Below are positions 1-64,000 of a stretch of DNA of 64,000 nucleotides, in pieces (within the stretch, counting starts at the first letter, position 1; the number at the start of each line of letters is the position of its first letter). This DNA is from a virus. The notes beneath the pieces are model-generated. The model made no database searches and had not been told where the DNA came from. It saw only the letters and a list, made by a program, of their open reading frames with translations. The stretch is from positions 1 to 64,000 of the IMG/VR virus record IMGVR_UViG_3300036652_000269. The stretch is one strand, 5' to 3'. Both the position numbers and the translations under genes were made by a program.

Positions 1-91
1 AGAGTTGACGCTGAACACCACGGCTTCGGCGTTGGGAGTGTCATCGAAGTCGTCGTGCTGCACTACGTGGATGCGTGTGGTCATGCTGTCG

Positions 92-946
92 TCACTTCTT
101 TCTGGTTACGAACCGACGCTTGGGTGCGTCGGCTGGCTTGGATGGGAGTGGTGCATCGGGATCGAAGTCATCCGGCACGATGACCCCGAACACGTTCTGG
201 TGCCAGTCGTCGCCCACCGTCCAAGTGGGGTCAGTCTGTTCTTGCAGTCCGGCGAGCAGGTCGGACACCTGTTCGTCGGCGTCTGTAGCGGCCGCTGCGT
301 TGATCACGGCCATGTCCAGGTCTTGGACTGCCACCCCGGCCCGTTGGCCCGTCTGCGTGGCTTGTACGGCTGTCCTGGGCACGTCCGGTCGGGCGGGCAT
401 CACGATGTCGCGTCGTGGGGCCCGGTCACGTTCGGCCTGATGCAACGAACCGGGGTACTTGGGGTGGTTGAGGCCCCATTCTTCACCGGCCAGCTGTGCG
501 ACTATCGAATCGAAAATGTATTCGACCGAGCGACCTGCTGTGATACCCCGCTTGCACCGGCACAAGTGGATGTCCAGTGCTGCGCAGACCCCGCAGGTGA
601 ACCATGCCACGTGCAGGTCGTCGGGCATCACGGTGACCATGCAGGCGGGTCGCCCTGTCTCCTTGACAACCCGGTAGTAGGTGTTCGGCGGGACCATCGG
701 CTGATACACCGGGGGATAGATCGATGGTGCCATTGCCAGCGGCACCAACACGGTGTCGGTCCGGTGCTTATCCCGCTTCGATCCCTGTGGAGGCTTGGGC
801 CAGTTCTTCAGGTTGTACGTCGGCGTCCGTTCAGGTAGCTGCCGTTGCCGTTTGGTTGCTGGTTGCATCCGACGCATGGCGGGTGCTGGTGGTGGTGTTG
901 GTTCTACATCCCGCTTCGTGAGAGGTAGGAGGCGACGCCGTGCCAT
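92..946 (-). CDS. hypothetical protein with Cys cluster (CGVC...CRC), basic N-terminus and acidic C-terminus
   Basis: 284 aa ORF with RBS-like GGGAAGGGAA upstream; co-oriented with neighbours. Confidence 0.7.
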   Translation of the reverse strand: MARRRLLPLTKRDVEPTPPPAPAMRRMQPATKRQRQLPERTPTYNLKNWPKPPQGSKRDKHRTDTVLVPLAMAPSIYPPVYQPMVPPNTYYRVVKETGRPACMVTVMPDDLHVAWFTCGVCAALDIHLCRCKRGITAGRSVEYIFDSIVAQLAGEEWGLNHPKYPGSLHQAERDRAPRRDIVMPARPDVPRTAVQATQTGQRAGVAVQDLDMAVINAAAATDADEQVSDLLAGLQEQTDPTWTVGDDWHQNVFGVIVPDDFDPDAPLPSKPADAPKRRFVTRKK

Positions 947-967
947 GGGGTTCCCTTCCCGTGTTCG

Positions 968-1426
968 TCACTTAGACAGTGGACGAAGACGACGCAACTG
1001 CTTGGGAGGGGCTGCGTCAGGTGTCTTCTTGACAGTCATCTTGCGTTTGGTGCTGGGTGCTGCGATGTCCAGGGCCAGCTGCGTGCTGGCCTTGAGTGTG
1101 GTGCTGCCCTTGCCGTATTCAGCAAGCAACGTGCCGTCGGGGGCATACACCCTGGCCAGTCGTCGCGGTCCACTCTGTGACTTGGCGAAGAACTGCGCCC
1201 CGTCTTCGGATGGGAAGGCGTAGGTGTTGTCAGGGTTCAAGAAGTCAAGCGGGCCCAGATACACCGACCAATACGTGGTGCGCTTGGTCGTATGTGTGAG
1301 TGCTGGCATCGGATGTGCCGGGCGTTCGATCCCCGGTCGCATGGTCCGGGGTCGTTCGCTGCCTGACAATGCGGGCTTGGGTGCTGGCTTCTTCGTCAGG
1401 ACCATCCGGCGTTTGGCTGGTGGCAT
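968..1426 (-). CDS. hypothetical basic protein
   Basis: Start re-assigned to ATG at 1426, downstream of AGAAAGGA RBS. Confidence 0.65.
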   Translation of the reverse strand: MPPAKRRMVLTKKPAPKPALSGSERPRTMRPGIERPAHPMPALTHTTKRTTYWSVYLGPLDFLNPDNTYAFPSEDGAQFFAKSQSGPRRLARVYAPDGTLLAEYGKGSTTLKASTQLALDIAAPSTKRKMTVKKTPDAAPPKQLRRLRPLSK

Positions 1427-1652
1427 CGGTTCCTTTCTGACTCCATGTACTGAGCACGATGGCACAGCGGATACACGTCACCGTGGCGGTGTTCGACACC
1501 CGCTTGCCGTGGATGAACCGGTCGGAGCACAGTGGGATCAACTGCCGACCGATGTTGGTTGTCATGATGCGAACTAAGTGGACCCGCCCCGATGACCACT
1601 TCGATGGTGTCGCTTCCCACTTGTACAGCCGGATGGTGCTGTTATCCCCCAC
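1245..1652 (-). CDS. small Zn-finger-like protein (H..C..VTCIRC); 3' end overlaps the next gene
   Basis: Fills the gap 1426-1671; CxxC motif. Confidence 0.45.
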   Translation of the reverse strand: MGDNSTIRLYKWEATPSKWSSGRVHLVRIMTTNIGRQLIPLCSDRFIHGKRVSNTATVTCIRCAIVLSTWSQKGTDATSQTPDGPDEEASTQARIVRQRTTPDHATGDRTPGTSDASTHTYDQAHHVLVGVSGPA

Positions 1653-1670
1653 GACTTTGGTCCGCCTTGT

Positions 1671-2159
1671 CTACTTGATGGACGCCTTGATGAACGGGTT
1701 GACGGGGATGGTTGCAGAGCACGCTGCCAGATCGGCCACTTCGATTTCACCGGACTTGATGCAGGCGTCCAGCTTGGCCTTGTCCACCACGGGTGTAGTG
1801 ATCTTCCGCCACAGCACCGGGCCGATACGGGCTTTCAGCTTCTTCTCGTCCGTGACGATCTTGCCGTCGCTTTCCACCACCGTGACGGTGGCCCTGCGGC
1901 CATCGGGTAGCAACGTGGTGTGTGACTTGGGCCCGTTGCGCTTCGGACCACGGTTGGCAATCATCGTTTCGGCCACCGGGGTCTTGGCCTTCTCTGCCAT
2001 GTCGGAGAGTTCTTCGGCCCGCTTCTTGTAGTCCAGCCACACCACGATGGCTTCGTCCAGGTCCAAGTTGGGCTGGTCGTCGTCCTGCTCCGGTGGTTCC
2101 AGGACGATCTGGGGTCGTGGTCGGCGGGTGGGCTTCCTGGTTCGGGAGATGTCTGGCAT
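1671..2159 (-). CDS. hypothetical protein (coiled-coil followed by beta region; possibly Gam/Gp157-like)
   Basis: ATG at 2159 with AGAAAGGA RBS; family guess is weak. Confidence 0.6.
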   Translation of the reverse strand: MPDISRTRKPTRRPRPQIVLEPPEQDDDQPNLDLDEAIVVWLDYKKRAEELSDMAEKAKTPVAETMIANRGPKRNGPKSHTTLLPDGRRATVTVVESDGKIVTDEKKLKARIGPVLWRKITTPVVDKAKLDACIKSGEIEVADLAACSATIPVNPFIKASIK

Positions 2160-2184
2160 GGGTTTCCTTTCTGGTTGACAGTTA

Positions 2185-2838
2185 CTAATATATGAGGTGC
2201 TGGCGGATGTAACTCCTGGGCAGGTAGATCGGGGCCTGCGTTGCCCAGTTGTTGTGCCAGGCGCTGGTGGCAGGCGGTTCATCAAGGAGAACCCCTTGCA
2301 ACCTGCTAGGGCCAATACCGGTGATGCGGACACGCACCCCGGCCATCGCCTTTGGGCTTACCAACGAAATAGTGTGGCCGATCACGTCCGCACGCTTGAA
2401 CGTGCGTTCTTGCCCATCGGGGCACGCCATGCTGAAACATGCTCGTTCACTGTCATCGGCACTTGCCTGTCGGACGGTGGTAACCGGTGGATAGGTTGGT
2501 GGCAGCGTTAGGTTCGGCGTGGGTGGCAACTCGGATGCCCTGATCTTGTGGTGATCGGCAGCGGGTGGTTGTGCATCGGTGACCACCCCGGCCGAGCCAC
2601 CTGCCAGCTTGCGAATGACCGTGCCGTCATTGCCCACTTCCAGCAACTGTGCACCGGCTGTCAGTGTCCCGACATTGCGGTCGGCCCAGTTCGGGTCGAT
2701 CACGTCACGCCTGGTGAAGCACGCCTTGGCTATCTCCTTGATGTGCTTGTCCATGTGGCCCATCTTGATGGCGTCCAGCACTTGGCCGATTTCTGTATCC
2801 CAGAACTCGATTTCTTCTTCGTCACGTGCTGTGTGCAC
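2185..2838 (-). CDS. hypothetical protein
   Basis: 217 aa ORF; GAAAGGA RBS before a GTG start. Confidence 0.7.
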   Translation of the reverse strand: MHTARDEEEIEFWDTEIGQVLDAIKMGHMDKHIKEIAKACFTRRDVIDPNWADRNVGTLTAGAQLLEVGNDGTVIRKLAGGSAGVVTDAQPPAADHHKIRASELPPTPNLTLPPTYPPVTTVRQASADDSERACFSMACPDGQERTFKRADVIGHTISLVSPKAMAGVRVRITGIGPSRLQGVLLDEPPATSAWHNNWATQAPIYLPRSYIRQHLIY

Positions 2839-3106
2839 TTGGTGTCCTTTCGTACTTCCACCAGCGGGCCACGGTTTCGTCGTCCACTGTCATGCCACCA
2901 CGACCCAGCTTGGACAGGTTGTCCAAGAAGGTTTCCCGAGCCCACCGACTACGGGTGGGCAAGTCCTGCTGGGTGATGACCGTCATTCCTTCGACATCGG
3001 GGAAGTCGTGCATGACGCAGGTGTCCAGGATGCGGGCCACGGGTGCAAGCCTTTCGACCTGCACCCGGTAGTCGTTGACCTTCGCCTTGTAGGTATCCGT
3101 GTTCAT
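2822..3106 (-). CDS. hypothetical protein
   Basis: ATGA overlap with the stop of the VWA gene; AAGGAAG RBS. Confidence 0.65.
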   Translation of the reverse strand: MNTDTYKAKVNDYRVQVERLAPVARILDTCVMHDFPDVEGMTVITQQDLPTRSRWARETFLDNLSKLGRGGMTVDDETVARWWKYERTPSAHST

Positions 3107-5169
3107 CGGGCTTCCTTGATGATGGCCTTGACCAGCTTGGTCGTCGTCGGAACCATGTCCAGCGCCGACATGATCGGGTAGAAGTGCTGACAACTGTGAG
3201 CTTGTTCCTTGCGCCATCTGGCAGTGTCGGCAGGTTTCAAGAAGGTCGGAATGTACCCGTCCAGGTAGTACATGGTCGTAATCACTCCGGCAGTGTTCAG
3301 TTGCTGGGTAATCCGATCTGGGCGAGTGTCATACCATCCGCCATCTGTCATCAAGACAAGCAGCTTGTGCTTGCGCTTGGACAGACCGAAGATGCGACGT
3401 GCATCCTGTAGGACCGCTGTCGGGTCGGTGCCACCATCGTGCTTGAAGAGTCGAAACGCAGTCTTGTTGGTCTTTGCACCGTGTTCGTACATCGACCAGC
3501 CGACGCTGTTATACGCCAGCACGGTGGACGTGACGCCGATGGATTCGAACGCCGCCTTCATCATCCACAGCGACTGGCTGAGTGTGTACATCTCATTCGC
3601 CATAGATCCGCTGATGTCGCAGCAGAACACCACTTCGATGTCCGTGGCGTCGTTGACTCCTTCGTCCCACTGGTCGTGGATCGTTTCCAAATCCCCACCA
3701 CGGATCACCCGCTGCATGTTGATGCGACCCGACGCCTGGTGCGTGTGCCAGCCGGGGTCATGAATCTGAGCCAACTGGGCCAACTGCCGGGCGATGGTAC
3801 GCATCCCCGCCACCATGGTCGGTTCGACAGGTGTCAGCCGGAACTTCAATGGAGGCAAGTTGTTGGACGGACCAAGGTTGCGCATCGACTGCTGCTTCTG
3901 CCTGACGTCATCCTGCACGTCGTCGATGCTTTCGGACTGCTTGACTGCCTCTTCCATCATCTTCCGGATAGCGTCCATCGGTGGCACACCTGGGTCGTTG
4001 CCACCGGTCAGGCTTGTCCCGCTGCCCGGCGTGTCGTTAGCCGGTGTGTCATCTTCACCAACACAAGCACCGTCATCCATATCAGGATCACTGCCCCGAT
4101 AACCAGGAGCAGTGTCACCTTCAGACTGATCGCCAGCATCCACATCACCAGACCCGCTATCCCCCGACCCAGCATCGCTGTCGTCTTCCACGCCAGGATC
4201 GCCAGGAACACCTGCATCATCGCCGTCGCCCTCTTCTGAATCCTGCTTGTCGCCCGGCTTGCTGTCGGGCTTGCCGTTCTGCTTGCTGTCGCCCTGCTTA
4301 TCGTCCTGCTTGTCATCCTGCTGCTGACCACCCCGAGCCGGTTCATCCTTGGCTTCCTTGGCAGCTTCGGCAGCAGCTTCTTCTGCCCACTGCGCAGCGT
4401 CGGCTGCATTGCGCTGTGCCTTGTCGCTCATCGGACGGCCCTTGTTCACTTCTTCGGGACGGCCCTTGTTCTGATCGTTGCTGTGACCGTATGCGTCAGA
4501 CGGCGGGGCGATGGAAGACATAAGTGCACTGAACTCTTTCACCAGTTCGACAGCACGATCCATCTGCGCAGGCAGTGACAGGAACCGGTACTCATCGATC
4601 ACAGCCTTGAAAGCATCCAGCGATGCCTGGTCCATGAACGTGCGTTCCAACATGCGGCGGATGGCAGCGGGCAAGAACGTCCGACCATGGGCCAGCACGA
4701 ACGCGGTCTTGGACTGCGTGTGCAGGTCTTTCAGGCAGTAGCGGGTGAAGATGGACACGAAGTACGGAGCAGTAGACGGGAACAGCCCCGTCAGCATCGT
4801 TTCGATCCGCTGGTCTTCCAGGATGTTGAAATAATGCCAAGTGCCCATGCCCCTGAACTCTGCATACGCACCACCTACCTGTGCCGGTCGCGGCGTGTAC
4901 AAAATGTGAGCAAGTTCGTGGTAGTTCACCCCGGTCAACGCGACGATGCCTTCGACGGTGGACACCGGGGCGTTCAGCTGTGCCGTGTTGAACGTGATGA
5001 CCCTGCCGTCCGACCATGCCGGTGCCGGAGTGCTGTTGCTGACCAACACAACGTCGATGTCCCGTCCGGCCAGGATGCGGTCGGCACGTGCGAAGGTGCT
5101 GGCAAGTGCCTTCAACCGTTCTGTCTGGATGTCCATTGCGGTGAGCAGAGGTTTGATTGCTGTTGTCAT
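3103..5169 (-). CDS. VWA-domain protein (CobT-like) with N-terminal HExxH metallopeptidase-like domain and acidic linker
   Basis: HELAH motif and FNILEDQRIE; MIDAS motif DISGSM, GGT and MTDG; adjacent to a MoxR-type ATPase. Confidence 0.85.
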   Translation of the reverse strand: MTTAIKPLLTAMDIQTERLKALASTFARADRILAGRDIDVVLVSNSTPAPAWSDGRVITFNTAQLNAPVSTVEGIVALTGVNYHELAHILYTPRPAQVGGAYAEFRGMGTWHYFNILEDQRIETMLTGLFPSTAPYFVSIFTRYCLKDLHTQSKTAFVLAHGRTFLPAAIRRMLERTFMDQASLDAFKAVIDEYRFLSLPAQMDRAVELVKEFSALMSSIAPPSDAYGHSNDQNKGRPEEVNKGRPMSDKAQRNAADAAQWAEEAAAEAAKEAKDEPARGGQQQDDKQDDKQGDSKQNGKPDSKPGDKQDSEEGDGDDAGVPGDPGVEDDSDAGSGDSGSGDVDAGDQSEGDTAPGYRGSDPDMDDGACVGEDDTPANDTPGSGTSLTGGNDPGVPPMDAIRKMMEEAVKQSESIDDVQDDVRQKQQSMRNLGPSNNLPPLKFRLTPVEPTMVAGMRTIARQLAQLAQIHDPGWHTHQASGRINMQRVIRGGDLETIHDQWDEGVNDATDIEVVFCCDISGSMANEMYTLSQSLWMMKAAFESIGVTSTVLAYNSVGWSMYEHGAKTNKTAFRLFKHDGGTDPTAVLQDARRIFGLSKRKHKLLVLMTDGGWYDTRPDRITQQLNTAGVITTMYYLDGYIPTFLKPADTARWRKEQAHSCQHFYPIMSALDMVPTTTKLVKAIIKEAR

Positions 5170-5183
5170 CGTGATACCGCCCG

Positions 5184-6260
5184 TCACTTGCCGTCGTCGC
5201 TGGCGTCGTCTTTGTCGTTGTCTTCTACCCAGTTGACACCGAACACGCCCCAGTCGGGATCGACATCGCCGATCCGCCAGGTGCGTCCAGTCTCTCTGTC
5301 GTACCACGTGCTGTCGCGTGTGTAGCCGGGTTCGATTTCGTCGTCCGGCACTTCGACGTGTTCGATGGGCGGCAGCAGTTCGTTCTCAATGTTCGCCCGC
5401 ATCGTGTCGAACACCAGCTTGATCGGTGACCGTTCGTCCTGGCTGAAGTGATTGACGAAGTTCATCACCGCGATGTCCATGCCGATGCCACGAGCAACGT
5501 CTTCGAACTCGATCAGCATGTTGGTGCTGACCGGGGTTTCGAACTCCCCCTGTTCGACGCGGGACCGTATGTCGTTAGCAGCCTGCCGCAGTGTGTCACT
5601 ACTAACGAGTTTCTTTTCGACAGCGGCGTCGTAGTCCCACTTCAGTTGGATGCTGAACCGATTGCGCAGGGCAGCGTTCATTTCCGTGGTGCCCTGGTAG
5701 CCGGGGTTCATGTCCGCGATGATGAACAGGTCTTCGTGAGCCCGGATGATTTCACCTTCGTGGTCCAGCAGGACGATTTCACGACGGCGGTCCAGCAAGC
5801 CGAACATGACGGTGGCCACACGCGGCGGGGTGAAGTTGATTTCGTTCCAGAGCAACACGCCACCGTGCCGCACCACGTAAGTGACCGGACCGTCCACCCA
5901 CTTGAATCCGCCACCCGGTTCCGGCACGTGCTTGCCGAACAGCTGCGACGGTTCGATGCCCACGTTCGACGGGATCGACGCCATCATGAGTCCGTTCTTG
6001 GCGGCGTACGCAGTGACAGCCATCGTCTTGGCTGCACCGGTCGGTCCTTCAAGGAGGACGTTCTTCTTGGTCGCCATCGCGTAGTCGAAGATGGCGAAGT
6101 CAGGGGTGCCGTGGAACTTGCGGCCAACGTACTCTTTGAAGACTTCCTTAGGTGGGACACGTGCAGGCTGCACTGGGTGCATCTTCGATTCCAGCGATGC
6201 GGGAGTCTTCGTACGGGTCGTGGTCGTACGGGTCATAGGACGGGTCATCTTGGGTTCCAT
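5184..6260 (-). CDS. MoxR/CbbQ/CobS-like AAA+ ATPase
   Basis: GPTGAAKT Walker A, WVDGPV, LLWNEIN (Walker B variant), MNPGYQG, ALRNRF arginine finger. Confidence 0.9.
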   Translation of the reverse strand: MEPKMTRPMTRTTTTRTKTPASLESKMHPVQPARVPPKEVFKEYVGRKFHGTPDFAIFDYAMATKKNVLLEGPTGAAKTMAVTAYAAKNGLMMASIPSNVGIEPSQLFGKHVPEPGGGFKWVDGPVTYVVRHGGVLLWNEINFTPPRVATVMFGLLDRRREIVLLDHEGEIIRAHEDLFIIADMNPGYQGTTEMNAALRNRFSIQLKWDYDAAVEKKLVSSDTLRQAANDIRSRVEQGEFETPVSTNMLIEFEDVARGIGMDIAVMNFVNHFSQDERSPIKLVFDTMRANIENELLPPIEHVEVPDDEIEPGYTRDSTWYDRETGRTWRIGDVDPDWGVFGVNWVEDNDKDDASDDGK

Positions 6261-6339
6261 TCATTTGTTGAGGTAGGTGACCATCGTGTTTGGTACCACT
6301 GACACTTTCTATGTGCTAACTACGGGTGGTGACTAGCTA

Positions 6340-6357
6340 AGCCCCCTTTAGGGGGCT
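6340..6357 (-). terminator. GC hairpin at end of the upstream gene
   Basis: AGCCCCC-TTTA-GGGGGCT inverted repeat. Confidence 0.45.
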
Positions 6358-6847
6358 AGGCCCCACCCGGTTGCCCAGCTGAGTCATGGGTGGGTAGTGG
6401 ACCGAAGTCGAAGTTCGGTGCCTTGACTTGCACTTCGATACCTTCGTAGAAGGAGTACAACTCCTGATCCCCCACGCCCACCATGCTGGGTGTGGACTTG
6501 TCCACGTTCACCCACCACTGACGATGAGTCATGTCACCCATCTTGTTCAGCGGGCCGCGGACCGTGATGTTGTCAGGTAGAAAGTCGTTCATCCTGGTCA
6601 GGGTCAGCCGGGTGAAGTAGCCACCGGTTTGGAGCTTGGCGTACCAATGGCCGGTGTCTGCATCGCGGCGGTAGGTGACCACGTTGGTGTTGTGCACCCG
6701 CACCGTAATGGTCAACGGGTCCGTCCACACCATGCCGATGTAGGTGTTGTTTTGTAGCTTCGCTTGTGCCGATGACATCGGAGTCTGCCCTGGCGTCCAG
6801 CCTAAGTGCGCAGCGACCACGTCAAGCGGGTGGGTGTGCGACTTCAT
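6356..6847 (-). CDS. hypothetical phage protein (GGYFTRLTLTRMN motif)
   Basis: 163 aa ORF, coupled to the upstream gene. Confidence 0.7.
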   Translation of the reverse strand: MKSHTHPLDVVAAHLGWTPGQTPMSSAQAKLQNNTYIGMVWTDPLTITVRVHNTNVVTYRRDADTGHWYAKLQTGGYFTRLTLTRMNDFLPDNITVRGPLNKMGDMTHRQWWVNVDKSTPSMVGVGDQELYSFYEGIEVQVKAPNFDFGPLPTHDSAGQPGGA

Positions 6848-7002
6848 TGTGTAGCTCCTTGAGATTCAGCATCGTCTGGGTGGTCGGCCATCCAGTCCCG
6901 TTCAGCAAGGTACTGGGCTGTGGCGTAATCGGGTTCGCCCCACATCAGGTAATCAATGAGGCGGACGGTGACGTAGCGTACGTGTTCCGATGTCTGTGCC
7001 AT
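6844..7002 (-). CDS. hypothetical small protein (MAQTSEHV...)
   Basis: TGATG and ATGA overlaps with both neighbours. Confidence 0.55.
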   Translation of the reverse strand: MAQTSEHVRYVTVRLIDYLMWGEPDYATAQYLAERDWMADHPDDAESQGATQ

Positions 7003-7100
7003 CAGGTCGTCGCCACCAACAACACGATGTAGACGCCGACCACCCCGAGCCCGAACAGCGCGATCTGGCCGATGCGAAACTTGATCAGCTGCCGGTTCAT
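7002..7100 (-). CDS. 32-aa single-pass membrane peptide (MNRQLIKFRIGQIALFGLGVVGVYIVLLVATT)
   Basis: Translated by hand, below the ORF track cutoff; GGAGG RBS; overlapping start and stop codons on both sides. Confidence 0.6.
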   Translation of the reverse strand: MNRQLIKFRIGQIALFGLGVVGVYIVLLVATT

Positions 7101-7288
7101 TCGCCAACCTCCAACTTCCAGCTGCCGATCCTGTTGCCGTTGGTGTCCAGGATCGATTGGGTCTTGTTGTCCGCACCATGGTCCAAGACCTGCTGCGCAG
7201 TCTTGATGAGTATCCGGGCCAACTCCTGTTGGGTGTCTTCGGCAAGGACTTCGTTGTCACTGGCGATCATCAGGGTGAACCTAGGCAT
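7097..7288 (-). CDS. hypothetical protein
   Basis: 63 aa; GAAAGGT RBS; ILDTNGNRIGSW motif typical of small phage proteins. Confidence 0.7.
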   Translation of the reverse strand: MPRFTLMIASDNEVLAEDTQQELARILIKTAQQVLDHGADNKTQSILDTNGNRIGSWKLEVGE

Positions 7289-7323
7289 ATCGTTCTACCT
7301 TTCGCGTTGGGATGTCGGGTGCT

Positions 7324-7671
7324 TTACAGAGTGTCGAGTGCGGCCTTGACTTGCTGGCGGAAGTCGTCGTTGGTCTTCAGCCCGATCAGTTCGCACCGCC
7401 GGATGAAGGTGTCAAGTGCTTCGTCCTTGGGGTCGGGCGTTTCGTACTCTTCGATGGGGTCACTGAGCTTCCCCACTTTCGATTCGTAAACGTGCCAGTT
7501 GCCATATGTGGTTTGCCAGTGCACCTTGCTGATCTGTTCCCAGACCACCTTGGTGCCTGAGCCCCGCTGGGCTTCGTCCAGAGTCTTCATGACCCCTAGC
7601 ACGACTGGGGTGGGTTCAGCTTCGTCGTCATCTGCTGCGTACACGTTGGTCACAAGCGTGAACAGTTTCAT
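7324..7671 (-). CDS. hypothetical protein
   Basis: ATG at 7671 after GAAAGGG RBS. Confidence 0.65.
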   Translation of the reverse strand: MKLFTLVTNVYAADDDEAEPTPVVLGVMKTLDEAQRGSGTKVVWEQISKVHWQTTYGNWHVYESKVGKLSDPIEEYETPDPKDEALDTFIRRCELIGLKTNDDFRQQVKAALDTL

Positions 7672-7731
7672 TGTGTGTAAGTTCCCTTTCCGTCTAAGTG
7701 CCGCATGGTTGTTTGTGTTGACCACCCCGAG

Positions 7732-8370
7732 CTAGTCCATCCGGCTGCCGGGGATCGCGTTGACACCTGCTGCGATCAACACGTCAGCGAACGCACGTGC
7801 GTAGGCCATCTTGCGTTCCAGCGACTGGTTGAAGTCGCGTACCCAGAGTTCGACGCCACCGTGGTAACCCTTGCGGCAGCCCTTGCTGTCCTTCAGATAG
7901 CGTGCGAATGATCCGTTGCCGGGGCGCACCGTGATCCAGGCGAAGCCACAGACGCCATCCATCACCGGTTCGTACCGCTTGATGATGGGAGAACTGTCAT
8001 CGAACGGGTTGGCACGCTGCACCACGTGCATGGGTACCGGCACTGCGTTGTTACCGGCCAGCATCCCTGCATCGTGCGCCACGCTGAACAGGAGTTCACA
8101 CTGGGTCCGGTCCATGGTGGGGCTGGTAGTCGGCTGCACTGGTTCCGGAACCGACACGACCTTCAGGCAGTAGCGGTGGAACATGTTCAGTGGAGTACGC
8201 ACTTGCATCCGCAGGTCGTCCAGCGAATAGACCGTGTTGCGGGCGGCGGACACACTGGTGATTGTCAGTGTCTTGGGCTTGCCGTCCCAGGTGTGGCGTA
8301 GTGCGTGCTGCCACACCATCCCCTTGACCGGAGTGACCTTGTTGTCATTCGTGGTGACGTTGCTAGGCAT
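7732..8370 (-). CDS. conserved phage protein (CGFAW...QSLERKMAYARAFA...SRMD C-terminal domain)
   Basis: C-terminal motif I recall from many phages; GAAGGG RBS. Confidence 0.75.
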   Translation of the reverse strand: MPSNVTTNDNKVTPVKGMVWQHALRHTWDGKPKTLTITSVSAARNTVYSLDDLRMQVRTPLNMFHRYCLKVVSVPEPVQPTTSPTMDRTQCELLFSVAHDAGMLAGNNAVPVPMHVVQRANPFDDSSPIIKRYEPVMDGVCGFAWITVRPGNGSFARYLKDSKGCRKGYHGGVELWVRDFNQSLERKMAYARAFADVLIAAGVNAIPGSRMD

Positions 8371-8421
8371 GTGCGTCTACCCTTCGTGGTTGTGTGATTG
8401 ACAAGCGATGCCGAACGGGAC

Positions 8422-8667
8422 TTACAGACCACCCCGACCTGCGTATTCCAACAGAGCCTTGATGGACAACTGCTGCCCCGGCTTGCGTGGCAGCTTGCGG
8501 ACGACCTTGCGCTGGCCCCGGCTGTCAGTGGTGTACAAGTACAGCCACTGCCGGGTGTGAGCCATGTCGGTGATGCGGTACTGGTTGCCGCCGACACGAA
8601 TGACCCGCCCCACTACTTGGGTAACGGGTATCAGTTCGAAAGCCGCGATGGCGTGACCGTTGAACAC
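8422..8667 (-). CDS. hypothetical protein
   Basis: 81 aa ORF coupled to the upstream stop. Confidence 0.55.
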   Translation of the reverse strand: MFNGHAIAAFELIPVTQVVGRVIRVGGNQYRITDMAHTRQWLYLYTTDSRGQRKVVRKLPRKPGQQLSIKALLEYAGRGGL

Positions 8668-8867
8668 TAGAGTTCGCAGGCACAGGGTGACGTGTGGTGC
8701 CGAACGCAGACCGACCTTGGGGGCTGAAGCACTTTGCGTGCTTTGTGTGTAGCGGTTGGACGGCCATTAGTGGTCTTGCACCGCTGGCCCCTAAGTGCAC
8801 CGCAGAACGGGCACTTGACGTTCGTGGAGTGGTCACGTGAGTAGTTCGCATAACCTGGCTTGGACAT
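8667..8867 (-). CDS. phage zinc-finger protein (CPFCGALRGQRC...HKAR)
   Basis: CxxC-x7-C...H motif; ACGAAGGG RBS; first gene after the long leader. Confidence 0.7.
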   Translation of the reverse strand: MSKPGYANYSRDHSTNVKCPFCGALRGQRCKTTNGRPTATHKARKVLQPPRSVCVRHHTSPCACEL

Positions 8868-8889
8868 GTCGTACATCCCTTCGTGGTTG

Positions 8890-9823
8890 ATGGAGCAGGT
8901 TGGATGACTTGCGTCGTCCTGGCCAGGCACGTACCCGAATGGGTTGGATACGTGCATGACCAGCACGGCAAGGTCATCAGTCTTGCCGTACACGTGATGT
9001 GACGTGGTGCTAACGTCATTGTCTTTTGTAGAGCTGACCCGCTGGCCGATGTGCTTGTGACAGTCAACGCTGTCGAATAGCGACCCGGTTTCTATCGTCG
9101 TCCGCTTTCATACGCCGCTTGTGTAGGGCTACGGGCTTGGGCGCTTGTATTGATCCCGGCGATCACGTAAGTGCCTTCCGGTTTCCTGGTGCTGTCCCCA
9201 AGCTGAAGTGGAGCGATCCCACCTGCTTGCTTCCGCAGTACCGCCCATGATGCTGGCGCGTACTAGTTACATGTGCACGATATCTACCTTGTCCCTGGCG
9301 GGTGGCTTACATCTTGACTATGCGTCTGACAGGCTATCGATTGTCCTGTCCCCGTAGTTCTGAGTCGAACACCTAGCTGCATCGTTTCCGGCACTTGCCG
9401 TAGTTTGATTCCGATGGCACAACGGGCCACCATCGGTTGCACTAGGTTCGCAGGGTCTTCGTCGTTATCGGGTAGGCGCACCCTGCCGTTGCGTTGGATG
9501 CCTTGCATGATTTTGCGTCATGTCTTCCGCCCGATTGTGCTGGGATTCGCTAAGTCCCGGTTCACCACCCCGAGCTACTTTGTTGTTGCCGCTGCTGTTC
9601 ACAACCGCACGGACGTACGTCCAAGTGTGCGGGTAAGCGTGAAGCTGGCCCAAGTAGGAGGTGGCCGATTCCGACCCCTGCTATGTCGTCACTGTCCAGT
9701 TATGAAGGTTCGAAGGTTCGGCGCTTTGAGGGTCTTGCTGCGGACCCTGCGGCCCGACTGCCCGGATTTGAGTTCACCAGGGGCTTCCGTCGTGCCCTAC
9801 CTTGCCCACCGCGCTAGCGGCTT
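8890..9823 (-). ncRNA. candidate large structured non-coding RNA or 5' leader (~0.93 kb)
   Basis: No credible CDS; at least 7 hairpins; promoter directly upstream; boxA-like element inside. Confidence 0.5.
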
Positions 9824-9829
9824 GACGCT

Positions 9830-9859
9830 AGCTTAGTGCAAAAACGACCCAGGTCGCAA
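9830..9859 (-). promoter_or_regulatory. SigA-like leftward promoter TTGCGA-N18-TAAGCT
   Basis: -35 at 9854-9859 and -10 (TANNNT) at 9830-9835 on the minus strand, heading the leftward operon. Confidence 0.6.
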
Positions 9860-9862
9860 TAC

Positions 9863-9972
9863 CAAACCGGACATTCGCCCAAGCACTTTTCGGACATTTC
9901 AGGACAAAATATCGGGGCAAACCAGACATTATAACCCATACAGACCACCGCATACTAGGGCAAACCGGACAT
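9863..9972. repeat. direct repeats of (GGG)CAAACC[GA]GACAT with GGACA core
   Basis: Copies at 9863-9874, 9915-9929 and 9958-9972; cores at 9891-9897 and 9901-9906. Confidence 0.8.
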
Positions 9973-10060
9973 AATGACCCGTCCAGCTGGCCAAACCTGT
10001 CCGCATAGTGGACTGTCGTCCAGATAGTGGACAGCCCAGGATCGCTACGGCATAGGCAGT

Positions 10061-10089
10061 TTCACATCGACAATGTGAACGTGTAGTAT
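10061..10089 (+). promoter_or_regulatory. SigA-like rightward promoter TTCACA-N17-TAGTAT overlapped by the palindrome TTCACAT-N5-ATGTGAA
   Basis: Seen directly; ~50 nt upstream of the GAAAGGT RBS and ATG at 10138. Confidence 0.65.
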
Positions 10090-10137
10090 CTACTCGATAG
10101 CTAGCCCATCCAACCCATCCATCTGAAAGGTAAACTC

Positions 10138-10812
10138 ATGTCTGAAGCCACTGCTGAATCGGCACCCCGTACTGCTCGTAAGCGGGTGGCCAAGAAGGCT
10201 GTCGCGGAGAACACCACCCAGACCACCCCGACCGCTGACACGGATGCAGCCCCGGCACGCAAGGTGGCCCGGAAGGCTGTCAAAAATACAGCTGAGAAGC
10301 CCACCACTCCGGTCAAGAAGACGGCCCGGAAGGCGACCAGCAGACCGGCTGTCAAGAAGACAGCTGAGAAGACTGCGGCCAAGACGACTGTCAAGAAGAC
10401 AGCCACCAAGTCCCCGGCCAAGACGACTGTCAAGAAGACAGCTGCCAAGTCCCCGGCCAAGAAGGCGGCTCCGGCTGTGGAACGGGAACGCAACGAACAC
10501 GGCTACGTCGTCGGCACGGACATGGCTCTGATCAGCGACATGCTGGTGGCCGGTGGCGAAACCCGTGGGGAAGTAACGGACCGCATCCGTGGGTCTATCG
10601 AACCGACAACCCGTGGTGGCCAGCCCAAGAACGTGTCGTCGCTCGTTTCGATGGCCATCAAGGAACTGACTGCACGCGGATACACGCAGGAAGCAACGTG
10701 GCGCTTCATTCCGCCCGTAGCATCTTCGGACAGCGGTCGCAAGTCCACCGCTGCGCCCGCTGCCAAGAAGACCGCCAGGCGTGCGACAGGCCGGGCTAAG
10801 GCAAAGGGCTGA
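10138..10812 (+). CDS. histone-H1/HupB-tail-like Lys/Ala-rich DNA-binding protein with a globular C-terminal domain
   Basis: Repeated VKKTA and PAKK units; RBS and promoter present. Confidence 0.75.
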   Translation: MSEATAESAPRTARKRVAKKAVAENTTQTTPTADTDAAPARKVARKAVKNTAEKPTTPVKKTARKATSRPAVKKTAEKTAAKTTVKKTATKSPAKTTVKKTAAKSPAKKAAPAVERERNEHGYVVGTDMALISDMLVAGGETRGEVTDRIRGSIEPTTRGGQPKNVSSLVSMAIKELTARGYTQEATWRFIPPVASSDSGRKSTAAPAAKKTARRATGRAKAKG

Positions 10813-10854
10813 CGGGTCCGGTAACGTCGTCATACGATGCCGTGGTCTGGAAGG

Positions 10855-10907
10855 GCCCGGTTCCCCGCATATCGGTTGGGAGGCCGATGGGGAACCGGGT
10901 TCTTTCT
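10855..10907 (+). terminator. intrinsic terminator-like hairpin
   Basis: CCCGGTTCCCC...GGGGAACCGGG followed by TTCTTTCT. Confidence 0.6.
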
Positions 10908-10945
10908 ATCTTGCGGACACATTGGACGACGACGATTGGACGGAC

Positions 10946-12217
10946 GTGTCTTCATCACCGGAAAGATTGCTGCTTAGCTCCATTGTGCGGGACGGCGACA
11001 TGAACGTGGCCATCCAACACGGGCTAGCCCCCGACATGTTCCACGCCTTCCCCGACGAATGGCTGTGGATGCAGACGTACTACATGAAGTACAAGCGGTC
11101 CCCGTCGAAGCTCGCGTTCAAGCACAAGTTCCCCGAGTTCCGGATCGCGGCTGTCAATGACACAAGTCACTTCGCGGATGAAGTCCGACGCCACCACGCA
11201 CGCACGTTGCTGACCGGCACACTCAGGGACGCTAGCAACCTGATAGCTGACGGCAAGCTGGACGCAGCCTTGATGGCCCTACAAGGGTCCGTGGTCGGGA
11301 TCGCAGCGGGTATGTCGGACAACGTTGACCAGGACATCTTCTCGAACTATGAAGACACCCTGGTCGAAGTAGACCGGCGATGGAAACTTGTCGAAACGAA
11401 AGGTTACAGCGGTATTCCCACCGGCATCCCGACCCTGGACGAACGGGTCGGCGGGTTCAACGCTGGAGAACTCTGGTTGTTTGCCGCCCGGTTGGGTGAA
11501 GGAAAGTCGTGGACCTTGCAGTCGATGGCCCTGGCGGCGGCGATGGAAGAGTACGTCATCCAGTTCAACGCGCTGGAACAGTCCCGTGCCCAGGTGTCAA
11601 TGCGTATCCATGCGCTGTTGTCGGGGTCTATCGGCAAGACAGTCTTCAGCAACACCGACTTGATGCAAGGCAAGGGCTACGACCCCGGCGAGTACAGGCT
11701 CTTTCTGAAAGACATGAAGGAAACCATCAAGGGCAAGTTACACGTGTCGGATTCCCCACGACTGACACCACTGGGCATCGCTGCACAGATCGAGAAGAAC
11801 AAGCCTCACGCGGTCTACGTGGACTACGTGCAGCTGATGTCGAAGGGGAAGGACTGGCAGGACATCGCAGCCATCAGCGGTGAACTGAAGGCCGTCGCCA
11901 TGGAGTACCAGGTTCCCGTCATCGGGGCAGCCCAGCTGAATCGTGACGCAGCAGGTGGCAAGGGCAACGCAGGCCCCGAAAAACTGGGTGGGTCGGACGC
12001 ACTGGGCCAGGACGCCGATGGTGTGGTCACCAGCAAGCAACTCAGTGAACGTGTCATCCGGCACATGCTGGCCAAGAACCGCAACGGTCCCGGTGGGCAG
12101 ACGTTCTACATCCACTTCGATCCCACCCAGGGCATCTACAAAGAGGTCAGCGCCAACCGGGCCCGCGACCTGATGGACGAAGACGAAGACAGGCGCGACC
12201 GGGAAGAGACCAAGTGA
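10946..12217 (+). CDS. dnaB: DnaB-like replicative helicase
   Basis: AARLGEGKS (Walker A), VYVDYVQLM (Walker B), AAQLNR, QDAD, KNRNGP; GTG start inferred. Confidence 0.92.
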   Translation: MSSSPERLLLSSIVRDGDMNVAIQHGLAPDMFHAFPDEWLWMQTYYMKYKRSPSKLAFKHKFPEFRIAAVNDTSHFADEVRRHHARTLLTGTLRDASNLIADGKLDAALMALQGSVVGIAAGMSDNVDQDIFSNYEDTLVEVDRRWKLVETKGYSGIPTGIPTLDERVGGFNAGELWLFAARLGEGKSWTLQSMALAAAMEEYVIQFNALEQSRAQVSMRIHALLSGSIGKTVFSNTDLMQGKGYDPGEYRLFLKDMKETIKGKLHVSDSPRLTPLGIAAQIEKNKPHAVYVDYVQLMSKGKDWQDIAAISGELKAVAMEYQVPVIGAAQLNRDAAGGKGNAGPEKLGGSDALGQDADGVVTSKQLSERVIRHMLAKNRNGPGGQTFYIHFDPTQGIYKEVSANRARDLMDEDEDRRDREETK

Positions 12218-12411
12218 TGCGCTTCTTCCGGCGACTACGTGCACGACATGTCTGCAAGAAAAAGGGGCACGGTCGTCTGGTGCGGGTAGTGGACCAGTAT
12301 CACGCATTACCGGAAATGAACTACCTGACGGCCGTCCCCATGGTCATCGACAGACAGCACTACGAATGTGCTCGGTGTGGGAAACACATCCGACCTGCCG
12401 GGGTGCAGTGA
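12214..12411 (+). CDS. small Cys/His protein (C...GH...CARCGK)
   Basis: Overlaps the helicase stop and the primase start. Confidence 0.65.
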   Translation: MMRFFRRLRARHVCKKKGHGRLVRVVDQYHALPEMNYLTAVPMVIDRQHYECARCGKHIRPAGVQ

Positions 12412-13370
12412 TGGCACGACGGTTCGATGAGTTCGCAGAGAAGTATCTGAACATCAGTCTGCGGTCCGGTCCCGAATACATGGTGCAGTGCGTCTTTCAC
12501 GATGACAGTCGGGCGTCGATGCAGTTCAATGCTGATCGCGGCCTCTTCGTCTGCTTCACCTGCGGCATGGGTGGCGGGATGCGGAAGCTGATGGCCGAGT
12601 TCGGTTTGCGGTCCATCGAAGAATCGTTGGACGTGTCCGACATCCTGGCCCGGCTGGACGAGATCGATCGTCGTGACGGCAAGCCTGCCAAAGACGACCT
12701 GCCGGTGCTACCGGAAAGCTACCTACGCCGGTTCTGCGGGCCGCTGGACTACTGGGAAGACCGGGGGCTGTCGATGGACACCATCAAGCGGTTCGGGCTG
12801 GGCAGCGACCCGCTAGAGACCGAGATAGCCACCATCCCGATCCGCAACGTGTCGGGCGGGCTGTTGGGTGTCATCAAGCGGGATGGTTCTGATGATGCCC
12901 CGATCCGCTACAAGTACCCCAAGGGCTTCAAACGGTCCCGGCACATGTTTGGGTCATGGCTTGTCGAAGAGACAGATTCCAACCTGGCCGTGGTGGTCGA
13001 AGGGTCTGTCGATTCGATGATGGTCTGGGAAGCGGGTCTGGTGGGCCTTGCCCAGTACGGGTCCACCATCGGACGACCTCAGATCAAGTTGATGCTGGAA
13101 CTGGGGATCGAACGAGTCGTCTTGCTGTATGACAACCCGGCCATCGACAAGGCAGGTGCACTGGCTATCCGGTATGCGCTGGGCTGGCACCGGGAAAAGG
13201 ATCGCAAGACCGGCAATGTCACCGAACGCTACGACCCGACTACCGACCTCGCACGGTTCTTCCAGGTCGCCATCGGGCAGTACCCCACCAAGCCGCGTCG
13301 GGTGAAGGACCCCGGTGCCATGACGGTCAGCCAGATTCAAACTGCGGTTGGCTCCGCACTGGCTGCCTGA
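12411..13370 (+). CDS. dnaG: DNA primase (CHC2 zinc finger plus Toprim)
   Basis: CVFHDD...FVCFTCG; VVEGSVD; LLYDN; KDPG. Confidence 0.9.
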   Translation: MARRFDEFAEKYLNISLRSGPEYMVQCVFHDDSRASMQFNADRGLFVCFTCGMGGGMRKLMAEFGLRSIEESLDVSDILARLDEIDRRDGKPAKDDLPVLPESYLRRFCGPLDYWEDRGLSMDTIKRFGLGSDPLETEIATIPIRNVSGGLLGVIKRDGSDDAPIRYKYPKGFKRSRHMFGSWLVEETDSNLAVVVEGSVDSMMVWEAGLVGLAQYGSTIGRPQIKLMLELGIERVVLLYDNPAIDKAGALAIRYALGWHREKDRKTGNVTERYDPTTDLARFFQVAIGQYPTKPRRVKDPGAMTVSQIQTAVGSALAA

Positions 13371-13407
13371 TAGTCTGCGTGTTACGTCGTCCGAACCCGC
13401 AGACACA

Positions 13408-13461
13408 AAGAACCCCCGGAAGTCACCGCCTCCTGTACACCAGGTGACTACCGGGGGTTCT
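13408..13461. terminator. hairpin between convergent operons (probably bidirectional terminator)
   Basis: AAGAACCCCCGG.AGTCACC / GGTGACT.CCGGGGGTTCTT inverted repeat. Confidence 0.75.
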
Positions 13462-13554
13462 TGCTGTACGGGCCCTAGACGCTTTCGATGCCCATCGGGC
13501 CCGTCCGTAGCTGCCAAGCCCCGTCAGGCCGTCAGCGGGGCGTACAGCCGGGCT

Positions 13555-13782
13555 CTAGCTGGTGCTGGGTGGGTTCGTCATGCCGGTGGGGGCCGGAACC
13601 ACCTGGGTACCCTTGGCCGGGGCGTTGGGGACCTTGTAGACCCCGTACGTGGTGGCCACGGCCAGGATGGCGTCCGCAACCGTCAGAGCGGTGCCGTGCA
13701 GGAACCCGGACGACACAGCCATCGCCACCACACCTACGGCAGTGGTGACTGCCTTGGCTACCTCTTTAGCGGTGATTGTCAT
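13555..13782 (-). CDS. holin (2 TM, actinophage type)
   Basis: AKAVTTAV...YGVYKVPN motif; downstream of the endolysin. Confidence 0.75.
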   Translation of the reverse strand: MTITAKEVAKAVTTAVGVVAMAVSSGFLHGTALTVADAILAVATTYGVYKVPNAPAKGTQVVPAPTGMTNPPSTS

Positions 13783-13795
13783 GTTGATACTTCCT

Positions 13796-13993
13796 TCAGT
13801 GCAAGTGCGGGGTGGAGGCCATGGCGGGGATCGACATGGCAAGTATCTGAACGATAGAAGCGGTGGACATCCCGATCCACAACCTTCGGACCCACTTCGG
13901 TGCGTGGATGTACGAGCGTTGCGGGGTGTTGGTTCCGGTGCCTTCCATAGTGGGTGTCCTTTTGATGGCTGCGATGGGATGTTGATCGATCAC
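13796..13993 (-). CDS. small membrane protein of the lysis cassette
   Basis: GTGA overlap with the upstream stop; one hydrophobic segment. Confidence 0.5.
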   Translation of the reverse strand: MIDQHPIAAIKRTPTMEGTGTNTPQRSYIHAPKWVRRLWIGMSTASIVQILAMSIPAMASTPHLH

Positions 13994-14172
13994 TTGCGCC
14001 GGTCGTTGTCCGACTTGCGGTAGCTGGCAGTCAGCACACCCACGATGGCCATGAACGCCACATTGAGTTCCGGTGCCGGGGTGTAGCCCTTCACGAAGAT
14101 AGGCGCTGTGAAGTTGACTGCCCAGACGATGGCGACTATCAGAATGATGGCGGTGCGCAGCCGATTCGACAT
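13990..14172 (-). CDS. 2-TM membrane protein (lysis accessory or holin-like)
   Basis: GGGAGG RBS; two hydrophobic helices and a basic C-terminus. Confidence 0.7.
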   Translation of the reverse strand: MSNRLRTAIILIVAIVWAVNFTAPIFVKGYTPAPELNVAFMAIVGVLTASYRKSDNDRRK

Positions 14173-14292
14173 GGCACCTCCCTGATGTGTCGCTCATCGA
14201 TCCGCCTTTCAAGCCTATCTGTGTGATCCACCAGAAACGTGACAAGGACATCCAGTTCTGTCCGAATGTCCTCATCACGTCACCTGATTGGG

Positions 14293-15399
14293 CTACAACG
14301 CCACTAGCGCGTCGAAGGTCTTCTGACCGGCGATGTAGTCAGTACCCAGGTTGTGCGCCGTCTGGAAGGCACCCAACGAAGCGTGAGTCTTCACACCTGC
14401 GATGCCGTCTGGAACACCGTTCTTGCAACCGCAGTCGAAGCCCGCGGCTTGGAGCATGGCCTGAAGTGCCTTCACACCGTTGCTGCCGTTGTCGTGGACC
14501 GGGGTCTTGTCTGCGTTGCGCAGGTCAAGGTTTTGCACGTTGACACTCCATGTGGTCGGGGATGGGGCCGGAACTGGGACAGGTGCCGGTGGTGTGGGGT
14601 CGCTGACCGGGACCACCACGGGCGGTGCTGGTTCGGTCTGGCTGGTTGTCGATTCGATACCCCACAACGCTTCGAGTGCCATCCTGGTGCCGGGGAACAC
14701 GGACACGTCACACGGCTGGATGCCACCGATTGACACTGTGGACTTGTACTGGCGCAGGTCGTAGGACTTGCTCCCGCCCCATGCGTTCCAGTAGCCCGGG
14801 GTGACGCCCTGCTGGTCACGCCCACCGGACTGAAGCACCTGCCACGGATCGGCGGTGCAGTTCTCGTTCGACACGTAGGTGCCGCCGTCCCACACCCAGC
14901 TGAACCCGTTGGCCGGAAGGGTTGGGTTGTGCAGGTAGCCGTTCATGTACCAGCGGCCCGAGTAGATGCCCAGTGGCCGGTCAGTCAGCTGTTGCCAGCG
15001 GGCCAGGAAGTCCAGCACGTCCTGCCACGACGGACCGTTGCCCCTGGCGTCTTGCGTTTCGACATCAATGCAGTGACCGACCAGGTTCACGTCACCGAGC
15101 AGTTGGGTGATGGCCCAGAACCGTTCGGCCTGCGCTGCACCGTTGCCTTTCTCCATGAAGAAGTAGCGGGCTCGGGGAACACCCAGTGCCTTCAGCACCG
15201 CATCGTTGGCGCGGGCCAGGATGTCGGAACCATCGGGGTTGAAGCTCACTCGGCCGTTGCCGGTGATGAGTCCTTGCCCGCACTTGTAGATACCGAAGCC
15301 GATGTTCTGCTGTTGCAGGATCGACAAGTTCAGTGCACGACCGTTGACGTTGGACACGTCAGGGCCGATCAGCACTTGGTTCAGATCAGCGAACGTCAT
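14293..15399 (-). CDS. endolysin: GH25 muramidase, Pro-rich linker, peptidoglycan-binding domain
   Basis: DVS at the N-terminus, IDVE catalytic motif, GIYSGRWY, QY; C-terminal VKALQAML...DGIAGVKT...FQTAHNL. Confidence 0.88.
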   Translation of the reverse strand: MTFADLNQVLIGPDVSNVNGRALNLSILQQQNIGFGIYKCGQGLITGNGRVSFNPDGSDILARANDAVLKALGVPRARYFFMEKGNGAAQAERFWAITQLLGDVNLVGHCIDVETQDARGNGPSWQDVLDFLARWQQLTDRPLGIYSGRWYMNGYLHNPTLPANGFSWVWDGGTYVSNENCTADPWQVLQSGGRDQQGVTPGYWNAWGGSKSYDLRQYKSTVSIGGIQPCDVSVFPGTRMALEALWGIESTTSQTEPAPPVVVPVSDPTPPAPVPVPAPSPTTWSVNVQNLDLRNADKTPVHDNGSNGVKALQAMLQAAGFDCGCKNGVPDGIAGVKTHASLGAFQTAHNLGTDYIAGQKTFDALVAL

Positions 15400-15414
15400 G
15401 GATGGGCTCCTTGC

Positions 15415-15648
15415 CTAGCTGGTTGGGATAGCGCCTGCTGTCTTACCGATGGCGTCAGTTGCCATGGTAAGCGTGATCAGGCTGGTCACCACTCGTTCCA
15501 GGATCGGCACGATGTCTGTCAAGGTGACATTAGGGTTCTGCAAAGTGGCCAGGTCCGCTTGCCCCTGCGCCACCGCTGCTGCCATCTGGTCTTGTGCACC
15601 GCGAATAACTGCTGGGCTCGATGCCGGTGCCAAAACGGTGGTAGCCAT
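15415..15648 (-). CDS. small coiled-coil protein (tail fiber associated?)
   Basis: TAATG coupling with the upstream gene. Confidence 0.55.
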   Translation of the reverse strand: MATTVLAPASSPAVIRGAQDQMAAAVAQGQADLATLQNPNVTLTDIVPILERVVTSLITLTMATDAIGKTAGAIPTS

Positions 15649-16382
15649 TATGACACCACGATCTGAACGGACATCCCCTCGCACGTCACCGTGATGGTGT
15701 CGCCCGAAGTTGTGGATGTCACATCGATAGCTGCTTGGCCGTTCATTACCGGTTCAGTTGTCAGTGCGCCGTTCACGTTGAAGGTGGCCGACGTAGGTGC
15801 GCCGTCGTTCTGGTTGGCGTACGTCACCGTTGATGCAGTCGTGCCATCTGCCGGGATGGTCAGCGTGCTGGCAGTCAGCGAAGGAAGCGGTAGTTCAACT
15901 GGCACATCGACAGTGATGACGTTTGCTGTGACGGTGGCAGTACCAACCGACGTGGGTGCAGTGATCTGAAGTTGAGCTTGGTGGTCTACAAGCGCAACAT
16001 TCGTCGTGGTCCCATTGAATGTCACATCGACATTCGCGGGTGCACTACTGCGCTGATCGATGTAGGTTACAGTCAGTTGCTGCCCCAATGTGGCCGTGGG
16101 TGGGTCAACTGTCAGATTGACAGTTACCCAGATACCAGCAGCGTCATCCCACTGCGTACCGGGAGGTTGCGGGGGACGGAACATCGGCACACGGTCCGAT
16201 TCCCAACTGCCACCCACATGGGCATAGCCAGCGTTGGGGCTGGTAACAGCCACCAACTTCTTCTGTTGTTCTTGATACATCGCAGTCAGTACGTCGATGG
16301 AGTCTGTGTCGGTGTCATCGATGATGATGACGTTCTCGACATAGCCTGTCGAACTGACAACTGCGTAACTAGTCTGTGTCAT
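15648..16382 (-). CDS. tail fiber assembly-like protein with C-terminal Ig-like repeats
   Basis: YAVV...VENVII...W motif typical of fiber-adjacent genes; two beta-rich repeats. Confidence 0.65.
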   Translation of the reverse strand: MTQTSYAVVSSTGYVENVIIIDDTDTDSIDVLTAMYQEQQKKLVAVTSPNAGYAHVGGSWESDRVPMFRPPQPPGTQWDDAAGIWVTVNLTVDPPTATLGQQLTVTYIDQRSSAPANVDVTFNGTTTNVALVDHQAQLQITAPTSVGTATVTANVITVDVPVELPLPSLTASTLTIPADGTTASTVTYANQNDGAPTSATFNVNGALTTEPVMNGQAAIDVTSTTSGDTITVTCEGMSVQIVVS

Positions 16383-16391
16383 GTTTGATTC

Positions 16392-17453
16392 CTAAGCAGC
16401 AGTCGGGACAGAGTACGTAACGACGATGTAGCCGGACCCGCCTGCACCACCAGTGCCACCAGTGCCACCTGCACCCGAAGTTGCACCGTTTCCACCGCCG
16501 CCCCCACACCCACTATTGGCTGCCCCCGAGCCACCAGCTGTACCTGATCCAGTGGGTGCAGACCCAGCAATAGCTGGTGTTGCAGCGCCACCGGTTATAC
16601 CGGTGCCTGCGCTACCTGCCGGGCCTGGACCGACACTTCCACCGCTCCCACCACCTGGTTGCAAAAAACCCGTGTACCCGACATAGGCTAATCCAGCTGT
16701 GCCGTTGTTCGCAGGGCCGGCGTACGAGCTTCCTGTACTTCCGCCGCCGCCCCCACAGCCCCCACCACCGCCAGCGGGGAGGGTACCAGCAGACTGGCCA
16801 GGACTCTGGCTGCCAAAGCCACCAGTGCCACCACTGCCACCTGCACCACTGGCACCAGCGGATGTGATGTAGTTGCCAGCACCGCCGCCGCCACCTGAAC
16901 CACCACCACCGCCACCGCCAGGTCCACCGCCGGAACTACCACCAGTGCCACCACCGCTGCCGCCACCTGATCCAAAACCGTTACCTACACCCGCGGTATT
17001 TGTATAGTTTATTGTTGCACCATTCGTACCTCCGGCAGCACCAATCCCCGCTCCGCCATTCACTCCTGCGTACCCGCCACCACCACCACCACCACCACCG
17101 GGCGCCGTGCAGAAACCGAACGTGGTCATACCACCGGTCCCGCCTGCGCCACCCGATGTAGGGGTACTAGCGCCAGCAGTACCCCCAGCGCCACCTGCCC
17201 CAATGGTGTAGGTGATTCCGGTACCCGGCGTACACGGAACGTTCGGATACGGAATAGCAAACCCACTGCCGCCACCACCACCGGGCCCGGAGTAGGGACC
17301 ACCACCAGCACCACCACCGCCGCCGCCACCACCACCAACGACAATCACGCTGTCGAGGTTGGTAACACCTTGGGGTGGGGTCCACGTCCCGCTAGTTGTC
17401 AACTTGACAGACACCTTGGATGCCTGGCGGGTACGCAACTTCGATGCACTCAT
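16392..17453 (-). CDS. glycine-rich tail fiber/minor tail protein
   Basis: TSGTWTPP...VGGGGGGGG start and GGSGYIVV end, typical of the glycine-rich domain. Confidence 0.8.
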   Translation of the reverse strand: MSASKLRTRQASKVSVKLTTSGTWTPPQGVTNLDSVIVVGGGGGGGGGAGGGPYSGPGGGGGSGFAIPYPNVPCTPGTGITYTIGAGGAGGTAGASTPTSGGAGGTGGMTTFGFCTAPGGGGGGGGGYAGVNGGAGIGAAGGTNGATINYTNTAGVGNGFGSGGGSGGGTGGSSGGGPGGGGGGGSGGGGGAGNYITSAGASGAGGSGGTGGFGSQSPGQSAGTLPAGGGGGCGGGGGSTGSSYAGPANNGTAGLAYVGYTGFLQPGGGSGGSVGPGPAGSAGTGITGGAATPAIAGSAPTGSGTAGGSGAANSGCGGGGGNGATSGAGGTGGTGGAGGSGYIVVTYSVPTAA

Positions 17454-17456
17454 CTG

Positions 17457-17795
17457 CTAGCTCAACTCCTGACCGAATGCGGTGAAAGTGACGCCGGTTG
17501 CTGATGCACGAACCCCGATGATGTCACCGTTGGTGCCCGATCCCGCGACACCAAGTTGGAGTGATTCCACGGCGTTCGGGCCCAGGTCCATGTCGTAGAC
17601 CAGTGCTGTTGCGGCACCAGCAGCTGCACCAGCAGGGCGGACGTAGATTCTGAACGTCTTCTCGTTGGCGTCCGTGTTGCAGATCACGATGGACGAACAG
17701 ACGAACCCAAGCACGGTGTTGCCCGGTGCATACATCGGGGTGTCGGTGTTCGCGGTAGGCGACACCTGGCCCAGTATCTTCAACTGCTGTGCCAT
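17457..17795 (-). CDS. minor tail protein (small beta-sandwich)
   Basis: SSIVICN...FTAFGQE; lies in the fiber cluster. Confidence 0.65.
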   Translation of the reverse strand: MAQQLKILGQVSPTANTDTPMYAPGNTVLGFVCSSIVICNTDANEKTFRIYVRPAGAAAGAATALVYDMDLGPNAVESLQLGVAGSGTNGDIIGVRASATGVTFTAFGQELS

Positions 17796-17801
17796 GACTG
17801 G

Positions 17802-17969
17802 CTAGCTCCCCATCTGTAAGAAGGTTTGGGTGATGGCGTTGTGGTTGGCGTCGTTGGCAACACCTACCGCCGAACTGATACCTGCCTCGATGTTGTTCAA
17901 GTGGGCAGCATCGACAGCCGGTGCACCACCGTTCACCCAGGTGGTCTGTGCGTACGTCGGGTCTGGCAT
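17802..17969 (-). CDS. 55-aa tail-fiber anchor-like peptide (YAQTTWVNGGAPAVDAAHLNNIEAGI)
   Basis: Translated by hand; AGGA RBS; motif resembles tail-fiber N-termini. Confidence 0.65.
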   Translation of the reverse strand: MPDPTYAQTTWVNGGAPAVDAAHLNNIEAGISSAVGVANDANHNAITQTFLQMGS

Positions 17970-17979
17970 ATCGGTGGTC

Positions 17980-18450
17980 CTATCCTCGAATGATGCTGTC
18001 GGTGCGGTCTAGGTACAGCGACTCGTTGATTGTCTTGTTATAACTGAATAGCAACCTCGCCACCATGATCCCAGAGTTCGGGGTAGCTGTCGCACCGACA
18101 CCTGCGAACCAGCCCAGTTCCTGGATGTTGACGTTCGATTCACCAGACGCGATCAGGGCCTGCGTATACATCTGCCCGGTTGCCGGTCTGGTCTGCGATG
18201 AAAAGCCCTTGCGGAAGACCTCAGCACCCAACTTCACGTCACTGTCCTGCGTTGTCGCTGTCCCGGTACCGGTGGCGATGTAGCGAACCCGGCCATCGGT
18301 GATCACACCAGCGGCCAGGTCAGCGAACATGCTTAGACCGGCATCGGTGATGTGGTTCTTGAATGTCTCTTTGAAAGTAACATGACCGTCTGGGTCAACA
18401 GCTGTCACTGTGACAAGCCCGAACCAACCGCCGCGTTCTTTGAATAGCAC
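17980..18450 (-). CDS. baseplate/tail-fiber attachment protein
   Basis: NHITDAGL...YIATGTG...EVFRK...IQELG motif. Confidence 0.7.
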   Translation of the reverse strand: MLFKERGGWFGLVTVTAVDPDGHVTFKETFKNHITDAGLSMFADLAAGVITDGRVRYIATGTGTATTQDSDVKLGAEVFRKGFSSQTRPATGQMYTQALIASGESNVNIQELGWFAGVGATATPNSGIMVARLLFSYNKTINESLYLDRTDSIIRG

Positions 18451-18457
18451 GTCAACC

Positions 18458-19183
18458 TCAACAGGGGATCAGAGTGGAAGCGGGGTACAGGCTACCGCTG
18501 GGGAAGAAGCACGCATTGGTGATCGCCCCGAAACTTTCTGTCCATCCGACAGACTGGTCAGTCACCGTGGTGATGAACTGATGGCTGAGCAAAATACCTG
18601 CCGGTTTGGTCAGCGATGCAGCTGCCAGGATGACGCTGGCGTCACCTTGTTCCGACAACCGAGTGATGATATTGACGGTCCACTGGTCACCGTTGTAGTG
18701 GTCTTCCAGCAACACGGTGTAGGTAGGGCCAGACAACACTCGGCTGACTGCATTGGTGATGGCTTCCCGCGATCCTGCGTGCCAGCCCACCGATGCAGAT
18801 TCGATCAACAGCCGGTGCTGCGCTTCGGTGTCCGTGTCCAGCAAAGGAACACCGACTAGCTGAGCGATCCACGGCAACCATGCAGCATCAGCAGAACGGG
18901 CGTCCACCAAGTCGGATGTCTGTCCGATAGGTAGTGCTCCCGCATAGTTGATGGGCCGGGTGAACGTTTCGTTGTCCTGCGCCAGTTCACCGGTTGGCAT
19001 TTCATCAGGGAACAGGTAGTTCAAACGGGCCAGGATCAGTTCGAGTTCACCTATCCGGTCCGTGATGCCGGACAGCCAGGTCTTCAACTGCCAGCCCTGT
19101 GTGGCGTCGTTGGTGCGGTAGACCTCGGGCAACTTGGCGTAGATGCGTTCGGTGGTTGGCGTGTAGATAGGTTCAGACATCAC
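18458..19183 (-). CDS. baseplate wedge protein (P2 gpI-like)
   Basis: LPEVYR...WLPWIAQLVG...GS.EAI...KPAGI. Confidence 0.8.
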   Translation of the reverse strand: MMSEPIYTPTTERIYAKLPEVYRTNDATQGWQLKTWLSGITDRIGELELILARLNYLFPDEMPTGELAQDNETFTRPINYAGALPIGQTSDLVDARSADAAWLPWIAQLVGVPLLDTDTEAQHRLLIESASVGWHAGSREAITNAVSRVLSGPTYTVLLEDHYNGDQWTVNIITRLSEQGDASVILAAASLTKPAGILLSHQFITTVTDQSVGWTESFGAITNACFFPSGSLYPASTLIPC

Positions 19184-20802
19184 GTCACCGTCACAGCAAT
19201 GGTGCCAGCTTGCAGCAACGGTGCCAGGCCAGAGATAGCCACATCGGCAGCGGGTGCTGTCAAACTGACAACACGGTCAACGCCCGTGACGTTCGAAATG
19301 AGTGCGATGAGTTCGTTGTAGTACAAGGTGGTGCCCCAGCCCCAGGTGGATGGGCTGAGGTAACTCTGCAACGCTGCGACAACGGCGTTCTGCACGGTGG
19401 TCGGGTTGGCCCCGACGGCAGCCTTGACCGTGGTCGTGACGTTGATCGTTGTCAATGTCGGATCGACAATGTGAATCGCCAGGTTGGTTGCGGTTTGCGG
19501 GATCAGATCGTTGAGGATCGTTTCCTTGTTCGTCAGCGATACCGGTCCACTGGGCCCGTACACCGCGATGGTGATGTGGCCACCGTTACTGCCAGCAGTA
19601 CCTCCGGTGCCGCCTGCGATCCACGTAGAACCGTTTTCGGTCAGTAGGGCAACCTTGTCCACCCAGATGGTCTGCCCGGCCGCTGGTGTGGCTTGTGCGT
19701 CGTCCGAAATGACGATGTGGGCTTTGGCTGAACCAACTGGTGGAGTCATACCAAGGATTTCCAACGTGTTCCATTGGCCATGGGTGATTGGCAGATTGAC
19801 AGACTGGGTGGTCAGCGGGTTGCTGGTCTCATCGAGCCAATGCACCGACAATGTGTAGGTGGCACCCGCAGTGGCGTCGGGATAGATGTCCGCCATCACC
19901 GAATACAACTCGTTGTCGTTCACTGTGTAGTCAGTGTTGTAGGCGTACCCACCACCAGCAGTGGTGTTGTTCCGCACACACTTCAGTGCATGAGTACCGT
20001 CTTCGGCATGTGCAGTGTCCTGTGTGATGGTCCAGTTAGCTCCTGCTACCCAGCTGCCTACGCCGGTTTCGAAGCTGGCATCTACGGCGGTCAGCAGGTT
20101 CGTCGTTGGGTTGTAGTTGTCGATGGCCAACGCACGGTAGACGAAGGTGTAACCAAGTACGGCGTCCATGAAGTGCTGCGGGACCACCAACGTGTCAGTG
20201 AGCCGAGCCAACCGCTGGACTGCACGTGCCTGCCAAGCAGACGACGTTTCCGCGTCTGCACCACCGGCTACTGTCGATGCGATAGTCACGCTGTCCACAT
20301 ACAGGATGCTGTCGAGCACCTGGAGTGCTGTTCCGACCGCTACCCCGTTGGCTTCCGACGTGTACCTGTCACCTGTCGCGTTGACAGTCACGCTGGTAGA
20401 ACCTGGGGCCACCGTCGCAGCAGTGTCTGTCGTGAAGACAATCGGTAACAGGCCACCGGACAGGTTCAAGAGCAACCTGATACCGGACGGCAGGCTATGA
20501 CCCAGGTTGTCTGACAGATTGATAGTCACTGTTGTGGTGGGCTGGGCTCCGAGGTCGAGTGCAACACCGTACAGCTGGAAAAGTATCGACATGATAGAAC
20601 CGGGTAGACGGTTCACGGCGAAGGCCAGTTCGCTGACGATCCCGGCCAACGACTCCATCAGCAGGACTTCTGTGTTGCCTTCACGGGGTGTCCAGTCGGG
20701 CATCTTCGTCATCAAGTCGGCAAGCGCCGCGTTGAAGATGTCCTGTTCCGACTTGTCGTAAAGTGTCAGATCGACAAACGGCGTCAGGTCTGGGCTACCC
20801 AT
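19180..20802 (-). CDS. baseplate J-like protein with an internal carbohydrate-binding-module-like insertion
   Basis: PDWT.REG, GGADAET and C-terminal GVDRV motifs; internal NLLT..ASFETG..W. Confidence 0.85.
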   Translation of the reverse strand: MGSPDLTPFVDLTLYDKSEQDIFNAALADLMTKMPDWTPREGNTEVLLMESLAGIVSELAFAVNRLPGSIMSILFQLYGVALDLGAQPTTTVTINLSDNLGHSLPSGIRLLLNLSGGLLPIVFTTDTAATVAPGSTSVTVNATGDRYTSEANGVAVGTALQVLDSILYVDSVTIASTVAGGADAETSSAWQARAVQRLARLTDTLVVPQHFMDAVLGYTFVYRALAIDNYNPTTNLLTAVDASFETGVGSWVAGANWTITQDTAHAEDGTHALKCVRNNTTAGGGYAYNTDYTVNDNELYSVMADIYPDATAGATYTLSVHWLDETSNPLTTQSVNLPITHGQWNTLEILGMTPPVGSAKAHIVISDDAQATPAAGQTIWVDKVALLTENGSTWIAGGTGGTAGSNGGHITIAVYGPSGPVSLTNKETILNDLIPQTATNLAIHIVDPTLTTINVTTTVKAAVGANPTTVQNAVVAALQSYLSPSTWGWGTTLYYNELIALISNVTGVDRVVSLTAPAADVAISGLAPLLQAGTIAVTVT

Positions 20803-20815
20803 GGTTCGCTCTCTC

Positions 20816-21133
20816 CTAGACCGTGGCTGTGTTCGTGTTGGCAAACTCGATTGCGATGGCAGCTTGTCCGTCCGACACCTGCTGCACGGTGATGCTGGCG
20901 ATGTTCACAGGCGGGCCGAACAGTGCAAGCTGTGCTGTAAGCATGGCATAGTCCAGCCCTTCGAAGGCGGCATCACGCATACCGAAGGACGGAACCTGCT
21001 CCCGCTCACCGGGGATAGTCATGACCAGCAGGGTCAACTGTTCGGCCAGGTATTCGTCTGAACCGTCCGGCTGGGTGACGACACTGCCGTCTGCTCCAAG
21101 CCTGAACGGGTGGCTTATCAACTGGGTAGACAT
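20816..21133 (-). CDS. baseplate wedge subunit (gp25/gpW-like)
   Basis: LLVMTIPGERE..PSFG motif. Confidence 0.8.
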   Translation of the reverse strand: MSTQLISHPFRLGADGSVVTQPDGSDEYLAEQLTLLVMTIPGEREQVPSFGMRDAAFEGLDYAMLTAQLALFGPPVNIASITVQQVSDGQAAIAIEFANTNTATV

Positions 21134-21139
21134 GTCAGA

Positions 21140-21427
21140 TCACCATCCTGGCCAGGTCGGGCTTGCTGCTGGTGCAGCAATCGGGGCAGTCGGTTTCAAC
21201 AAGACACCCAGGATGGCGATCTGATCCTTCTGGTTGTCTATCGGAGTGACAAGCACCCGGTCACCAGGCTTCAAACCTGCGCTGTCGTGGGTGCTGATCC
21301 GGAAGTTCATCAGCATGTTGCACGGCCCGAGTTCACTGTTCCCGGCCAACTGGGTGGCAATGACGTAGGCACCGTCCCCGGTGATGCGGGTGACGGTGGC
21401 GCTGTAGGGACCTCCTGGTTGCAGCAT
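21140..21427 (-). CDS. baseplate spike-like OB-fold protein
   Basis: LKPGDRVLV...AILG; TGATG coupling; position in the baseplate. Confidence 0.6.
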   Translation of the reverse strand: MLQPGGPYSATVTRITGDGAYVIATQLAGNSELGPCNMLMNFRISTHDSAGLKPGDRVLVTPIDNQKDQIAILGVLLKPTAPIAAPAASPTWPGW

Positions 21428-21846
21428 CAGTACCTGAGCCCTGGTACGAGCCCACCGGCTGTCCAGCGCAGGGCTAGCGCATCTGCTGCCCCATTGGGCC
21501 GGACACCGTAGATACGGCCTGACGCTTCCACTGTTCGCTTCCCATCGCCTAGTGACACTGCCACCATGATGCCCGACCACAGCAGTGCCCCACGGGTAAC
21601 CAGGGCTTGACTCACCGGGATGGTCTTGTTCCACCGCTGCACAAAGGCGAGTTGGTTGGCCTGACCGGTCGGCAGGAAGCTGGCCACCTGGTTGGCTGCC
21701 CAGGATGTCAGCAGCGAGCCATCGAAGTCATCATTCGACAGTGCGGTCACAAGGTCGGTGGCCACGTACCCGAACTGGCTGTTGCCTACATGCTGCATCA
21801 CCCAGTACACGAAGTCCGGCGCTTCGAGGGTGTTGATCCGGCCCAT
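21427..21846 (-). CDS. NlpC/P60-fold protein, apparently catalytically degenerate
   Basis: FDGSLLTSWA (cf. FDCSGL.xWA); GALLW...MVAVSLGDGKRTVEA. Confidence 0.65.
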   Translation of the reverse strand: MGRINTLEAPDFVYWVMQHVGNSQFGYVATDLVTALSNDDFDGSLLTSWAANQVASFLPTGQANQLAFVQRWNKTIPVSQALVTRGALLWSGIMVAVSLGDGKRTVEASGRIYGVRPNGAADALALRWTAGGLVPGLRY

Positions 21847-22730
21847 CAGACTCTCGGCTGTGGTGTCGGGTTGATAGGCACGATCCCATTGATGGTGGCG
21901 TCCCCCTGGCCAAGCAGCAACGGGTACGCAACTGTCGATATGAAATACTGCATGTCGAACATGCCGCAGTTTTCTACCTGCATCACGTAGCCGGGCCGGA
22001 AGTTCACCGCACGGGCGGCAGGGATTGTCACAGAGATATTCCGGTCGTCCACCACACTGTCCAGGCTGGTGTTGGCGGTCGGGAACGAAGTCATCAGGTA
22101 GTCGGCGTTAGCTGCCGGGTCTGCCGAATAGATGCACCGCACCACCGGCATCGTCTGCATGAACCACGACGGCTGCCCGAAGTAGATGTGGCCTGCTACC
22201 TCCCATATCTGGAAGCCTTCTTCACGGGCCAACCTGACGAATGTCGTCCAGCTAGATGCATCGGTGTTGTTCTGGGTCGGCACGTACACGTCGCGGGCGA
22301 TGCTTGTCCGCGTCTTCGTGGGCTGCACCGTGCAAGTAGCCCCGACAGCTGCACATTCGGTCTCGATCCATTGGCTGGCAGATACGTTCCGTGAAACCAG
22401 TGCACCCTTGCGCAGCTTCAGTTTCTGAATGAGAGCAGGACGACAGGCAAGCGTGATCTGGCCCTTACCCGCTGCACTGGGCTGGATGCTGATCGATGCG
22501 ATGACCAGCCGTTGGTCGAGATAGTCAATCGTGGTGCCCTTGTTGAAGTAGCCTTTCTTCATGATAGATAGGTCGTCGTCGTTGAAAGTGAGGTTCAACT
22601 GCGACACCTGGGTGGCGTCCAGGGAAATGTCCGCTCCGATGACCGCTTCCGATATGTCCGCGGGCAGGGCGTTGCCTCGCAGGTACACATGGCTGACCAG
22701 CTGCTGTGGTTCCAGCGCAACGACTGTCAT
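21846..22730 (-). CDS. baseplate hub (late control D-like)
   Basis: SSWTTFVRLAREEGF...IYFG; position after the LysM gene. Confidence 0.75.
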   Translation of the reverse strand: MTVVALEPQQLVSHVYLRGNALPADISEAVIGADISLDATQVSQLNLTFNDDDLSIMKKGYFNKGTTIDYLDQRLVIASISIQPSAAGKGQITLACRPALIQKLKLRKGALVSRNVSASQWIETECAAVGATCTVQPTKTRTSIARDVYVPTQNNTDASSWTTFVRLAREEGFQIWEVAGHIYFGQPSWFMQTMPVVRCIYSADPAANADYLMTSFPTANTSLDSVVDDRNISVTIPAARAVNFRPGYVMQVENCGMFDMQYFISTVAYPLLLGQGDATINGIVPINPTPQPRV

Positions 22731-23617
22731 TGTGCAACCACCCTGGTCTTACCACCAGGAATCGTCACTGCGTCAGGAGACCACGCAGGCACTGCGTAGT
22801 TGCCGAACTTGTCTACCCGATAGACACCAGAGATCGGGTTGGTGTAACCCGACGCCTGCGACTTGGACTGCACGACAGCTGCGATCTGGGTCGCGGACGG
22901 GATCAGCAACTTCTGTCCGATAGACAACAGCGAGGGGTTGCGAATCCCGTTAGCGTCCGCGATCTGTGGCCACTTGCTGCCGTCTTTGTAAAAGGCCACG
23001 GCAATGGCGTACAGCGTGTCGCCCTTCTTCACCACGTAGTACGTCGAGGTACCAGCCACCGACGACGACTTGCCGTTCGATGGCAACGTGCCACCAGGGG
23101 GCTGCACCCCACCGGTTATCGGTCCGACATTGACGATGTAGTTGGACACTTCGGTGAACTGAAGGTCCACGGTCGCACGTGTGATCTCATTGGTCGTCGC
23201 GGATCGGGTTTCCGACGTGACGACCATGCCGGTCAGGTTCCACAGCCCCGATTCCATGGGGCCGTAGCTGACCACCAACCGGGCCCCGGTGTTGACGACG
23301 CTTGTCAGGGCGGTCAATGATGCCTCTGCACTAGCCTGCATGTCCCGGCTGGCGATGTAGATGGTCATCGACATCGTGCGGAGGTTCAGCCCCTGCTGGC
23401 TGAACAACGGCTTACGACCAGGACGACTGTCTGCTTGATAGTTGGCAGCAAACCCGTCGTGCGTCACGGCAGCGGGTGCGAACGGCACTATCAAGATGAC
23501 AGCACCGGCTTCGGTCTTGATGCTCATCTTGGGGTTCTGGGTCCGAACTGCTGCCGACTGTAGGGCCGATGACCCCACACCGATCAGCAGACGCCGGGTG
23601 GCAAGTGCACTGATCAT
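22727..23617 (-). CDS. tail tube initiator with LysM domain
   Basis: YYVVKKGDTLYAIA..FY...WPQIADAN.I.NP..L..GQKLLIP. Confidence 0.88.
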   Translation of the reverse strand: MISALATRRLLIGVGSSALQSAAVRTQNPKMSIKTEAGAVILIVPFAPAAVTHDGFAANYQADSRPGRKPLFSQQGLNLRTMSMTIYIASRDMQASAEASLTALTSVVNTGARLVVSYGPMESGLWNLTGMVVTSETRSATTNEITRATVDLQFTEVSNYIVNVGPITGGVQPPGGTLPSNGKSSSVAGTSTYYVVKKGDTLYAIAVAFYKDGSKWPQIADANGIRNPSLLSIGQKLLIPSATQIAAVVQSKSQASGYTNPISGVYRVDKFGNYAVPAWSPDAVTIPGGKTRVVAQ

Positions 23618-26538
23618 GACAATGCACGCTCCGTCCGCTCAGTTTCTATCTGCCTGATAGCCCGCTTGATGCCCTGCTTCAGATCGAAGTCGGAACTCAC
23701 GTGGATCGGGCCGTTGAAGTTGACCGGGGGCAGCGGAACCGGGCCATGGCCTACTTCGGCACCGGGGTAGGCGGCAAACGAGGCCCTAGGAGCCACGGTG
23801 ACGAGCGAACGGTCCCGTCTGGCTTCCAGCGCCTTCCGGGCCCATTCCGGGGCCGCTACGGGCCACCCAAGCCCTGCGGTGGCCTTCGCGTCGAAGATGT
23901 AGCCGGGTGTCGGGAACTTCCGTGTCTCGATACCGTGCAGACCCACCATCATCGACTGCCCGAACTGGTTGGCCCAGAACTCAGGGCCACGCTCACCGAC
24001 TGTTGTGTTGACACCAGCTAGGGCAGGCCCACCTATCTCACTTAAAGGGTTGACCCAGCTAAGTACCTTACCCACACCGCTACCGATCTTGCCAGCGACG
24101 TTCGCCACATCCTTGACCGCACCCACGGTGTCGTTGATGGCTTGCTTCATCGTGTCGAGGATTGGCTTGATGACACCCCACACAGTCTGGATGGTGGACT
24201 GTATGCCGTTCCACACCTTGTCCCAGCCGTTGGCCAAGGCGTCGAGAGCGTTCGGGATTGTCTTGGTGAAAAAGTCGATCATCGGCTTGATGATGTTGTC
24301 GTATATCCACTTCCAGATGGTGTTGACGACATCCTTGATGTCGCCCCATATCTGCTTCCAGTGAAATGCTACGTACAAGAGTGCACCGACGACCGGTAAG
24401 AAGGCGGCAACGATGATGGTCACGGTCAGCTTCCAGTGATCCTTGAACCAATCGATCACCTTGGCGATGTCTCGCCATACCTTGTTCATGATGTGCCAGG
24501 CGTCCACTGCCCATTTCTTGATGTCACGGATGACTTGCATGAAGATACGTGCGATGGCACGGCCAACCTTGTCGATGACGTGCCAAGCATCGATGGACCA
24601 TTGCTTGATGTCCTTCCACATCTTCACAATGAAGTTGTGGAACGGCTTGCAGTGGTTCCACAGGTACCAGATGCCAACAGCTAAAGCGATAACCGCCGCG
24701 ATGATGAGCACGATCGGGTTGGCGTCCAGGAAGGCCATTGCCTTGCCGATACCTTCGAGCCCGGACGCCAGCTTCTTCAATGTCTTTTCGTCATTGGCGA
24801 ACTTCTTGATGTCGTCGAACACCTTCATGACCTTGAAGCCAACGACGAGGATGCCAGCGAACGCCAGGATGCCCTGTTGCACGCCGGGCTTCAGCTTCGA
24901 GAAGCCAGCCACGATAAGGGCAAGGGCCTTCGACATGATGTTCAGGGTGACACTGAAGGTAGCCAGCCCACCAGGACCGCCAGCACTGAGCAACTTCGCA
25001 AACGACTGTGCAATCGACAAGATAGCTGGGATGAACTTGCCGTTGGCGTGGCCCACCAGCTTGGTCAGTGCGGGCACGATCTTGTCACTGATGATGTTTA
25101 GGTCTTTGACAAACGACCCGCTGTTTCCTTTCGACAGCGAAGCCCATGCCTTACCCAAGGAGCCGACCAAGTGCACGATGGCACCGAAGTCCTTCTGAGC
25201 ATTGGCGAAGAAATGGGCAATACTGTCCTTGCCCTTGGCGCTCATAGACCACTTGTTGAAGGCTTCGGCTGCCTTCGTGATGCCGTGGTTCATTGTGTTG
25301 CCCCAGGACGTTGCGCCCTGGAAGACGTGGTACAGCCCTAAGCCGAACTGACCGATGATGTGCAGCCATTCCTTCAACCGGGTGTAGCCGTTGTTGAAGA
25401 AGCGAGTGATCTTGTCCGTGTTGGCCGACGCGAGCTTGTTCAGCTTCTCGGCCAGGTTGGCGACATCGCCTGTCATGCTTTGCAAGTACGGCTGTGCGGC
25501 AGCCAGCGTTGTCAGTCCGATACCCAGACCCGATGTGGCTGCCCGGCCCACGTTCTTGATGATGTGGTTGTTGCCATTCAGGATGGTGCCGACCTGACCC
25601 TGCCGGTTCTGCAACATGCTGGACACACCGTGCATAGTGCCGTTCAGCACGGTGGCCGTGTCACCCAGTTGCTTGCGTAGCATCGGCATGTACTGGTTAC
25701 TCAGTGTCTTGATCTCGCCACCGAGCCCCTTGAAGAACTTGCCAGCAACGTCGGTACGCAACTGCTGGAACTGCGGGTGCAGCTTGGCGACTTCCAGCGC
25801 GAACTCACGAGCAGGTGCGGGCAGATTCTTCATGTCGTTGGCTAGCGTCTTGACAGATGCGGTACCCGAAGTCAGGTCCTTGATTGTCTTTCCGACACCA
25901 GCGGTGGCCAGCTTGAAGACGCCCATCCCCTGTGCGGCCGCCACCATCAAGCCGGGCATGGCGATGATGTTCGATGACATCGGTGCCAAGTTGTTTGTCA
26001 GTGCGACAGCCGCACCACCGAGAGCATTGACACCGTGCACAGCTTGGTTCAAACCATCCAAGATGCCACCGAACTTGAACCCTTGCAGAAGCGCCTTGAA
26101 GGGAACGAGGCCCTTCAACGTCTTGGTCAGCTGCGCTGCTGCGTCCCCACCGGCACTGCTGGCGATGCTTCGCTTGGAACCGCCACCACCCGAACCGTCA
26201 CCAAACTCACTGCGCATCGCGCGAAAGTAGCTCTTGTCACCGGTCTGCGTGCTCTTGATGGATTCACTATTCAGCACTTTCAGTGCGGCGATGTCTTCCC
26301 ATACAGCATCACGCTGCTGCTTCAGTGCACGGGTGTTGAAAGCAATCGCTTCACGAGTGATGAGGTTCTGGTCCTTGACCTTCTTCAGTTCTTCGGCAAG
26401 GACTTTCAGATCGACAGCGGTTTCCTTGGCCTGCGTGCCGACCTTCTCTGTGGACTTGCTGACCTTCTCGGCACCAGCGGCAGTTTGATCAGCACCCTGC
26501 CATTCAGACCGGATGACGATCTTCTCTTCGTCAGCCAC
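23614..26538 (-). CDS. tape measure protein
   Basis: 974 aa helical protein with TM segments and periodic Trp repeats; C-terminal VGERGPE. Confidence 0.92.
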   Translation of the reverse strand: MADEEKIVIRSEWQGADQTAAGAEKVSKSTEKVGTQAKETAVDLKVLAEELKKVKDQNLITREAIAFNTRALKQQRDAVWEDIAALKVLNSESIKSTQTGDKSYFRAMRSEFGDGSGGGGSKRSIASSAGGDAAAQLTKTLKGLVPFKALLQGFKFGGILDGLNQAVHGVNALGGAAVALTNNLAPMSSNIIAMPGLMVAAAQGMGVFKLATAGVGKTIKDLTSGTASVKTLANDMKNLPAPAREFALEVAKLHPQFQQLRTDVAGKFFKGLGGEIKTLSNQYMPMLRKQLGDTATVLNGTMHGVSSMLQNRQGQVGTILNGNNHIIKNVGRAATSGLGIGLTTLAAAQPYLQSMTGDVANLAEKLNKLASANTDKITRFFNNGYTRLKEWLHIIGQFGLGLYHVFQGATSWGNTMNHGITKAAEAFNKWSMSAKGKDSIAHFFANAQKDFGAIVHLVGSLGKAWASLSKGNSGSFVKDLNIISDKIVPALTKLVGHANGKFIPAILSIAQSFAKLLSAGGPGGLATFSVTLNIMSKALALIVAGFSKLKPGVQQGILAFAGILVVGFKVMKVFDDIKKFANDEKTLKKLASGLEGIGKAMAFLDANPIVLIIAAVIALAVGIWYLWNHCKPFHNFIVKMWKDIKQWSIDAWHVIDKVGRAIARIFMQVIRDIKKWAVDAWHIMNKVWRDIAKVIDWFKDHWKLTVTIIVAAFLPVVGALLYVAFHWKQIWGDIKDVVNTIWKWIYDNIIKPMIDFFTKTIPNALDALANGWDKVWNGIQSTIQTVWGVIKPILDTMKQAINDTVGAVKDVANVAGKIGSGVGKVLSWVNPLSEIGGPALAGVNTTVGERGPEFWANQFGQSMMVGLHGIETRKFPTPGYIFDAKATAGLGWPVAAPEWARKALEARRDRSLVTVAPRASFAAYPGAEVGHGPVPLPPVNFNGPIHVSSDFDLKQGIKRAIRQIETERTERALS

Positions 26539-26555
26539 CGCTGGTGCCTCCTTCC

Positions 26556-26762
26556 TTAGCTAGTTGCTTGTTGTGCTGCCTGTTCTTTTGCTGCCCGTTC
26601 TTCGTCCGCTACAACGACCTCGTAGGCGGCTGCCCGAATCAACCAGTTCCACTTGTCAGCCTTCAGGACTTCTATCGGATCGATACGAAAGGCACGGGCG
26701 ATCCTAGCTGCGGTCTTGACACGTGGGTCATCGGTCAGTTCGTCTACGAGTTCACCGTAGGG
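26556..26762 (-). CDS. frameshift extension of the tail assembly chaperone (gpGT-like, -1 frame)
   Basis: 68-codon open frame without its own convincing start, overlapping the chaperone 3' end at GAC CCT ACG. Confidence 0.75.
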   Translation of the reverse strand, partial: PYGELVDELTDDPRVKTAARIARAFRIDPIEVLKADKWNWLIRAAAYEVVVADEERAAKEQAAQQATS

Positions 26763-27292
26763 TCGTCGTCACCACCCCAGTTCACTTCGTCCCCGTAGCC
26801 CGCTTCCTCCATGACGCGCTGGGTGGTCTGCATGATGGCCGCATCCGGGCCGTACATGGCCTTCACTGCGTCGATGGGTCGGGTGACCCCCAGCATCCCG
26901 CACAGGATTGGGTGGTTGAAGGTGACATTCTCACCGCTTGTCGTATCGACAACCTTCTGGCCCTGCACGTAGATGCCCCGGCAACGGTCCAGCAAGACGA
27001 TGCTAGAGAACTTGCGGATGTCCAGGTTGTCGGGAAGCGAAGTGTCACGGGAACGCTTCTGCCACATCTGCAAGATGTTGGCGTCGATGTCCACGTCGAA
27101 CTCCACCTCGATGGTGGGACGGGTCGGCACCGTGCAGCGGAACAGCGGGATGATGACCTTTTCCTGAAGCACGCTGCGCAACTGGTCGAGCACGTTGGTC
27201 GGCTCGGACAGGGTTTCAGGTTGAAAGGCCTGGGCAGGTGCATCGGGCAAGCCTGGCACCACGATGTCCTGATCGTTCTTGGCTGTCGCCAT
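26744..27292 (-). CDS. tail assembly chaperone
   Basis: Lies between tube and tape measure; ends DDDPTVNS. Confidence 0.8.
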   Translation of the reverse strand: MATAKNDQDIVVPGLPDAPAQAFQPETLSEPTNVLDQLRSVLQEKVIIPLFRCTVPTRPTIEVEFDVDIDANILQMWQKRSRDTSLPDNLDIRKFSSIVLLDRCRGIYVQGQKVVDTTSGENVTFNHPILCGMLGVTRPIDAVKAMYGPDAAIMQTTQRVMEEAGYGDEVNWGGDDDPTVNS

Positions 27293-27387
27293 GATGTTCT
27301 ATCTCCCTGACAGTTGGATGGGTTGTGGATGGTGGTGAAGGTGTGGGGCTGACGACCCATCCAAACCGCCAGCCCCACACCGGTCTG

Positions 27388-27795
27388 CTACTGGAACGCC
27401 CCGATAGCGAACACGAGGTCCCAGCGTGCTTCGTTCCCAGCGGATGCGTCAGCCTCGGGTTCGGTGAGGCCGACGAGTAATGCGTTGGGGTAGACCGTGG
27501 GTGTTCCGGACGCCACCATGTCCCGGTCTGCGGGTTGCACGGTGATAGTCGCGGTGAAGACGCCCACCTGGTTCCGCAGACTGGCCAGGACACCATCGTC
27601 CCGAGCCGGGTCATACGGCTTGGACACGGTGATGTCTGCTGCCTCCGGGGGACCTGCAATCAGGTCTGGGTGCAACGCACCACCGTCGTACACCTTGTTG
27701 ACGGCGGATGTGACGTTGCCGCCCTGCTTGGTCCCGAAGTACCCGTCGATGCCGGACACCGAGACCAAGAACTGCCTTCTGCTGGCCTTGGCCAT
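27388..27795 (-). CDS. tail tube protein
   Basis: 135 aa directly after the sheath gene; GGGAGG RBS. Confidence 0.8.
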   Translation of the reverse strand: MAKASRRQFLVSVSGIDGYFGTKQGGNVTSAVNKVYDGGALHPDLIAGPPEAADITVSKPYDPARDDGVLASLRNQVGVFTATITVQPADRDMVASGTPTVYPNALLVGLTEPEADASAGNEARWDLVFAIGAFQ

Positions 27796-27842
27796 TTGCC
27801 GAACCTCCCTGCTTCCTTCTTGGTCTTACTTCGGTGCCGGAG

Positions 27843-29303
27843 CTACATGCCCGACGAGAACCCGACCTTGGTGATGTTGACGTTGATGGTTGCACCGGTC
27901 GGACTGACACGCACGGAAAGCCGTGCGTTCACCTGGTTGTTGCCCAGGCTGATGACCGAGTTGACGGACGGACCCGTGTCCACCTTGTAGCCGGGGTCCA
28001 CCAACCTGCCGTTGCTGTCGTACATCGCGTACAGCCCACCCGCGTCGGCCAACGGCTTGGCGATACCGATCAGGCTGCCCGCCACCTTCGAGAGCAGCTG
28101 GCCTTTCGCATCGATAGGTGCGAAGACGTACTGTTCGAGTTCCGCGACTGCCTGGACGGCCAGGTCGTTCAGCACATCTCGGGCAGACAAGAACTGGTAG
28201 TTGATGGCGTCACCGGAAAGCGAACGCCAGCCGTACAACCGGATGCTGTTGGCGATGCGACGGATGACGCTGACACCAGCCCCGTCCAAGGAGTTGCCAG
28301 TGGTGCTGTCGTAGTACGTGGTCAGGCCGGTGATCGTGTCTGCCACCGCGATCTGGCCAGCCGGTGCACGCCACGGACCAGCGGCGTCGATGGCACGGGC
28401 CCGAACAGCTGCCACGTAGCCCTCGGGCGGGATGGTGTAGATACCCAACCCGCCATCGCTGACCTGCACCCAGGGGGCGAACAAACCGGCGTACTCGGCG
28501 TTGGCCACTGCCGTGACAGCAGCGGCCGCGGTGGTCAGGTCGGACTGGGTTGCCGCCGACGTGTGCGACAGCAAGGCGATCCGGTTGTTGGCCGCTGCGT
28601 GGGTGACGAGACCTGCGTGCACTGCCGTGCCCATGCCGGGGATGGCCACTGCACCATCACCCAGGTCCGGGGTGAACAACGCCAGTGCGGCGGTGTAGTC
28701 GGAAGCGGTCAAGTCAGCACGGTCATCCGTACCGGCACTGAGGCTGAACGTTCCGGTAGCCGGAAGGTTGGCCGGTGCAGCGGTCGCACTGCCCATGTCC
28801 GTCATGGCCACCAGGGAGCTGTTCTGGAACGCGGTCACGATGGCAGCCGGGGTAGCCAGGTTGTCGAAGTATTCGACAACTGAGTTGTCCGCCAGTGCCA
28901 CCGTCACCTTCACCGTGTTGGCGATGGTACCCGCTGCAACTGTCACCTTGACATGGCTGGACCAGGAACCGGCGGACAGGGCGTCCACCTTGACGGTCGC
29001 TGCGGGTGCACCACCCGTGTCGTCCAGAGTCACCGTGCCCTTGGTGGCCGTGCTGCCGACGACACGTGCGACGTAGCACTGCACGCCGCCTTCATCGAAG
29101 TACAGCTTCACGGTGTCGTACAGGTAGCCGTAGGACTGACGAGTGCCGAAATACTTGGCGTAATCGGCCATCCCCGACAGCAACACTGCCTTGGTCGTTA
29201 GGCCACGTTCGGCCATTCCGACAACGAAGAGTTGGCCAGAAGCAGCCCGGAGAGGCGTGCTCGGGCCACTCCGCGCTGCCGTGGTCACACTTGTGCCTGG
29301 CAT
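27843..29303 (-). CDS. tail sheath protein
   Basis: PPEGYVAAVRA..GPWRAPAG; IRLYGWRSL; LEQYVFAPID. Confidence 0.93.
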   Translation of the reverse strand: MPGTSVTTAARSGPSTPLRAASGQLFVVGMAERGLTTKAVLLSGMADYAKYFGTRQSYGYLYDTVKLYFDEGGVQCYVARVVGSTATKGTVTLDDTGGAPAATVKVDALSAGSWSSHVKVTVAAGTIANTVKVTVALADNSVVEYFDNLATPAAIVTAFQNSSLVAMTDMGSATAAPANLPATGTFSLSAGTDDRADLTASDYTAALALFTPDLGDGAVAIPGMGTAVHAGLVTHAAANNRIALLSHTSAATQSDLTTAAAAVTAVANAEYAGLFAPWVQVSDGGLGIYTIPPEGYVAAVRARAIDAAGPWRAPAGQIAVADTITGLTTYYDSTTGNSLDGAGVSVIRRIANSIRLYGWRSLSGDAINYQFLSARDVLNDLAVQAVAELEQYVFAPIDAKGQLLSKVAGSLIGIAKPLADAGGLYAMYDSNGRLVDPGYKVDTGPSVNSVISLGNNQVNARLSVRVSPTGATINVNITKVGFSSGM

Positions 29304-29343
29304 GGGAGCACCTTCCTGCTAGCGGACCCGGACTGGTCCTGGG

Positions 29344-29637
29344 TTATGACGATGACTTGCTGGTGGCAGCACTAGTATCCATGGTCTTGGTGCCTGCCGT
29401 CTTGCTCTCGGTGGCTTTCGGCGCGGCGGTAGGTGCCGGTGCCGGTGTGGGTGTTTCTTCCGCGACCTGTTGCTGAAGCAGAAGACCGTTGTCGATGAGG
29501 CTTTTCACCTCATCGTCCAGTTCGACGGTGGCCTTGCTGTGGGCTTCCACCATGGCGAACTGACTGTCGATGACCAGTGCGTAACTGGCCGGGTTGAAGA
29601 CCTGGACTTTCACGTGGCCGCTCCTGTTGGTTGTCAC
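29344..29637 (-). CDS. small protein upstream of the sheath gene
   Basis: 97 aa ORF coupled to the upstream gene. Confidence 0.65.
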   Translation of the reverse strand: MTTNRSGHVKVQVFNPASYALVIDSQFAMVEAHSKATVELDDEVKSLIDNGLLLQQQVAEETPTPAPAPTAAPKATESKTAGTKTMDTSAATSKSSS

Positions 29638-30272
29638 AACGTTGTCGAATCGACAGCGATGGTGTTTGCTACGCCGTACCCGGTCCGTACCATGCTTTCA
29701 TCGACCTTCAGCTTGAAAGAATGTGATACGGCAGCAGCCCAGACATTGCCACGTTCCAGCTTGGTGGCATCGCTGTACCTCTCGTTGAAGGTTTCTTCCA
29801 TCACCAACAACGCATCGGGTTGGCCCAACGTCAGCCTGTCAAGAAGACAGTTCCTGACCACTGCACCGATGTCATCCCGAAGCTGCATGGCGGCAGCCTG
29901 CTCGGTGGACTGTTCGGCCACGATGTCGTTGACGACCTGGATTTCCAACCCGGTGTCGGTGGCCGGTGTCTTGACGATAGTCACGATCATCACGTCGTAC
30001 CGGTCTTCGTACTGTTCACCCATCAGGTCGTCGTAGTCCACCCGCAGCAACTGGTCCATCCCGCTAACACTGATGTCGATGCTGGGCATCAGGCCGGACA
30101 GTTCACGCTCGTAGGTGCGGATGACTTCCGGGTACGGCAGCTGGTCGGCAGTCAGACCCCAGGCTGCCCGGCACTTGGTGAACATGGCAGGCAGAGCGCT
30201 GTCGAAGTAATCGGCGATGGCGTGACGGACAGTCGTGGCCCCACGGAAGACTGTCGCATTGATATTCGTCAT
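29634..30272 (-). CDS. tail completion/terminator-like protein
   Basis: Synteny only. Confidence 0.55.
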   Translation of the reverse strand: MTNINATVFRGATTVRHAIADYFDSALPAMFTKCRAAWGLTADQLPYPEVIRTYERELSGLMPSIDISVSGMDQLLRVDYDDLMGEQYEDRYDVMIVTIVKTPATDTGLEIQVVNDIVAEQSTEQAAAMQLRDDIGAVVRNCLLDRLTLGQPDALLVMEETFNERYSDATKLERGNVWAAAVSHSFKLKVDESMVRTGYGVANTIAVDSTTL

Positions 30273-30766
30273 TCCGCTACGTCCTTTCCTTGTCTACCCA
30301 TCAAGTAGTTGGCGATGATCTGCCTGATGTGGACAGACATATCAGGGGTGAGCACAAGGATCGGCCGGGCTGGGTTGACCTGCTTGCCGTGCCGGTGGGT
30401 ACCGCCGTGGTGGAAGACGGCCAATCTGTCCGAGCTACCGTATTCGGCTTCGTGGCCCATGTACCGTTCGATGTCCATCGGGCGGGACGTGAACGAACGC
30501 ATCATGTCGCCGTTGAAGCGAAGTATCTTGTTGATACCTCCGTGCGCCAGCTTCCAGGTCTTGTATTTCGGTGTCAGTGGTTTCCACGGTTCACCGAAGT
30601 AGGCACCTTCACTGACGAACTGCTTGCGCACTTCCGACGACAGGTAGGAACCCACCTTCCGCCATGCTGGCTCAGGGCTCCGGGATCGCTTCTTGATGGC
30701 GTTCATCCGACGACGCAGGTTCTTCATGCTCTCGTCGCTGACTTTCAAAATGAGACCTTCGGCCAT
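30269..30766 (-). CDS. phage virion morphogenesis (neck) protein, P2 gpS/Mu gpG-like
   Basis: WKPL.PKY...IL...G.M..S...YGS...HHGG...PARPIL. Confidence 0.8.
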   Translation of the reverse strand: MAEGLILKVSDESMKNLRRRMNAIKKRSRSPEPAWRKVGSYLSSEVRKQFVSEGAYFGEPWKPLTPKYKTWKLAHGGINKILRFNGDMMRSFTSRPMDIERYMGHEAEYGSSDRLAVFHHGGTHRHGKQVNPARPILVLTPDMSVHIRQIIANYLMGRQGKDVAE

Positions 30767-31398
30767 CAGACAGCAACCCTGCGCTTCAATCGCTTCAGGT
30801 TGGCCAGTTCGGCGGGCTGCCAGCCGGTAGGACGCTTGTCCGATGCAGCAGCTGTCTCGGTGACAGTTGACTTCCGGCCCACGTTGTCGTCCAGGATCGG
30901 TTCGATGTCACGGGCAGCCACCCGCTTGATGGCCATCTTCAGTGCTTCGTCGGTGTAGCCCTTGTAGCCACCGATGTACTCCATCGAGACCCACTGGTTG
31001 GGCCAGCCCGCGAAGTATTGATTACCTTGCCTGACATTCTGAAAGAATGTCACATTGACAGCGCCACCCGTCAGCAGGTCAAGGGTCGGTCGGTTGGCGA
31101 CGGAATCCGCGGTGAGTGCAGGCGGGGTGACTTCGTACTGGTACCAGGGGATCAGCCCCGGCAGCGTTTCCGGCGTGACGTTGTAAACCTGCCAGACGGG
31201 CGCTGCCAAGGGGCTGACCAATCCCCGGCTATCGGACAGCAGGGACTCTCGAACGTGGATGACTTCGACCGGACGATTCAGCTTCACTTCCAGTTCCGAC
31301 TGAACGCCAGCCAGAATCTCGATGATGGCCTGCCGTTGCGAATCGGTGCAACGGGTCTGGCCCATGTAGCGCATCATTTCGTCCAGCGAAACTAGCAT
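30766..31398 (-). CDS. head-tail adaptor/connector
   Basis: MLVSLDEM..Y start; YIGGY; position in the neck module. Confidence 0.7.
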   Translation of the reverse strand: MLVSLDEMMRYMGQTRCTDSQRQAIIEILAGVQSELEVKLNRPVEVIHVRESLLSDSRGLVSPLAAPVWQVYNVTPETLPGLIPWYQYEVTPPALTADSVANRPTLDLLTGGAVNVTFFQNVRQGNQYFAGWPNQWVSMEYIGGYKGYTDEALKMAIKRVAARDIEPILDDNVGRKSTVTETAAASDKRPTGWQPAELANLKRLKRRVAV

Positions 31399-31419
31399 TT
31401 CGACAGTCCCCTTGGGTTC

Positions 31420-31920
31420 TTAGCTCTGCTTCACCAGCAGCGAACGGGGGATCGTGGCCCCTGCCCGGTACAGCAACACGTAGGTGGGGCGCTTCGAACG
31501 ACGGGGGAAGACCTCGCGGTAGACATCCCGGTCCGGGATCACTCCACCATTGACTTCGTGGCCTTCGACCTGCACCGGTTCCCCGGCCCGGATGATGATG
31601 CCGTCCGGTTCCGTCGTCCGCTCCTGGAAGGCCCGTGTACGCCCCGCAGAGCCTCTGGGGACCGTCGCGGGGTCGTCGGATGCATCAGGGGGCAGGTTCG
31701 GGTCCGTACGGGGGTCTGACGGCTTTTCGTCGCCATCCCCGGCCGTGTCGCCCCCGGTGGTGTCGTTCTGCTCGTCCTGCTCAGCCGGATCGGTGTCGTC
31801 CTGGGTGTCACCGTCTGTGGCACCATCGCTTGTCGTATCGACAAGTGTTTCGTTGTCGTTGTCGTCCAGACCTGGGGGCAGCGATTCGCCAGCCACCTGG
31901 TTGGGTCGGTTGCGAGCCAT
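31420..31920 (-). CDS. hypothetical protein with acidic N-terminal half
   Basis: ATG at 31920 after AGGAG RBS. Confidence 0.65.
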   Translation of the reverse strand: MARNRPNQVAGESLPPGLDDNDNETLVDTTSDGATDGDTQDDTDPAEQDEQNDTTGGDTAGDGDEKPSDPRTDPNLPPDASDDPATVPRGSAGRTRAFQERTTEPDGIIIRAGEPVQVEGHEVNGGVIPDRDVYREVFPRRSKRPTYVLLYRAGATIPRSLLVKQS

Positions 31921-31930
31921 CAATCCACTC

Positions 31931-32098
31931 CTACTGGGTACACGTGCCGGATGGGGCACCACACAACGGGCACGTGTCCGCTGTAGGTGGCAGAACGTAC
32001 TGGCCAACACCTTGCATGGCCCATTCTTCACCAACAAGGTGATTGCCGGTCTCACGAGTCGGTGCTGGCGTCAGGATGAAGACTTCGGGCTCAGCCAT
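31931..32098 (-). CDS. 55-aa Zn-ribbon peptide (CPLCGAPSGTC)
   Basis: Translated by hand; AGAAAG upstream; fills the gap after the capsid hairpin. Confidence 0.6.
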   Translation of the reverse strand: MAEPEVFILTPAPTRETGNHLVGEEWAMQGVGQYVLPPTADTCPLCGAPSGTCTQ

Positions 32099-32120
32099 GA
32101 GACTTTCTTTCTGATGGGCC

Positions 32121-32161
32121 GAAGCCCCGTGCCCCAGTATCGCTACCGGAACACGGGGCTT
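32121..32161 (-). terminator. hairpin downstream of the major capsid gene
   Basis: AAGCCCCGTG...CACGGGGCTT inverted repeat. Confidence 0.6.
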
Positions 32162-32190
32162 GGCGGTTGGTGCTAAGGATCGGCTGTCGG

Positions 32191-33540
32191 TTAGAACGTG
32201 CCGACGACGAAGGACTCCGGACGCTTGACGGCGAGGGCAATACGCTCTTCGACCAGCACCGCGATGGCGTTGCGGACGAAGAAGTCGGCGTGCTGCTCTG
32301 CGATCCGGACGTTGGCCTGCTCGCGGTCGTAGACCTGAGCGCCCAGACCGAACGCACCGGTAAGCCAGGTGCCTTCGTTCATGGCCGGGGTCTCAACAAC
32401 GGGCTGACGCCAGACCTGCGCCTGGGCACCGATGGCGATGTTGGTGAACAGCATGTACTGGCCGTCACCGCCGTTGGTCGTGGTGCCCTTCTGAAGCTCG
32501 ATGTCCTCCCAGTCGAACGGGTGGAGCACGAAGCCGGTGCCGGGGTAGTTGGCGATGACCGACAACGTGGCCGACCGGCGAAGGGCGTCCGACTTCAGGT
32601 CCCCGGCTGCACGGGTGTAGACCTGCACGCCAGGCGTGTTCAGCAGACCCAGCAGGTTGTTGCCGGTGCCGTCACCGTTGAGCAGCTGGTCGTCCTCTTC
32701 GAGCGCGAGGCCGTACAGCAACTCGTTGTTGATGATGGACTGCAACTGCGGCACGTCGCTGATGACGTTGCGGTGGGCCGCTTCCCAGTGCGCGATGGTG
32801 CGGACCGGGGCCTGCGCAGTGTCGAACTGAAGGCTGGACTTCGGCTTGGGGCCGAAGACAGCGACCGAGTTCTCGACGGCACGGTCAGCGACGGCCTGGG
32901 CGTTGCCGTTGCCGTTGTTCTCCGCGAACCCGATGACCCGGAAGAAGTCGATCAGGTTGGCCGACGTGGTGGCGACCGGGAAGAGGTCACGCACCCGGTA
33001 GGTGCGCTGGCCACGCGGGACGATGGGGTCGAACTGGATCGGGCCCCAGCCCTGCGGGTTCACCGTGTCCGGGACCATCTGCCCGAACACGTCCTTGGTG
33101 CCGTAGCCACCGTTGCCGATGATCCGGCCGTCGATGTCGAACGGAGCGTCCATGCTGGTTTTGCCGGCCTTGACCATGGCGTTGAACTGCTCGGACTCGG
33201 TGAACATCTGGCCGAACGACTTGCGCTGCTGCGGGACGTACAGCCGCTGTGACTGGGTACCGGCACTGGAAGCAGCTGCGGCCATGGCAGCACTGAAGCC
33301 CTCGGGCTCGGCACCGTACTTCTTGACTTCTTCGGTCAGCCGCTTCATGGCGATGAGCGACTTGATCTCCGTGCACTTGTCGTACGCGGCCTTGATCTGG
33401 TCGGCAGTGTCGCGGGAAAGCTCGACGTTCGCGCCATCGACCTTGACGCCCTTCGCCATGCCTTCTTCCACGATCTTCGCGTTCTGGGTCAGCGCGGACT
33501 CAAGGTCCTTGACGCTGATGTCAGCGAGGTCGGTGCTCAC
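32191..33540 (-). CDS. major capsid protein (HK97 fold)
   Basis: VRDLF; KPKSSLQF; EEDDQLLNGDGTGNNLLGLL; FVRN...EERIALAVKRPESFV. Confidence 0.95.
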   Translation of the reverse strand: MSTDLADISVKDLESALTQNAKIVEEGMAKGVKVDGANVELSRDTADQIKAAYDKCTEIKSLIAMKRLTEEVKKYGAEPEGFSAAMAAAASSAGTQSQRLYVPQQRKSFGQMFTESEQFNAMVKAGKTSMDAPFDIDGRIIGNGGYGTKDVFGQMVPDTVNPQGWGPIQFDPIVPRGQRTYRVRDLFPVATTSANLIDFFRVIGFAENNGNGNAQAVADRAVENSVAVFGPKPKSSLQFDTAQAPVRTIAHWEAAHRNVISDVPQLQSIINNELLYGLALEEDDQLLNGDGTGNNLLGLLNTPGVQVYTRAAGDLKSDALRRSATLSVIANYPGTGFVLHPFDWEDIELQKGTTTNGGDGQYMLFTNIAIGAQAQVWRQPVVETPAMNEGTWLTGAFGLGAQVYDREQANVRIAEQHADFFVRNAIAVLVEERIALAVKRPESFVVGTF

Positions 33541-33655
33541 GGGTCTGTCCTTTCTGAATGTCTGAATGATACTTCCGGGATGACTGTTCAGGTGGTGAAG
33601 AGTCCGGTAAGCACCGTGACACCTCGTTGCCCATCAGTGTGACACATTGCAAAGC

Positions 33656-35818
33656 CTATTCCAACGACACACCCAACGAGGCCAGGTCGAAGGACTTGGT
33701 GTCGATGACAACCCGATCCGACTTGCCTTCGGTGTCATCGTCGCTGCCGCCGTCCATCCAGTCTTCGGGCAGCTTGCTTGTCAGATTGAGATCTTTGGCG
33801 CGCTTGATGATGAACTGCTTGGCAGCTTCTTCGTCACTGGCACGACCGATGGACTGGATGGCGTTGTCCAGGTCGTCTTCGTTCTCGATGGGGAAGCTGA
33901 AGCTGCCGTCCGGGTTCTTCAGGGCGTGACCCTGCTTGCCCAGTTCTTCCCGCTTGGCAGTCGTGAACTGCCGCTTGATCTGGTAATCGATGTCGTAGTC
34001 CTTGACGGCCACTGTGTTCTCCCATGCCTTCGAGTCGGGAACCTTGTGCATGGCCTCCATGCGGGCCACGAAGTCAGCACTGCTTTGCTTGATGGTGTTT
34101 GTCTTTCCGATACGTGCGATCCGCCGCTTCTTGTCCACGTTCCGGGCCTGACGCATCGCGGCCCAGTGCTGCGATCCCTGGTGTCGCATCGATGCGTAGA
34201 TGTGTGCACTGTTCGGGTGCAACGTGGACACGTCCAACGTCTGCTTGGGAGTGAGCTTCAGCACGCCGTAGTTAATGCCCTGGGTCGGGTGCCCGACCAG
34301 ACGCCCGTACTTGGCCACACCGGCTTCGGTACGCACCATGGCTTTCGATTCGACAACCATGTTGGGCGACCACGACTTGGCCGATTCACCGGACATGTCA
34401 ATGTCACCACCCGACTCGCCTGCCTCGGGGTCCTGGTTGTCGTCCGCCTGGTCGATGGCCTTGGCGATGGCCTGTGCCACACCCTTCAGGGCATCACTGC
34501 CGTCACCGGTTGCGCTGTCGATAGCCGCGTCGATGGCGTCCAGGATGTTGTCTGCCGCCTTTTCGATGGCTTCGGGGTCGTCACCGATGATGGCGTGGTC
34601 GAAGTTCTGTGCCATCGGTGCCAGCTGGTGCAGGACGTCGGGTTCGATGTCATCTTGATACCCGTCAAGCACCTGCACGATGCTGACCGGCTCGTTGTCA
34701 GCCGATTCGTCGTCGTCCCCGGTGCCACTGTCTGCGCTGTCCGCTTCCCCGGCCTTTTCACGAGCATCGTTGCTGGCGTCTTCCAGCGGGTCACGCGGCT
34801 GCGGTGGCGGGTTGAAAGGGTTGGACGGCATCGGCAACGATGACCCACCCGTAGGGCCAGCAGGGGCAGCCTTTTCGCTGATGGTGTCTTCGTTCATCGG
34901 GTCCTTGGGCCCGTTCGGGTTCTTGCGAGGCTCTTCACCCGTCATCGCGTACAGCAGTTCCCCGATGGCGTCCTGCACCTTGCGCACCAGGTCCAGGTTG
35001 GACGCACTGATGCTGAACACGCCATCACCCTGCGGGTACTCGTCCGGGGTTTCCAACGCCTTGTGTTCGCTGTCGTCTTCGTCATCGAACAGTTCGCCGT
35101 CTTCGTCGCCTTCCCCTTCGCCGGTCCCGTCATCGTCGTCCGTGATGTCGGTACCTTCGTGGGTCTCGGCTTCGTCTTCGGCTTCGTCGTCGTCAGTGTC
35201 GTCGGGCACCTTGGTGGCCGACATCGCTTTGACTTCCTGCATGAAGGCATCGGGAGTGGTCCCGAAGAAGTCCTTGAACTGGACCCAGGCTTCCTGTGCC
35301 GACTTCACCGATTCGGTACGGGCAGCTGACATGGCACCGAACAGCACCGGGCTGTACTCGAACAGGTCGAGGTAGTCGATGGTACGGATGCCCTTTTCCT
35401 GGGTGGCCCCACCGACCGGGACGTTGTAGCCGATGGACCACTCCTGCTGGTCCCCGAAGAACTTCACGTCTTCGTAGGCTTCCCGGCCCCGCTGTGTGTT
35501 CAGGTTGAACTGCATCTTGACCTGAAGGGCACCGGCAGCCTTGGGCCACGGTGAACCATCCGGCAGAGTCGTTGGCAGTGCAGGATCGCCAGGCATCAGT
35601 TCCTTGATTTCCAAGGTCTTACTGATGCTCTTCTCCCACGAGTGGTGCCAGACGCCCTTGGGAATGCGCTTCTGCAACGTCTTGGTGTACGCACCAGGCT
35701 TGATGATGTCGGACACGTTGTCCACGATGCCTGTCACACTGACAAGCGCAGTGACCACACCCGCGCCGTCGTCTGCTTTGACGCCGGTAACACCTACCGA
35801 CTTGTACTGAAGCTCCAT
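33656..35818 (-). CDS. HK97-family prohead protease fused to a long acidic scaffold and extra domains
   Basis: DIIKPGAY..TL, WHH, WSIGY, LFEYSPVLFGA; C-terminal PDGSFSFPIEN.DDL.NAI..IGRA domain. Confidence 0.9.
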   Translation of the reverse strand: MELQYKSVGVTGVKADDGAGVVTALVSVTGIVDNVSDIIKPGAYTKTLQKRIPKGVWHHSWEKSISKTLEIKELMPGDPALPTTLPDGSPWPKAAGALQVKMQFNLNTQRGREAYEDVKFFGDQQEWSIGYNVPVGGATQEKGIRTIDYLDLFEYSPVLFGAMSAARTESVKSAQEAWVQFKDFFGTTPDAFMQEVKAMSATKVPDDTDDDEAEDEAETHEGTDITDDDDGTGEGEGDEDGELFDDEDDSEHKALETPDEYPQGDGVFSISASNLDLVRKVQDAIGELLYAMTGEEPRKNPNGPKDPMNEDTISEKAAPAGPTGGSSLPMPSNPFNPPPQPRDPLEDASNDAREKAGEADSADSGTGDDDESADNEPVSIVQVLDGYQDDIEPDVLHQLAPMAQNFDHAIIGDDPEAIEKAADNILDAIDAAIDSATGDGSDALKGVAQAIAKAIDQADDNQDPEAGESGGDIDMSGESAKSWSPNMVVESKAMVRTEAGVAKYGRLVGHPTQGINYGVLKLTPKQTLDVSTLHPNSAHIYASMRHQGSQHWAAMRQARNVDKKRRIARIGKTNTIKQSSADFVARMEAMHKVPDSKAWENTVAVKDYDIDYQIKRQFTTAKREELGKQGHALKNPDGSFSFPIENEDDLDNAIQSIGRASDEEAAKQFIIKRAKDLNLTSKLPEDWMDGGSDDDTEGKSDRVVIDTKSFDLASLGVSLE

Positions 35819-35875
35819 GTCAGCCTGTCCTTCTGTGTGTGGTCGCTCTCGGCAGGATAGCCGACTGACGACTGG

Positions 35876-37987
35876 TCAATGGCCCGAAGCGGCCCGAAGG
35901 ACCGCAGCGGTGTGTTGGTCGAGACTGCCTGTCACTGGTAATCCTGCTTCCCGCTGAACTGTCGAAATGCCAGCTTGCCCTTCCGGCAACCCAAGGTTCT
36001 GCATCGCCTGGTGTGCCTGCGCCACTTGTGCAGGAGACAGTTGTACAGCCGCGGGCTTGGTGGTTCCGGCTGGCTTCTGGCCACCCGTGGTGTAGGTGAA
36101 CTTCCCGCCGACCCGTGGGTGCTTGGACGGGTCCCAACCTGCTCCGCTGGGGCCGGTGTTGCTGGCGTTCGGGTCAGCGTGGTTGGGATCGCCACCCGGC
36201 TGCTTGGCTAGTTCTGCCTGCGCTTGGTTGAAGGCGGTCGTGGGGTCGGACGATGCCAACGCAGTGCTACCTGTCTTCCCGACACCCTTGCCCTTACCGG
36301 TAGCCGTCTTCTTGGGGGCCGCAGTCCTACGGCTGCCACTGCTGCCACCACGGGCCGCTGCTCGGTGGGTACCACCGTGCCCGGCATGGGACGACGACCC
36401 CTTGGGCGGGGCTACTGCTGCCGGTGCCTTGCTACCCGACCACGCCTTGCTGTCTTTCTGAACGAAGTCACGCACGCCTACTACCTCGTCACGCCCCACC
36501 TTGTCCTTGGCCCAGTCCACGTGGTCGTCGCACACCGGAACCTGGGCCATCCCTTCTGCCCAGAGCACACCTTTGGTCGCGGGCTTTGAACAGTCGGGGT
36601 TCTTGCAGTGGTAGGTCTTGGTGGCGATGTAGTCAGCACGCTGCATCACGTAGGACTTGATGTCTGCGTAGTCACGAACGACTTTCCGTTCGATACCCGG
36701 TTCGAACGACTTGCCTCCCGCACGCTGGTTCAACTTGCGCATGACGGCATCACGGGATGCACCTTCGTGCAACACGTAGTCATGCTGGTCGGTGGCCACC
36801 CACTTGTTCGGGGTTTCCGCACCCACGTAGTAGACGTTGTTGTCCGCCCCCTTGTACTTCTCGAAGTTGTCGTATTCCGACCGCAGCTTGTTCAGGTTTT
36901 CGTACGTACCCGCTGGCTTCTTGGCACCGACACGCACCGTCCGTTCCTTCGCACGTTGCAATGCAGCCTGGCGTGCCTCATCACGACGGGCAGCAGCAGC
37001 TGTCCGTTCGACAACCGGGGGTTTGTGGTTCGCCTGCCGGTCGGCATCGGCAGCGTTTGCTGCATCACGCCGTGCACGTTGCTTCGCAATCTCAACAGCA
37101 GCGCGCATCTTTTCGGACGCCGACGTGTCCACCGAAAGGTTTGGCACGCCGTAATACTGCCGCTGTTCATTCCACAACGTCGGTGTCATGTCATGCAGGT
37201 GTTGTTCAGCTTCCGCTACCTTGCCCTGAGACATCGCGTGGACGGCAGCTTCGATGTGCTTCTGTACTTCGGGGTGTTTGATAGCCGGAGTCTTTTCATG
37301 GTGTTGCAGACCCGCAACCAAACTATTGGCGACGCTTTCATCGTCTTCGAAGTACCCATCATGGATGATGTGCTTGTCCCCGTTGAGCGCAGTGAACTCG
37401 TACTTGGTGTGCTGCGCTGGGTTAGACACCGTTGTGATGGTCGATCCGATGTCGGCACCATGGCGACGGGCACCAGCTTCGGTAGCCACCCGCCTAACGT
37501 GTGAACCTCCGGATGCCCTACTTCCCCGTACGCCAGTGATGTGCCCCTGGGTGTAAGTGGTTCCGTGTTCGTTAGACCCGAGCATCCGACCAGACGTACC
37601 GATGGTCCATCGTCCGTGTTCATCGCGGACTTCGTTGATATTGAAGATTTTCTGTTCGACAGGTGCATCGAACGCTTTGCCCGACGTACCCTTCATTGCC
37701 TCCCACTGGGCCAGTGCGGCCTGTGCCTTAGCCACCGTGTCGGGGTGCACCTTGTCACCACCACGAGCCCACCGCTTGATGGCACCGATGGCCAGTTCGA
37801 TGGCGTTGCTTTCGTCCGCGTGCCCGGTCCGGATCAGGGCATGGGCTATCTCCCTGACATACGGGGGCAGGCCACCACGGCGGGTGACCCAGTTGTCCCC
37901 CGTGCCCAGGGGTGACGTGTCATGGGGACCGCCAACCACCTTGAACTCTGCGAGAAGTTCTAGCTCGTTGTCAGTCAGCATGTTCAA
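35876..37987 (-). CDS. multi-domain head-associated protein (helical N-domain, RDEHGRW motif, Zn finger, C-terminal PG-binding-like domain)
   Basis: 703 aa ORF; CKNPDC...VCDDH; VQREAGLPVTGSLD. Confidence 0.7.
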   Translation of the reverse strand: MNMLTDNELELLAEFKVVGGPHDTSPLGTGDNWVTRRGGLPPYVREIAHALIRTGHADESNAIELAIGAIKRWARGGDKVHPDTVAKAQAALAQWEAMKGTSGKAFDAPVEQKIFNINEVRDEHGRWTIGTSGRMLGSNEHGTTYTQGHITGVRGSRASGGSHVRRVATEAGARRHGADIGSTITTVSNPAQHTKYEFTALNGDKHIIHDGYFEDDESVANSLVAGLQHHEKTPAIKHPEVQKHIEAAVHAMSQGKVAEAEQHLHDMTPTLWNEQRQYYGVPNLSVDTSASEKMRAAVEIAKQRARRDAANAADADRQANHKPPVVERTAAAARRDEARQAALQRAKERTVRVGAKKPAGTYENLNKLRSEYDNFEKYKGADNNVYYVGAETPNKWVATDQHDYVLHEGASRDAVMRKLNQRAGGKSFEPGIERKVVRDYADIKSYVMQRADYIATKTYHCKNPDCSKPATKGVLWAEGMAQVPVCDDHVDWAKDKVGRDEVVGVRDFVQKDSKAWSGSKAPAAVAPPKGSSSHAGHGGTHRAAARGGSSGSRRTAAPKKTATGKGKGVGKTGSTALASSDPTTAFNQAQAELAKQPGGDPNHADPNASNTGPSGAGWDPSKHPRVGGKFTYTTGGQKPAGTTKPAAVQLSPAQVAQAHQAMQNLGLPEGQAGISTVQREAGLPVTGSLDQHTAAVLRAASGH

Positions 37988-38238
37988 CCAACCTTCATGG
38001 GCGTGATGGTGTCAGGTTCGACTTGACGGCTCTTGCCTGTTGGCGTCGTCACCCAGTATTGCGTGTAAGCGCCGAACGGGGTGTCAACATGTGAAGTCGT
38101 CAACGTGCCGAGGATGCCAAGCTCATCACCCAGCGGTTCGTCCGGCCCATCTGGTGCATAGACAGCGCCCGGTACATCGTGGCGTCCATCGAAGTTGTAC
38201 AGCTTGGCCCGCACCATCGTGCCGTCGTCGGGAATCAT
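37984..38238 (-). CDS. hypothetical protein
   Basis: 84 aa; GAGG RBS; coupled to its neighbours. Confidence 0.65.
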   Translation of the reverse strand: MIPDDGTMVRAKLYNFDGRHDVPGAVYAPDGPDEPLGDELGILGTLTTSHVDTPFGAYTQYWVTTPTGKSRQVEPDTITPMKVG

Positions 38239-38240
38239 GG

Positions 38241-40067
38241 TTACCTCTTCTGGGGTGGGCCCATGATGCCGGGTGGCACGGGCTTCGGGAACGCTACACG
38301 TTGGCTGGCAGTGGCACCTCGTTCAGTACCACGCTTTGGCTTTGTCTTCAAGACAGACGCGATAAAAGCAGGCGTATACCACGCTGGCTTGGCCGCCTTC
38401 AGTCCTGTGCCTTCGTGCATCGGCTTGTCAGAACGAAGTTTGTTGCACCCAGAACACGCCGGGACGATGTTGTTGGTTCGGTACTTGCCACCCAGGTTGG
38501 TGGTGATGATCTTGTCTTGCTCAAACATCGGTAACTTGCCCTTGTTGTGCCACGACATCTTGCACCCGCAATAGACACAGGGCACGTAACCCTTGTCCTT
38601 GCCCTTGGCGTCCACCCCACCGAACTCGACATAGACCGCCCAGTTGCGATTGTCCCGGTCCAGGTTGTTTCCACGCAGGTTGCGGAAGGCTTCACCGCCA
38701 GCAGCGATTCGTGCCTTGTTGTCAGCTATCTCGATAGGCGTCGGCTGCGGGATAGCTTTGGCCTTGGCAATAGCTTGCTTCTGCGCTCGCTTCAGTTCGG
38801 CGTTGGACACATGTTCGTGCACCACGTCCTTTTCGCTGCGGTGTACCCCAGTGCCTGTCGTTTCGATATGCGTGTACTTGGTCTTGCCCAATGCAGATCG
38901 AGCGGCCCCAAACGCCGACCACCTACCATGGTCATCGCGTAGTTCGGCAGGATCGAACTTCTTACCTTCTTGTGTTTCGACAATCGGACCGTGGTAGCCG
39001 TACTCACTGATGGAGTTGCCATCGGTGTACAGATGCTTGGCCTTGACTGTCGCACTGATAACCGGCAGGTCTTTTTCCGGGTCAGTGGGGTGCAGCCCGT
39101 GTTGCCGGGCGTAGGCAGGGTGTACAGCAACCCAGTCACCAGGGTTGATCTGTCGGACTCCATGCGGGACGGACCGATAGATGGTGACATCGGCTTCCGG
39201 GTTGCCACGAACCTGTTGTGCTACCTGCATCCCGTACGGGTCGTGTGCCTCGTCGTGGATGTAGAAATGCGGGTTGGTATAGACGTCGTCTGGATAGACG
39301 CCGTTCTGCGTCAGGTCATGGATCGGGGCATCGTTCTTGTTCGGTGCTGTATGTAGCCCCCGATAGTCGGTGGTTTCCTGCTTCAGTACCTCGTACGCCT
39401 TGCGATACGGGTCCAGTGACGGATCGTTGTCGCCTTCGATCCATTGATATTCCGACATGGGGTCACTGGACTGCTTCATGTAGTCGTAAGCCGAGTGCCA
39501 TGGTTCGTGGATGGCCACGATCTGGCTGGGCTTCACGTCGCCTTTCATGATGACATGGTGGTGACCCTGTTGCCACTCATCCAACAACTGGTTACCGGCC
39601 AATGACGACTGCGGGTGTTCGGCCCGCTGGCTGATTTCGTCAGGGTGGGCGTGGAACTCGACTACCGCACGCTTGGCGTGGGCATCCATTTTGGGCATGT
39701 ATGAAGATGCCCAGACACCTGCTGACGGTTCGTTCCCTGCCCCTAGACCACCATCACCATGAGCATGGCTTTCCAACAACCCATGTTGCCTTATCGAATC
39801 GACATTTTCGGTAGACGTGTAGTGGAACAGCCTGACGTGCCCTGCCGGGATCGCAGCCCACCGGCCATGCAGGCCACGGGCTTCGGCAGGGTCGAAAACC
39901 TTGGCCTCTAGACGGGCTGTACGGCCCGCTGCCGGGTCAATGGGCTGCCAGACGGGTGCTGGCCCAGCCAGCCCACCCAAAGCCTTCAGAAAGACGTTCA
40001 GCGCAGCTTTGACCTGGACCTCCTGGGCACGAGCCCTGATCCGGTCGCTGATGATCACTTGACCCAC
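38241..40067 (-). CDS. multi-domain protein: two ADP-ribosyltransferase-like domains plus a C-terminal HNH-like nuclease
   Basis: LFHYTS...SIRQHGL..GVWAS; TIYRSVP..INPGDWV..YARQH..EYGY; CVYCG...GGKY..NNIVPACSGCN. Confidence 0.7.
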   Translation of the reverse strand: MGQVIISDRIRARAQEVQVKAALNVFLKALGGLAGPAPVWQPIDPAAGRTARLEAKVFDPAEARGLHGRWAAIPAGHVRLFHYTSTENVDSIRQHGLLESHAHGDGGLGAGNEPSAGVWASSYMPKMDAHAKRAVVEFHAHPDEISQRAEHPQSSLAGNQLLDEWQQGHHHVIMKGDVKPSQIVAIHEPWHSAYDYMKQSSDPMSEYQWIEGDNDPSLDPYRKAYEVLKQETTDYRGLHTAPNKNDAPIHDLTQNGVYPDDVYTNPHFYIHDEAHDPYGMQVAQQVRGNPEADVTIYRSVPHGVRQINPGDWVAVHPAYARQHGLHPTDPEKDLPVISATVKAKHLYTDGNSISEYGYHGPIVETQEGKKFDPAELRDDHGRWSAFGAARSALGKTKYTHIETTGTGVHRSEKDVVHEHVSNAELKRAQKQAIAKAKAIPQPTPIEIADNKARIAAGGEAFRNLRGNNLDRDNRNWAVYVEFGGVDAKGKDKGYVPCVYCGCKMSWHNKGKLPMFEQDKIITTNLGGKYRTNNIVPACSGCNKLRSDKPMHEGTGLKAAKPAWYTPAFIASVLKTKPKRGTERGATASQRVAFPKPVPPGIMGPPQKR

Positions 40068-42457
40068 CGTCCGTCGTTTCGCAGGTATCGAAGTTCCAGT
40101 TGCCGGTACGTGTGGTCAGGAAGGATGTCGAAGTATAAAACCATCGGCACCACGAAGGGGAACTTCCCCGCGATGTCGGCTTCGGTAGCACCCACGAGTA
40201 CAAGCAGCTTGGTTCGTGTGTCGATGGTACCGGCAGCACCAGCTTCGGTTGCGGACCCGATGGTGATGCTGACGCTGCGGGTCAACACTCCCGCTGTCCC
40301 GGTTTCTGTCACTGTGCCAAACGTGGGCAGCAGCTTCGTCCGGGATAGCGTCTGGGCAGCACCTGTCTCAGTGACAGTTCCCAGGGTCAATGTCTTGGAC
40401 TGACCGAACGATCCCGCCTGCCCCGATTCCACGACGCCGGTCAATATCAGGGTCTTGGCCCGCTGCCCCAGGGCGTGGGCGACATCTGCCTCGGTGGCGA
40501 CACTGAAGCTAGCCAACTTGCTTCGTGACAAGGTGCCGGTTGCATCGGCTTCACTGGTACCGGTGAAACTAAGTTTCTTGGCCCGTGTCAGACCTCCGGC
40601 GATGCCGGACTCGGTAGCTGTACCAATGACAAGCGATCCGGTCAGTACAAACGTGCCGGTGGTGTCTACTTCCGATGCAGTCCCCAGGGTCAACGCTGCC
40701 CGTCCGACGACAAGACTTCCGGCAGTGTCTGTCTCGCTGGCAGTCCCGATGCCTAAGGTCTTCGTCCGGACGAACGTGCCTGCTGTTTCGACATCGTTGT
40801 CCGTGGCAAGTGTCAGTGCCTTGCTGCGAGTTGTGAAGGCCATCGCGGCACCTGCTTCGGTAGCAGTACCGAAACCAGCCGACTTCGCACGGATGAACGT
40901 TCCTGTCGTGCCCAGGTTGCTGACCGTACCCAGGGTCAACGACTTCGAGTGCGTGAAGGCACCGGTCGTACCGATGTTGGTGACAGTGGCCAGCCCGATT
41001 GTCTTCGCACGACTAAAGGTGCCAGCAATACCGGTGTTGGTGGCCGTCCCCAAGGTCAGTGACTTTGTGCGAGTGAAAGTGCCAGCTGTACCCGTGTTGG
41101 TGGCTGTCCCGATAGTGGTGGTGTGTGAAACGCCACCGGGCAGCGGAATGGCCCATACCGTTGCTGTGCCACCGCTAACCGTGCCGTTGAGTGTGATCGA
41201 GTTATCGGCTGGAGTGACACCGGACGGCAGCAACTTGACGTACAGCGCACCGTAGATTGCACCGTTGGCCGTTCCGGCTCCAGAAACACCAGACGCGATC
41301 TGTGCCCAGCCATCTGGCAGGGTGGTTGCGTCAGTTGCGCCAGCACCCGCGTCTATCATCATGACAAGCAAACGGTTTACGGCCGATGCTGGCAATGTCG
41401 AAATGGTGTACGCGAGTGCTGCCCCGCCACCAGAGTGCTTGAACGTCTTCGACCATGCTGTCGAAGCGTCTGCACCAGCTAGTTTCGCAGTGATCCACAA
41501 CCATGCTCGGCTAGCGGTGGTGTGTGCAGCCCAGAAGTTCGTGTTCGACGTGTCGTTTGTGCCGTTGAACAACCACGACGAAAACGTGGTTGATGTGGCT
41601 TGTTCGAAGTCGAACTCTGCCCAGTTGCCCGAGCCAGCCGATCCGTTGTAGCCCAATGTGATGCTGGAACTCGATGCACTGGCATTACCGGCACCGGCGA
41701 CTAGCACAGTGTTGCCATTCACCACCCCAGTTGGGGCAGTTAGTGTCCGGTCAGTTGCCGTCGCAGCATCGTTGGTGACGACAGGACCATCAAGCTCTGG
41801 CCAGGACCCTTGCACTAGGTTGTAGCAGAAAGCTGCGATCTGCGTGTACGTCGGGCACGTCCACATGCCTGTCGGTGAGACAGTCCCTGCGGTTGCAACA
41901 TTCGTGTGCGCCGCTTCGGACGTGTACATGGTTCCGGAAGTCTGGTTGTTGACGCCATCGTCAGTCCAGCCAGAACCACCAGCCGCAAGAGTGGGTGACG
42001 TGGACGAACGACAGGTGATCGCGTTCACCATGACGCAGTTGTCAACAGCACTAGTCGCAACCGCACCAGCAGGGGTAGCTGAGCCACCGTTATACGAATA
42101 CGTTCCGGACAGGCCTCCGTACGTGATCGGGGTCCATGTCCCCGACCATTCGGCAACCCGCCACAGCATCCCTGTGCCGGACGCGCCGACGTTGCCGAAC
42201 GTCACAGTCGTCGTAGACAGAGCGTTTTGGCACATCCACAGTTCGAACGTGTACGTGTTGACCGGCTTCCAAACCAGTTTCCATGTGTTACCCGCGTTGT
42301 CGGTCACTGTGTTGGCTGCTGAGTTGCCACCGCCCCAATGGACAGAAGCGATCAGTGTGTTGCCAGCCGTTGTTGCGGTCGCAAAAGAAACAGTCGAGTT
42401 ACCAGTGGCCCCAGACTGCTTCTTGCCTAGCGCGACCTGAACTGGGCTGTCGCTCAT
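40055..42457 (-). CDS. fiber-like virion protein: two N-terminal beta-sandwich domains plus ~16 copies of a 20-aa repeat
   Basis: Thr/Gly/Ala-rich; repeat TLGTATExxxAGTFxRxKxL. Confidence 0.7.
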   Translation of the reverse strand: MSDSPVQVALGKKQSGATGNSTVSFATATTAGNTLIASVHWGGGNSAANTVTDNAGNTWKLVWKPVNTYTFELWMCQNALSTTTVTFGNVGASGTGMLWRVAEWSGTWTPITYGGLSGTYSYNGGSATPAGAVATSAVDNCVMVNAITCRSSTSPTLAAGGSGWTDDGVNNQTSGTMYTSEAAHTNVATAGTVSPTGMWTCPTYTQIAAFCYNLVQGSWPELDGPVVTNDAATATDRTLTAPTGVVNGNTVLVAGAGNASASSSSITLGYNGSAGSGNWAEFDFEQATSTTFSSWLFNGTNDTSNTNFWAAHTTASRAWLWITAKLAGADASTAWSKTFKHSGGGAALAYTISTLPASAVNRLLVMMIDAGAGATDATTLPDGWAQIASGVSGAGTANGAIYGALYVKLLPSGVTPADNSITLNGTVSGGTATVWAIPLPGGVSHTTTIGTATNTGTAGTFTRTKSLTLGTATNTGIAGTFSRAKTIGLATVTNIGTTGAFTHSKSLTLGTVSNLGTTGTFIRAKSAGFGTATEAGAAMAFTTRSKALTLATDNDVETAGTFVRTKTLGIGTASETDTAGSLVVGRAALTLGTASEVDTTGTFVLTGSLVIGTATESGIAGGLTRAKKLSFTGTSEADATGTLSRSKLASFSVATEADVAHALGQRAKTLILTGVVESGQAGSFGQSKTLTLGTVTETGAAQTLSRTKLLPTFGTVTETGTAGVLTRSVSITIGSATEAGAAGTIDTRTKLLVLVGATEADIAGKFPFVVPMVLYFDILPDHTYRQLELRYLRNDGRWVK

Positions 42458-42551
42458 CAGTTACCCCAGACCATGAACACACCCGTGCCTGTACGGGCTA
42501 TCAGCCTGACAGACACGGGTGTGACCTCTTTCAGAACGTCAGGGGTGCGAA

Positions 42552-43004
42552 CTACGCCGCGAAGAATCCGCCAGCCGGGCAGTTGATGGTCTGCGTGGTG
42601 CCGTCCGTGGTGAAGGGCGCATCGTGAGCGGTCAACGGGATGATGTTCGAATCGGTACCGCCCGTGGTGTCGTTGTCGTAGCAGACCAGCAGCTTCACGA
42701 CGGAGTTGTTGATCGCCCCACCCGCGTTGGTGTAAGTCAGCGGGTCGAATGTCACCTTGACAGTGTTTGCAGTGTTGTCCACCGTCACCACGACGTTCGC
42801 GGGATCGAGCCGGGTGTAGTTCGTGAAGGTGGCTTCGGTGTTGCCAGCCGCCGCAATCAGGGTGGCCAGGTCGGTGTAGTTGTTCAGCGTGTCGTCTGCC
42901 TCGGCTGCCTGAAGCAGCACGACGACCAATGCGTCGTTGGTGGCAGGTAGCCCGGCGTAATAGGCCACCTTGCCCTTGGCACCGTTGAAAACAAAGCTGC
43001 CCAT
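42552..43004 (-). CDS. virion structural protein (fiber-associated)
   Basis: 150 aa beta-rich protein adjacent to the fiber gene. Confidence 0.65.
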   Translation of the reverse strand: MGSFVFNGAKGKVAYYAGLPATNDALVVVLLQAAEADDTLNNYTDLATLIAAAGNTEATFTNYTRLDPANVVVTVDNTANTVKVTFDPLTYTNAGGAINNSVVKLLVCYDNDTTGGTDSNIIPLTAHDAPFTTDGTTQTINCPAGGFFAA

Positions 43005-43047
43005 CGGGGTCTGCTCACTTTCTCGTTTCGATAGTTGGGTCTGCTGG

Positions 43048-43512
43048 CTAGGCCGTCTGTGGCTTCAGCCATAGGTCGATACCGGGGATTGCATCGGCCG
43101 GTGGTGGTGGACTGCCCCGCCACTGGACAACTCGGGTTGGATCGTTGGTGATGCTGGCCCTGGTCGGGTAGGTGCCGTTGCTGTCCGGTACCACGGTCAC
43201 CGGCACCTGTGGTGGCAGGTCGTCCACCGTGTAGCTGGCGTTGGTTCCCGGAGCACCCTTCAAGGATGCCAGCCAGTCGTCTTCGTTGCCCTGAAAACCA
43301 CGGGCCACGGCCAGTTCGTACGGGCTGGCTCCTTGTGGGCCCTGTCCACCCGCATCACCCTTGGTACCCTTCAGCGATGCCAGGAAGTCGGCCTGGGTAC
43401 CGGTGTTCCCTGCTGCCAGCCAGAGTTCATAGGCAGACTGCCCTGGCTGACCGATCTTCAGCGGGATGACGGGGTTGGTCGGTGCCCCCGAAAAGGTGAT
43501 CTGCGTGGTCAT
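43048..43512 (-). CDS. collagen-like structural protein with SAYELW/SPYELA...G..G...[FW]LASLKG repeats
   Basis: Two repeats flanked by Gly-X-Y triplets. Confidence 0.75.
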   Translation of the reverse strand: MTTQITFSGAPTNPVIPLKIGQPGQSAYELWLAAGNTGTQADFLASLKGTKGDAGGQGPQGASPYELAVARGFQGNEDDWLASLKGAPGTNASYTVDDLPPQVPVTVVPDSNGTYPTRASITNDPTRVVQWRGSPPPPADAIPGIDLWLKPQTA

Positions 43513-43518
43513 CGTGGT

Positions 43519-43893
43519 TCACGCTTTCTTCAGGTAGACAGTGCCGAACAACAGGTCGGCGTTCCCGTCCGTGGCACTGGTGATGGCCAAGCCCCAGGAC
43601 GAACACTGCACTCCGATTGTCTGGACGACAGACTTCGGCAACTTCAGCAACACGTCACCTTCGGCCAGGCCGTCCGGATTCCCGACCGCAGACATGTCAC
43701 TGAAGTATTGCGACAGATCGAGGATGATGTCCGGTGACCCGCTGGACAGCTTGATTTTCGAAACGAAAGTGTACGGCGTCACGTCGAACGGCTGCCCGTT
43801 GACCACGATGTTCCACTTGCCCCAGAAGTCGGTGGACTCGTCCAGGTACAGGTCGAACTTCTGGGCGTCAATGATGCTGCTGTTGACGATCAC
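43519..43893 (-). CDS. structural adaptor-like protein (BppU N-terminal-like)
   Basis: GQPFDVT.YTF.SKIK...G.V.L.L; precedes the collagen-like gene. Confidence 0.55.
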   Translation of the reverse strand: MIVNSSIIDAQKFDLYLDESTDFWGKWNIVVNGQPFDVTPYTFVSKIKLSSGSPDIILDLSQYFSDMSAVGNPDGLAEGDVLLKLPKSVVQTIGVQCSSWGLAITSATDGNADLLFGTVYLKKA

Positions 43894-45389
43894 GTCAGAC
43901 TCCCTCGATGGGCACGGTCAACGGCTTCCTGCACTTCATCTTTCGACAGCTTGCGACGACGCTGGGGCTTCCCGGACAACGGGGCCACCACTATGGGGAG
44001 TTGTCCGGACGGCATCCCGGATGGGCTGATGGGTCCGCCACCGAATACGTCCTTGAAGTCGTCCCCGTCCGCACTACCACCGCCCGCACCATCGATCCAG
44101 CCGTCACTGCCGAAGCTGATGCCACCATCGGCCCCACCACTGGGTTCGAGGTCGTCACCTTCCGACGAGTAGCTGCTGTCGTTGCAGTAGGTGCCCAGCG
44201 GCTGTTCTTGTCCGCAGATCAAACAGCGAGGGTGCCCGTTCGGGTGTGTCCATGCGGCCGGGGTGAAAGCGTGCTTGCCCTTCGCCTTTGCGGTCTGCTT
44301 GTTCTTCTTGATGAGTTCGGTTTCCTCGTCCGCCGTGATCCCGGTCTGGGCGGACATCGCGGATGACAGGTCCTTGTGCCGCCTGTCTTCTTGATAACCA
44401 AGTTGGGCAATCCGCTTACGGCGTTCCTCGCGCTGGTGTTCCAGGAACTGGCCTGCCGTCATAGCCGGGGTGCCAGCGGCCCTGTAGCGGTCGCTGCGGC
44501 CCTGGGGCTTCTTGCTGGCCACTTCCATGGCACGTTCGATCTGGGCAGCCCAGCGACCACCACGGCCACGTGGCTCGGCGGGGTTGAACGACTTGTCTTC
44601 CGTCGTTTGCCCGAAAGGGATGTCCACCCGGTTCGAGCCATGTACGACCGACAGATGGCTGAAGGTCACCTGCCGAGGTTGCCACCTGTTGATCGGCTGG
44701 TCGTCGGTCGGGTCCAGGTAGGCCAAGGTCATGTGCGGGGAATAGCCGTGACTACTGACTGGCTCGTATTTTCTGTCTGTCAGAAAGGCTTGGGTGACAA
44801 CCTGTCGCAACCGTTCGACTTCCGGCGCATCGACGTTGACCACCAGCGGGTCCTGGCCACCTTCGTCAGAATCCTCACCACTGAACCGGGTGATGCCGTT
44901 CAGCTTCGCAGTGATCGGGGCGAACTGGGAAGCGACTTTCTTCCCGATATTCACCAACTCTTTCTGGGTTCCGGCCACATCGCTGCCGACCTTGCCCAGA
45001 TACAGCACCGTGCAGTGCAGGTCGTCGGGGTACAGCCCGTCCGGTAGAGCGATCTGTTGGGCATCGCCGGGACTGGGGTGCAGGGCTACCATGACGCCGG
45101 TCGAATAGTCCGGGCCAGGTGCCAGCTTCTTGGATTCCGTCTGCCAGATAGCAGCGGCTTCACGCATCAGGTCAGCGGAGAGGTTCTTGGCTTGCAGACA
45201 GTAGGCGGCAGCACCCAGCATGTCTGTCTTCATGATAGTTGCGACCTGCGACACTTTGGTCGCGTCGCTGCCGTCTGGCAGTTCGACAGGCAGCTGCTTG
45301 ATCTGGCCTGCCTCGGGACGGGCTAGGCGGTCCTGCAATGCGGCCAGCATCCCCAGCATCTTGGCCGACACACGGATCGAGCCCGGCAC
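43890..45389 (-). CDS. 2H phosphoesterase (2'-5' RNA ligase/Acb1-like) domain protein with head-module motif and Zn knuckle
   Basis: Two HxT motifs, LHCTVLYLG and PHMTLAY; KSFNPAEPRGRGGRW; HPRCLICG. Confidence 0.8.
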   Translation of the reverse strand: MPGSIRVSAKMLGMLAALQDRLARPEAGQIKQLPVELPDGSDATKVSQVATIMKTDMLGAAAYCLQAKNLSADLMREAAAIWQTESKKLAPGPDYSTGVMVALHPSPGDAQQIALPDGLYPDDLHCTVLYLGKVGSDVAGTQKELVNIGKKVASQFAPITAKLNGITRFSGEDSDEGGQDPLVVNVDAPEVERLRQVVTQAFLTDRKYEPVSSHGYSPHMTLAYLDPTDDQPINRWQPRQVTFSHLSVVHGSNRVDIPFGQTTEDKSFNPAEPRGRGGRWAAQIERAMEVASKKPQGRSDRYRAAGTPAMTAGQFLEHQREERRKRIAQLGYQEDRRHKDLSSAMSAQTGITADEETELIKKNKQTAKAKGKHAFTPAAWTHPNGHPRCLICGQEQPLGTYCNDSSYSSEGDDLEPSGGADGGISFGSDGWIDGAGGGSADGDDFKDVFGGGPISPSGMPSGQLPIVVAPLSGKPQRRRKLSKDEVQEAVDRAHRGSLT

Positions 45390-45480
45390 CGTCTGTCCTT
45401 TCGATAAATCTGATGAAGGGGTACCTGCCGTTGAAAGACCGATGGTCGGAATCTCGGGCAGGTACCCCTTCGGCTCAGGA

Positions 45481-45969
45481 TCAGGTGTAGATGAACGAAG
45501 CCGCGTCGGTGACGTTGCCCGCGTCGTCCTGAACGATCACGTCGTACGTGCCCGCAGTCTTCGCCGGGGTCGTGACGTGGATGGTCTCGTCGTTGACGAC
45601 CGAGAACGACGTGCCAGCGGTGCCACCGAAGGTGACGCCGGACGCACCGTCGAACCCGGTGCCCCTGATGACGATGGCCGTGCCACCCGCAGCCGCACCC
45701 GTGGCCGGGGTCAGCGAGGTGATGGTCGCGGCACTGTAGTTGCTGTAGAAGAAGTCGCGTTCGGAAGTGCGGATGTTGGTACCCGCCTTCCACTTCAGAC
45801 GACGGCCGGTCTCACCCGATTCTCCGACCATCTTGAAGTGCTCGTACACGTCTTCCGTCAGGGTCAGCAACGGATCGGGGTCGCTGTACCCGGTGGACGG
45901 AAACGATGCCTTGGGGATCGTGGTGCCCGATGCGTCGGTCAACCACCGGTCTCCGGTGTCGGTGCCCAT
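45481..45969 (-). CDS. IPT/TIG (Ig-like) domain protein
   Basis: ITSLTPATG.AAGGT.IVIRGTGF...VTFGG...SFIY. Confidence 0.85.
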   Translation of the reverse strand: MGTDTGDRWLTDASGTTIPKASFPSTGYSDPDPLLTLTEDVYEHFKMVGESGETGRRLKWKAGTNIRTSERDFFYSNYSAATITSLTPATGAAAGGTAIVIRGTGFDGASGVTFGGTAGTSFSVVNDETIHVTTPAKTAGTYDVIVQDDAGNVTDAASFIYT

Positions 45970-46097
45970 GTCTTTACCTTCCTTGTCGAACGGTGGGTGT
46001 GGTACGGACGGGTCTCTTAGAAGCATAGGGCTTCATCTGGCGGAACATACAGAAGCCCAAAACTTCGGGGTGTCCATCTGTCAGCTAGACAGTCTGG

Positions 46098-46409
46098 TTA
46101 CAGGCCGGTGACGGTGTACTTGGCTCCAACAGTGGTTGACCGCACGGTGACAACGCCCTGGTGGGTGTCGCCAGTCTCTCGCTGTTCGGGTAGCCGCACC
46201 GTCACCTTGTCACCGGGTGACAGGTAGTAGGCGTCGTCGCCCCCGGTCGCGGTCATGGTTGCGGTGCCGACCACGAACTCGATTTCGGCAGCCGCGTCGA
46301 TGTTGTGTACTTCCACCACCCCATACCCGCCCGTGATGGTGATGACCTCGTTGGTGTCGGCCACCGCGATGCTCTGCTTGGTGGACTTCTTGCAGGTGTG
46401 CGTTGCCAT
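46098..46409 (-). CDS. small beta-sandwich structural protein
   Basis: 103 aa; AAGGA RBS. Confidence 0.65.
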   Translation of the reverse strand: MATHTCKKSTKQSIAVADTNEVITITGGYGVVEVHNIDAAAEIEFVVGTATMTATGGDDAYYLSPGDKVTVRLPEQRETGDTHQGVVTVRSTTVGAKYTVTGL

Positions 46410-46457
46410 CAGTCTGGTCCGTCCTTGTCAGGTTGAAACTTGCTTGCTTGGACCGGG

Positions 46458-48890
46458 CTAGCGCTTGGGAGCCCAGTTGCACCAGCACCGGCAGTTGATG
46501 ATTTCGTCCAACGCACCTGCTGGGTCACCAGGGTAGAGCATCTTGGATTCTCCGACAGTGAAACGGTCGCCACCGGAAACTGACTTCCCGTCCACCATGG
46601 CGTGGGTGTGCCGGACCCGCTCGTCGTCTTCGGTCCACCAGGTCTTCGTCATGTAGTCGGCAGCCGTTCCGTACACCGCCTGCCGGATGCCTTCAACCGT
46701 TGAAGTTGTCAGGTTGACAGCAAGGCCCGTCTTCCAGCTGGACCGAGCGCCCACCATCTTGGTGACCGCCTTCTTGATTTCCGTCATGGACGCACCCTGG
46801 CTGTCCAGTTCGGCAATCTTGGCAGCGACCTTCTCGGACTGCCGCATGGCTGACGATTCCACGATGCCCAACGCCTGACCCAGCACGTCGTACAGCTTGG
46901 CTTCCGGATCGATGAACAGCCGGGTCAGTGGAGTGTTGCCGAACTGGTTGATCCGCCCGCTGTCCGCCATCTGGTCGATGACCCCGGCTTGGTGCAGGGA
47001 TCGGGCAGCACGCTTGGCTTCGCGTTCGAGGATGGGCTTCAGCAAGGTGTGCATGTCGCCCACGATGTCCTGCGACCATTCGTCACCAGCCACCACGTAC
47101 ATCGGGTCCAAAGCCTTCGTGCCGACTTCCTTGCCGTCCCAGTGCCGGGTGTGCTTCAGCACCTTGGCGTGGTCCAACCGGGACAGGAAGACCTTCTCTT
47201 GGCGATGACCCCAGACCGTCAGCCCGGTTTCGACTGTCGCTTCGATAGTTGCACGCAGCTGAAGGTACGGGTGTTCCTTGTATTCGGGCTCGATGACTAT
47301 TTCGGCGTCGATGATGTCCGGGTCATCACCCCCGGTGTCGGACAGCATCTTTCGTTCGATGAGTTCGTTCATTGATGCCTTGGCCGCAACCCGTTCCGCA
47401 CGGGCTGCCACGACCCCCAGGGCTGCCTGCACCGGGTTGAAGGACGACGCCGGTCCACCGATGGGGGCCAACGGCTTCTGAGAGCCCCCAGGAAGGGCTG
47501 CCGGGGCTGCCGGGGCACCGGGAAGGGCCGGGGCCTGTGCAGGGGCACCAGGGGCACCCTGCGTCATCGACTGCCTGGCCAGGGCGGACTCGGCACGCAT
47601 CATGCCAGCGATGGCTGCCGCTGCCAGGTTGGGCAGGTTGCGGATCGCTTTTTCGTCGTCCGGGTCCCGCGCGATGACCACACCGTTGGGCAGGAACAGG
47701 GCACGGGTGCCAGGGATGTCCCAGGGCTTCTCCCCGACTGCCCGGAAGAAATCGTCCAGGGTGGCTGCCCCGGCTGCGACTTCGGCCAGCTTGTTCGTGC
47801 GCCGGGTGTTGATGGCCCGTTGCAAGACTTCGACTCCGCTGAAGTCGTAGGCCAGGTTGATGTCGTCGTCCAGGTCACCGGTCAGGGCGTTCAGCCCCAT
47901 GGCCATGCCCTTGCAGTGGTCTATCTCGGTGTGCAGCCAGAACCCTTCGAGTTCTGCGTCCGCGTTGTCAAACGTACGACCCGAGGCATTGCCCAGCACC
48001 GATTCCGCGACACCGAACGCCAGCAGCAGATCGTCCTTACCTGCCTTCAGCCCAGCCAGCCACTCGATGTCGCGGGGGGTGGCACCCAGGTCCTGCACGC
48101 TGATGTCGTCGGCTTCGATGACGATGGTCTGGCCAGCAGCCAACGGACCACCCGTGAACCGGTTCTTGATTTCCTGAGCATCACCGGGGCTGGTGTCACC
48201 CTTGATGCCGACCAACAGACCAGGGCGTCCGTCGTTGGTGATGAAGTTCCGGTTGAACAACCTGGCGAGCCAGTCGCTTTCCGCCACGATGCCTGCCGAC
48301 ACCATCGGGGTCAGTTGCTGGTACGGATCGGTCGGGTGCGGCATCAGCTTGATCCAGATCACCTGATCGGGAGCCAACGTCTGCACCGTGTAGTCGGACC
48401 GGGTGACTTCATACCCCGACACGAAGGTGATCGGGTCTGGTATCGGGTTGACAGCTTCTGCGTTCAGCAGGTGCAGTTGCGACGGCCTGCCATCCCGACC
48501 TCGCACCACTTCGACAAAGGCACCTTTGCGGGACAGCAGCAGTTGGGTGGACAGCCGGTACCGGAACATCCAAGCTGTCTCGTAGATGTTGGCGTTCAGG
48601 TTCAGCAGCTTGTACAGCCGGGGGTCGTCAATGGTCGTCCCGGTTTCGTAGTCACCCCGGCGCAGGATGATGGGTAGCCCGGCCTGCTTGGACGCGATGG
48701 CGTTCACACACCGTGCCACCCAGATGACTTTCTCCAAGCCATCCTTGACAGATCGACCCAAGTCCCACGGACCAACCGGACCTGACGACCGGATCAGTGC
48801 ACGGCCCAAGGCACCCGACGACCGTGCCACCGCACCAGCCGAGCTAGCCGTACGCCGGTTCAGCAGCGGTGCGAGGAAGTTGCCTGGCAT
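46458..48890 (-). CDS. portal protein (HK97-like) fused to a C-terminal MuF/gp7-like minor head domain
   Basis: Portal motifs (CVNAIAS, F..DGRPG, AFGV..SVLG); MuF motif KTW...DERVRHTH...YPGDP...INCRC. Confidence 0.9.
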   Translation of the reverse strand: MPGNFLAPLLNRRTASSAGAVARSSGALGRALIRSSGPVGPWDLGRSVKDGLEKVIWVARCVNAIASKQAGLPIILRRGDYETGTTIDDPRLYKLLNLNANIYETAWMFRYRLSTQLLLSRKGAFVEVVRGRDGRPSQLHLLNAEAVNPIPDPITFVSGYEVTRSDYTVQTLAPDQVIWIKLMPHPTDPYQQLTPMVSAGIVAESDWLARLFNRNFITNDGRPGLLVGIKGDTSPGDAQEIKNRFTGGPLAAGQTIVIEADDISVQDLGATPRDIEWLAGLKAGKDDLLLAFGVAESVLGNASGRTFDNADAELEGFWLHTEIDHCKGMAMGLNALTGDLDDDINLAYDFSGVEVLQRAINTRRTNKLAEVAAGAATLDDFFRAVGEKPWDIPGTRALFLPNGVVIARDPDDEKAIRNLPNLAAAAIAGMMRAESALARQSMTQGAPGAPAQAPALPGAPAAPAALPGGSQKPLAPIGGPASSFNPVQAALGVVAARAERVAAKASMNELIERKMLSDTGGDDPDIIDAEIVIEPEYKEHPYLQLRATIEATVETGLTVWGHRQEKVFLSRLDHAKVLKHTRHWDGKEVGTKALDPMYVVAGDEWSQDIVGDMHTLLKPILEREAKRAARSLHQAGVIDQMADSGRINQFGNTPLTRLFIDPEAKLYDVLGQALGIVESSAMRQSEKVAAKIAELDSQGASMTEIKKAVTKMVGARSSWKTGLAVNLTTSTVEGIRQAVYGTAADYMTKTWWTEDDERVRHTHAMVDGKSVSGGDRFTVGESKMLYPGDPAGALDEIINCRCWCNWAPKR

Positions 48891-48908
48891 GGGCTGTTGC
48901 TCCTAGGA

Positions 48909-49097
48909 CTAGAAACCGATAATGACCCCCACCACCAGCAGGGCTAGTCCCAGTATGGCGATCCCGGCTGCCCAAGACCACAACATCCCCACACCCACCA
49001 CCAACGAGGCGAGTCCAGCCACCATCAAAACGACAGACAGCACGGCTTCCAGTACAGGCGTTTCCGGTGTCCTCGTCTGTCTTCTGTCAATCTCCAT
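48909..49097 (-). CDS. small 2-TM membrane protein preceding the portal
   Basis: AAGGAG RBS; hydrophobic. Confidence 0.7.
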   Translation of the reverse strand: MEIDRRQTRTPETPVLEAVLSVVLMVAGLASLVVGVGMLWSWAAGIAILGLALLVVGVIIGF

Positions 49098-49563
49098 TTT
49101 CGTCACTCCTTGACTTGCGGTGCTTCGGGTCGGATGGGGTAGTGGGCGTGTCGCCATCGATCATCCGGTCGATGTAGTCGGCCATGGTGCCCACTGACAA
49201 CTCTTCGTTCTGCGAGTTGCTGAAGTGTTCCCACAGCTGGTTACGGACTATCATGCAGACAACGGTGGCTATCTCGGTGGCCTGCTGGACCGACACCCCG
49301 TGTTCGTCCGCCAGTCGTTCCATGTCTATCTGTTCGAAAGGCTGATGACGTTCGAGATATGCGTCACGTTCGTCCAGGGTGGCCATCACCACCCAGTAAC
49401 ACCCGGCCAGCAGCAGCAGGGTCCACTGCCCGGTCATCACGGTGTACGCGCCACCGAGTAGGTAGCTGCCCCGCAACAACCAGGTCTGGGCATCCGGCCT
49501 GCGCATCACCCAACGCATGGCCAGGATGCCAGCACCCAGCAGGGGCAGATACCAGAGTTTCAT
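49087..49563 (-). CDS. membrane protein
   Basis: Hydrophobic N-terminal half; ATGA coupling. Confidence 0.6.
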   Translation of the reverse strand: MKLWYLPLLGAGILAMRWVMRRPDAQTWLLRGSYLLGGAYTVMTGQWTLLLLAGCYWVVMATLDERDAYLERHQPFEQIDMERLADEHGVSVQQATEIATVVCMIVRNQLWEHFSNSQNEELSVGTMADYIDRMIDGDTPTTPSDPKHRKSRSDENGD

Positions 49564-50012
49564 CTTGCTAATACACCGATACGCGGGTCCATCACGGATA
49601 GCGCCAGTCGGGTATCCGCCATGAACTGGTAGAAGCTACCCCGCATGGCAACGTCGTGCAGCGGGTCGGTGCACAGGTATTCGCATACCTCGTCGTAGAT
49701 CGGGGCGCTGGAATAGACCGGCCCGAACGCAGCCCCGAACAACGGGTCGTGCGGGCTGAACGATTTCCACCTGATGTGGCCATCCGATGTCCGGGTACCG
49801 AAGCAACCACACGGGGCTTCGATGTCTTCCACGATGTCGATCCCCGCCATGTTCATGACTCCACCGTAGATGTCACGCCGTGGTGCACTGCTGAACTTGG
49901 CTTTCAGGTTGGCAATATCTTTCGGGCTCATCCGGATGTTGGTCGTTAGCAGTGCCCCACCGGGCAGATACACACGTGTCCCACGGGGCCACCAACGAGA
50001 TAGCAGAAACAT
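49560..50012 (-). CDS. hypothetical protein
   Basis: 150 aa ORF with AGGA upstream. Confidence 0.55.
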   Translation of the reverse strand: MFLLSRWWPRGTRVYLPGGALLTTNIRMSPKDIANLKAKFSSAPRRDIYGGVMNMAGIDIVEDIEAPCGCFGTRTSDGHIRWKSFSPHDPLFGAAFGPVYSSAPIYDEVCEYLCTDPLHDVAMRGSFYQFMADTRLALSVMDPRIGVLAR

Positions 50013-50041
50013 ATTTCTATCCTATCTTTGTCGATGTGAAA

Positions 50042-50080
50042 GTCCCCCGCCACCGGACCTTGCAGCCGATGACGGGGGAC
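50042..50080 (-). terminator. intrinsic terminator-like hairpin
   Basis: Minus strand GTCCCCCGTCATCGG...CCGGTGGCGGGGGAC followed by TTTC. Confidence 0.6.
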
Positions 50081-50102
50081 CGCTGGATGGGGTGGCGCGA
50101 AC

Positions 50103-50711
50103 TTAGCTGGTGGGCTGATCGGTGGGCTGGCTGGCCGAGTCCGTGCTGACCGTCATCGGGGCAGCGGTGTCGTTGCCGGTGGCCGTAGTGGTGCTGATCT
50201 GAACACCCGGTGTGGTGTCGCTAGTCGGTGCACTGTCCGCTACCGCCACCGGGTCGCCGGCCACCGTGGTGTCCGCCGGAGTGCTGGCGTCCGTGGTGCT
50301 GGTGGTTGTCGGATCGACAGTCGGGGTCGCTGTGCCGGTCGTGTCGGTCGTGGTGGCGTCAGCCGGGGGTGCAGCCGGGGCAGCCTGCGGGAGAACGTTG
50401 TTCAGTGCCACCAGGTCGTTGTTGACCGCCGACGATGCTGCGCTGATCTGAGTCTGAAGGCTGGCGATGGTGGCCTGGTCCGCTGCGTCCGCCTGGGTCA
50501 GCTGGGACACCTGGGCCTGAAGGCTGTTCACCGAGCCCATCAGACTGACAACCTTGCCGACAACGGCGTCCAGCTGGGTCAGTTCGTCGGACAGTGCGTT
50601 GTTCTGGGTCATGAGTGCTTCTCCGATTTCGTCTACGCGCCGGTATAGCGCGATCAGGATGTCGCGGTCCGACAGTTCATGCACTGGCAAGACCGCATGG
50701 TGTTCGCCCAC
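50103..50711 (-). CDS. coiled-coil protein with a Thr/Pro/Asp-rich tail
   Basis: Heptad pattern; alternative start at 50612. Confidence 0.65.
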   Translation of the reverse strand: MGEHHAVLPVHELSDRDILIALYRRVDEIGEALMTQNNALSDELTQLDAVVGKVVSLMGSVNSLQAQVSQLTQADAADQATIASLQTQISAASSAVNNDLVALNNVLPQAAPAAPPADATTTDTTGTATPTVDPTTTSTTDASTPADTTVAGDPVAVADSAPTSDTTPGVQISTTTATGNDTAAPMTVSTDSASQPTDQPTS

Positions 50712-50772
50712 TGGGATGGCCCTTCGGGACGGAGTTGGCTTACGGCAACACTGTGGGTCAACTAGGTCAGCT

Positions 50773-51504
50773 TCAGCAACCCCCTTCGACCATGGCCAAG
50801 ATGGTGTCCGCGTGCTGAATGGCTGTCAGCACGATAGATGAAAACAGATGGTCCTTGAACTGCTGGTCCACCGGCAACTGGTCGTAGGGCACCAGACACG
50901 GGTGGGTTTTCAACTCGGGGTCCTTGACCGGCCCGTACACCCAGCCCTGTTCTGTCTTGGTGTCGCACCACAGCTGGTGGGACTGTTCGGGAGTGTTCCC
51001 GTTCAGCACCCCACGTACGCCGATCCGCACGCTTTCCTGCATGGCCGGGTCCACGTCGTCCCAGTCCGCTGCCACGTCGATGCCGGACCACGGCTGCAAC
51101 TGCTGAACACCTCTGTTGGCTGAATGACAAAAACGGGCAATCGCATCGATCACCAGGTTCTTGTCCGCAGTGGACATCGGGTCTTCGGCGTCGTGGTCTT
51201 CCTCCCGATCCACCTGCAACGCATCGGTAGGCATGTCGGGTGTCTTCACGATGTCCGGGTGCGCTTCCTGCCAGGCTACGATCCGGGCAACGTGGGCGTT
51301 GAGGCCATCAATGATGTTCTGGTCCCGTTCGACGGTAGGCAAGTGGGCCACTGCTTCCTGGTAACCACGGATCGCGTGCAGGATGAGCTTGTCCTTGGCC
51401 CGAAACAGGATGACCGGTTCGTCTTCACCGATGGTGGTGGTGATGTGCTTGCGCTTGTGGGGCCAGTCCTGAACCCCCTGATAATCCGCACGTGCGTGCA
51501 ACAT
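50773..51504 (-). CDS. RyR-domain-containing protein
   Basis: SHQLWCDTKTEQGWVYGPVKDPELKTHPCLVPYDQLP..QQFKD. Confidence 0.85.
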   Translation of the reverse strand: MLHARADYQGVQDWPHKRKHITTTIGEDEPVILFRAKDKLILHAIRGYQEAVAHLPTVERDQNIIDGLNAHVARIVAWQEAHPDIVKTPDMPTDALQVDREEDHDAEDPMSTADKNLVIDAIARFCHSANRGVQQLQPWSGIDVAADWDDVDPAMQESVRIGVRGVLNGNTPEQSHQLWCDTKTEQGWVYGPVKDPELKTHPCLVPYDQLPVDQQFKDHLFSSIVLTAIQHADTILAMVEGGC

Positions 51505-51505
51505 G

Positions 51506-51928
51506 TCATAACTCCACTACTGCATCACGGGTGATGACCGTGGAACCGGGACGGTTCGCGGCCCGCTTGCGACATTCCCGTTCGGCGTCGGCTGCTGTCG
51601 AACTGAAAGCCTCGAAACCGTCTTCGAGTACCCACACCCACTGCTGCTTGCGAACCTTGCGTGGACCCCGCTGGGACTTGGGTCGTGACTGCACAGCCTG
51701 AGCTTCTACTGCCGGTGCCCGATGGTTGTCTGCGGCCTTGGTGCAGCGTTCGCATATCTGGGTGTTGGGTTTCAGTTCAATAGTTAGCGTCAGGTCGGTG
51801 CCACACCAGGCTTTCAGGTCTTCGGTAGACCTGATCAGGTGCTTCATGGTGCCGAACCGAGAATGGGCGTACACAGGGGTATCTGTCATAACGATAGTTC
51901 CTAGCTGTTGTCTGACCGGCGAAGTCAT
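51506..51928 (-). CDS. hypothetical protein with H..C..CERC Zn motif
   Basis: 140 aa ORF. Confidence 0.6.
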   Translation of the reverse strand: MTSPVRQQLGTIVMTDTPVYAHSRFGTMKHLIRSTEDLKAWCGTDLTLTIELKPNTQICERCTKAADNHRAPAVEAQAVQSRPKSQRGPRKVRKQQWVWVLEDGFEAFSSTAADAERECRKRAANRPGSTVITRDAVVEL

Positions 51929-52199
51929 CCTAGCCGGGCCAGGTCGGGTTGGTGCAATGGCCGGTAGCCCGGCTGTACGGCACGCTGACGGGCTAACCGG
52001 ACGGGTTGGCAGTCCAGGTCCGGATCGGGCTGATAATCTGCCTGCTGCGTTGCTGGGCGTTGTCTCCTGATTGGTTAGTCGTCCCGATCAGCTTGACCGT
52101 CAGCACGTGTGGTGCCCCGCACCTGTCTGCTGACCGGCAGATCACAGACAGCTGTGTGCGGGGCACCACTCATGTTCACGCCCGGTTATGGACTGATAG

Positions 52200-52769
52200 T
52201 TACTTGGTGAACAGGGTGTTGACGGTCTGCTGGTAATACAGCTTGTCAAGTAGACAAGTGATCGAGCCGGGAGTGACATACCCCGGCCAGCGGTGGTCAT
52301 CGAACAGCTGGTACCCGCCGTCCTGGTAGCACTGGTCGATGTACTGCGAGCAGATCATGTGCTTGTTGCTGGCGATGTAGTCCTTCAGCAACTGATCTGC
52401 CGGGTACAGGTGCAGCCGGTGAGTAGCCAACGCCGCATAGTCCAGGTACGAATACCCCACGTGCAGGTCGGCATAGCGCTGGGCCGCTGCCACGATGGCG
52501 GCACGCTGGTCGTCGGTCGGGTTGATGAGTCCCGACGACCACCGGATCGTTCTGCCGTCATAGATCGACAGGTCACGGATCGCGGCCCCGTGCGGTTGGG
52601 CCTGGGCTATCTTGCCATCCCCCATGTACATGAGCACATGTTCGTAGTCCTTGTAGCCGTCACCGTTCAGCCACTGGCCGATCCGGATCGCCTTCCCCAC
52701 GTCCCCCATCACCTTCACCACTCCGATGTCGGCTGGCTTCAGGGTCGGGGACAAGTTCGTGGTGGTCAT
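52200..52769 (-). CDS. permuted papain-like NlpC/P60 amidase (YiiX/YebB-like)
   Basis: His before Cys order: YEHVLMY..., GYSY, MICSQYID..Y, VTPG. Confidence 0.8.
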   Translation of the reverse strand: MTTTNLSPTLKPADIGVVKVMGDVGKAIRIGQWLNGDGYKDYEHVLMYMGDGKIAQAQPHGAAIRDLSIYDGRTIRWSSGLINPTDDQRAAIVAAAQRYADLHVGYSYLDYAALATHRLHLYPADQLLKDYIASNKHMICSQYIDQCYQDGGYQLFDDHRWPGYVTPGSITCLLDKLYYQQTVNTLFTK

Positions 52770-53025
52770 TGGTGCCTGCTTCCTTTTTCTGTTTGACAGG
52801 TTCCATGTGCGGGCGAGCATGAGCCAGCACACCTATCATCCAAGCAGGCGGCACATACTGTTTGGGTGCATCGGGCGTGATACCCAACAGGCGTTTCTCT
52901 TCCGATTCGACGGCTGCCGTGTAGCGGTCCACTTCCGCTTCGATCCTGGCGTGTGCCTTCTTCGTGTGTTCGGCCAGGATGCGACGGCGTAACTCGGCGC
53001 GCTGTTGTTCCTGTGATGTCTTCAT
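52660..53025 (-). CDS. hypothetical protein
   Basis: ATGA coupling; 3' overlap with the amidase gene. Confidence 0.5.
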   Translation of the reverse strand: MKTSQEQQRAELRRRILAEHTKKAHARIEAEVDRYTAAVESEEKRLLGITPDAPKQYVPPAWMIGVLAHARPHMEPVKQKKEAGTNDHHELVPDPEASRHRSGEGDGGRGEGDPDRPVAER

Positions 53026-53807
53026 GGCGCGGGCACGTAGTGTTCGGTGATGTACCGGGCGGCAGTCTTCGCGGCGTCCTTGATGCGAACCACTTGATAG
53101 CCGTCGTCGTCCGAGTACGAATCCTGGTCCAAGAACACGGATTCCAGGTCAGCGGCCAGCTTGTCCAGTGCTGGCATGTCGGCAAACGCATCGATCAACG
53201 GGGTGCCGATGCTGTAGGTGCCGCCACCGACGTCGAGCGGCTCAAGCAGTTCAAACGGTTGGTTCAGCCGGGCGATGATGTGGATGTCCTGATCTTCCAA
53301 TCGAGCACTGACCACTTCTAGGCTGCCGATGACATCGTACGGGGGCGTACCCGGTGTAGGGGACGGACCGAAACTGTAGGACTCTTCAAAGTAATCACTG
53401 GCGAAGCAGGTCCGTACCCCGTCCGCATAGGTCAGCGATAGATAGTCGCCATACTTGACCGTCATGTCGAACGGCTTGCCATCTTCTTCGAAGACGAACA
53501 TCACCCCACTGCCGCGATTCGTATCTTCGACGTACGAGAACTTTTCGGCCTTCAGGAACCGGGCACAGTCGCGTTCGTTCCCCGGCTGTAGCTGAATCGC
53601 CGTCAACACGGCGGGTGTGTACTCTTTGCGCCGGGCCTTGTTGTTCCAGTGATACAGCGACGGGTAACCGCGTGCCATGTCAGTCTTGGTTTCCGGCTTC
53701 GGCATCCCATGTTCCTTCGGTTCGACGTTGGGCCACTCGGTGGAGCGGGCCGGTGGGCGTTCGGGTGCAGCTGATGGTTCGGGGTCGTAGGCGTCGTCGC
53801 GTCCCAT
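53022..53807 (-). CDS. hypothetical protein
   Basis: 261 aa; GAAAGG RBS. Confidence 0.65.
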   Translation of the reverse strand: MGRDDAYDPEPSAAPERPPARSTEWPNVEPKEHGMPKPETKTDMARGYPSLYHWNNKARRKEYTPAVLTAIQLQPGNERDCARFLKAEKFSYVEDTNRGSGVMFVFEEDGKPFDMTVKYGDYLSLTYADGVRTCFASDYFEESYSFGPSPTPGTPPYDVIGSLEVVSARLEDQDIHIIARLNQPFELLEPLDVGGGTYSIGTPLIDAFADMPALDKLAADLESVFLDQDSYSDDDGYQVVRIKDAAKTAARYITEHYVPAP

Positions 53808-53811
53808 AGGG

Positions 53812-54105
53812 TCAACCTTTCAGTTCGACAATCTGTACGTGGGCAAGGGATTCTGCACCACAGTTCAGGCAGCTGTCCCCAGCAGAGCCTGCTTCTTCGT
53901 CGTCGGTGAAGATTTCGCAAGACTGGCAGAACCACCCCACCGCCAGCACTGTCGGAGCAGCATCGATCACACCGGGGCACTTCAGGATCGCGGTCCGTGA
54001 ACCGGGACGGTCACGATTGTCGTGCGGTGGGTGCGGCCTGGTGTCCGGACAGGGGCTGTAGGGGAACGCAAGGTGTACGTCCTGCTTACCCAACATCGGT
54101 ACCAT
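53812..54105 (-). CDS. Cys/His-rich small protein (CQSC...CLNCG..H)
   Basis: Multiple metal-ligand motifs. Confidence 0.55.
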   Translation of the reverse strand: MVPMLGKQDVHLAFPYSPCPDTRPHPPHDNRDRPGSRTAILKCPGVIDAAPTVLAVGWFCQSCEIFTDDEEAGSAGDSCLNCGAESLAHVQIVELKG

Positions 54106-54304
54106 TCTCCCGAACGACTGTCAGTTCGACATCATCGGTGTGCAGCACCACCTTCACCCGGTCCGCCAGACCAGCCGGAAGCGCAGCCTTGACGACCTCG
54201 CGTACCTGGTCGATGGCACCGTAGTCGGACACCCTGACCAGCAACAGGTCGTCGGGTTGCAACCGCAGCACCCGGACCTCTGGTACTTCGCTGAGCTCAT
54301 CCAT
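54086..54304 (-). CDS. hypothetical protein
   Basis: LRLQPDDLLLVRV motif common in small phage proteins. Confidence 0.6.
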   Translation of the reverse strand: MDELSEVPEVRVLRLQPDDLLLVRVSDYGAIDQVREVVKAALPAGLADRVKVVLHTDDVELTVVRENGTDVG

Positions 54305-54405
54305 GTCCCCGCCGCCAATCATCGTTAGTGACTTTCTTGAAGTAACTGGTCAGTTGGTCATCGACCACATCTTCTATCCTGTCGAGAAGATAATCCAGTA
54401 CGTCG

Positions 54406-55206
<801 letters not shown>

Positions 55207-55268
55207 CTAGGACCGCCTTGTCTACTGTCAGGACGACATGTGCCATCGCATCACTTCCGATCTTTGGG

Positions 55269-55850
55269 TTATGGGCGACCCCCTAATAGGGCTGCGACCC
55301 CTGTCACAATATCCGAAACACCGGGCAACAGACCACCAGCCACAGAAGGCCCTAGAAGGCCCGTAGACGGGCTAACGGCCACCAGGGGCAGCTGGGCAGC
55401 AGTCGATGGGGTTTCGCCGCCCACGAACGATCCTGGCGTGGTTATGCCCCCGGTCTGAGAAGTCTGCTGGGGCTGCGGCGTCGGGCTGGGTGTCTGCGTG
55501 GGTGCCGGTGTGGGCTGCGGCATCGAGGTCGGGGTCACCGCAACCACCTGAGTGACTGTCTTCTTGACAAGTTCTTCCCGGACGATGACCCGCTGGCTGG
55601 GGTTCGGGGTCAGCGTGGCAACCGGGGATGCGGTGACGGTGACTACCGGGTGGGCGGCAACATGGTGAGGTTGTTCCGCGATCCCCAGCCCAGGCTCGTT
55701 CAGCGTCTTAGCAGCCCAGTGCAGCCCGGTGGGCGAAGCAACCGTGCAGGCGATCATCCCGACCAGTAACGGCACCGCCCACTTCGGTCGGGTGCTGTAC
55801 CTGTACTTCACGTGCTGCGCAGACTCGTGCTGCCGTTGAAGTATCGACAT
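55269..55850 (-). CDS. membrane-anchored or secreted Pro/Thr-rich protein
   Basis: N-terminal hydrophobic segment; PTP repeats. Confidence 0.6.
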   Translation of the reverse strand: MSILQRQHESAQHVKYRYSTRPKWAVPLLVGMIACTVASPTGLHWAAKTLNEPGLGIAEQPHHVAAHPVVTVTASPVATLTPNPSQRVIVREELVKKTVTQVVAVTPTSMPQPTPAPTQTPSPTPQPQQTSQTGGITTPGSFVGGETPSTAAQLPLVAVSPSTGLLGPSVAGGLLPGVSDIVTGVAALLGGRP

Positions 55851-55957
55851 GACAGTGGCATCCCTTGGTCCGACCAGTCGTTGTTCCCGAAGAAAGCTAC
55901 CCGGTCCATGTGCTCGCTACACAGGGTAGCCTTACCGGTGCTGTCGGGCACGCAGGT

Positions 55958-57463
55958 CTAGGCCAGGATGCGGACCTTGCGACCGAAGGCCAGTTCCTTC
56001 AACGCTCCCGATGTTGCGTCCACCTGGTCGTCGTGCGCCCCGTTCGGGAACAATGCCGCTTCGTCCAGGAAGGCTCGGTTCCAGGTGGCTTTCTTGATGT
56101 AGCAGTTGCCTGCCTTGGCCATCGATGACAACGGCTGGGCACGCACCTTCTTGTCTCCGGTGGACCTGATCCCATCGAAGTTGAAGCCCACCAGGATGTT
56201 GCGCCGGTAGTGGCTGATGGCCATCACACCCGAGCTACCCGGTTCCTGTTCCATCCGGATCGGGATGTCGGGTCCGTCCATCATCGCGGTGTGCCGGATG
56301 ATGCGTTCGGCTTCGGCTGGACCTCGGCGGAATCGCACGATGTCTTCGATGTAAAGGTTGCCGTCCAGCAATCGGCACAGCGTCCCCACGGTCCAGTCGG
56401 GATCGTTCTTCTTGTCTTTCTTCTGCTCGGTTGCAGCCATGTCCCAGAACCGGACCAGCTTGCCACCCGCTGGCGTCATGTCCAACGCGGTGAACCAGTG
56501 CCGCTGGAAGTAGTCACCTTCCTCGGTGACATCCCAGTCGCCGTTCAGCAGTCGTTCCTGGTCCACCGGGTTCAGGTGTTCCAGCGCTTCCCGGTAGCTG
56601 GCCTGGTCCAGTGATGGATTGTCAGAAAGCAAAGAGGGGACGAAGATCGCTTTTTCGTTCCGGGTGCGTTCATCGATGAACCGGTTCCGCACCCATTCGT
56701 GCCCGATGCCACCGGGGTTGGTGGCCGAACGCATCCTGAGCGGCAGATCGAAGATTGTCATTCCATCAGGGGCGGGCGGGTACTGGCCCAGCACCTGCTG
56801 GTCGGGGTAGGGCTCTTTGCAGTATTGCTTGCCTTCGGCGGTGGTGTGCTTGTAATAGACCCCGGTCATCGATCGATACTGCCGAAGGTTGGTACGGCAG
56901 TTGAGGCAGTTGATCGCAGGCTTCCGCATCCGGCTGAACATGTAGGTGTACATGTCGGTATCGAACTGTGTCAGTTCGTCAAACCCGATGAACTGGAACT
57001 CCGCTGATTGGTAGCGGGTCTTGTCCCGGTTGTATTGCAGATAACCGAAGGTGATTCGAGCCCCCGACGGGAAGGTCCAGTACCGGCCCCCATCGTGCGA
57101 CTTCGCATCTGTGCTTTGGAGCCACTGTCTGGCCCGGTCCATGATGGCACCCGGCAGCGCAAGGTCGGACCAGGTACGGCGCAGCAACAGAGCCGAATAT
57201 CCCGGCACATCGACGTATTGCAACGCAGCCATCAACAGGGCGTCGCTCTTGCCCCCACCAGCCGCTCCACCGAAGCCGACTTCCTTGGTGGTCAACGACA
57301 GGAAGACCTGCTGCTTGGGGTGCGGGATGTGCGGGATGTACTTGGTCAACCGAGGGATGACAGCCCGCTGAATCTTGTGCCGCTGTTCCGGGGTCAGTTC
57401 GGCCAGCTTCTTGGCCAGCACTCGGGTTTCTAGTGCTGTGCGTTCGGTCAGGGTCAGGGACAT
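55958..57463 (-). CDS. terL: terminase large subunit
   Basis: GGAAGGGKS; FIGFDELTQF; SATNPGG; RFWDMAAT; HDDQVDA. Confidence 0.95.
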   Translation of the reverse strand: MSLTLTERTALETRVLAKKLAELTPEQRHKIQRAVIPRLTKYIPHIPHPKQQVFLSLTTKEVGFGGAAGGGKSDALLMAALQYVDVPGYSALLLRRTWSDLALPGAIMDRARQWLQSTDAKSHDGGRYWTFPSGARITFGYLQYNRDKTRYQSAEFQFIGFDELTQFDTDMYTYMFSRMRKPAINCLNCRTNLRQYRSMTGVYYKHTTAEGKQYCKEPYPDQQVLGQYPPAPDGMTIFDLPLRMRSATNPGGIGHEWVRNRFIDERTRNEKAIFVPSLLSDNPSLDQASYREALEHLNPVDQERLLNGDWDVTEEGDYFQRHWFTALDMTPAGGKLVRFWDMAATEQKKDKKNDPDWTVGTLCRLLDGNLYIEDIVRFRRGPAEAERIIRHTAMMDGPDIPIRMEQEPGSSGVMAISHYRRNILVGFNFDGIRSTGDKKVRAQPLSSMAKAGNCYIKKATWNRAFLDEAALFPNGAHDDQVDATSGALKELAFGRKVRILA

Positions 57464-57572
57464 GGGTCGTAGTCGTCTTTCTAGTTGACAGTCTGGTTCC
57501 CAACCTCAGCGGCCGGTACTGGGACTGCCTAGCGTATTCATCACGTGTACTGCTGGTCATGCGTGGTGCGGG

Positions 57573-57947
57573 CTAGATGTGCACGTAAAACCGACCGTTC
57601 AGTGCGGTGTGCTCGCTTTGCTTCTGCAAGCTGGACAACCGTTCCGTCTGGTGGCCGTACGGGTCACGCTTGGTCGGGTCGGTGGACACATAGACCACGT
57701 TGATGCACTCGGGCCCATGCACCGCCGTGACCAAACCGAAGTGTTCGACCCCGGTTTCGTCTGTCACCTTGACAACCGTGCCCACCACCAACTGCTCGCG
57801 GTAGGTGCCGGTGTCGATCGACTTCCGGTTTTCGTGGTCCCATCGCGTCACCGGGACCTGTTCCATGTCAGACAGCATCTTGTTCACCTCCTTCCGTACG
57901 CGGTGTGCGTCCATGCAGTATGTCATCGATCCGGCGCTGGTTGTCAT
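57573..57947 (-). CDS. hypothetical protein
   Basis: 124 aa ORF; start uncertain. Confidence 0.6.
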   Translation of the reverse strand: MTTSAGSMTYCMDAHRVRKEVNKMLSDMEQVPVTRWDHENRKSIDTGTYREQLVVGTVVKVTDETGVEHFGLVTAVHGPECINVVYVSTDPTKRDPYGHQTERLSSLQKQSEHTALNGRFYVHI

Positions 57948-58200
57948 AGAAGCGCTGCGACATAGCTGGTAGCCGTACTCCGGCGTGGTAGGCGATGGTG
58001 GCGTTCCCGATGGCGTCCAACAGCCCGAACAGGATGTCGTCTGTCATGTGCACATACAGATCGATGGTGTCATACCCGGTGGCCGGGTAACGCTGGTGCA
58101 GGTCAGTGCGCCACTCGTCAGTGATGACCAGCCGGGGTCGGGGTTTGTTTTGCGCCGTGTGCTTGCCGCACCGACACCCTCGCTGGCAGATCGTACCCAT
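57868..58200 (-). CDS. hypothetical protein (CQRGCRCGKH N-terminus)
   Basis: 110 aa ORF. Confidence 0.5.
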   Translation of the reverse strand: MGTICQRGCRCGKHTAQNKPRPRLVITDEWRTDLHQRYPATGYDTIDLYVHMTDDILFGLLDAIGNATIAYHAGVRLPAMSQRFYDNQRRIDDILHGRTPRTEGGEQDAV

Positions 58201-58202
58201 GG

Positions 58203-58394
58203 CTAACTGTCTAGCAGATACAGGTAGTCCAGTTGGTCATTCAGCGCCATCAGGTCGGGATGGGCCAGGATGTTGTGTTCCAGCACGTGGGCCCGTGCAT
58301 GGTCATATCGGGTCTTGTTCACATCCCCGTTCGCGTCTACCCACGCCTTGCAGTCCCGGCAGTAGAACGCTCGAACGTGCATCCGGTCCGTCAT
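58203..58394 (-). CDS. small C2H2-like Zn protein (CRDC...H...H)
   Basis: Start re-assigned to 58394. Confidence 0.55.
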   Translation of the reverse strand: MTDRMHVRAFYCRDCKAWVDANGDVNKTRYDHARAHVLEHNILAHPDLMALNDQLDYLYLLDS

Positions 58395-58396
58395 GA

Positions 58397-58561
58397 TTAC
58401 CGGTTCTTTGGTTTGGTGGGGTGGCCCAGCTTCCGGCAGCTGCACAGGATCGGCTGGTTGTCGGGGGTGAATGCGTTTCGCAGTGCCCCGTTGCACTTGG
58501 CGTGGTCGTTGGCGAAGCAGTGCGTACACATCGGGATCACACAGTCGGGGGTCGTCGTCAT
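58397..58561 (-). CDS. small Cys/His-rich protein (CTHC..H..C...CSC...H)
   Basis: AAAGG RBS. Confidence 0.55.
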   Translation of the reverse strand: MTTTPDCVIPMCTHCFANDHAKCNGALRNAFTPDNQPILCSCRKLGHPTKPKNR

Positions 58562-58695
58562 GGTCGGCTGCCTTTTGGTTCGGTTGCTCTGTACCTGTTG
58601 TACGGATGCCGGTGACAGCCGGGCTGCGGAATCCAGTGTTAGGTCGCAGGCCAGTCCGGACAACCACAACCCGGCTGTCACTCTGAAAGGCTAGC

Positions 58696-59826
58696 CTATG
58701 GGATGACGGACCCGTCGGTGTCCAGCGTGTTGCCGGTCCAGGTCGTCACGAATGGCGAACCGATGTGAGTCTTGATGCCGTACCGGTAGTCGGTGCCGAA
58801 CCGGTTGTTGGTAAACGTCAACGGTCCCGCCTTGTGGGTGGCCGGGATGCCCGAGTTGTTCGCATTGATCGAGTAGTTGCCGCCGTCGCACAGGTTGCCG
58901 GTGAAGGTCAGTTGGGCCAGGTCACCTTGCAGTGCGCCGATCTGAAGACACGAGTTCATCGGGTCGCCTGCGGTGAACGGTATCAGCGTGTTGTGCACGA
59001 AGGTTTCGTCCCCACCCGATGTCTGCAAGGTGTCATCATGCGAGGTGGACGACCGCTGCAAGCCGTGGATGTAGCTGTCCTGCACCACGTTGAACGGGTT
59101 CGCCCCGCCACCACCCCAGGCGTCGATACCGTCCTGGCCACCGGACAGGTCAGCCCGAATGACAGTGGCGTCGTGGATCGTCATGGCCGCGGTCTGACTG
59201 GGTGTCACGATGACAGTCACATCGCTGATCGTGGTGTGCCCGGTGGCCTGGTGCAGATCGATACCGCCGAGTGCATCGCCACCTGTCACCTTGACGTTTT
59301 CGATGATGACGTTGGCCGATGTCACCTTGATAAAGCCGGTGACGTTCAGGTTACGGATGACCTGGCCATCGGTGGTCGAAGTGATGGACCCAGAAGCGGT
59401 GAGGGTGCCGTGCGCCCCGGTGTTGGTGGCGTCGGGCCAGCCGCAGGCAGATGGTGTCTTCAGACAGTGAGTGGCCGAAACAGCACTGCTCGATGGGGTC
59501 GGGCTGACCGTCACGTTACTGGGGCTGGGACTGGCCGGTGGGCTGCTCACAACGGGGGTGCTGCTGCTGGGTGCCGGGTTGGCGCTGCTGCTGACCGGGA
59601 CCGGTGGGCTGCTGCTGGGGGCTGCACTGCTGGGCGGCGGGCTGCTGGGCAGCGATGAAGGGCTCGACTGGGACGATGCGGTCGGCGTGGTCTTGGCCAG
59701 TGTCAGTGTCATGCTGACAACCGCTAGCAAAGCGGCCAGTGCAGCGATGACCTCGGCACGGTGGGCGGTGAACCAGGCGATCCAGGTTTGCCCGGTGGGC
59801 GGTGGGGCAGCGGACGGCGTAGACAC
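58696..59826 (-). CDS. membrane-anchored right-handed beta-helix (pectate-lyase-like fold) protein
   Basis: TM segment, S/P linker, CGWPDATNTG, VQDSYIH, HDDTLQ, FTNNRFG. Confidence 0.75.
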   Translation of the reverse strand: MSTPSAAPPPTGQTWIAWFTAHRAEVIAALAALLAVVSMTLTLAKTTPTASSQSSPSSLPSSPPPSSAAPSSSPPVPVSSSANPAPSSSTPVVSSPPASPSPSNVTVSPTPSSSAVSATHCLKTPSACGWPDATNTGAHGTLTASGSITSTTDGQVIRNLNVTGFIKVTSANVIIENVKVTGGDALGGIDLHQATGHTTISDVTVIVTPSQTAAMTIHDATVIRADLSGGQDGIDAWGGGGANPFNVVQDSYIHGLQRSSTSHDDTLQTSGGDETFVHNTLIPFTAGDPMNSCLQIGALQGDLAQLTFTGNLCDGGNYSINANNSGIPATHKAGPLTFTNNRFGTDYRYGIKTHIGSPFVTTWTGNTLDTDGSVIP

Positions 59827-59926
59827 GATGGTGTCCTTTCGTGGAGAGAAGGGAACACCATCGTGTCATGCGCCAAGGTCAACCAGCCGGTCTTTTGCCC
59901 CACCATCGGGGCGGCGTCACTCTGCG

Positions 59927-60010
59927 TTATAGCCAGTTCTGGTGCACTGCCACTATCAGTTCGACAATGAAGATGGCAGCCAACAGCACGTCGGTCAACG
60001 TGATCCGCAC
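59927..60010 (-). CDS. 27-aa membrane peptide (MRITLTDVLLAAIFIVELIVAVHQNWL)
   Basis: Translated by hand; GGAGG RBS. Confidence 0.5.
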   Translation of the reverse strand: MRITLTDVLLAAIFIVELIVAVHQNWL

Positions 60011-60067
60011 CAAGTACCTCCCTAGTCAGGGACGGGCACCGGGGACGATACCCACGAATCGCCGGGG

Positions 60068-60304
60068 TTATACCCGCACCAGTGATGGCCTGGTTCGCGG
60101 GGTCATGTCGTTCGATAACTCGGTGTTGTGGAACACCTGTCGTTCCTGGATGGCATGTCGTTCACACATCAGGTGGCCGGGGCACCATGCCAGGCAGGCG
60201 ATGCACCAGACCCGGTATCGGGCGAGTTCGTCACAGTGCCGGGTGTCGCAGACTTCCCGACCTGGGCTGGTCACTTCCCGATCACTTCCCCGCACGACGA
60301 ACAC
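60068..60304 (-). CDS. small Cys-rich protein; frame and boundaries uncertain
   Basis: Cys-rich ORF filling a gap. Confidence 0.3.
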   Translation of the reverse strand: MFVVRGSDREVTSPGREVCDTRHCDELARYRVWCIACLAWCPGHLMCERHAIQERQVFHNTELSNDMTPRTRPSLVRV

Positions 60305-60597
60305 TGAGCCAACGAATCACTGCCTTGCACACTGTGCCATTGTCCGATGTGCTGACCATGACCCCCGCAGCCAATCACGTTCAGCGCTGCTCTGATGTGT
60401 TCCAGCTGTTCAGCCAACTGGTCGATGGCTGGTTGGTTGCTGGCCCGGCGCAAGGCTTCGGTCGTGCAGCAGGCTTCATCGACGGGTTGATAACTCGACA
60501 AGTACCGCAGGGTTTCGGTTTCGAAGTTCCGCAAGGCACGGCGAAGCACCTTCCGACTGGTGGCCGGAAAGGTCAGTGCTGTCTCTTCGTCGGACAT
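60271..60597 (-). CDS. hypothetical protein with a C-terminal Zn ribbon
   Basis: GAAAGG RBS; C..H.H...CSSCG. Confidence 0.6.
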   Translation of the reverse strand: MSDEETALTFPATSRKVLRRALRNFETETLRYLSSYQPVDEACCTTEALRRASNQPAIDQLAEQLEHIRAALNVIGCGGHGQHIGQWHSVQGSDSLAQCSSCGEVIGK

Positions 60598-60752
60598 GGA
60601 TGGTGGCCTTTCGTCAGGTCGGTCGGCAGGTCGGTCGGTGGGTCAGTCGTCATCGGGGCTGTGGTCCACGCAGATGGCCGAACGAATCCCCCGGCCCGCT
60701 GCATACCCAATCGACGCAGCGAGCACTGCTACGGCCAGTACAGCTAGTTTCA

Positions 60753-61004
60753 CTAGCGGTCCTTGCGTTTGATCCGGACGAACCTGGTGTTGTCCGGTGA
60801 CAACTCGTACAGCTGCCAGAACTGGCCGGTGTGTCGTTCCTGCCTGATCTTGTCCAGGTCATCGGGTTCGATGTCCACCGCTGTCGGGTTGATAGTCGTA
60901 GTGATCGTCTTATCTCCGTGACGAACATCGACGTACAGCCAGTCGTTGGCGAACTGGTGCAGCACGACCTGCTTGCCCTTGTGCACACCATTACGCAGCT
61001 TCAC
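60753..61004 (-). CDS. hypothetical protein
   Basis: GTGA coupling with the upstream gene. Confidence 0.6.
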   Translation of the reverse strand: MKLRNGVHKGKQVVLHQFANDWLYVDVRHGDKTITTTINPTAVDIEPDDLDKIRQERHTGQFWQLYELSPDNTRFVRIKRKDR

Positions 61005-61270
61005 GACGGGTCACCACTGAGTTCTTCGTCGTAGATGCGCTGGCAGTCCGGGCAAACCGGATACTTCTTCGGGTCGCGAAACGGTACCCACTTCTTCCCG
61101 CACAGAGCTTCACACGGGGTGCCGAAGACAGCCGCGTTCATGATGGCTTCCTTGTTCGCGTAGTGCGCGAACCGTTCGTGGTTGCCGTCGTCGTTACTCA
61201 ACCTGGGCACCACAACCGTGTCGGTGTCGGTGTCCGGCGAAGACAGCGCGGGCAGGGTTTCGGTGTCCAT
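61001..61270 (-). CDS. DUF3039-family protein (actinobacterial)
   Basis: HERFAHY..K..I..AAV.GTP..ALCGKKWVP.RDPKKYPVCPDCQ.IY. Confidence 0.85.
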   Translation of the reverse strand: MDTETLPALSSPDTDTDTVVVPRLSNDDGNHERFAHYANKEAIMNAAVFGTPCEALCGKKWVPFRDPKKYPVCPDCQRIYDEELSGDPS

Positions 61271-61773
61271 CAGGACGTAGCTCCTTTGTTACGGGCCTGC
61301 TTCGTTCGCCGTTCGATTTCGTCGTTGATGTACCAGACCGCTTTCTTCAGGTCTTCGATCGAGTCGTTCTTCAGGTCCGCCCGCCAGATGTACTTGACGG
61401 CGTTACCCAGGTTGAACCCCATGTGCCGGGTGACTTCGATGCACTCGATACCGCTGGGGTGGCTGGTGTAGTGCGGTGGGTGGTTCACCATGTCTGCGGT
61501 AGGTGCTGCGGGAAGACCGGGACACCAGCACTGGTCACCCCACAACCACGTATGTGCAGGGTGTGAGTCGAGCCGTTCACACCGGGCGGTCGGTAACGAT
61601 TGCGGTGGCACGTCGGGTGCCCAGACGGAACTCGTCATTGGCAGGTTGACACCCGGGCACCACTTGGGACCGCTGAAGTTGGTCCAGCTGTGCGGCTTGT
61701 GCTCGATGAGTGCGTCATCACACAACTGCCGGGGTACCCGGTCGGCACTGCCGATGGGCGGCATGGCGATCAC
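61270..61773 (-). CDS. DUF3310 (T7 gp1.7/SaV-like) domain protein with two N-terminal C..H..H.W..WCPG repeats
   Basis: DMVNHPPHY...IECIE...GNAVKYIWRA..K...EDLKKAVWYI. Confidence 0.85.
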   Translation of the reverse strand: MIAMPPIGSADRVPRQLCDDALIEHKPHSWTNFSGPKWCPGVNLPMTSSVWAPDVPPQSLPTARCERLDSHPAHTWLWGDQCWCPGLPAAPTADMVNHPPHYTSHPSGIECIEVTRHMGFNLGNAVKYIWRADLKNDSIEDLKKAVWYINDEIERRTKQARNKGATS

Positions 61774-62126
61774 TTCCCTTCGACCTTGTGCCAGGCCGGG
61801 TGGGTGAACTCGCGTAGTTCATAGCGTTCATGCGGGTTCGGGTTCGCGGCCAGCATCACCGCAATGTGGTCGGGGCAGCACATGGACCGCTTCGGTGGGT
61901 CGATGCCGGAGTCAAAACGAGTGACCAACAGCCAGGTCGGTTCGTTGGGGCAGTCGGGCTGTACGCATCTGACGTGACTATCCGACCGACAGACGACCCC
62001 ACAGTGGGGGCAGGTCCCGCTGCACTGGTCGAACTTCTGGTGGACGCACTCGTTGGATATGTAGTACGGGTGTGCTTTCTGATCCGAATCCAGCGGCACG
62101 TTGCCGGTGAACGATGTGTACGACAT
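61770..62126 (-). CDS. Cys/His-rich hypothetical protein
   Basis: AAGGAG RBS; HPYYISNECVH...C..TCPHC...C.C. Confidence 0.6.
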   Translation of the reverse strand: MSYTSFTGNVPLDSDQKAHPYYISNECVHQKFDQCSGTCPHCGVVCRSDSHVRCVQPDCPNEPTWLLVTRFDSGIDPPKRSMCCPDHIAVMLAANPNPHERYELREFTHPAWHKVEGK

Positions 62127-62171
62127 GGCAGATTGTCTCCTTGACACATGATGGATGGATGGGATGGGTGT

Positions 62172-62351
62172 TCAGGTGTTCAGGTGCGGGAATGTCAGGA
62201 TGACACCGATGATGACCAGGATCGCCGCGACGACCAGCCACACCGTGTGGTGTGCCACCCGCCAACGGGGTACGTCCTTCTCTTTGTAGAAGAACACCAG
62301 GGCGACCAGGAACACCATCCACCCGATGTTGTAGAACAGGTGACCTATCAT
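62172..62351 (-). CDS. 59-aa 2-TM membrane protein
   Basis: Translated by hand; GGAGG RBS; ATGA overlap. Confidence 0.6.
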   Translation of the reverse strand: MIGHLFYNIGWMVFLVALVFFYKEKDVPRWRVAHHTVWLVVAAILVIIGVILTFPHLNT

Positions 62352-62668
62352 CCCGACCTCCGCTTGGTGGGTGTGGCTGTGTGGCTGGCTGCTACCAACC
62401 TAGATGCCCAGGTCTTGCCGATGCGGTCCAGCGACGACCGCAGCCGTCGGTTGTCCCGGCGCAGGGTGTCATTCTCTTCTTGCAAGATACGTAGTTCTTC
62501 GTTGACCGGCAGCGGGTCCAGCCGCAGGTCCAGTTCCTTGATGCTGGGACCGAACAGGGTGGGTGTCGTGGTGCCCACCATTTTGACCACGGCTTCCTGA
62601 GCAGCTTCCTTGGTGGTGTGCACCGACGAAGGTGTCCCGATCACCAGGCTGACGACATACACTTTCAT
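62348..62668 (-). CDS. hypothetical protein with coiled-coil
   Basis: 106 aa ORF. Confidence 0.6.
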   Translation of the reverse strand: MKVYVVSLVIGTPSSVHTTKEAAQEAVVKMVGTTTPTLFGPSIKELDLRLDPLPVNEELRILQEENDTLRRDNRRLRSSLDRIGKTWASRLVAASHTATPTKRRSG

Positions 62669-62696
62669 CTGGACAGTCTTTCTACTGGATGTGGTT

Positions 62697-62933
62697 CTAG
62701 CCGTGACGGAGCTTTATCGTGGCATCGAACAAACCGGGGCTGATGTCTTCCAGCGCATCGATCAGGTCAAGGTACTTGTCCATGCCGATTGTCGGATAGC
62801 TACACGCTTCCCCCTTTGCGCGGGCTCTCTTGCAGCGTTGGTACACAGATGGGCTTGGGAAGGTGGCGACTTCTAACGCCGCAAACACCAGTCGGTACCC
62901 TTCGGCGGGTGTCAGGGTGAACTGTTTGCTCAT
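62697..62933 (-). CDS. hypothetical protein
   Basis: AGGAG RBS. Confidence 0.6.
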   Translation of the reverse strand: MSKQFTLTPAEGYRLVFAALEVATFPSPSVYQRCKRARAKGEACSYPTIGMDKYLDLIDALEDISPGLFDATIKLRHG

Positions 62934-63088
62934 TTTGGTTGTCTCCTAGATATCTGCCGTGTACAGCGACCTGATGGTGTGTGCGCCCGCTTCGTTCGGG
63001 TCCATCGGCAGGTCTAGCACTTCGCGGTTCGACAGTCCGTGTTGTTCTGGCTGTTCTGGTTGCTGGGGTTTGGCCGGTGTCGTCATGG

Positions 63089-63925
63089 TCAGTTGTCTTT
63101 CTGCGAGTTGGGAGCGTCGTCGTCTTCGTCATCCAGATCGTCGGGGCTGGCCATCCCCGGTGGCAGGGCCAGTTGGCGCTTCACTTCTTCCGGAGCATCT
63201 TCGGCTTCGTCCACCAGTTCGGCATCTTCTATGTCGTCCATGCCCAGTAGCCGGGGGTCGATCAGGTTGGCAGCTTGCAGGGCCTTCACCACCGCTGCCG
63301 TTCGAGCACTGTCGTCCCGCAACAGTTCGTCCTTGATGTTGACTGTCACATCGAAATCCCCGGTGATGCCGATGGGACCACCATCCGCCCCGGTTATCTC
63401 ATGCTTCTGCACGTCGGTGCCCAAGGCCCGCTGGCCCACCTGCTGGAACATCGCCAACGACTTGGACAGGCCATCTAGCTCGCGGTAGTTGACGGTCGGG
63501 TACAGTTCCCACTTTTCCACCGGCAGCCCCGCGTTCAGTCGGGCCACCGCTTCGTTCCGGCGGTCGGTGGCACCGGGTAGCTCTTTGACAATCTCACTGA
63601 GGCGTTGGGCGATCAGGCCCTGGCCCAGCTTAGCCGCGTTCAGTGATGTCTCATCGAACCTCAGAGCTTCGTCACTTAGCTTTTTGATACGTGCCTTCTG
63701 CCGGTCGATGGCCAACCGAGCCTGGAAGTCAGAACGCTTTTCGGACCATCGTTCGGCAGCACTGTGGGCCCGCACTGTTTCGTACGGTGCCCCGTAGTGT
63801 TCGGCTATCTCTTTGAGATTCATCATCTTGCGTTCGTCGGTGTTGCTGCCCAGCGTCAACCCTTCGATGAATGTCTGACTGATAGTCTCCCAGTCATACT
63901 TCGTGGCATGTTTCCGGGTTGTCAC
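63089..63925 (-). CDS. terS: probable terminase small subunit
   Basis: N-terminal YDWE.I...F.EG...LKEIAEHYG HTH; KHEITGADGGPI motif. Confidence 0.7.
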   Translation of the reverse strand: MTTRKHATKYDWETISQTFIEGLTLGSNTDERKMMNLKEIAEHYGAPYETVRAHSAAERWSEKRSDFQARLAIDRQKARIKKLSDEALRFDETSLNAAKLGQGLIAQRLSEIVKELPGATDRRNEAVARLNAGLPVEKWELYPTVNYRELDGLSKSLAMFQQVGQRALGTDVQKHEITGADGGPIGITGDFDVTVNIKDELLRDDSARTAAVVKALQAANLIDPRLLGMDDIEDAELVDEAEDAPEEVKRQLALPPGMASPDDLDDEDDDAPNSQKDN

Positions 63926-64000
63926 TGTGATAGTGCCGGTACCGGGCTTCTTCCGTGGTCGTCTAGCTGGCTGTCTAGCTGACTGACTAGGTGCCTGACT

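What the first reader, a model, noticed from the sequence alone, without database searches (positions are those of the whole stretch)
8890..9823. ~0.93 kb promoter-driven, hairpin-dense non-coding transcript (possible novel large phage ncRNA)
Seen: in an otherwise gene-packed genome there is no credible CDS between the leftward promoter (9830-9859) and the first RBS (~8880). Hairpins lie at 8927-8955, 8965-8989, 9000-9018, 9328-9350, 9411-9436, 9506-9522 and 9605-9632. Established: phages encode large structured RNAs such as GOLLD and ROOL, and antitermination leaders such as put. I could not match it to a known family by eye.
Basis: partly seen in the sequence, partly recalled or inferred. 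Interest (0 to 1): 0.78.

Follow-up and report, generated by a model that had tools for sequence, protein, structure and literature searches.

The report
Long non-coding early leader in soil phage
A roughly 1-kb gene-free stretch in front of the first leftward early gene of an uncultured soil phage is real and sits where related phages carry structured RNA modules, but here it shows no unusual folding apart from one hairpin cluster, so it is most likely a long untranslated leader or early RNA rather than a proven new large structured RNA.

Summary
The gene-free stretch is real. Window 8871-10137 is the largest gap in the window and shows no coding signal, no conserved peptides and no ribosome-site-led micro-ORFs. 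"Hairpin-dense" is not supported. Hairpin count and folding energy of 9031-9830 equal shuffles (z -0.2). Only the 3' hairpin cluster at 8920-9018 stands out (z -4.65). The proposed promoter (9830-9859) is weak (7/12), but the A/T skew flips sign there, and the RNA-sense strand left of it is more U-poor than any of 21 long genes. This fits leftward transcription. There is no Rfam match, no homologous DNA and no RNA data, so covariation cannot be tested for this sequence.

Relatives (GMA6, Chidieberevirus, many IMG/VR contigs) keep a 0.6-1.3 kb gap at the same divergent junction upstream of DnaB/primase, often behind strong leftward sigma70-like promoters. Their leaders carry covariation-supported RNA modules: a three-way junction, or a tRNA-like domain. 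Models of both modules fail to match the window.

Best reading: a long untranslated early leader or ncRNA, resembling by position the Pleft RNA of mycobacteriophages L5/D29. A DNA-level role or a hypervariable spacer remain live rivals.

The parts
8871..9830 (-). ORF-free, U-poor stretch: candidate ~0.95-kb untranslated leader / early non-coding RNA of the leftward operon
   Evidence: No period-3 signal. Negative codon scores. No translated similarity to relatives. Leftward-strand A/T skew is +0.26, above all 21 long genes (max 0.25, mean 0.10). No Rfam match.
8920..9018 (-). Cluster of three adjacent stable hairpins (9000-9018, 8963-8991, 8920-8962) at the 3' end of the leader, 50-150 nt upstream of the first start codon, with no U-tract after it
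   Evidence: MFE -63.1 kcal/mol for 8860-9030. z = -4.65, 0 of 200 shuffles as good. Sliding windows give z -4.1. It is also stable on the + strand (z -3.6), so strand cannot be assigned from energy alone.
9830..9859 (-). Candidate leftward promoter TTGCGA-18 nt-TAAGCT (weak, 7/12)
   Evidence: Read from the sequence. Not reported by the promoter scans. The A/T skew sign change falls at ~9830-9870.
9863..9972 (.). Three direct copies of CAAACCGGACAT (+ strand; spacing 55 and 43 bp): candidate operator or iteron array of the divergent control region
   Evidence: The 0-1 mismatch copies occur only here in 64 kb. A near-identical GTCCGTTTTGCCCC lies at the syntenic place in relative L032.
9999..10032 (.). 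Two direct copies of the partial palindrome GTCCnnATAGTGGAC
   Evidence: Exact copies occur only here.
10061..10089 (+). Rightward sigma70-like promoter TTCACA-17-TAGTAT for the lysine/alanine-rich protein, DnaB and primase genes
   Evidence: 9/12 matches.
8898..8906 (-). CATCCAACC motif ~25-30 nt upstream of the SD of the first leftward gene. Its only other copy in the 89-kb genome is at 10107-10115 (+), at the same distance from the first rightward gene
8667..8869 (-). First leftward gene: small zinc-finger protein (start ATG 8866 with SD GAAGGGA; the longer ORF from GTG 8993 is possible)
   Evidence: PF24623, E 8e-7. Codon statistics for the upstream extension. No homologue supports the extension.
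10138..10812 (+). First rightward gene: Lys/Ala-rich protein with a conserved C-terminal domain, followed by DnaB (10781/10922-12217) and primase (12366-13370)
   Evidence: The C-terminal domain is conserved in L006, L032 and L052.

Best explanation
Window ~8871-9830 is the long untranslated leader, and possibly a processed early non-coding RNA, of the leftward early operon of an uncultured soil actinophage-like virus.

Proposed mechanism:
1. Transcription starts near 9820-9860, at the divergent control region that also drives the rightward replication genes (Lys/Ala-rich protein, DnaB, primase).
2. It runs leftward through ~0.95 kb of U-poor, largely unstructured, untranslated RNA.
3. It meets a cluster of three very stable hairpins (8920-9018) just before the ribosome-binding site of the first gene.
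4. The cluster most likely acts as a processing, stabilising or partial-termination element that separates a leader RNA from the downstream mRNA. This is the position where many relatives carry a tRNA-like domain.

Shown: non-coding status; the hairpin cluster; the composition switch; the syntenic long leaders and RNA modules in relatives.
Inferred: the transcription start; that the RNA accumulates; the role of the hairpin cluster; any trans-acting function.
For: (1) Non-coding status.

(2) Direction and start. The leftward-strand A/T skew is +0.26 to +0.275 across 8871-9830, higher than the sense strand of all 21 long genes (mean 0.10).

(3) No promoter-like site lies between the hairpin cluster and ATG 8866, so the first gene must be read from upstream, through the leader.

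(4) Synteny.
- GenBank-annotated relatives leave 1055-1175 bp unannotated at the same divergent junction: GMA6, ChisanaKitsune, Gray, FlyingTortilla.
- A crude gene caller finds 0.7-1.5 kb gaps upstream of DnaB in most IMG/VR relatives, including 40-45% G+C genomes.
- Strong leftward sigma70-like promoters (10-11 of 12) precede 616-824 nt of non-coding sequence in GMA6, L009, L010, L013, L016, L018 and ChisanaKitsune.

(5) RNA-level function of these leaders in relatives.
- A three-way-junction module has 98.7% of cells paired and 23 of 40 pairs with compensatory change, against 29-59% paired in slid controls. It has invariant G.U pairs that work only on the leftward strand.
- A tRNA-like domain sits ~80-120 nt upstream of the first gene in L010, L016 and L024. 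The same domain recurs in L018, L029, L031 and L036. L025 is a moderate model hit (25.5 bits). L035 and L019 are weak model hits that were read by eye. It reaches Rfam tmRNA 64.7 bits in L010/L011. Pairing is 97% against 33-45% in slid controls.

(6) Precedent. L5, D29 and StarStuff make abundant, stable, host-toxic non-coding RNAs from the ~500 bp between the early promoter Pleft and the first early gene (PMC5712189).
Against: - Folding of 9031-9830 is no better than shuffles (z -0.2), and hairpin counts are at chance.
- The promoter is weak (7/12) and untested.
- No sequence or motif of the window's leader is shared with any relative.
- Neither RNA module of the relatives is present: R1/R2 score 7.3 bits or less, and R3 gives only trivial hairpins.
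- No tmRNA or tRNA-like element is found in the whole genome.
- The hairpin cluster is also stable on the other strand and may lie inside an N-terminally extended CDS.
- The gap is short in at least one annotated relative: DalanDe, 404 bp.
- Gap lengths in IMG/VR relatives rest on a crude gene caller.
Confidence: 0.5

Rival explanations
1. The stretch acts mainly as DNA. It would be part of an extended replication origin or control region next to the DnaB/primase genes, for example a transcription-activated origin in which a leftward transcript opens the duplex, or spacing and binding DNA for phage regulators.
For: The region abuts iteron-like repeats found nowhere else in the window: 3 x CAAACCGGACAT and 2 x GTCCnnATAGTGGAC at 9863-10032. 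It lies at the strand switch directly upstream of the helicase and primase genes. The position next to DnaB is kept in relatives. Low-G+C relatives have repeated elements inside their gaps.
Against: The repeats lie outside the 8871-9830 span, which has no repeats of its own and no A+T-rich unwinding tract (G+C 0.54-0.61). The strong strand asymmetry of composition, and the G.U-containing, strand-specific structures in relatives, point to RNA. No cumulative G/C-skew turning point is visible here.
Confidence: 0.2
2. The stretch has no function of its own. It would be a hypervariable spacer or the decayed remains of early genes in a fast-evolving part of the genome, transcribed only in passing.
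For: No sequence conservation with any relative. The neighbouring leftward early genes also lack homologues in relatives. Folding equals shuffles. Both structured modules of relatives are absent.
Against: Phage genomes are compact, and this is by far the largest gap in the window. A gap of similar size persists at the same place across relatives whose DnaB is only 36-50% identical and whose G+C ranges from 40 to 62%. Its A/T skew exceeds that of genes, and there are no coding remnants such as residual period-3 signal or translated matches.
Confidence: 0.2
3. The region encodes one or more small or unusual proteins missed by ORF scanning.
For: Minus-strand ORFs of 74, 62 and 39 codons exist. 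The stretch 8870-8993 has gene-like codon statistics, in frame with the zinc-finger gene.
Against: No period-3 signal across 9000-10100. No SD-led start apart from a weak 24-codon GTG ORF. No translated similarity to any relative. The exhaustive protein search gave no support for the N-terminal extension.
Confidence: 0.07

Closest known systems
Pleft-proximal non-coding RNAs of Cluster A mycobacteriophages (L5, D29, StarStuff; Dedrick et al. 2017, PMC5712189)
   Same: An actinophage non-coding stretch lying between an early promoter and the first early gene, with no conserved ORFs and poor sequence conservation. There it yields the most abundant, stable, host-toxic early transcripts.
   Different: This stretch is about twice as long (~950 against ~500 nt). 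It sits at an internal divergent junction next to replication genes, not at the genome end. The phage group is apparently lytic, with no repressor/stoperator system. There is no sequence similarity. Expression is unknown here.
   Same: Same genomic position (divergent junction upstream of DnaB/primase), same leftward orientation, similar length, and a structured element close to the first gene.
   Different: The window has neither module and no strong sigma70-like leftward promoter. Its only outstanding structure is a hairpin cluster.
   Same: Non-coding, phage-borne, several hundred nucleotides long, and (for put) placed just downstream of an early promoter.
   Different: No Rfam covariance model scores above noise. 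There is no excess folding energy over most of the length. No covariation data exist. These are resemblances of category only.

Membership tests
Any Rfam 15 family (incl. GOLLD, ROOL, tmRNA, tRNA, group I/II introns, riboswitches) | Covariance-model score at or near the family's gathering threshold | tested here: not met
   An E-value scan of 8000-10800 on both strands gave only two chance hits at 15-16 bits, E 5-7. The tmRNA model found nothing in the whole 89-kb genome. ARAGORN found no tRNA or tmRNA.
Three-way-junction RNA module of GMA6/Chidieberevirus leaders (defined here) | P1-P2-P3 junction with the conserved strands GUACUGCGA and GCACGCGAGCU, detectable with models R1/R2 | tested here: not met
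   R1 and R2 recover GMA6 (40 bits), the second copies (20-30 bits) and L009 (20 bits). In the window they give 7.3 bits or less with filters off.
tRNA-like domain at the 3' end of relatives' leaders (defined here; Rfam tmRNA-positive in L010/L011) | 7-bp acceptor stem plus T arm with GGUUCRANUCC loop, followed by A/C and CAA/CUA | tested here: not met
   The T-loop pattern is absent from the window. R3 with filters off gives only simple hairpins of 11.4 bits or less, with no T arm.
Early-promoter leader ncRNA of the L5/D29 kind (a functional class, not a sequence family) | Non-coding stretch between the early promoter and the first early gene | tested here: inconclusive
   Non-coding status and position upstream of the first leftward gene are met. 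The promoter is only inferred, from a 7/12 match plus the skew switch.
Early-promoter leader ncRNA of the L5/D29 kind | Abundant, stable transcript during early infection; toxicity to the host | not testable with these tools
   The virus is uncultured. Only three soil DNA runs hold the sequence.
Phage replication origin | Iterons plus an A+T-rich unwinding element next to replication genes | tested here: inconclusive
   Iteron-like repeats exist at 9863-10032, outside the reported span. There are no repeats and no A+T-rich tract within 8871-9830.

The most novel reading that the evidence does not exclude
A broad clade of GMA6-like phages, spanning 40-62% G+C, keeps a dedicated ~0.6-1 kb early non-coding RNA gene at the junction with its replication genes. 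Its structured modules are interchangeable: a tRNA-like domain, a three-way junction, or, in this window, a hairpin cluster on a U-poor body of unknown fold. On this reading the window's RNA is a new, sequence-unrelated member that accumulates after processing at the hairpin cluster and acts in trans on the host, as the L5/D29 early RNAs appear to do.
Probability: 0.3. Interest if true: 0.7.

Novelty: new variant of a known kind. Interest (0 to 1): 0.48.

Why it matters
Long non-coding early leaders are among the most highly expressed and least understood parts of actinophage genomes. The L5/D29 RNAs are abundant and toxic to the host, and their function is unknown.

If this stretch is such an RNA, and a whole clade keeps one at a fixed place with swappable structured modules, it would point to a general RNA-based early function that is not yet described, such as host takeover, control of processing, or priming of replication. 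It would also give cultured Gordonia phages (GMA6, Chidiebere group) as a system to test it.

For this particular window the evidence stays indirect. The safe conclusion is a confirmed large non-coding region with one unusually stable hairpin cluster.

Tried and rejected
- Rfam scans of the window and of 21 related loci found nothing in the window.
- blastn of the region against 50,697 phage records: no match.
- All-against-all blastn and shared k-mers between the window's gap and 23 syntenic gaps found nothing involving the window.
- The search for related loci with DnaB alone found no close relative. With a DnaB alignment it returned 79 loci, the best at 50% identity.
- The search for homologous proteins showed that the closest DnaB relatives (52-55%) sit on Logan contigs.
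- An exact 14-mer scan of IMG/VR with the operator repeat gave only chance hits.
- Sequencing runs: no RNA holder listed. Three soil DNA runs hold the stretch with zero differences, so they give no population variation to test selection.
- Zinc-finger ORF homology, to settle the left boundary: no phage tblastn hit, no word-index hit, and exhaustive HMMER gave only zinc-finger-domain or repetitive-protein hits, none covering the N-terminal extension.
- MAFFT plus RNAalifold misaligned the module in relatives. This was replaced by iterative covariance models.
- Considered and dropped: pairing of the AUCCAACC motif with the 16S rRNA 3' end. It lies on the wrong side of the SD, and the rRNA partner is in a helix (my own knowledge, not tested).
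- Papers on GMA6 and Gordonia phages do not mention the gap.

Full report
CONTEXT

The window is the first 64 kb of an 89,278-bp IMG/VR virus record of about 60% G+C. Three soil metagenome runs hold it without a single difference.

By DnaB similarity its nearest named relatives are Brevibacterium phage Cantare (46%), Gordonia phage GMA6 (44%) and the Chidieberevirus group (42-43%). The closest proteins anywhere are 52-55% identical. No close relative exists in any searchable collection.

The finding lies at a divergent junction.
- To the left, leftward genes start with a small zinc-finger protein (PF24623). Its start is ATG 8866, with SD GAAGGGA.
- To the right, rightward genes are a Lys/Ala-rich protein (10138-10812), DnaB and a DnaG-type primase.

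The absence of genes is real.
- A crude codon-model gene caller makes 8668-10137 the largest gap in the window.
- The period-3 signal over 9000-10100 is 0.3-1.9, against a genome median of 4.8.
- Best-frame codon scores are negative almost throughout.
- None of 43 stop-to-stop segments in six frames matches any of about 80 related loci, while a flanking protein does match.
- No SD-led small ORF stands out.

Together they are exceptional: z -4.65, and none of 200 shuffles folds as well.

The rest of the description does not hold.
- The hairpin count equals chance.
- 9031-9830 folds like its shuffles, z -0.2.
- Sliding windows stay between -1.8 and +0.9.
- The whole-span z of -1.93 on the minus strand, against 0.0 on the plus strand, comes largely from the 3' cluster.

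The proposed promoter (TTGCGA-18-TAAGCT, 9859-9830) is a 7/12 match that neither scan reports.

EVIDENCE FOR A LEFTWARD TRANSCRIPTION UNIT

The leftward strand of 8871-9830 has an A/T skew of +0.26 to +0.275, which corresponds to a U-poor RNA (my estimate from the skew and G+C: roughly 16% U). This is more than the sense strand of any of 21 long genes (mean 0.10, maximum 0.25). The skew flips to -0.24 to the right of 9830.

No promoter-like site lies between the hairpin cluster and the first start codon. The first gene must therefore be read through the leader.

The right-hand 270 bp (9860-10137) is a separate control region. It holds three copies of a 12-mer, two copies of a 15-mer partial palindrome, and a 9/12 rightward promoter.

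RELATIVES

Curated GenBank annotations leave 1055-1175 bp empty at the same junction in GMA6, ChisanaKitsune, Gray and FlyingTortilla. The gap is 662 bp in Cantare and only 404 bp in DalanDe.

Among 79 IMG/VR loci found with a DnaB alignment, most of those with enough upstream sequence show a 0.7-1.5 kb gap upstream of DnaB. This includes genomes of 40-45% G+C (crude caller).

Strong leftward sigma70-like promoters (10-11 of 12) sit 616-824 nt upstream of the first leftward gene in GMA6, L009, L010, L013, L016, L018 and ChisanaKitsune.

These leaders are not alignable to the window, and only subgroups align with each other. Even so, they contain RNA structure.

(a) Three-way junction. In GMA6, L009 and the Chidiebere group (two tandem copies there), a roughly 110-nt three-way junction has the invariant strands GUACUGCGA and GCACGCGAGCU.
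- Three lineages fold independently into the same architecture.
- On a model-guided alignment, 98.7% of cells pair and 23 of 40 pairs show compensatory change. Slid controls pair at 29-59%.
- Invariant G.U pairs exist only on the leftward strand.
- It has no Rfam match.

(b) tRNA-like domain. In L010, L016 and L024 it sits about 80-120 nt upstream of the first gene. It has a 7-bp acceptor stem, a T arm with a GGUUCRANUCC loop and a variable central hairpin, followed by A/C and CAA/CUA.
- The same domain recurs in L011, L018, L029, L031 and L036.
- L025 is a moderate model hit (25.5 bits). L035, L019 and L010 are weak hits of model R3 (13-16 bits). L054 is only a partial, very weak hit. These were read by eye.
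- In L010/L011 it scores 64.7 bits on the Rfam tmRNA model (gathering score 47). It consists of the tRNA-like domain alone and has a G3:U70 pair.
- Across ten copies 97% of cells pair, against 33-45% in slid controls.

The region class therefore works at the RNA level in relatives.

DOES THE WINDOW CARRY THESE MODULES?

No.
- Models R1 and R2 (three-way junction) give 7.3 bits or less with filters off.
- Model R3 (tRNA-like domain) gives only plain hairpins.
- The T-loop pattern and tmRNA are absent from the whole genome.

Calibration matters here. The covariation-supported modules of ChisanaKitsune gave sliding z-scores of only -2.7/-1.7 and about 0. A z near zero in the window therefore cannot exclude structure at this G+C content.

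MOST LIKELY MECHANISM

1. Transcription starts near 9820-9860.
2. It runs through about 0.95 kb of U-poor untranslated RNA.
3. It meets the triple hairpin immediately before the first ribosome-binding site.

The hairpin cluster occupies the place of the tRNA-like domain of relatives. A tRNA-like domain would be a natural RNase P substrate (my inference). I therefore infer a processing, stabilising or attenuating role that separates a leader RNA from the mRNA.

The nearest documented analogue is the roughly 500-nt Pleft leader of L5, D29 and StarStuff. It gives the most abundant, stable and host-toxic early RNAs of those phages, and its function is unknown (PMC5712189).

What is shown is anatomy, composition and comparative context. 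The transcript, its stability and any trans-acting function are inferred.

RIVALS

- A DNA-level role, as an origin or control region next to DnaB/primase. The adjacent iteron-like repeats make this plausible. It is weakened by the lack of repeats or an A+T-rich tract inside the span, and by the strand-specific features.
- A functionless hypervariable spacer. Total lack of conservation and chance-level folding support this. It is weakened by the persistence of the gap across a deep clade and by the extreme skew.
- Hidden small proteins. This is unlikely.

VERDICT

The stretch is a real, unusually long non-coding region with one outstanding hairpin cluster. It is best read as a new variant of the actinophage early non-coding leader.

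It is not shown to be a large structured RNA.

Noticed in passing
L003:3364-3465(-) (Gordonia phage GMA6); L004:3352-3464(-) and 3187-3276(-) (ChisanaKitsune); L085, L086; L009:1146-1246(-): A ~110-nt three-way-junction RNA module not in Rfam, with invariant strands GUACUGCGA and GCACGCGAGCU. It lies in the non-coding leader upstream of the leftward early genes and is duplicated in tandem in Chidiebereviruses. On the model-guided alignment 98.7% of cells pair and 23 of 40 pairs have compensatory change. The alignment has only about 3 independent lineages and was fitted to the model.
   Followed up: yes
L010:5781-5862(-), L011:4985-5066(-), L016:5909-5970(-), L018:3031-3092(-), L024:2353-2405(-), L029:386-438(-), L031:2787-2842(-), L036:2226-2278(-), L025:5575-5625(-); weaker in L035, L019, L054: A tRNA-like domain without an anticodon arm (acceptor stem plus T arm, then A/C and CAA/CUA). 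In L010, L016 and L024 it sits ~80-120 nt upstream of the first leftward gene. The L010/L011 copy scores 64.7 bits on the Rfam tmRNA model as a tRNA-like domain alone, and it has G3:U70. ARAGORN misses all copies. In L052 a true tRNA (50.6 bits) lies in the region upstream of DnaB on the same strand. It could be a processing signal or a decoy.
   Followed up: yes
window 8898-8906(-) and 10107-10115(+): CATCCAACC occurs exactly twice in the 89-kb genome, once on each strand. Each copy lies ~25-30 nt upstream of the SD of the first gene of one of the two divergent operons, and a CCAUC follows in both. A third AUCCAACC forms the loop of the largest leader hairpin (8942-8949). It may be a shared translational operator.
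   Followed up: partly
window 9863-9972 and L032:4953-4962(-): The window's triple 12-mer (ATGTCCGGTTTG on the minus strand, followed by CCC) has a near-identical single copy, GTCCGTTTTGCCCC, at the syntenic place in relative L032 (DnaB 50% identical). This is the only motif shared between the two control regions.
   Followed up: partly
L032:3576-4809(-): GGACTTGC occurs 5 times exactly and 3 times with one mismatch, all on the leftward strand, within the ~1.5-kb gap of L032. There are only 2 other exact copies in the 15-kb locus. No equivalent repeat is seen in the window.
   Followed up: partly
window 8870-8993(-): The stretch upstream of the zinc-finger gene, in frame from GTG 8993, has gene-like codon score (0.19 per codon) and G+C by codon position (.61/.37/.72). 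The annotated zinc-finger core scores negative. There is no SD and no homologue support. If translated, two of the three hairpins would lie inside a CDS.
   Followed up: partly
window 10061-10089(+): The rightward promoter's -35 region overlaps an inverted repeat, TTCACAT-CGACA-ATGTGAA. This may be an operator (read; promoter).
   Followed up: no

What the first reader, a model, noticed from the sequence alone, without database searches (positions are those of the whole stretch)
35876..45389. Candidate capsid-loaded effector polyprotein system: shared ExK / F(D/N)PxExRxxxGRW tag in front of enzyme domains in three head-module genes
Seen: the same peptide occurs four times in three otherwise unrelated genes between portal and prohead protease. 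The copies are VEQK-IFNINEVRDEHGRW (~37607-37657), LEAK-VFDPAEARGLHGRW (~39859-39909), QEGK-KFDPAELRDDHGRW (~38919-38970) and TEDK-SFNPAEPRGRGGRW (~44550-44600), plus a variant WDPSKHPRVGGKF (~36097-36137). Each full copy is preceded by E-x-K and sits at a domain boundary next to an ART-like, HNH-like, 2H-phosphoesterase or unknown domain. Established: HK97-type prohead proteases cleave after Lys, and T4 loads internal proteins (including the ART Alt) into heads and processes them with its prohead protease. Inference: the motif is a modular capsid/scaffold-docking tag, and the ExK sites let the protease release individual cargo enzymes that are injected with the DNA to counter host defences or take over the host.
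Basis: partly seen in the sequence, partly recalled or inferred. Interest (0 to 1): 0.92.

Follow-up and report, generated by a model that had tools for sequence, protein, structure and literature searches.

The report
Tagged effector modules in phage head genes
Three head-module genes of an uncultured high-GC phage carry enzyme modules that each begin with the same short peptide, set just after a likely protease cut site; the peptide is very common in phage head proteins and phage-linked toxins, I found no description of it, and its job is still unproven.

Summary
F(D/N)(P/I)xExRxxxGRW occurs four times in three minus-strand genes between the portal-MuF gene and the S78 prohead protease, against 0 expected. 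Each copy is preceded by E-x-K-x, and a variant WDPSKHPRVGGKF is also present.

The peptide is not special to this phage:
- A degenerate DNA scan found at least 118 viral loci. Positions I left free were conserved, giving the consensus FDPxEPRDxxGRWT-GGG.
- A profile found 1,306 protein clusters, with up to 9 copies per protein.
- It is always a module header: at least 100 residues follow it in 135 of 138 proteins, and it is often at the very N-terminus.
- It sits on portals of three families, MuF proteins, ARTs, nucleases and 2H enzymes.
- It also occurs in chromosomal polymorphic-toxin genes of Alphaproteobacteria, with Imm52 and housekeeping neighbours.

ExK is not part of the general tag (3 of 115 copies). 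It is a junction signal of this phage lineage and also precedes a second tag type.

The capsid protein's likely maturation site, TK|DVFG, recurs in the protease and in the 2H protein. This supports processing of cargo by the protease.

"Docking tag" is unproven and partly undermined, because portal-fused cargo needs release rather than targeting.

I found no Pfam model, solved structure or paper for the tag. This scan has met it before on other DNA.

The parts
46458..48890 (-). Portal protein fused to a MuF-like head-morphogenesis domain (810 aa); upstream border of the cargo region
   Evidence: Pfam Phage_portal E=3e-33; Phage_Mu_F 22.9 bits, below the cut-off. PHROG portal 1e-75 and head morphogenesis 4e-16.
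43890..45389 (-). 499-aa cargo protein: leader, ExK (45129-45137), 2H phosphoesterase (44643-45047), ExK (44592-44600), tag (44550-44588), unknown module, FK|DVFG (44040-44057), basic C-terminal tail
   Evidence: Pfam 2_5_RNA_ligase2 E=6.5e-10; PHROG RNA ligase 2e-19; motif positions.
44550..44588 (-). Tag copy FNPAEPRGRGGRW, preceded by EDK-S
38241..40067 (-). 608-aa polyvalent protein: 56-aa helical leader, ExK, tag 1, ART-like module A (39369-39857), module B (38970-39245; matches PHROG 'ParB C-terminal domain' phrog_2579), ExK, tag 2, HNH nuclease module (38259-38837)
   Evidence: Modules A and B occur separately in other architectures.
39858..39896 (-). Tag copy FDPAEARGLHGRW, preceded by EAK-V (ExK at 39900-39908)
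   Evidence: pLDDT below 50 over residues 55-69
38919..38957 (-). Tag copy FDPAELRDDHGRW, preceded by EGK-K (ExK at 38961-38969)
   Evidence: pLDDT below 50 from residue 373
37984..38238 (-). 84-aa gene between the two large genes. Its homologue is an internal segment of the single 983-aa gp26 of Gordonia phage FlyingTortilla, so the array is split into three genes here
   Evidence: PHROG phrog_960 positions 358-429; FlyingTortilla gp26 sequence
35876..37987 (-). 703-aa protein: conserved helical 'KRWA' head module (37688-37915), ExK (37649-37657), tag, second tag type HVRRVATEAGARRHGADIGSTIT (37433-37501), Cys-rich WAEGMA mini-domain (36503-36613), variant tag, peptidoglycan-binding-like end (35888-36070)
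37607..37645 (-). Tag copy FNINEVRDEHGRW (Ile in place of Pro), preceded by EQK-I
36098..36136 (-). Variant tag WDPSKHPRVGGKF (HPRxxxGKF type), in front of the peptidoglycan-binding-like module
   Evidence: In protein P0003 the related variant WDEADHPRGADGKF occupies the position of the GRW tag in front of a homologue of module A.
33656..35818 (-). Prohead protease (S78, residues 1-181) fused to an acidic scaffold-like region; FK|DFFG (35261-35278) just after the protease domain; half tag NPFNPPPQPRDPLED (34778-34822); ESK-AM-VRTEAGVAKYGRLVGHPT (34283-34336)
   Evidence: Pfam Peptidase_S78 E=5e-11; PHROG head maturation protease 1e-27; motifs
32191..33540 (-). HK97-fold major capsid protein with a ~149-residue delta domain; probable maturation site TK|DVFG at 33082-33099
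   Evidence: Pfam Phage_capsid 2e-39. In the alignment to HK97 gp5, W165 pairs with I116, which places HK97 S104 at about residue 153. A related viral capsid protein has GRK|DVY at the same column.

Best explanation
The three genes encode phage 'polyvalent' head proteins. These are strings of unrelated enzyme and binding modules (ART-like, HNH, 2H phosphoesterase, peptidoglycan-binding-like, unknowns). They are probably co-assembled into the procapsid, cut apart by the phage's own S78 prohead protease, and delivered with the DNA.

Two separate signals mark the joints.

(1) A lineage-specific cut signal. It takes the form E-x-K| in front of the tags, and (T/F)-K|D-(V/F)-F-G in the capsid protein, the protease and the 2H protein. 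Lys is P1, as in HK97.

(2) A module header directly after the cut. This is the ~20-residue tag F(D/N)PxEPRDxxGRW(T) followed by a Gly/Ser/Thr-rich linker. It is widespread and apparently undescribed. It ends up at the N-terminus of the mature module, either natively (Met-x-FDP...) or after cleavage.

Shown: the sequences, their positions, the tag's distribution, its header syntax and its link to head genes.

Inferred: encapsidation, cleavage and injection.

The header's own function is unresolved. My favoured reading is a portable signal that works from the N-terminus of capsid-internal cargo, for retention or organisation on the inner capsid, scaffold or portal, or as a leader for exit through the portal. 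It would not be a removable address label.
For: Tag is real and widespread:
- 4 copies against 0 expected.
- At least 118 viral loci carry in-frame copies. Free positions are conserved: D after R in 94 of 112, T after W in 66 of 112, then GG.
- 1,306 clusters at E<=1e-3 among 1.84 billion representatives.

Header syntax:
- Median spacing between tags is 260 aa.
- At least 100 aa follow the last tag in 135 of 138 proteins, and 12 aa or fewer precede the first in 15 of 138. Gly content doubles after the tag.
- About 20 of 115 copies sit at ORF N-termini.
- The tags lie in low-confidence linkers before folded modules.

Head link:
- Tag-bearing ORFs include about 9 portals, 5 MuF and ART-PolyVal, Zeta toxin and InPase domains.
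- Their neighbours include 10 portals, 5 S78 proteases, capsid proteins and terminases.
- Architectures seen: portal-tag-toxin and MuF-tag-PBECR3.
- The PHROG 'head maturation protease' family 12708 starts with the tag (weak, E 0.03-0.18, from four unrelated tag segments).

Cut signal:
- HK97 cuts at K103/S104 (PMC10275583).
- The capsid protein's TK|DVFG aligns near that site. K|D(V/F)FG occurs only in the capsid protein, the protease and the 2H protein.
- ExK precedes 8 of 11 tags of two different types in this lineage, where about 0.03 per site is expected.
- Junction residues at -2 and -1 are consistent within a protein (0.50 and 0.42) but not between proteins (0.17). Positions -3 and -4 are not consistent, which argues for selection rather than recent duplication.
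- Among capsid-typed records, internal K/R-preceded tags go with an S78 protease (5 of 6). N-terminal tags go with no S78 and a capsid protein without a delta domain (4 of 4).

The concept of head-packaged multidomain effectors is established (PMC5512222, PMC3482391).
Against: - There are no protein-level data. The phage is an uncultured IMG/VR record, so packaging and cleavage are unobserved.
- E at P3 is absent from the three K|D(V/F)FG sites, so ExK| and K|DVFG may not be read by the same enzyme.
- Only 1 of 14 near-complete tag-bearing genomes has a detectable S78 protease. The tag cannot depend on that protease.
- About 40 of the 80 bacterial-genome loci analysed carry the tag in chromosomal toxin genes. 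The 24 of these loci I sampled have housekeeping and Imm52 neighbours and no head genes within about 4 kb. This does not fit a strictly capsid-bound role unless such toxins are loaded in trans.
- AlphaFold gives the isolated tag only moderate confidence (pLDDT 69, one beta-bridge).
- The S78/junction correlation rests on 10 records (Fisher p about 0.05).
Confidence: 0.55

Rival explanations
1. One reading: the tag is a capsid- or scaffold-docking (cargo-loading) peptide, like an encapsulin targeting peptide or the T4 capsid targeting sequence. ExK only serves to separate the cargo modules.
For: The tag occurs on every class of protein that must be inside a procapsid: portal, MuF, protease and effectors. 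It heads standalone proteins at their N-terminus next to terminase and portal genes. A Gly-rich linker follows it, as in encapsulin cargo peptides.
Against: Portal- and MuF-fused cargo is already tethered, so a docking tag there is redundant. The tag stays on the product instead of being removed. Portal types, capsid types and proteases vary among tag-bearing phages, so no single conserved partner is evident. Chromosomal toxin loci lack head genes. No structure contains the tag.
Confidence: 0.3
2. The tag is the primed-side recognition element, or a pre-toxin junction, for proteolytic release. It would be comparable to the pre-toxin domains of polymorphic toxins. Its purpose would be to free each effector from its anchor (portal, MuF or N-terminal trafficking domain).
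For: It always lies between an anchor and an effector or between modules, never as a trailer. K/R is enriched at -2 and -1 (29% and 24% against 12%), with a register consistent within each protein. Portal-tag-toxin fusions logically require release. Chromosomal toxins show N-domain, an invariant K at -3, the tag, then the toxin.
Against: About a fifth of copies sit at the extreme N-terminus, where nothing needs releasing. Tag-bearing genomes use varied proteases, or none detectable. About half of internal copies lack K/R upstream.
Confidence: 0.25
3. The tag acts after delivery in the target cell. It might recruit a conserved host factor, aid refolding or membrane passage of effectors that travel unfolded, or set their lifetime.
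For: It is shared by phage cargo and by chromosomal polymorphic toxins from several phyla: Proteobacteria, Planctomycetota, Actinomycetota, Gemmatimonadota, Bdellovibrionota. What these share is delivery into another bacterium, not a capsid. In the K-at-minus-1 class a cut would expose N-terminal Phe or Tyr.
Against: It also occurs on portals and proteases. Portals, from general phage biology rather than anything tested here, stay in the virion, and the protease link is only the weak PHROG match. No host partner is indicated by any result here.
Confidence: 0.12
4. The genes are not virion cargo. They are ordinary accessory or early genes that happen to lie in the head module, and the motif is a linker or recombination joint kept for domain shuffling.
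For: No proteomic evidence exists. Modules are clearly shuffled between architectures. Five non-head-like genes (collagen-like, TIG, an 800-aa repeat protein) also sit in this region.
Against: Amino-acid conservation holds across phyla at 13 or more positions despite different DNA. The tag is fused to portals, MuF and proteases. The capsid-type cut motif is present inside the 2H protein.
Confidence: 0.06

Closest known systems
Phage-type polyvalent proteins (Iyer, Burroughs, Anand, de Souza, Aravind 2017, PMC5512222)
   Same: Several unrelated enzymatic domains in one polypeptide, encoded among late or virion genes of portal-terminase phages, and predicted to be packaged and injected. ART, HNH, 2H, MuF and PBECR domains recur. 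Modules are shuffled between proteins.
   Different: That paper proposes processing mainly by built-in zincin metallopeptidases. Text searches of it found no repeated header peptide. No HExxH domain is found in this window's proteins. The array is split over three genes, and the joints carry ExK plus the tag.
MuF / phage-capsid-type polymorphic toxins (Zhang et al. 2012, PMC3482391; Jamet et al. 2017, PMC5576092)
   Same: Toxin domains fused behind a head protein and predicted to travel in the capsid. The tag sits exactly at the MuF-PBECR3 and portal-CDI-toxin joints in other genomes. Imm52 genes lie next to chromosomal tagged toxins.
   Different: The tagged proteins of this window have no MuF domain of their own and no obvious immunity gene. 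Text searches of the two papers did not surface a junction motif.
T4 capsid targeting sequence with gp21 processing (internal proteins, Alt), and propeptides of SPN3US/phiKZ ejection proteins (PMC10052503, PMC9026906)
   Same: Head-internal cargo is loaded into the procapsid and trimmed by the prohead protease at a short consensus site. Relatives here have 12-17-residue N-terminal leaders ending in ExK, much like a T4 targeting sequence ending in LxE.
   Different: In T4 and SPN3US the targeting part is the removed propeptide. Here the conserved tag lies after the predicted cut and stays on the product. The protease family is S78 (HK97 type, P1 Lys), not the T4 gp21 type (P1 Glu).
HK97 prohead protease system (cut at K103/S104; PMC10275583)
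   Same: S78 protease; capsid protein with a delta domain; the predicted maturation site has Lys at P1 at the homologous position.
   Different: The HK97 system, as far as I know, is not reported to carry enzyme cargo. Here the protease is fused to a long acidic scaffold-like region, and putative sites also occur in three cargo genes.
Encapsulin cargo-loading peptides
   Same: A short conserved peptide plus a flexible Gly-rich linker that marks cargo for an HK97-fold shell (from my own knowledge; the linker feature here is).
   Different: Different consensus. Mostly C-terminal in encapsulins, whereas here the tag is always N-terminal to its module. Shell binding is untested.

Membership tests
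Phage-type polyvalent proteins (Iyer et al. 2017) | Two or more domains of disparate biochemical activity in one polypeptide | tested here: met
   608-aa protein: ART-like module, second module (phrog_2579) and HNH. 499-aa protein: 2H domain plus an unknown module. 703-aa protein: head module, Cys-rich domain and a peptidoglycan-binding-like end.
Phage-type polyvalent proteins (Iyer et al. 2017) | Encoded among late or virion genes of a phage with portal-terminase packaging | tested here: met
   The genes lie between portal-MuF and protease/capsid. The record is a 100%-complete 89-kb virus genome.
Phage-type polyvalent proteins (Iyer et al. 2017) | Typical hub domains (zincin metallopeptidase, ArdC-N, MuF) in the same proteins | tested here: not met
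   None in the three tagged proteins at Pfam E<=0.01. MuF is on the portal gene instead. The relative FlyingTortilla gp26 carries an HELGH motif.
Phage-type polyvalent proteins (Iyer et al. 2017) | Physically packaged in the virion and injected | not testable with these tools
   No proteomics are available for this uncultured phage.
T4-type capsid targeting sequence cargo | Short N-terminal targeting peptide removed by the prohead protease | tested here: not met
   The tag lies downstream of the predicted ExK| cut and is internal in all four copies. Elsewhere it heads mature modules.
T4-type capsid targeting sequence cargo | gp21-type protease cutting after Glu in L/I-x-E | tested here: not met
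   The protease is Peptidase_S78. Candidate sites have Lys at P1.
MuF polymorphic toxins | N-terminal MuF domain and C-terminal toxin in the same protein, with an adjacent immunity gene | tested here: not met
   No MuF domain in the tagged proteins. No immunity family was seen, though I did not search for one exhaustively. The architecture is met by other tag-bearing proteins such as L134.
Substrates of an HK97-type (S78) prohead protease | Cut site with Lys at P1 matching the capsid protein's own maturation site | tested here: inconclusive
   K|D(V/F)FG is shared by the capsid protein, the protease and the 2H protein. ExK| shares P1 Lys and a hydrophobic P2' but not P3. No cleavage was measured.
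Encapsulin-like cargo-loading peptide | The peptide binds the inner face of an HK97-fold shell protein | not testable with these tools
   Only single chains could be folded. No PDB chain contains the tag.
Pfam or PDB families covering the tag | The tag is modelled by a curated family or present in a solved structure | tested here: not met
   No Pfam match over the tag even at E<=10. The best PDB hit has E=3.5 and is spurious.

The most novel reading that the evidence does not exclude
The F(D/N)PxEPRDxxGRW header, with its HPRxxxGKF variant, is a general and portable signal of tailed phages and phage-derived toxin delivery. It marks the N-terminus of any module that is to be carried inside a capsid and handed to the next cell, and it works together with a phage-specific protease site directly upstream. 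Chromosomal polymorphic toxins that bear it would then be loaded in trans into prophage or gene-transfer-agent-like particles. If so, it would be a natural, transferable label for loading proteins into phage heads.
Probability: 0.3. Interest if true: 0.85.

Novelty: new variant of a known kind. Interest (0 to 1): 0.62.

Why it matters
Head-packaged effectors act before any phage gene is expressed. How they are chosen, cut and released is known only for a few model phages (T4, P1, phiKZ-like). A single short header found on more than a thousand protein clusters, across portal families and bacterial phyla, would give a sequence handle for three things:
- predicting virion cargo from genomes;
- finding new anti-defence enzymes and toxins (many tag-bearing proteins tested individually had no Pfam match);
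- possibly loading chosen proteins into phage particles.

The link to chromosomal toxin-immunity loci also raises the question of whether phage-like particles deliver such toxins.

Tried and rejected
Searches that found nothing useful:
- Near-identical DNA search of the region against cultured phages: no match.
- tblastn with a 33-aa tag segment against cultured phages: only noise at E about 7-9, so I could not name cultured phages that carry the tag.
- Literature searches for the motif strings and for capsid-cargo tags: nothing relevant. The polyvalent-protein and MuF-toxin papers did not yield the motif.

Ideas rejected:
- ExK as part of the tag: rejected, 3 of 115 copies.
- Autocleavage at the Asp/Asn-Pro bond: rejected as a general mechanism. 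Pro is replaced by Ile in this window and by E, D, Q or I in many relatives.
- Nucleophilic Thr after Trp: rejected, only about 70% Thr/Ser.
- Dependence of the tag on S78 proteases: rejected, 7 of 44 records and 1 of 14 near-complete genomes.

Tests that did not work:
- phmmer of this phage's protease against tag-bearing ORFs, and tblastn of its capsid protein against the held loci: no hits. A broad test of co-variation between cut site and junction was therefore limited to one related capsid protein, GRK|DVY, with tag junction DIK-R-F.
- Profile of the N-terminal domain of the chromosomal toxins against the 703-aa protein's head module and against the PDB: no relation.

Full report
SETTING

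The window is the first 64 kb of an 89,278-bp virus record that CheckV rates 100% complete. GC content is about 60%. No near-identical cultured phage exists in the phage collection.

The structural genes run on the minus strand:
- portal fused to a MuF-like domain (46458-48890);
- a 103-aa gene;
- a TIG-domain protein;
- the 499-aa 2H protein (43890-45389);
- four genes unusual for a head module (124 aa; collagen-like 154 aa; 150 aa; an 800-aa repeat protein);
- the 608-aa protein (38241-40067);
- an 84-aa gene;
- the 703-aa protein (35876-37987);
- an S78 prohead protease fused to an acidic scaffold-like region (33656-35818);
- an HK97-fold capsid protein (32191-33540).

OBSERVATION

The degenerate DNA pattern gives 4 matches and none in 100 shuffles. 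All four copies are preceded by E-x-K-x.

In the AlphaFold model of the 608-aa protein, both tags lie in segments with pLDDT below 50, directly before confident modules at residues 70-233 and 275-370. The first module gives weak but uniform fold matches to DarT, Tpt1/KptA and cholera or pertussis toxin A. "ART-like" is therefore plausible, not proven. The 2H and HNH assignments are confirmed by Pfam and PHROGs.

THE TAG IS WIDESPREAD

All 131 copies are in frame in long ORFs. Positions I had left free are conserved: Asp after the first Arg in 94 of 112, Thr after Trp in 66 of 112, then Gly-Gly. The consensus is (K/R)(A/G)-F(D/N)PxEPRDxxGRWT-GGG.

A profile of 104 copies found 1,306 clusters at E<=1e-3 among 1.84 billion representative proteins, 161 of them at E<=1e-10, with up to nine copies in one protein.

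Among the top proteins:
- tags are spaced a median of 260 residues apart;
- at least 100 residues follow the last tag in 135 of 138 proteins;
- 15 of 138 proteins have 12 or fewer residues before the first tag;
- the 15 residues after the tag are twice as Gly-rich as the rest.

The tag is therefore a header of a module, never a trailer. With the 104-sequence alignment, AlphaFold gives the isolated tag moderate confidence (mean pLDDT 69) and a single beta-bridge between the Arg and the Trp.

WHAT CARRIES IT

Of 80 non-redundant viral tag-bearing ORFs, about nine contain a portal domain of one of five Pfam portal families. Five contain MuF. Others contain ART-PolyVal, ADPrib_exo_Tox, Zeta toxin, InPase, Topoisomerase I, 2H or DUF7178. 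Of ten viral tag-bearing ORFs tested individually, eight had no Pfam match.

Same-strand neighbours in 24 loci include ten portals, five S78 proteases, three capsid proteins and terminases.

In bacterial genomes the larger tag-bearing ORFs have these architectures:
- Portal_Mu, tag, C-terminal region without a Pfam match (two ORFs);
- lambda-type portal, tag, C-terminal region without a Pfam match (two ORFs);
- Phage_portal, tag, CDI toxin;
- MuF, tag, PBECR3.

A PHROG family annotated as head maturation protease begins with the tag. The matches are weak, but four unrelated tag segments reproduce them.

Homologues of this window's ART-like module are preceded, in other proteins, by the HPRxxxGKF variant, by a different motif (VRTxxGxxxFxxPIGSxI), or by nothing. 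The header is thus optional and exchangeable.

A CONTEXT OUTSIDE PHAGE HEADS

The scan of one genome per prokaryotic species gave 85 loci. Most are in Alphaproteobacteria and Planctomycetota metagenome-assembled genomes. A few are in Actinomycetota, Gemmatimonadota, Bdellovibrionota and Gammaproteobacteria.

Forty of these loci share one form. It has a conserved ~100-residue N-terminal domain of unknown kind, then an invariant Lys at -3, then FNPDEPRDxxGRWT, then a variable C-terminus. The C-termini identified are Tox-REase-5, a CDI-toxin EC869-like nuclease and Peptidase_M23.

Their neighbours within about 4 kb are housekeeping genes plus Imm52 immunity genes. No head genes appear among the 25 most frequent families.

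These are polymorphic-toxin loci. The tag is therefore not confined to head modules. What unites all contexts is a position between an anchor or trafficking part and an effector that is meant for another cell.

THE CUT SIGNAL

ExK is not part of the general tag (3 of 115 copies). K/R is, however, enriched at -2 (29%) and -1 (24%) against a 12% background.

Within multi-tag proteins the residues at -2 and -1 agree far more often (0.50 and 0.42) than between proteins (0.17). Positions -3 and -4 do not. Classes include K at -1, K at -2 and D at -2. This pattern suggests selection by something phage-specific rather than recent duplication.

In this phage's lineage, ExK precedes two different tag types:
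- the four GRW tags;
- the VRT-type motif in the protease-scaffold protein (ESK-AM-VRTEAG...);
- the VR(T/D) motifs of Gordonia phage FlyingTortilla gp25 and gp26;
- the corresponding motifs of proteins P0002 and P0168.

That is 8 of 11 within ten residues in the regex scan; the P0168 junction and the FlyingTortilla gp26 N-terminal copy were read by eye.

Relatives have 12-17-residue N-terminal leaders that end in ExK. This recalls the T4 capsid targeting sequence.

Separately, the capsid protein aligns to HK97 gp5 so that HK97's K103/S104 cut (PMC10275583) falls 3-4 residues from TK|DVFG. The motif K|D(V/F)FG occurs in only three proteins of the module: the capsid protein, the protease (directly after its catalytic domain) and the 2H protein. 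A related viral capsid protein has GRK|DVY at the same column, and its tag junction is D-I-K-R-F.

Among ten records with a typed capsid protein:
- internal K/R-preceded tags go with an S78 protease in 5 of 6;
- tags at ORF N-termini go with no S78 and a capsid protein lacking a delta domain in 4 of 4.

Overall, however, only 1 of 14 near-complete tag-bearing genomes has an S78 match.

INTERPRETATION

The best-supported picture is a polyprotein-like set of polyvalent head proteins. The phage protease cuts them at lineage-specific Lys sites, and a conserved header ends up at the N-terminus of each released module.

Three findings weaken it: portal- and MuF-fused cargo does not need targeting, the tag is retained rather than removed, and the tag occurs in chromosomal toxins.

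The remaining readings are a release or processing determinant, a leader for exit through the portal, or a function in the recipient cell. I could not separate them with single-chain tools.

KNOWN OR NEW

Head-packaged multidomain effectors and MuF-type toxins are established concepts (PMC5512222, PMC3482391, PMC5576092). Protease trimming of ejection proteins has been measured in SPN3US (PMC10052503).

For the tag itself I found:
- no Pfam model, even at E<=10;
- no PDB chain;
- no mention in the papers I could search.

Earlier follow-ups of this scan reported the same or sister tags on other DNA and reached the same "undescribed" verdict. I treated those as leads and re-tested the claims above myself.

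LIMITS

All function is inferred from sequence. The tallies come from subsamples of 80 ORFs, 24 + 24 loci and 44 records. The Pfam tallies list only the top 25 families. The alignment-based cut site is exact only to a few residues.

Noticed in passing
window 37433-37501 (703-aa protein) and 34283-34336 (protease-scaffold protein); L002 genes 25 and 26: A second repeated header type, (H)VR(T/D/R)xxxGxxx(Y/F/H)GxP(I/V)G, occurs in the 703-aa protein and in the protease-scaffold protein. It also occurs in Gordonia phage FlyingTortilla gp25/gp26 and in proteins P0002, P0003 and P0168. It is usually preceded by ExK, as the GRW tag is.
   Followed up: partly
window 33082-33099, 35261-35278, 44040-44057: (T/F)K-D(V/F)FG occurs in exactly three head proteins: the capsid protein (at the position homologous to the HK97 maturation cut), the protease (just after the S78 domain) and the 2H protein (53 residues from its C-terminus). 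FlyingTortilla's RNA ligase has NFGKDVFGGG at the equivalent place.
   Followed up: partly
window 37688-37915: The N-terminal helical module of the 703-aa protein (NWV..GGLP.YVR.IAHAL...AIG.IKRWARGG...AQWEA) is a mobile head-protein module. It is found before an S78 protease domain (P0165), between portal and MuF (P0167), at the C-terminal end of a Streptomyces MuF 'minor head protein' (P0170), and at the start of the large 'ADP-ribosyltransferase' gp9 of Streptomyces phage Intolerant. It may be the real capsid anchor.
   Followed up: partly
window 36503-36613: A Cys-rich mini-domain (C..C......WAEGMA..P.C..H) in the 703-aa protein recurs inside the FlyingTortilla portal, in P0005 and at the N-terminus of the P0165 protease.
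   Followed up: no
window 34778-34822: The acidic scaffold-like part of the protease gene contains NPFNPPPQPRDPLED. This looks like the first half of the tag without the GRW end.
   Followed up: no
window 40055-43893 and 45481-46409: Genes unusual for a head module sit between portal and protease: a TIG-domain protein, a collagen-like 154-aa protein with tail-fibre PHROG matches, a 150-aa protein (phrog_26662), and an 800-aa protein made of about 25-residue Thr/Gly-rich repeats. They may be head fibres, decoration proteins or an inserted cassette.
   Followed up: no
window 37984-40067 compared with L002:8644-11592: The 608-aa gene, the 84-aa gene and part of the 703-aa gene correspond to consecutive segments of one 983-aa gene in Gordonia phage FlyingTortilla. 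That gene also ends in an HELGH zincin-like motif that is absent here. The array has undergone gene fission or fusion.
   Followed up: partly
L130-L207 (bacterial genome loci), e.g. L137:4658-5626, L130:2230-3477, L190:2-1435: This is a family of chromosomal polymorphic toxins in Alphaproteobacteria metagenome-assembled genomes. It has an unnamed ~100-aa N-terminal domain, an invariant K, the tag, and a variable toxin (Tox-REase-5, CDI EC869-like, M23). The genes lie next to Imm52 and housekeeping genes, with several copies per genome.
   Followed up: partly
L014, L047, L061, L072 with L216, L219-L221: Four viral records carry the tag only at the N-terminus of ~290-aa standalone proteins (MV(N/D)FNPGEFRGFHGRW). 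One copy tested (L014) had no Pfam match, although a related header precedes a DUF7178 domain in L023. They lack an S78 match, and their capsid proteins start directly at the N-arm with no delta domain.
   Followed up: partly
L046:1007-3823: A 939-aa viral ORF carries the tag at residue 116 and an S78 protease domain. Its C-terminal part resembles the 'major capsid and protease fusion protein' of Rhodococcus phages.
   Followed up: no
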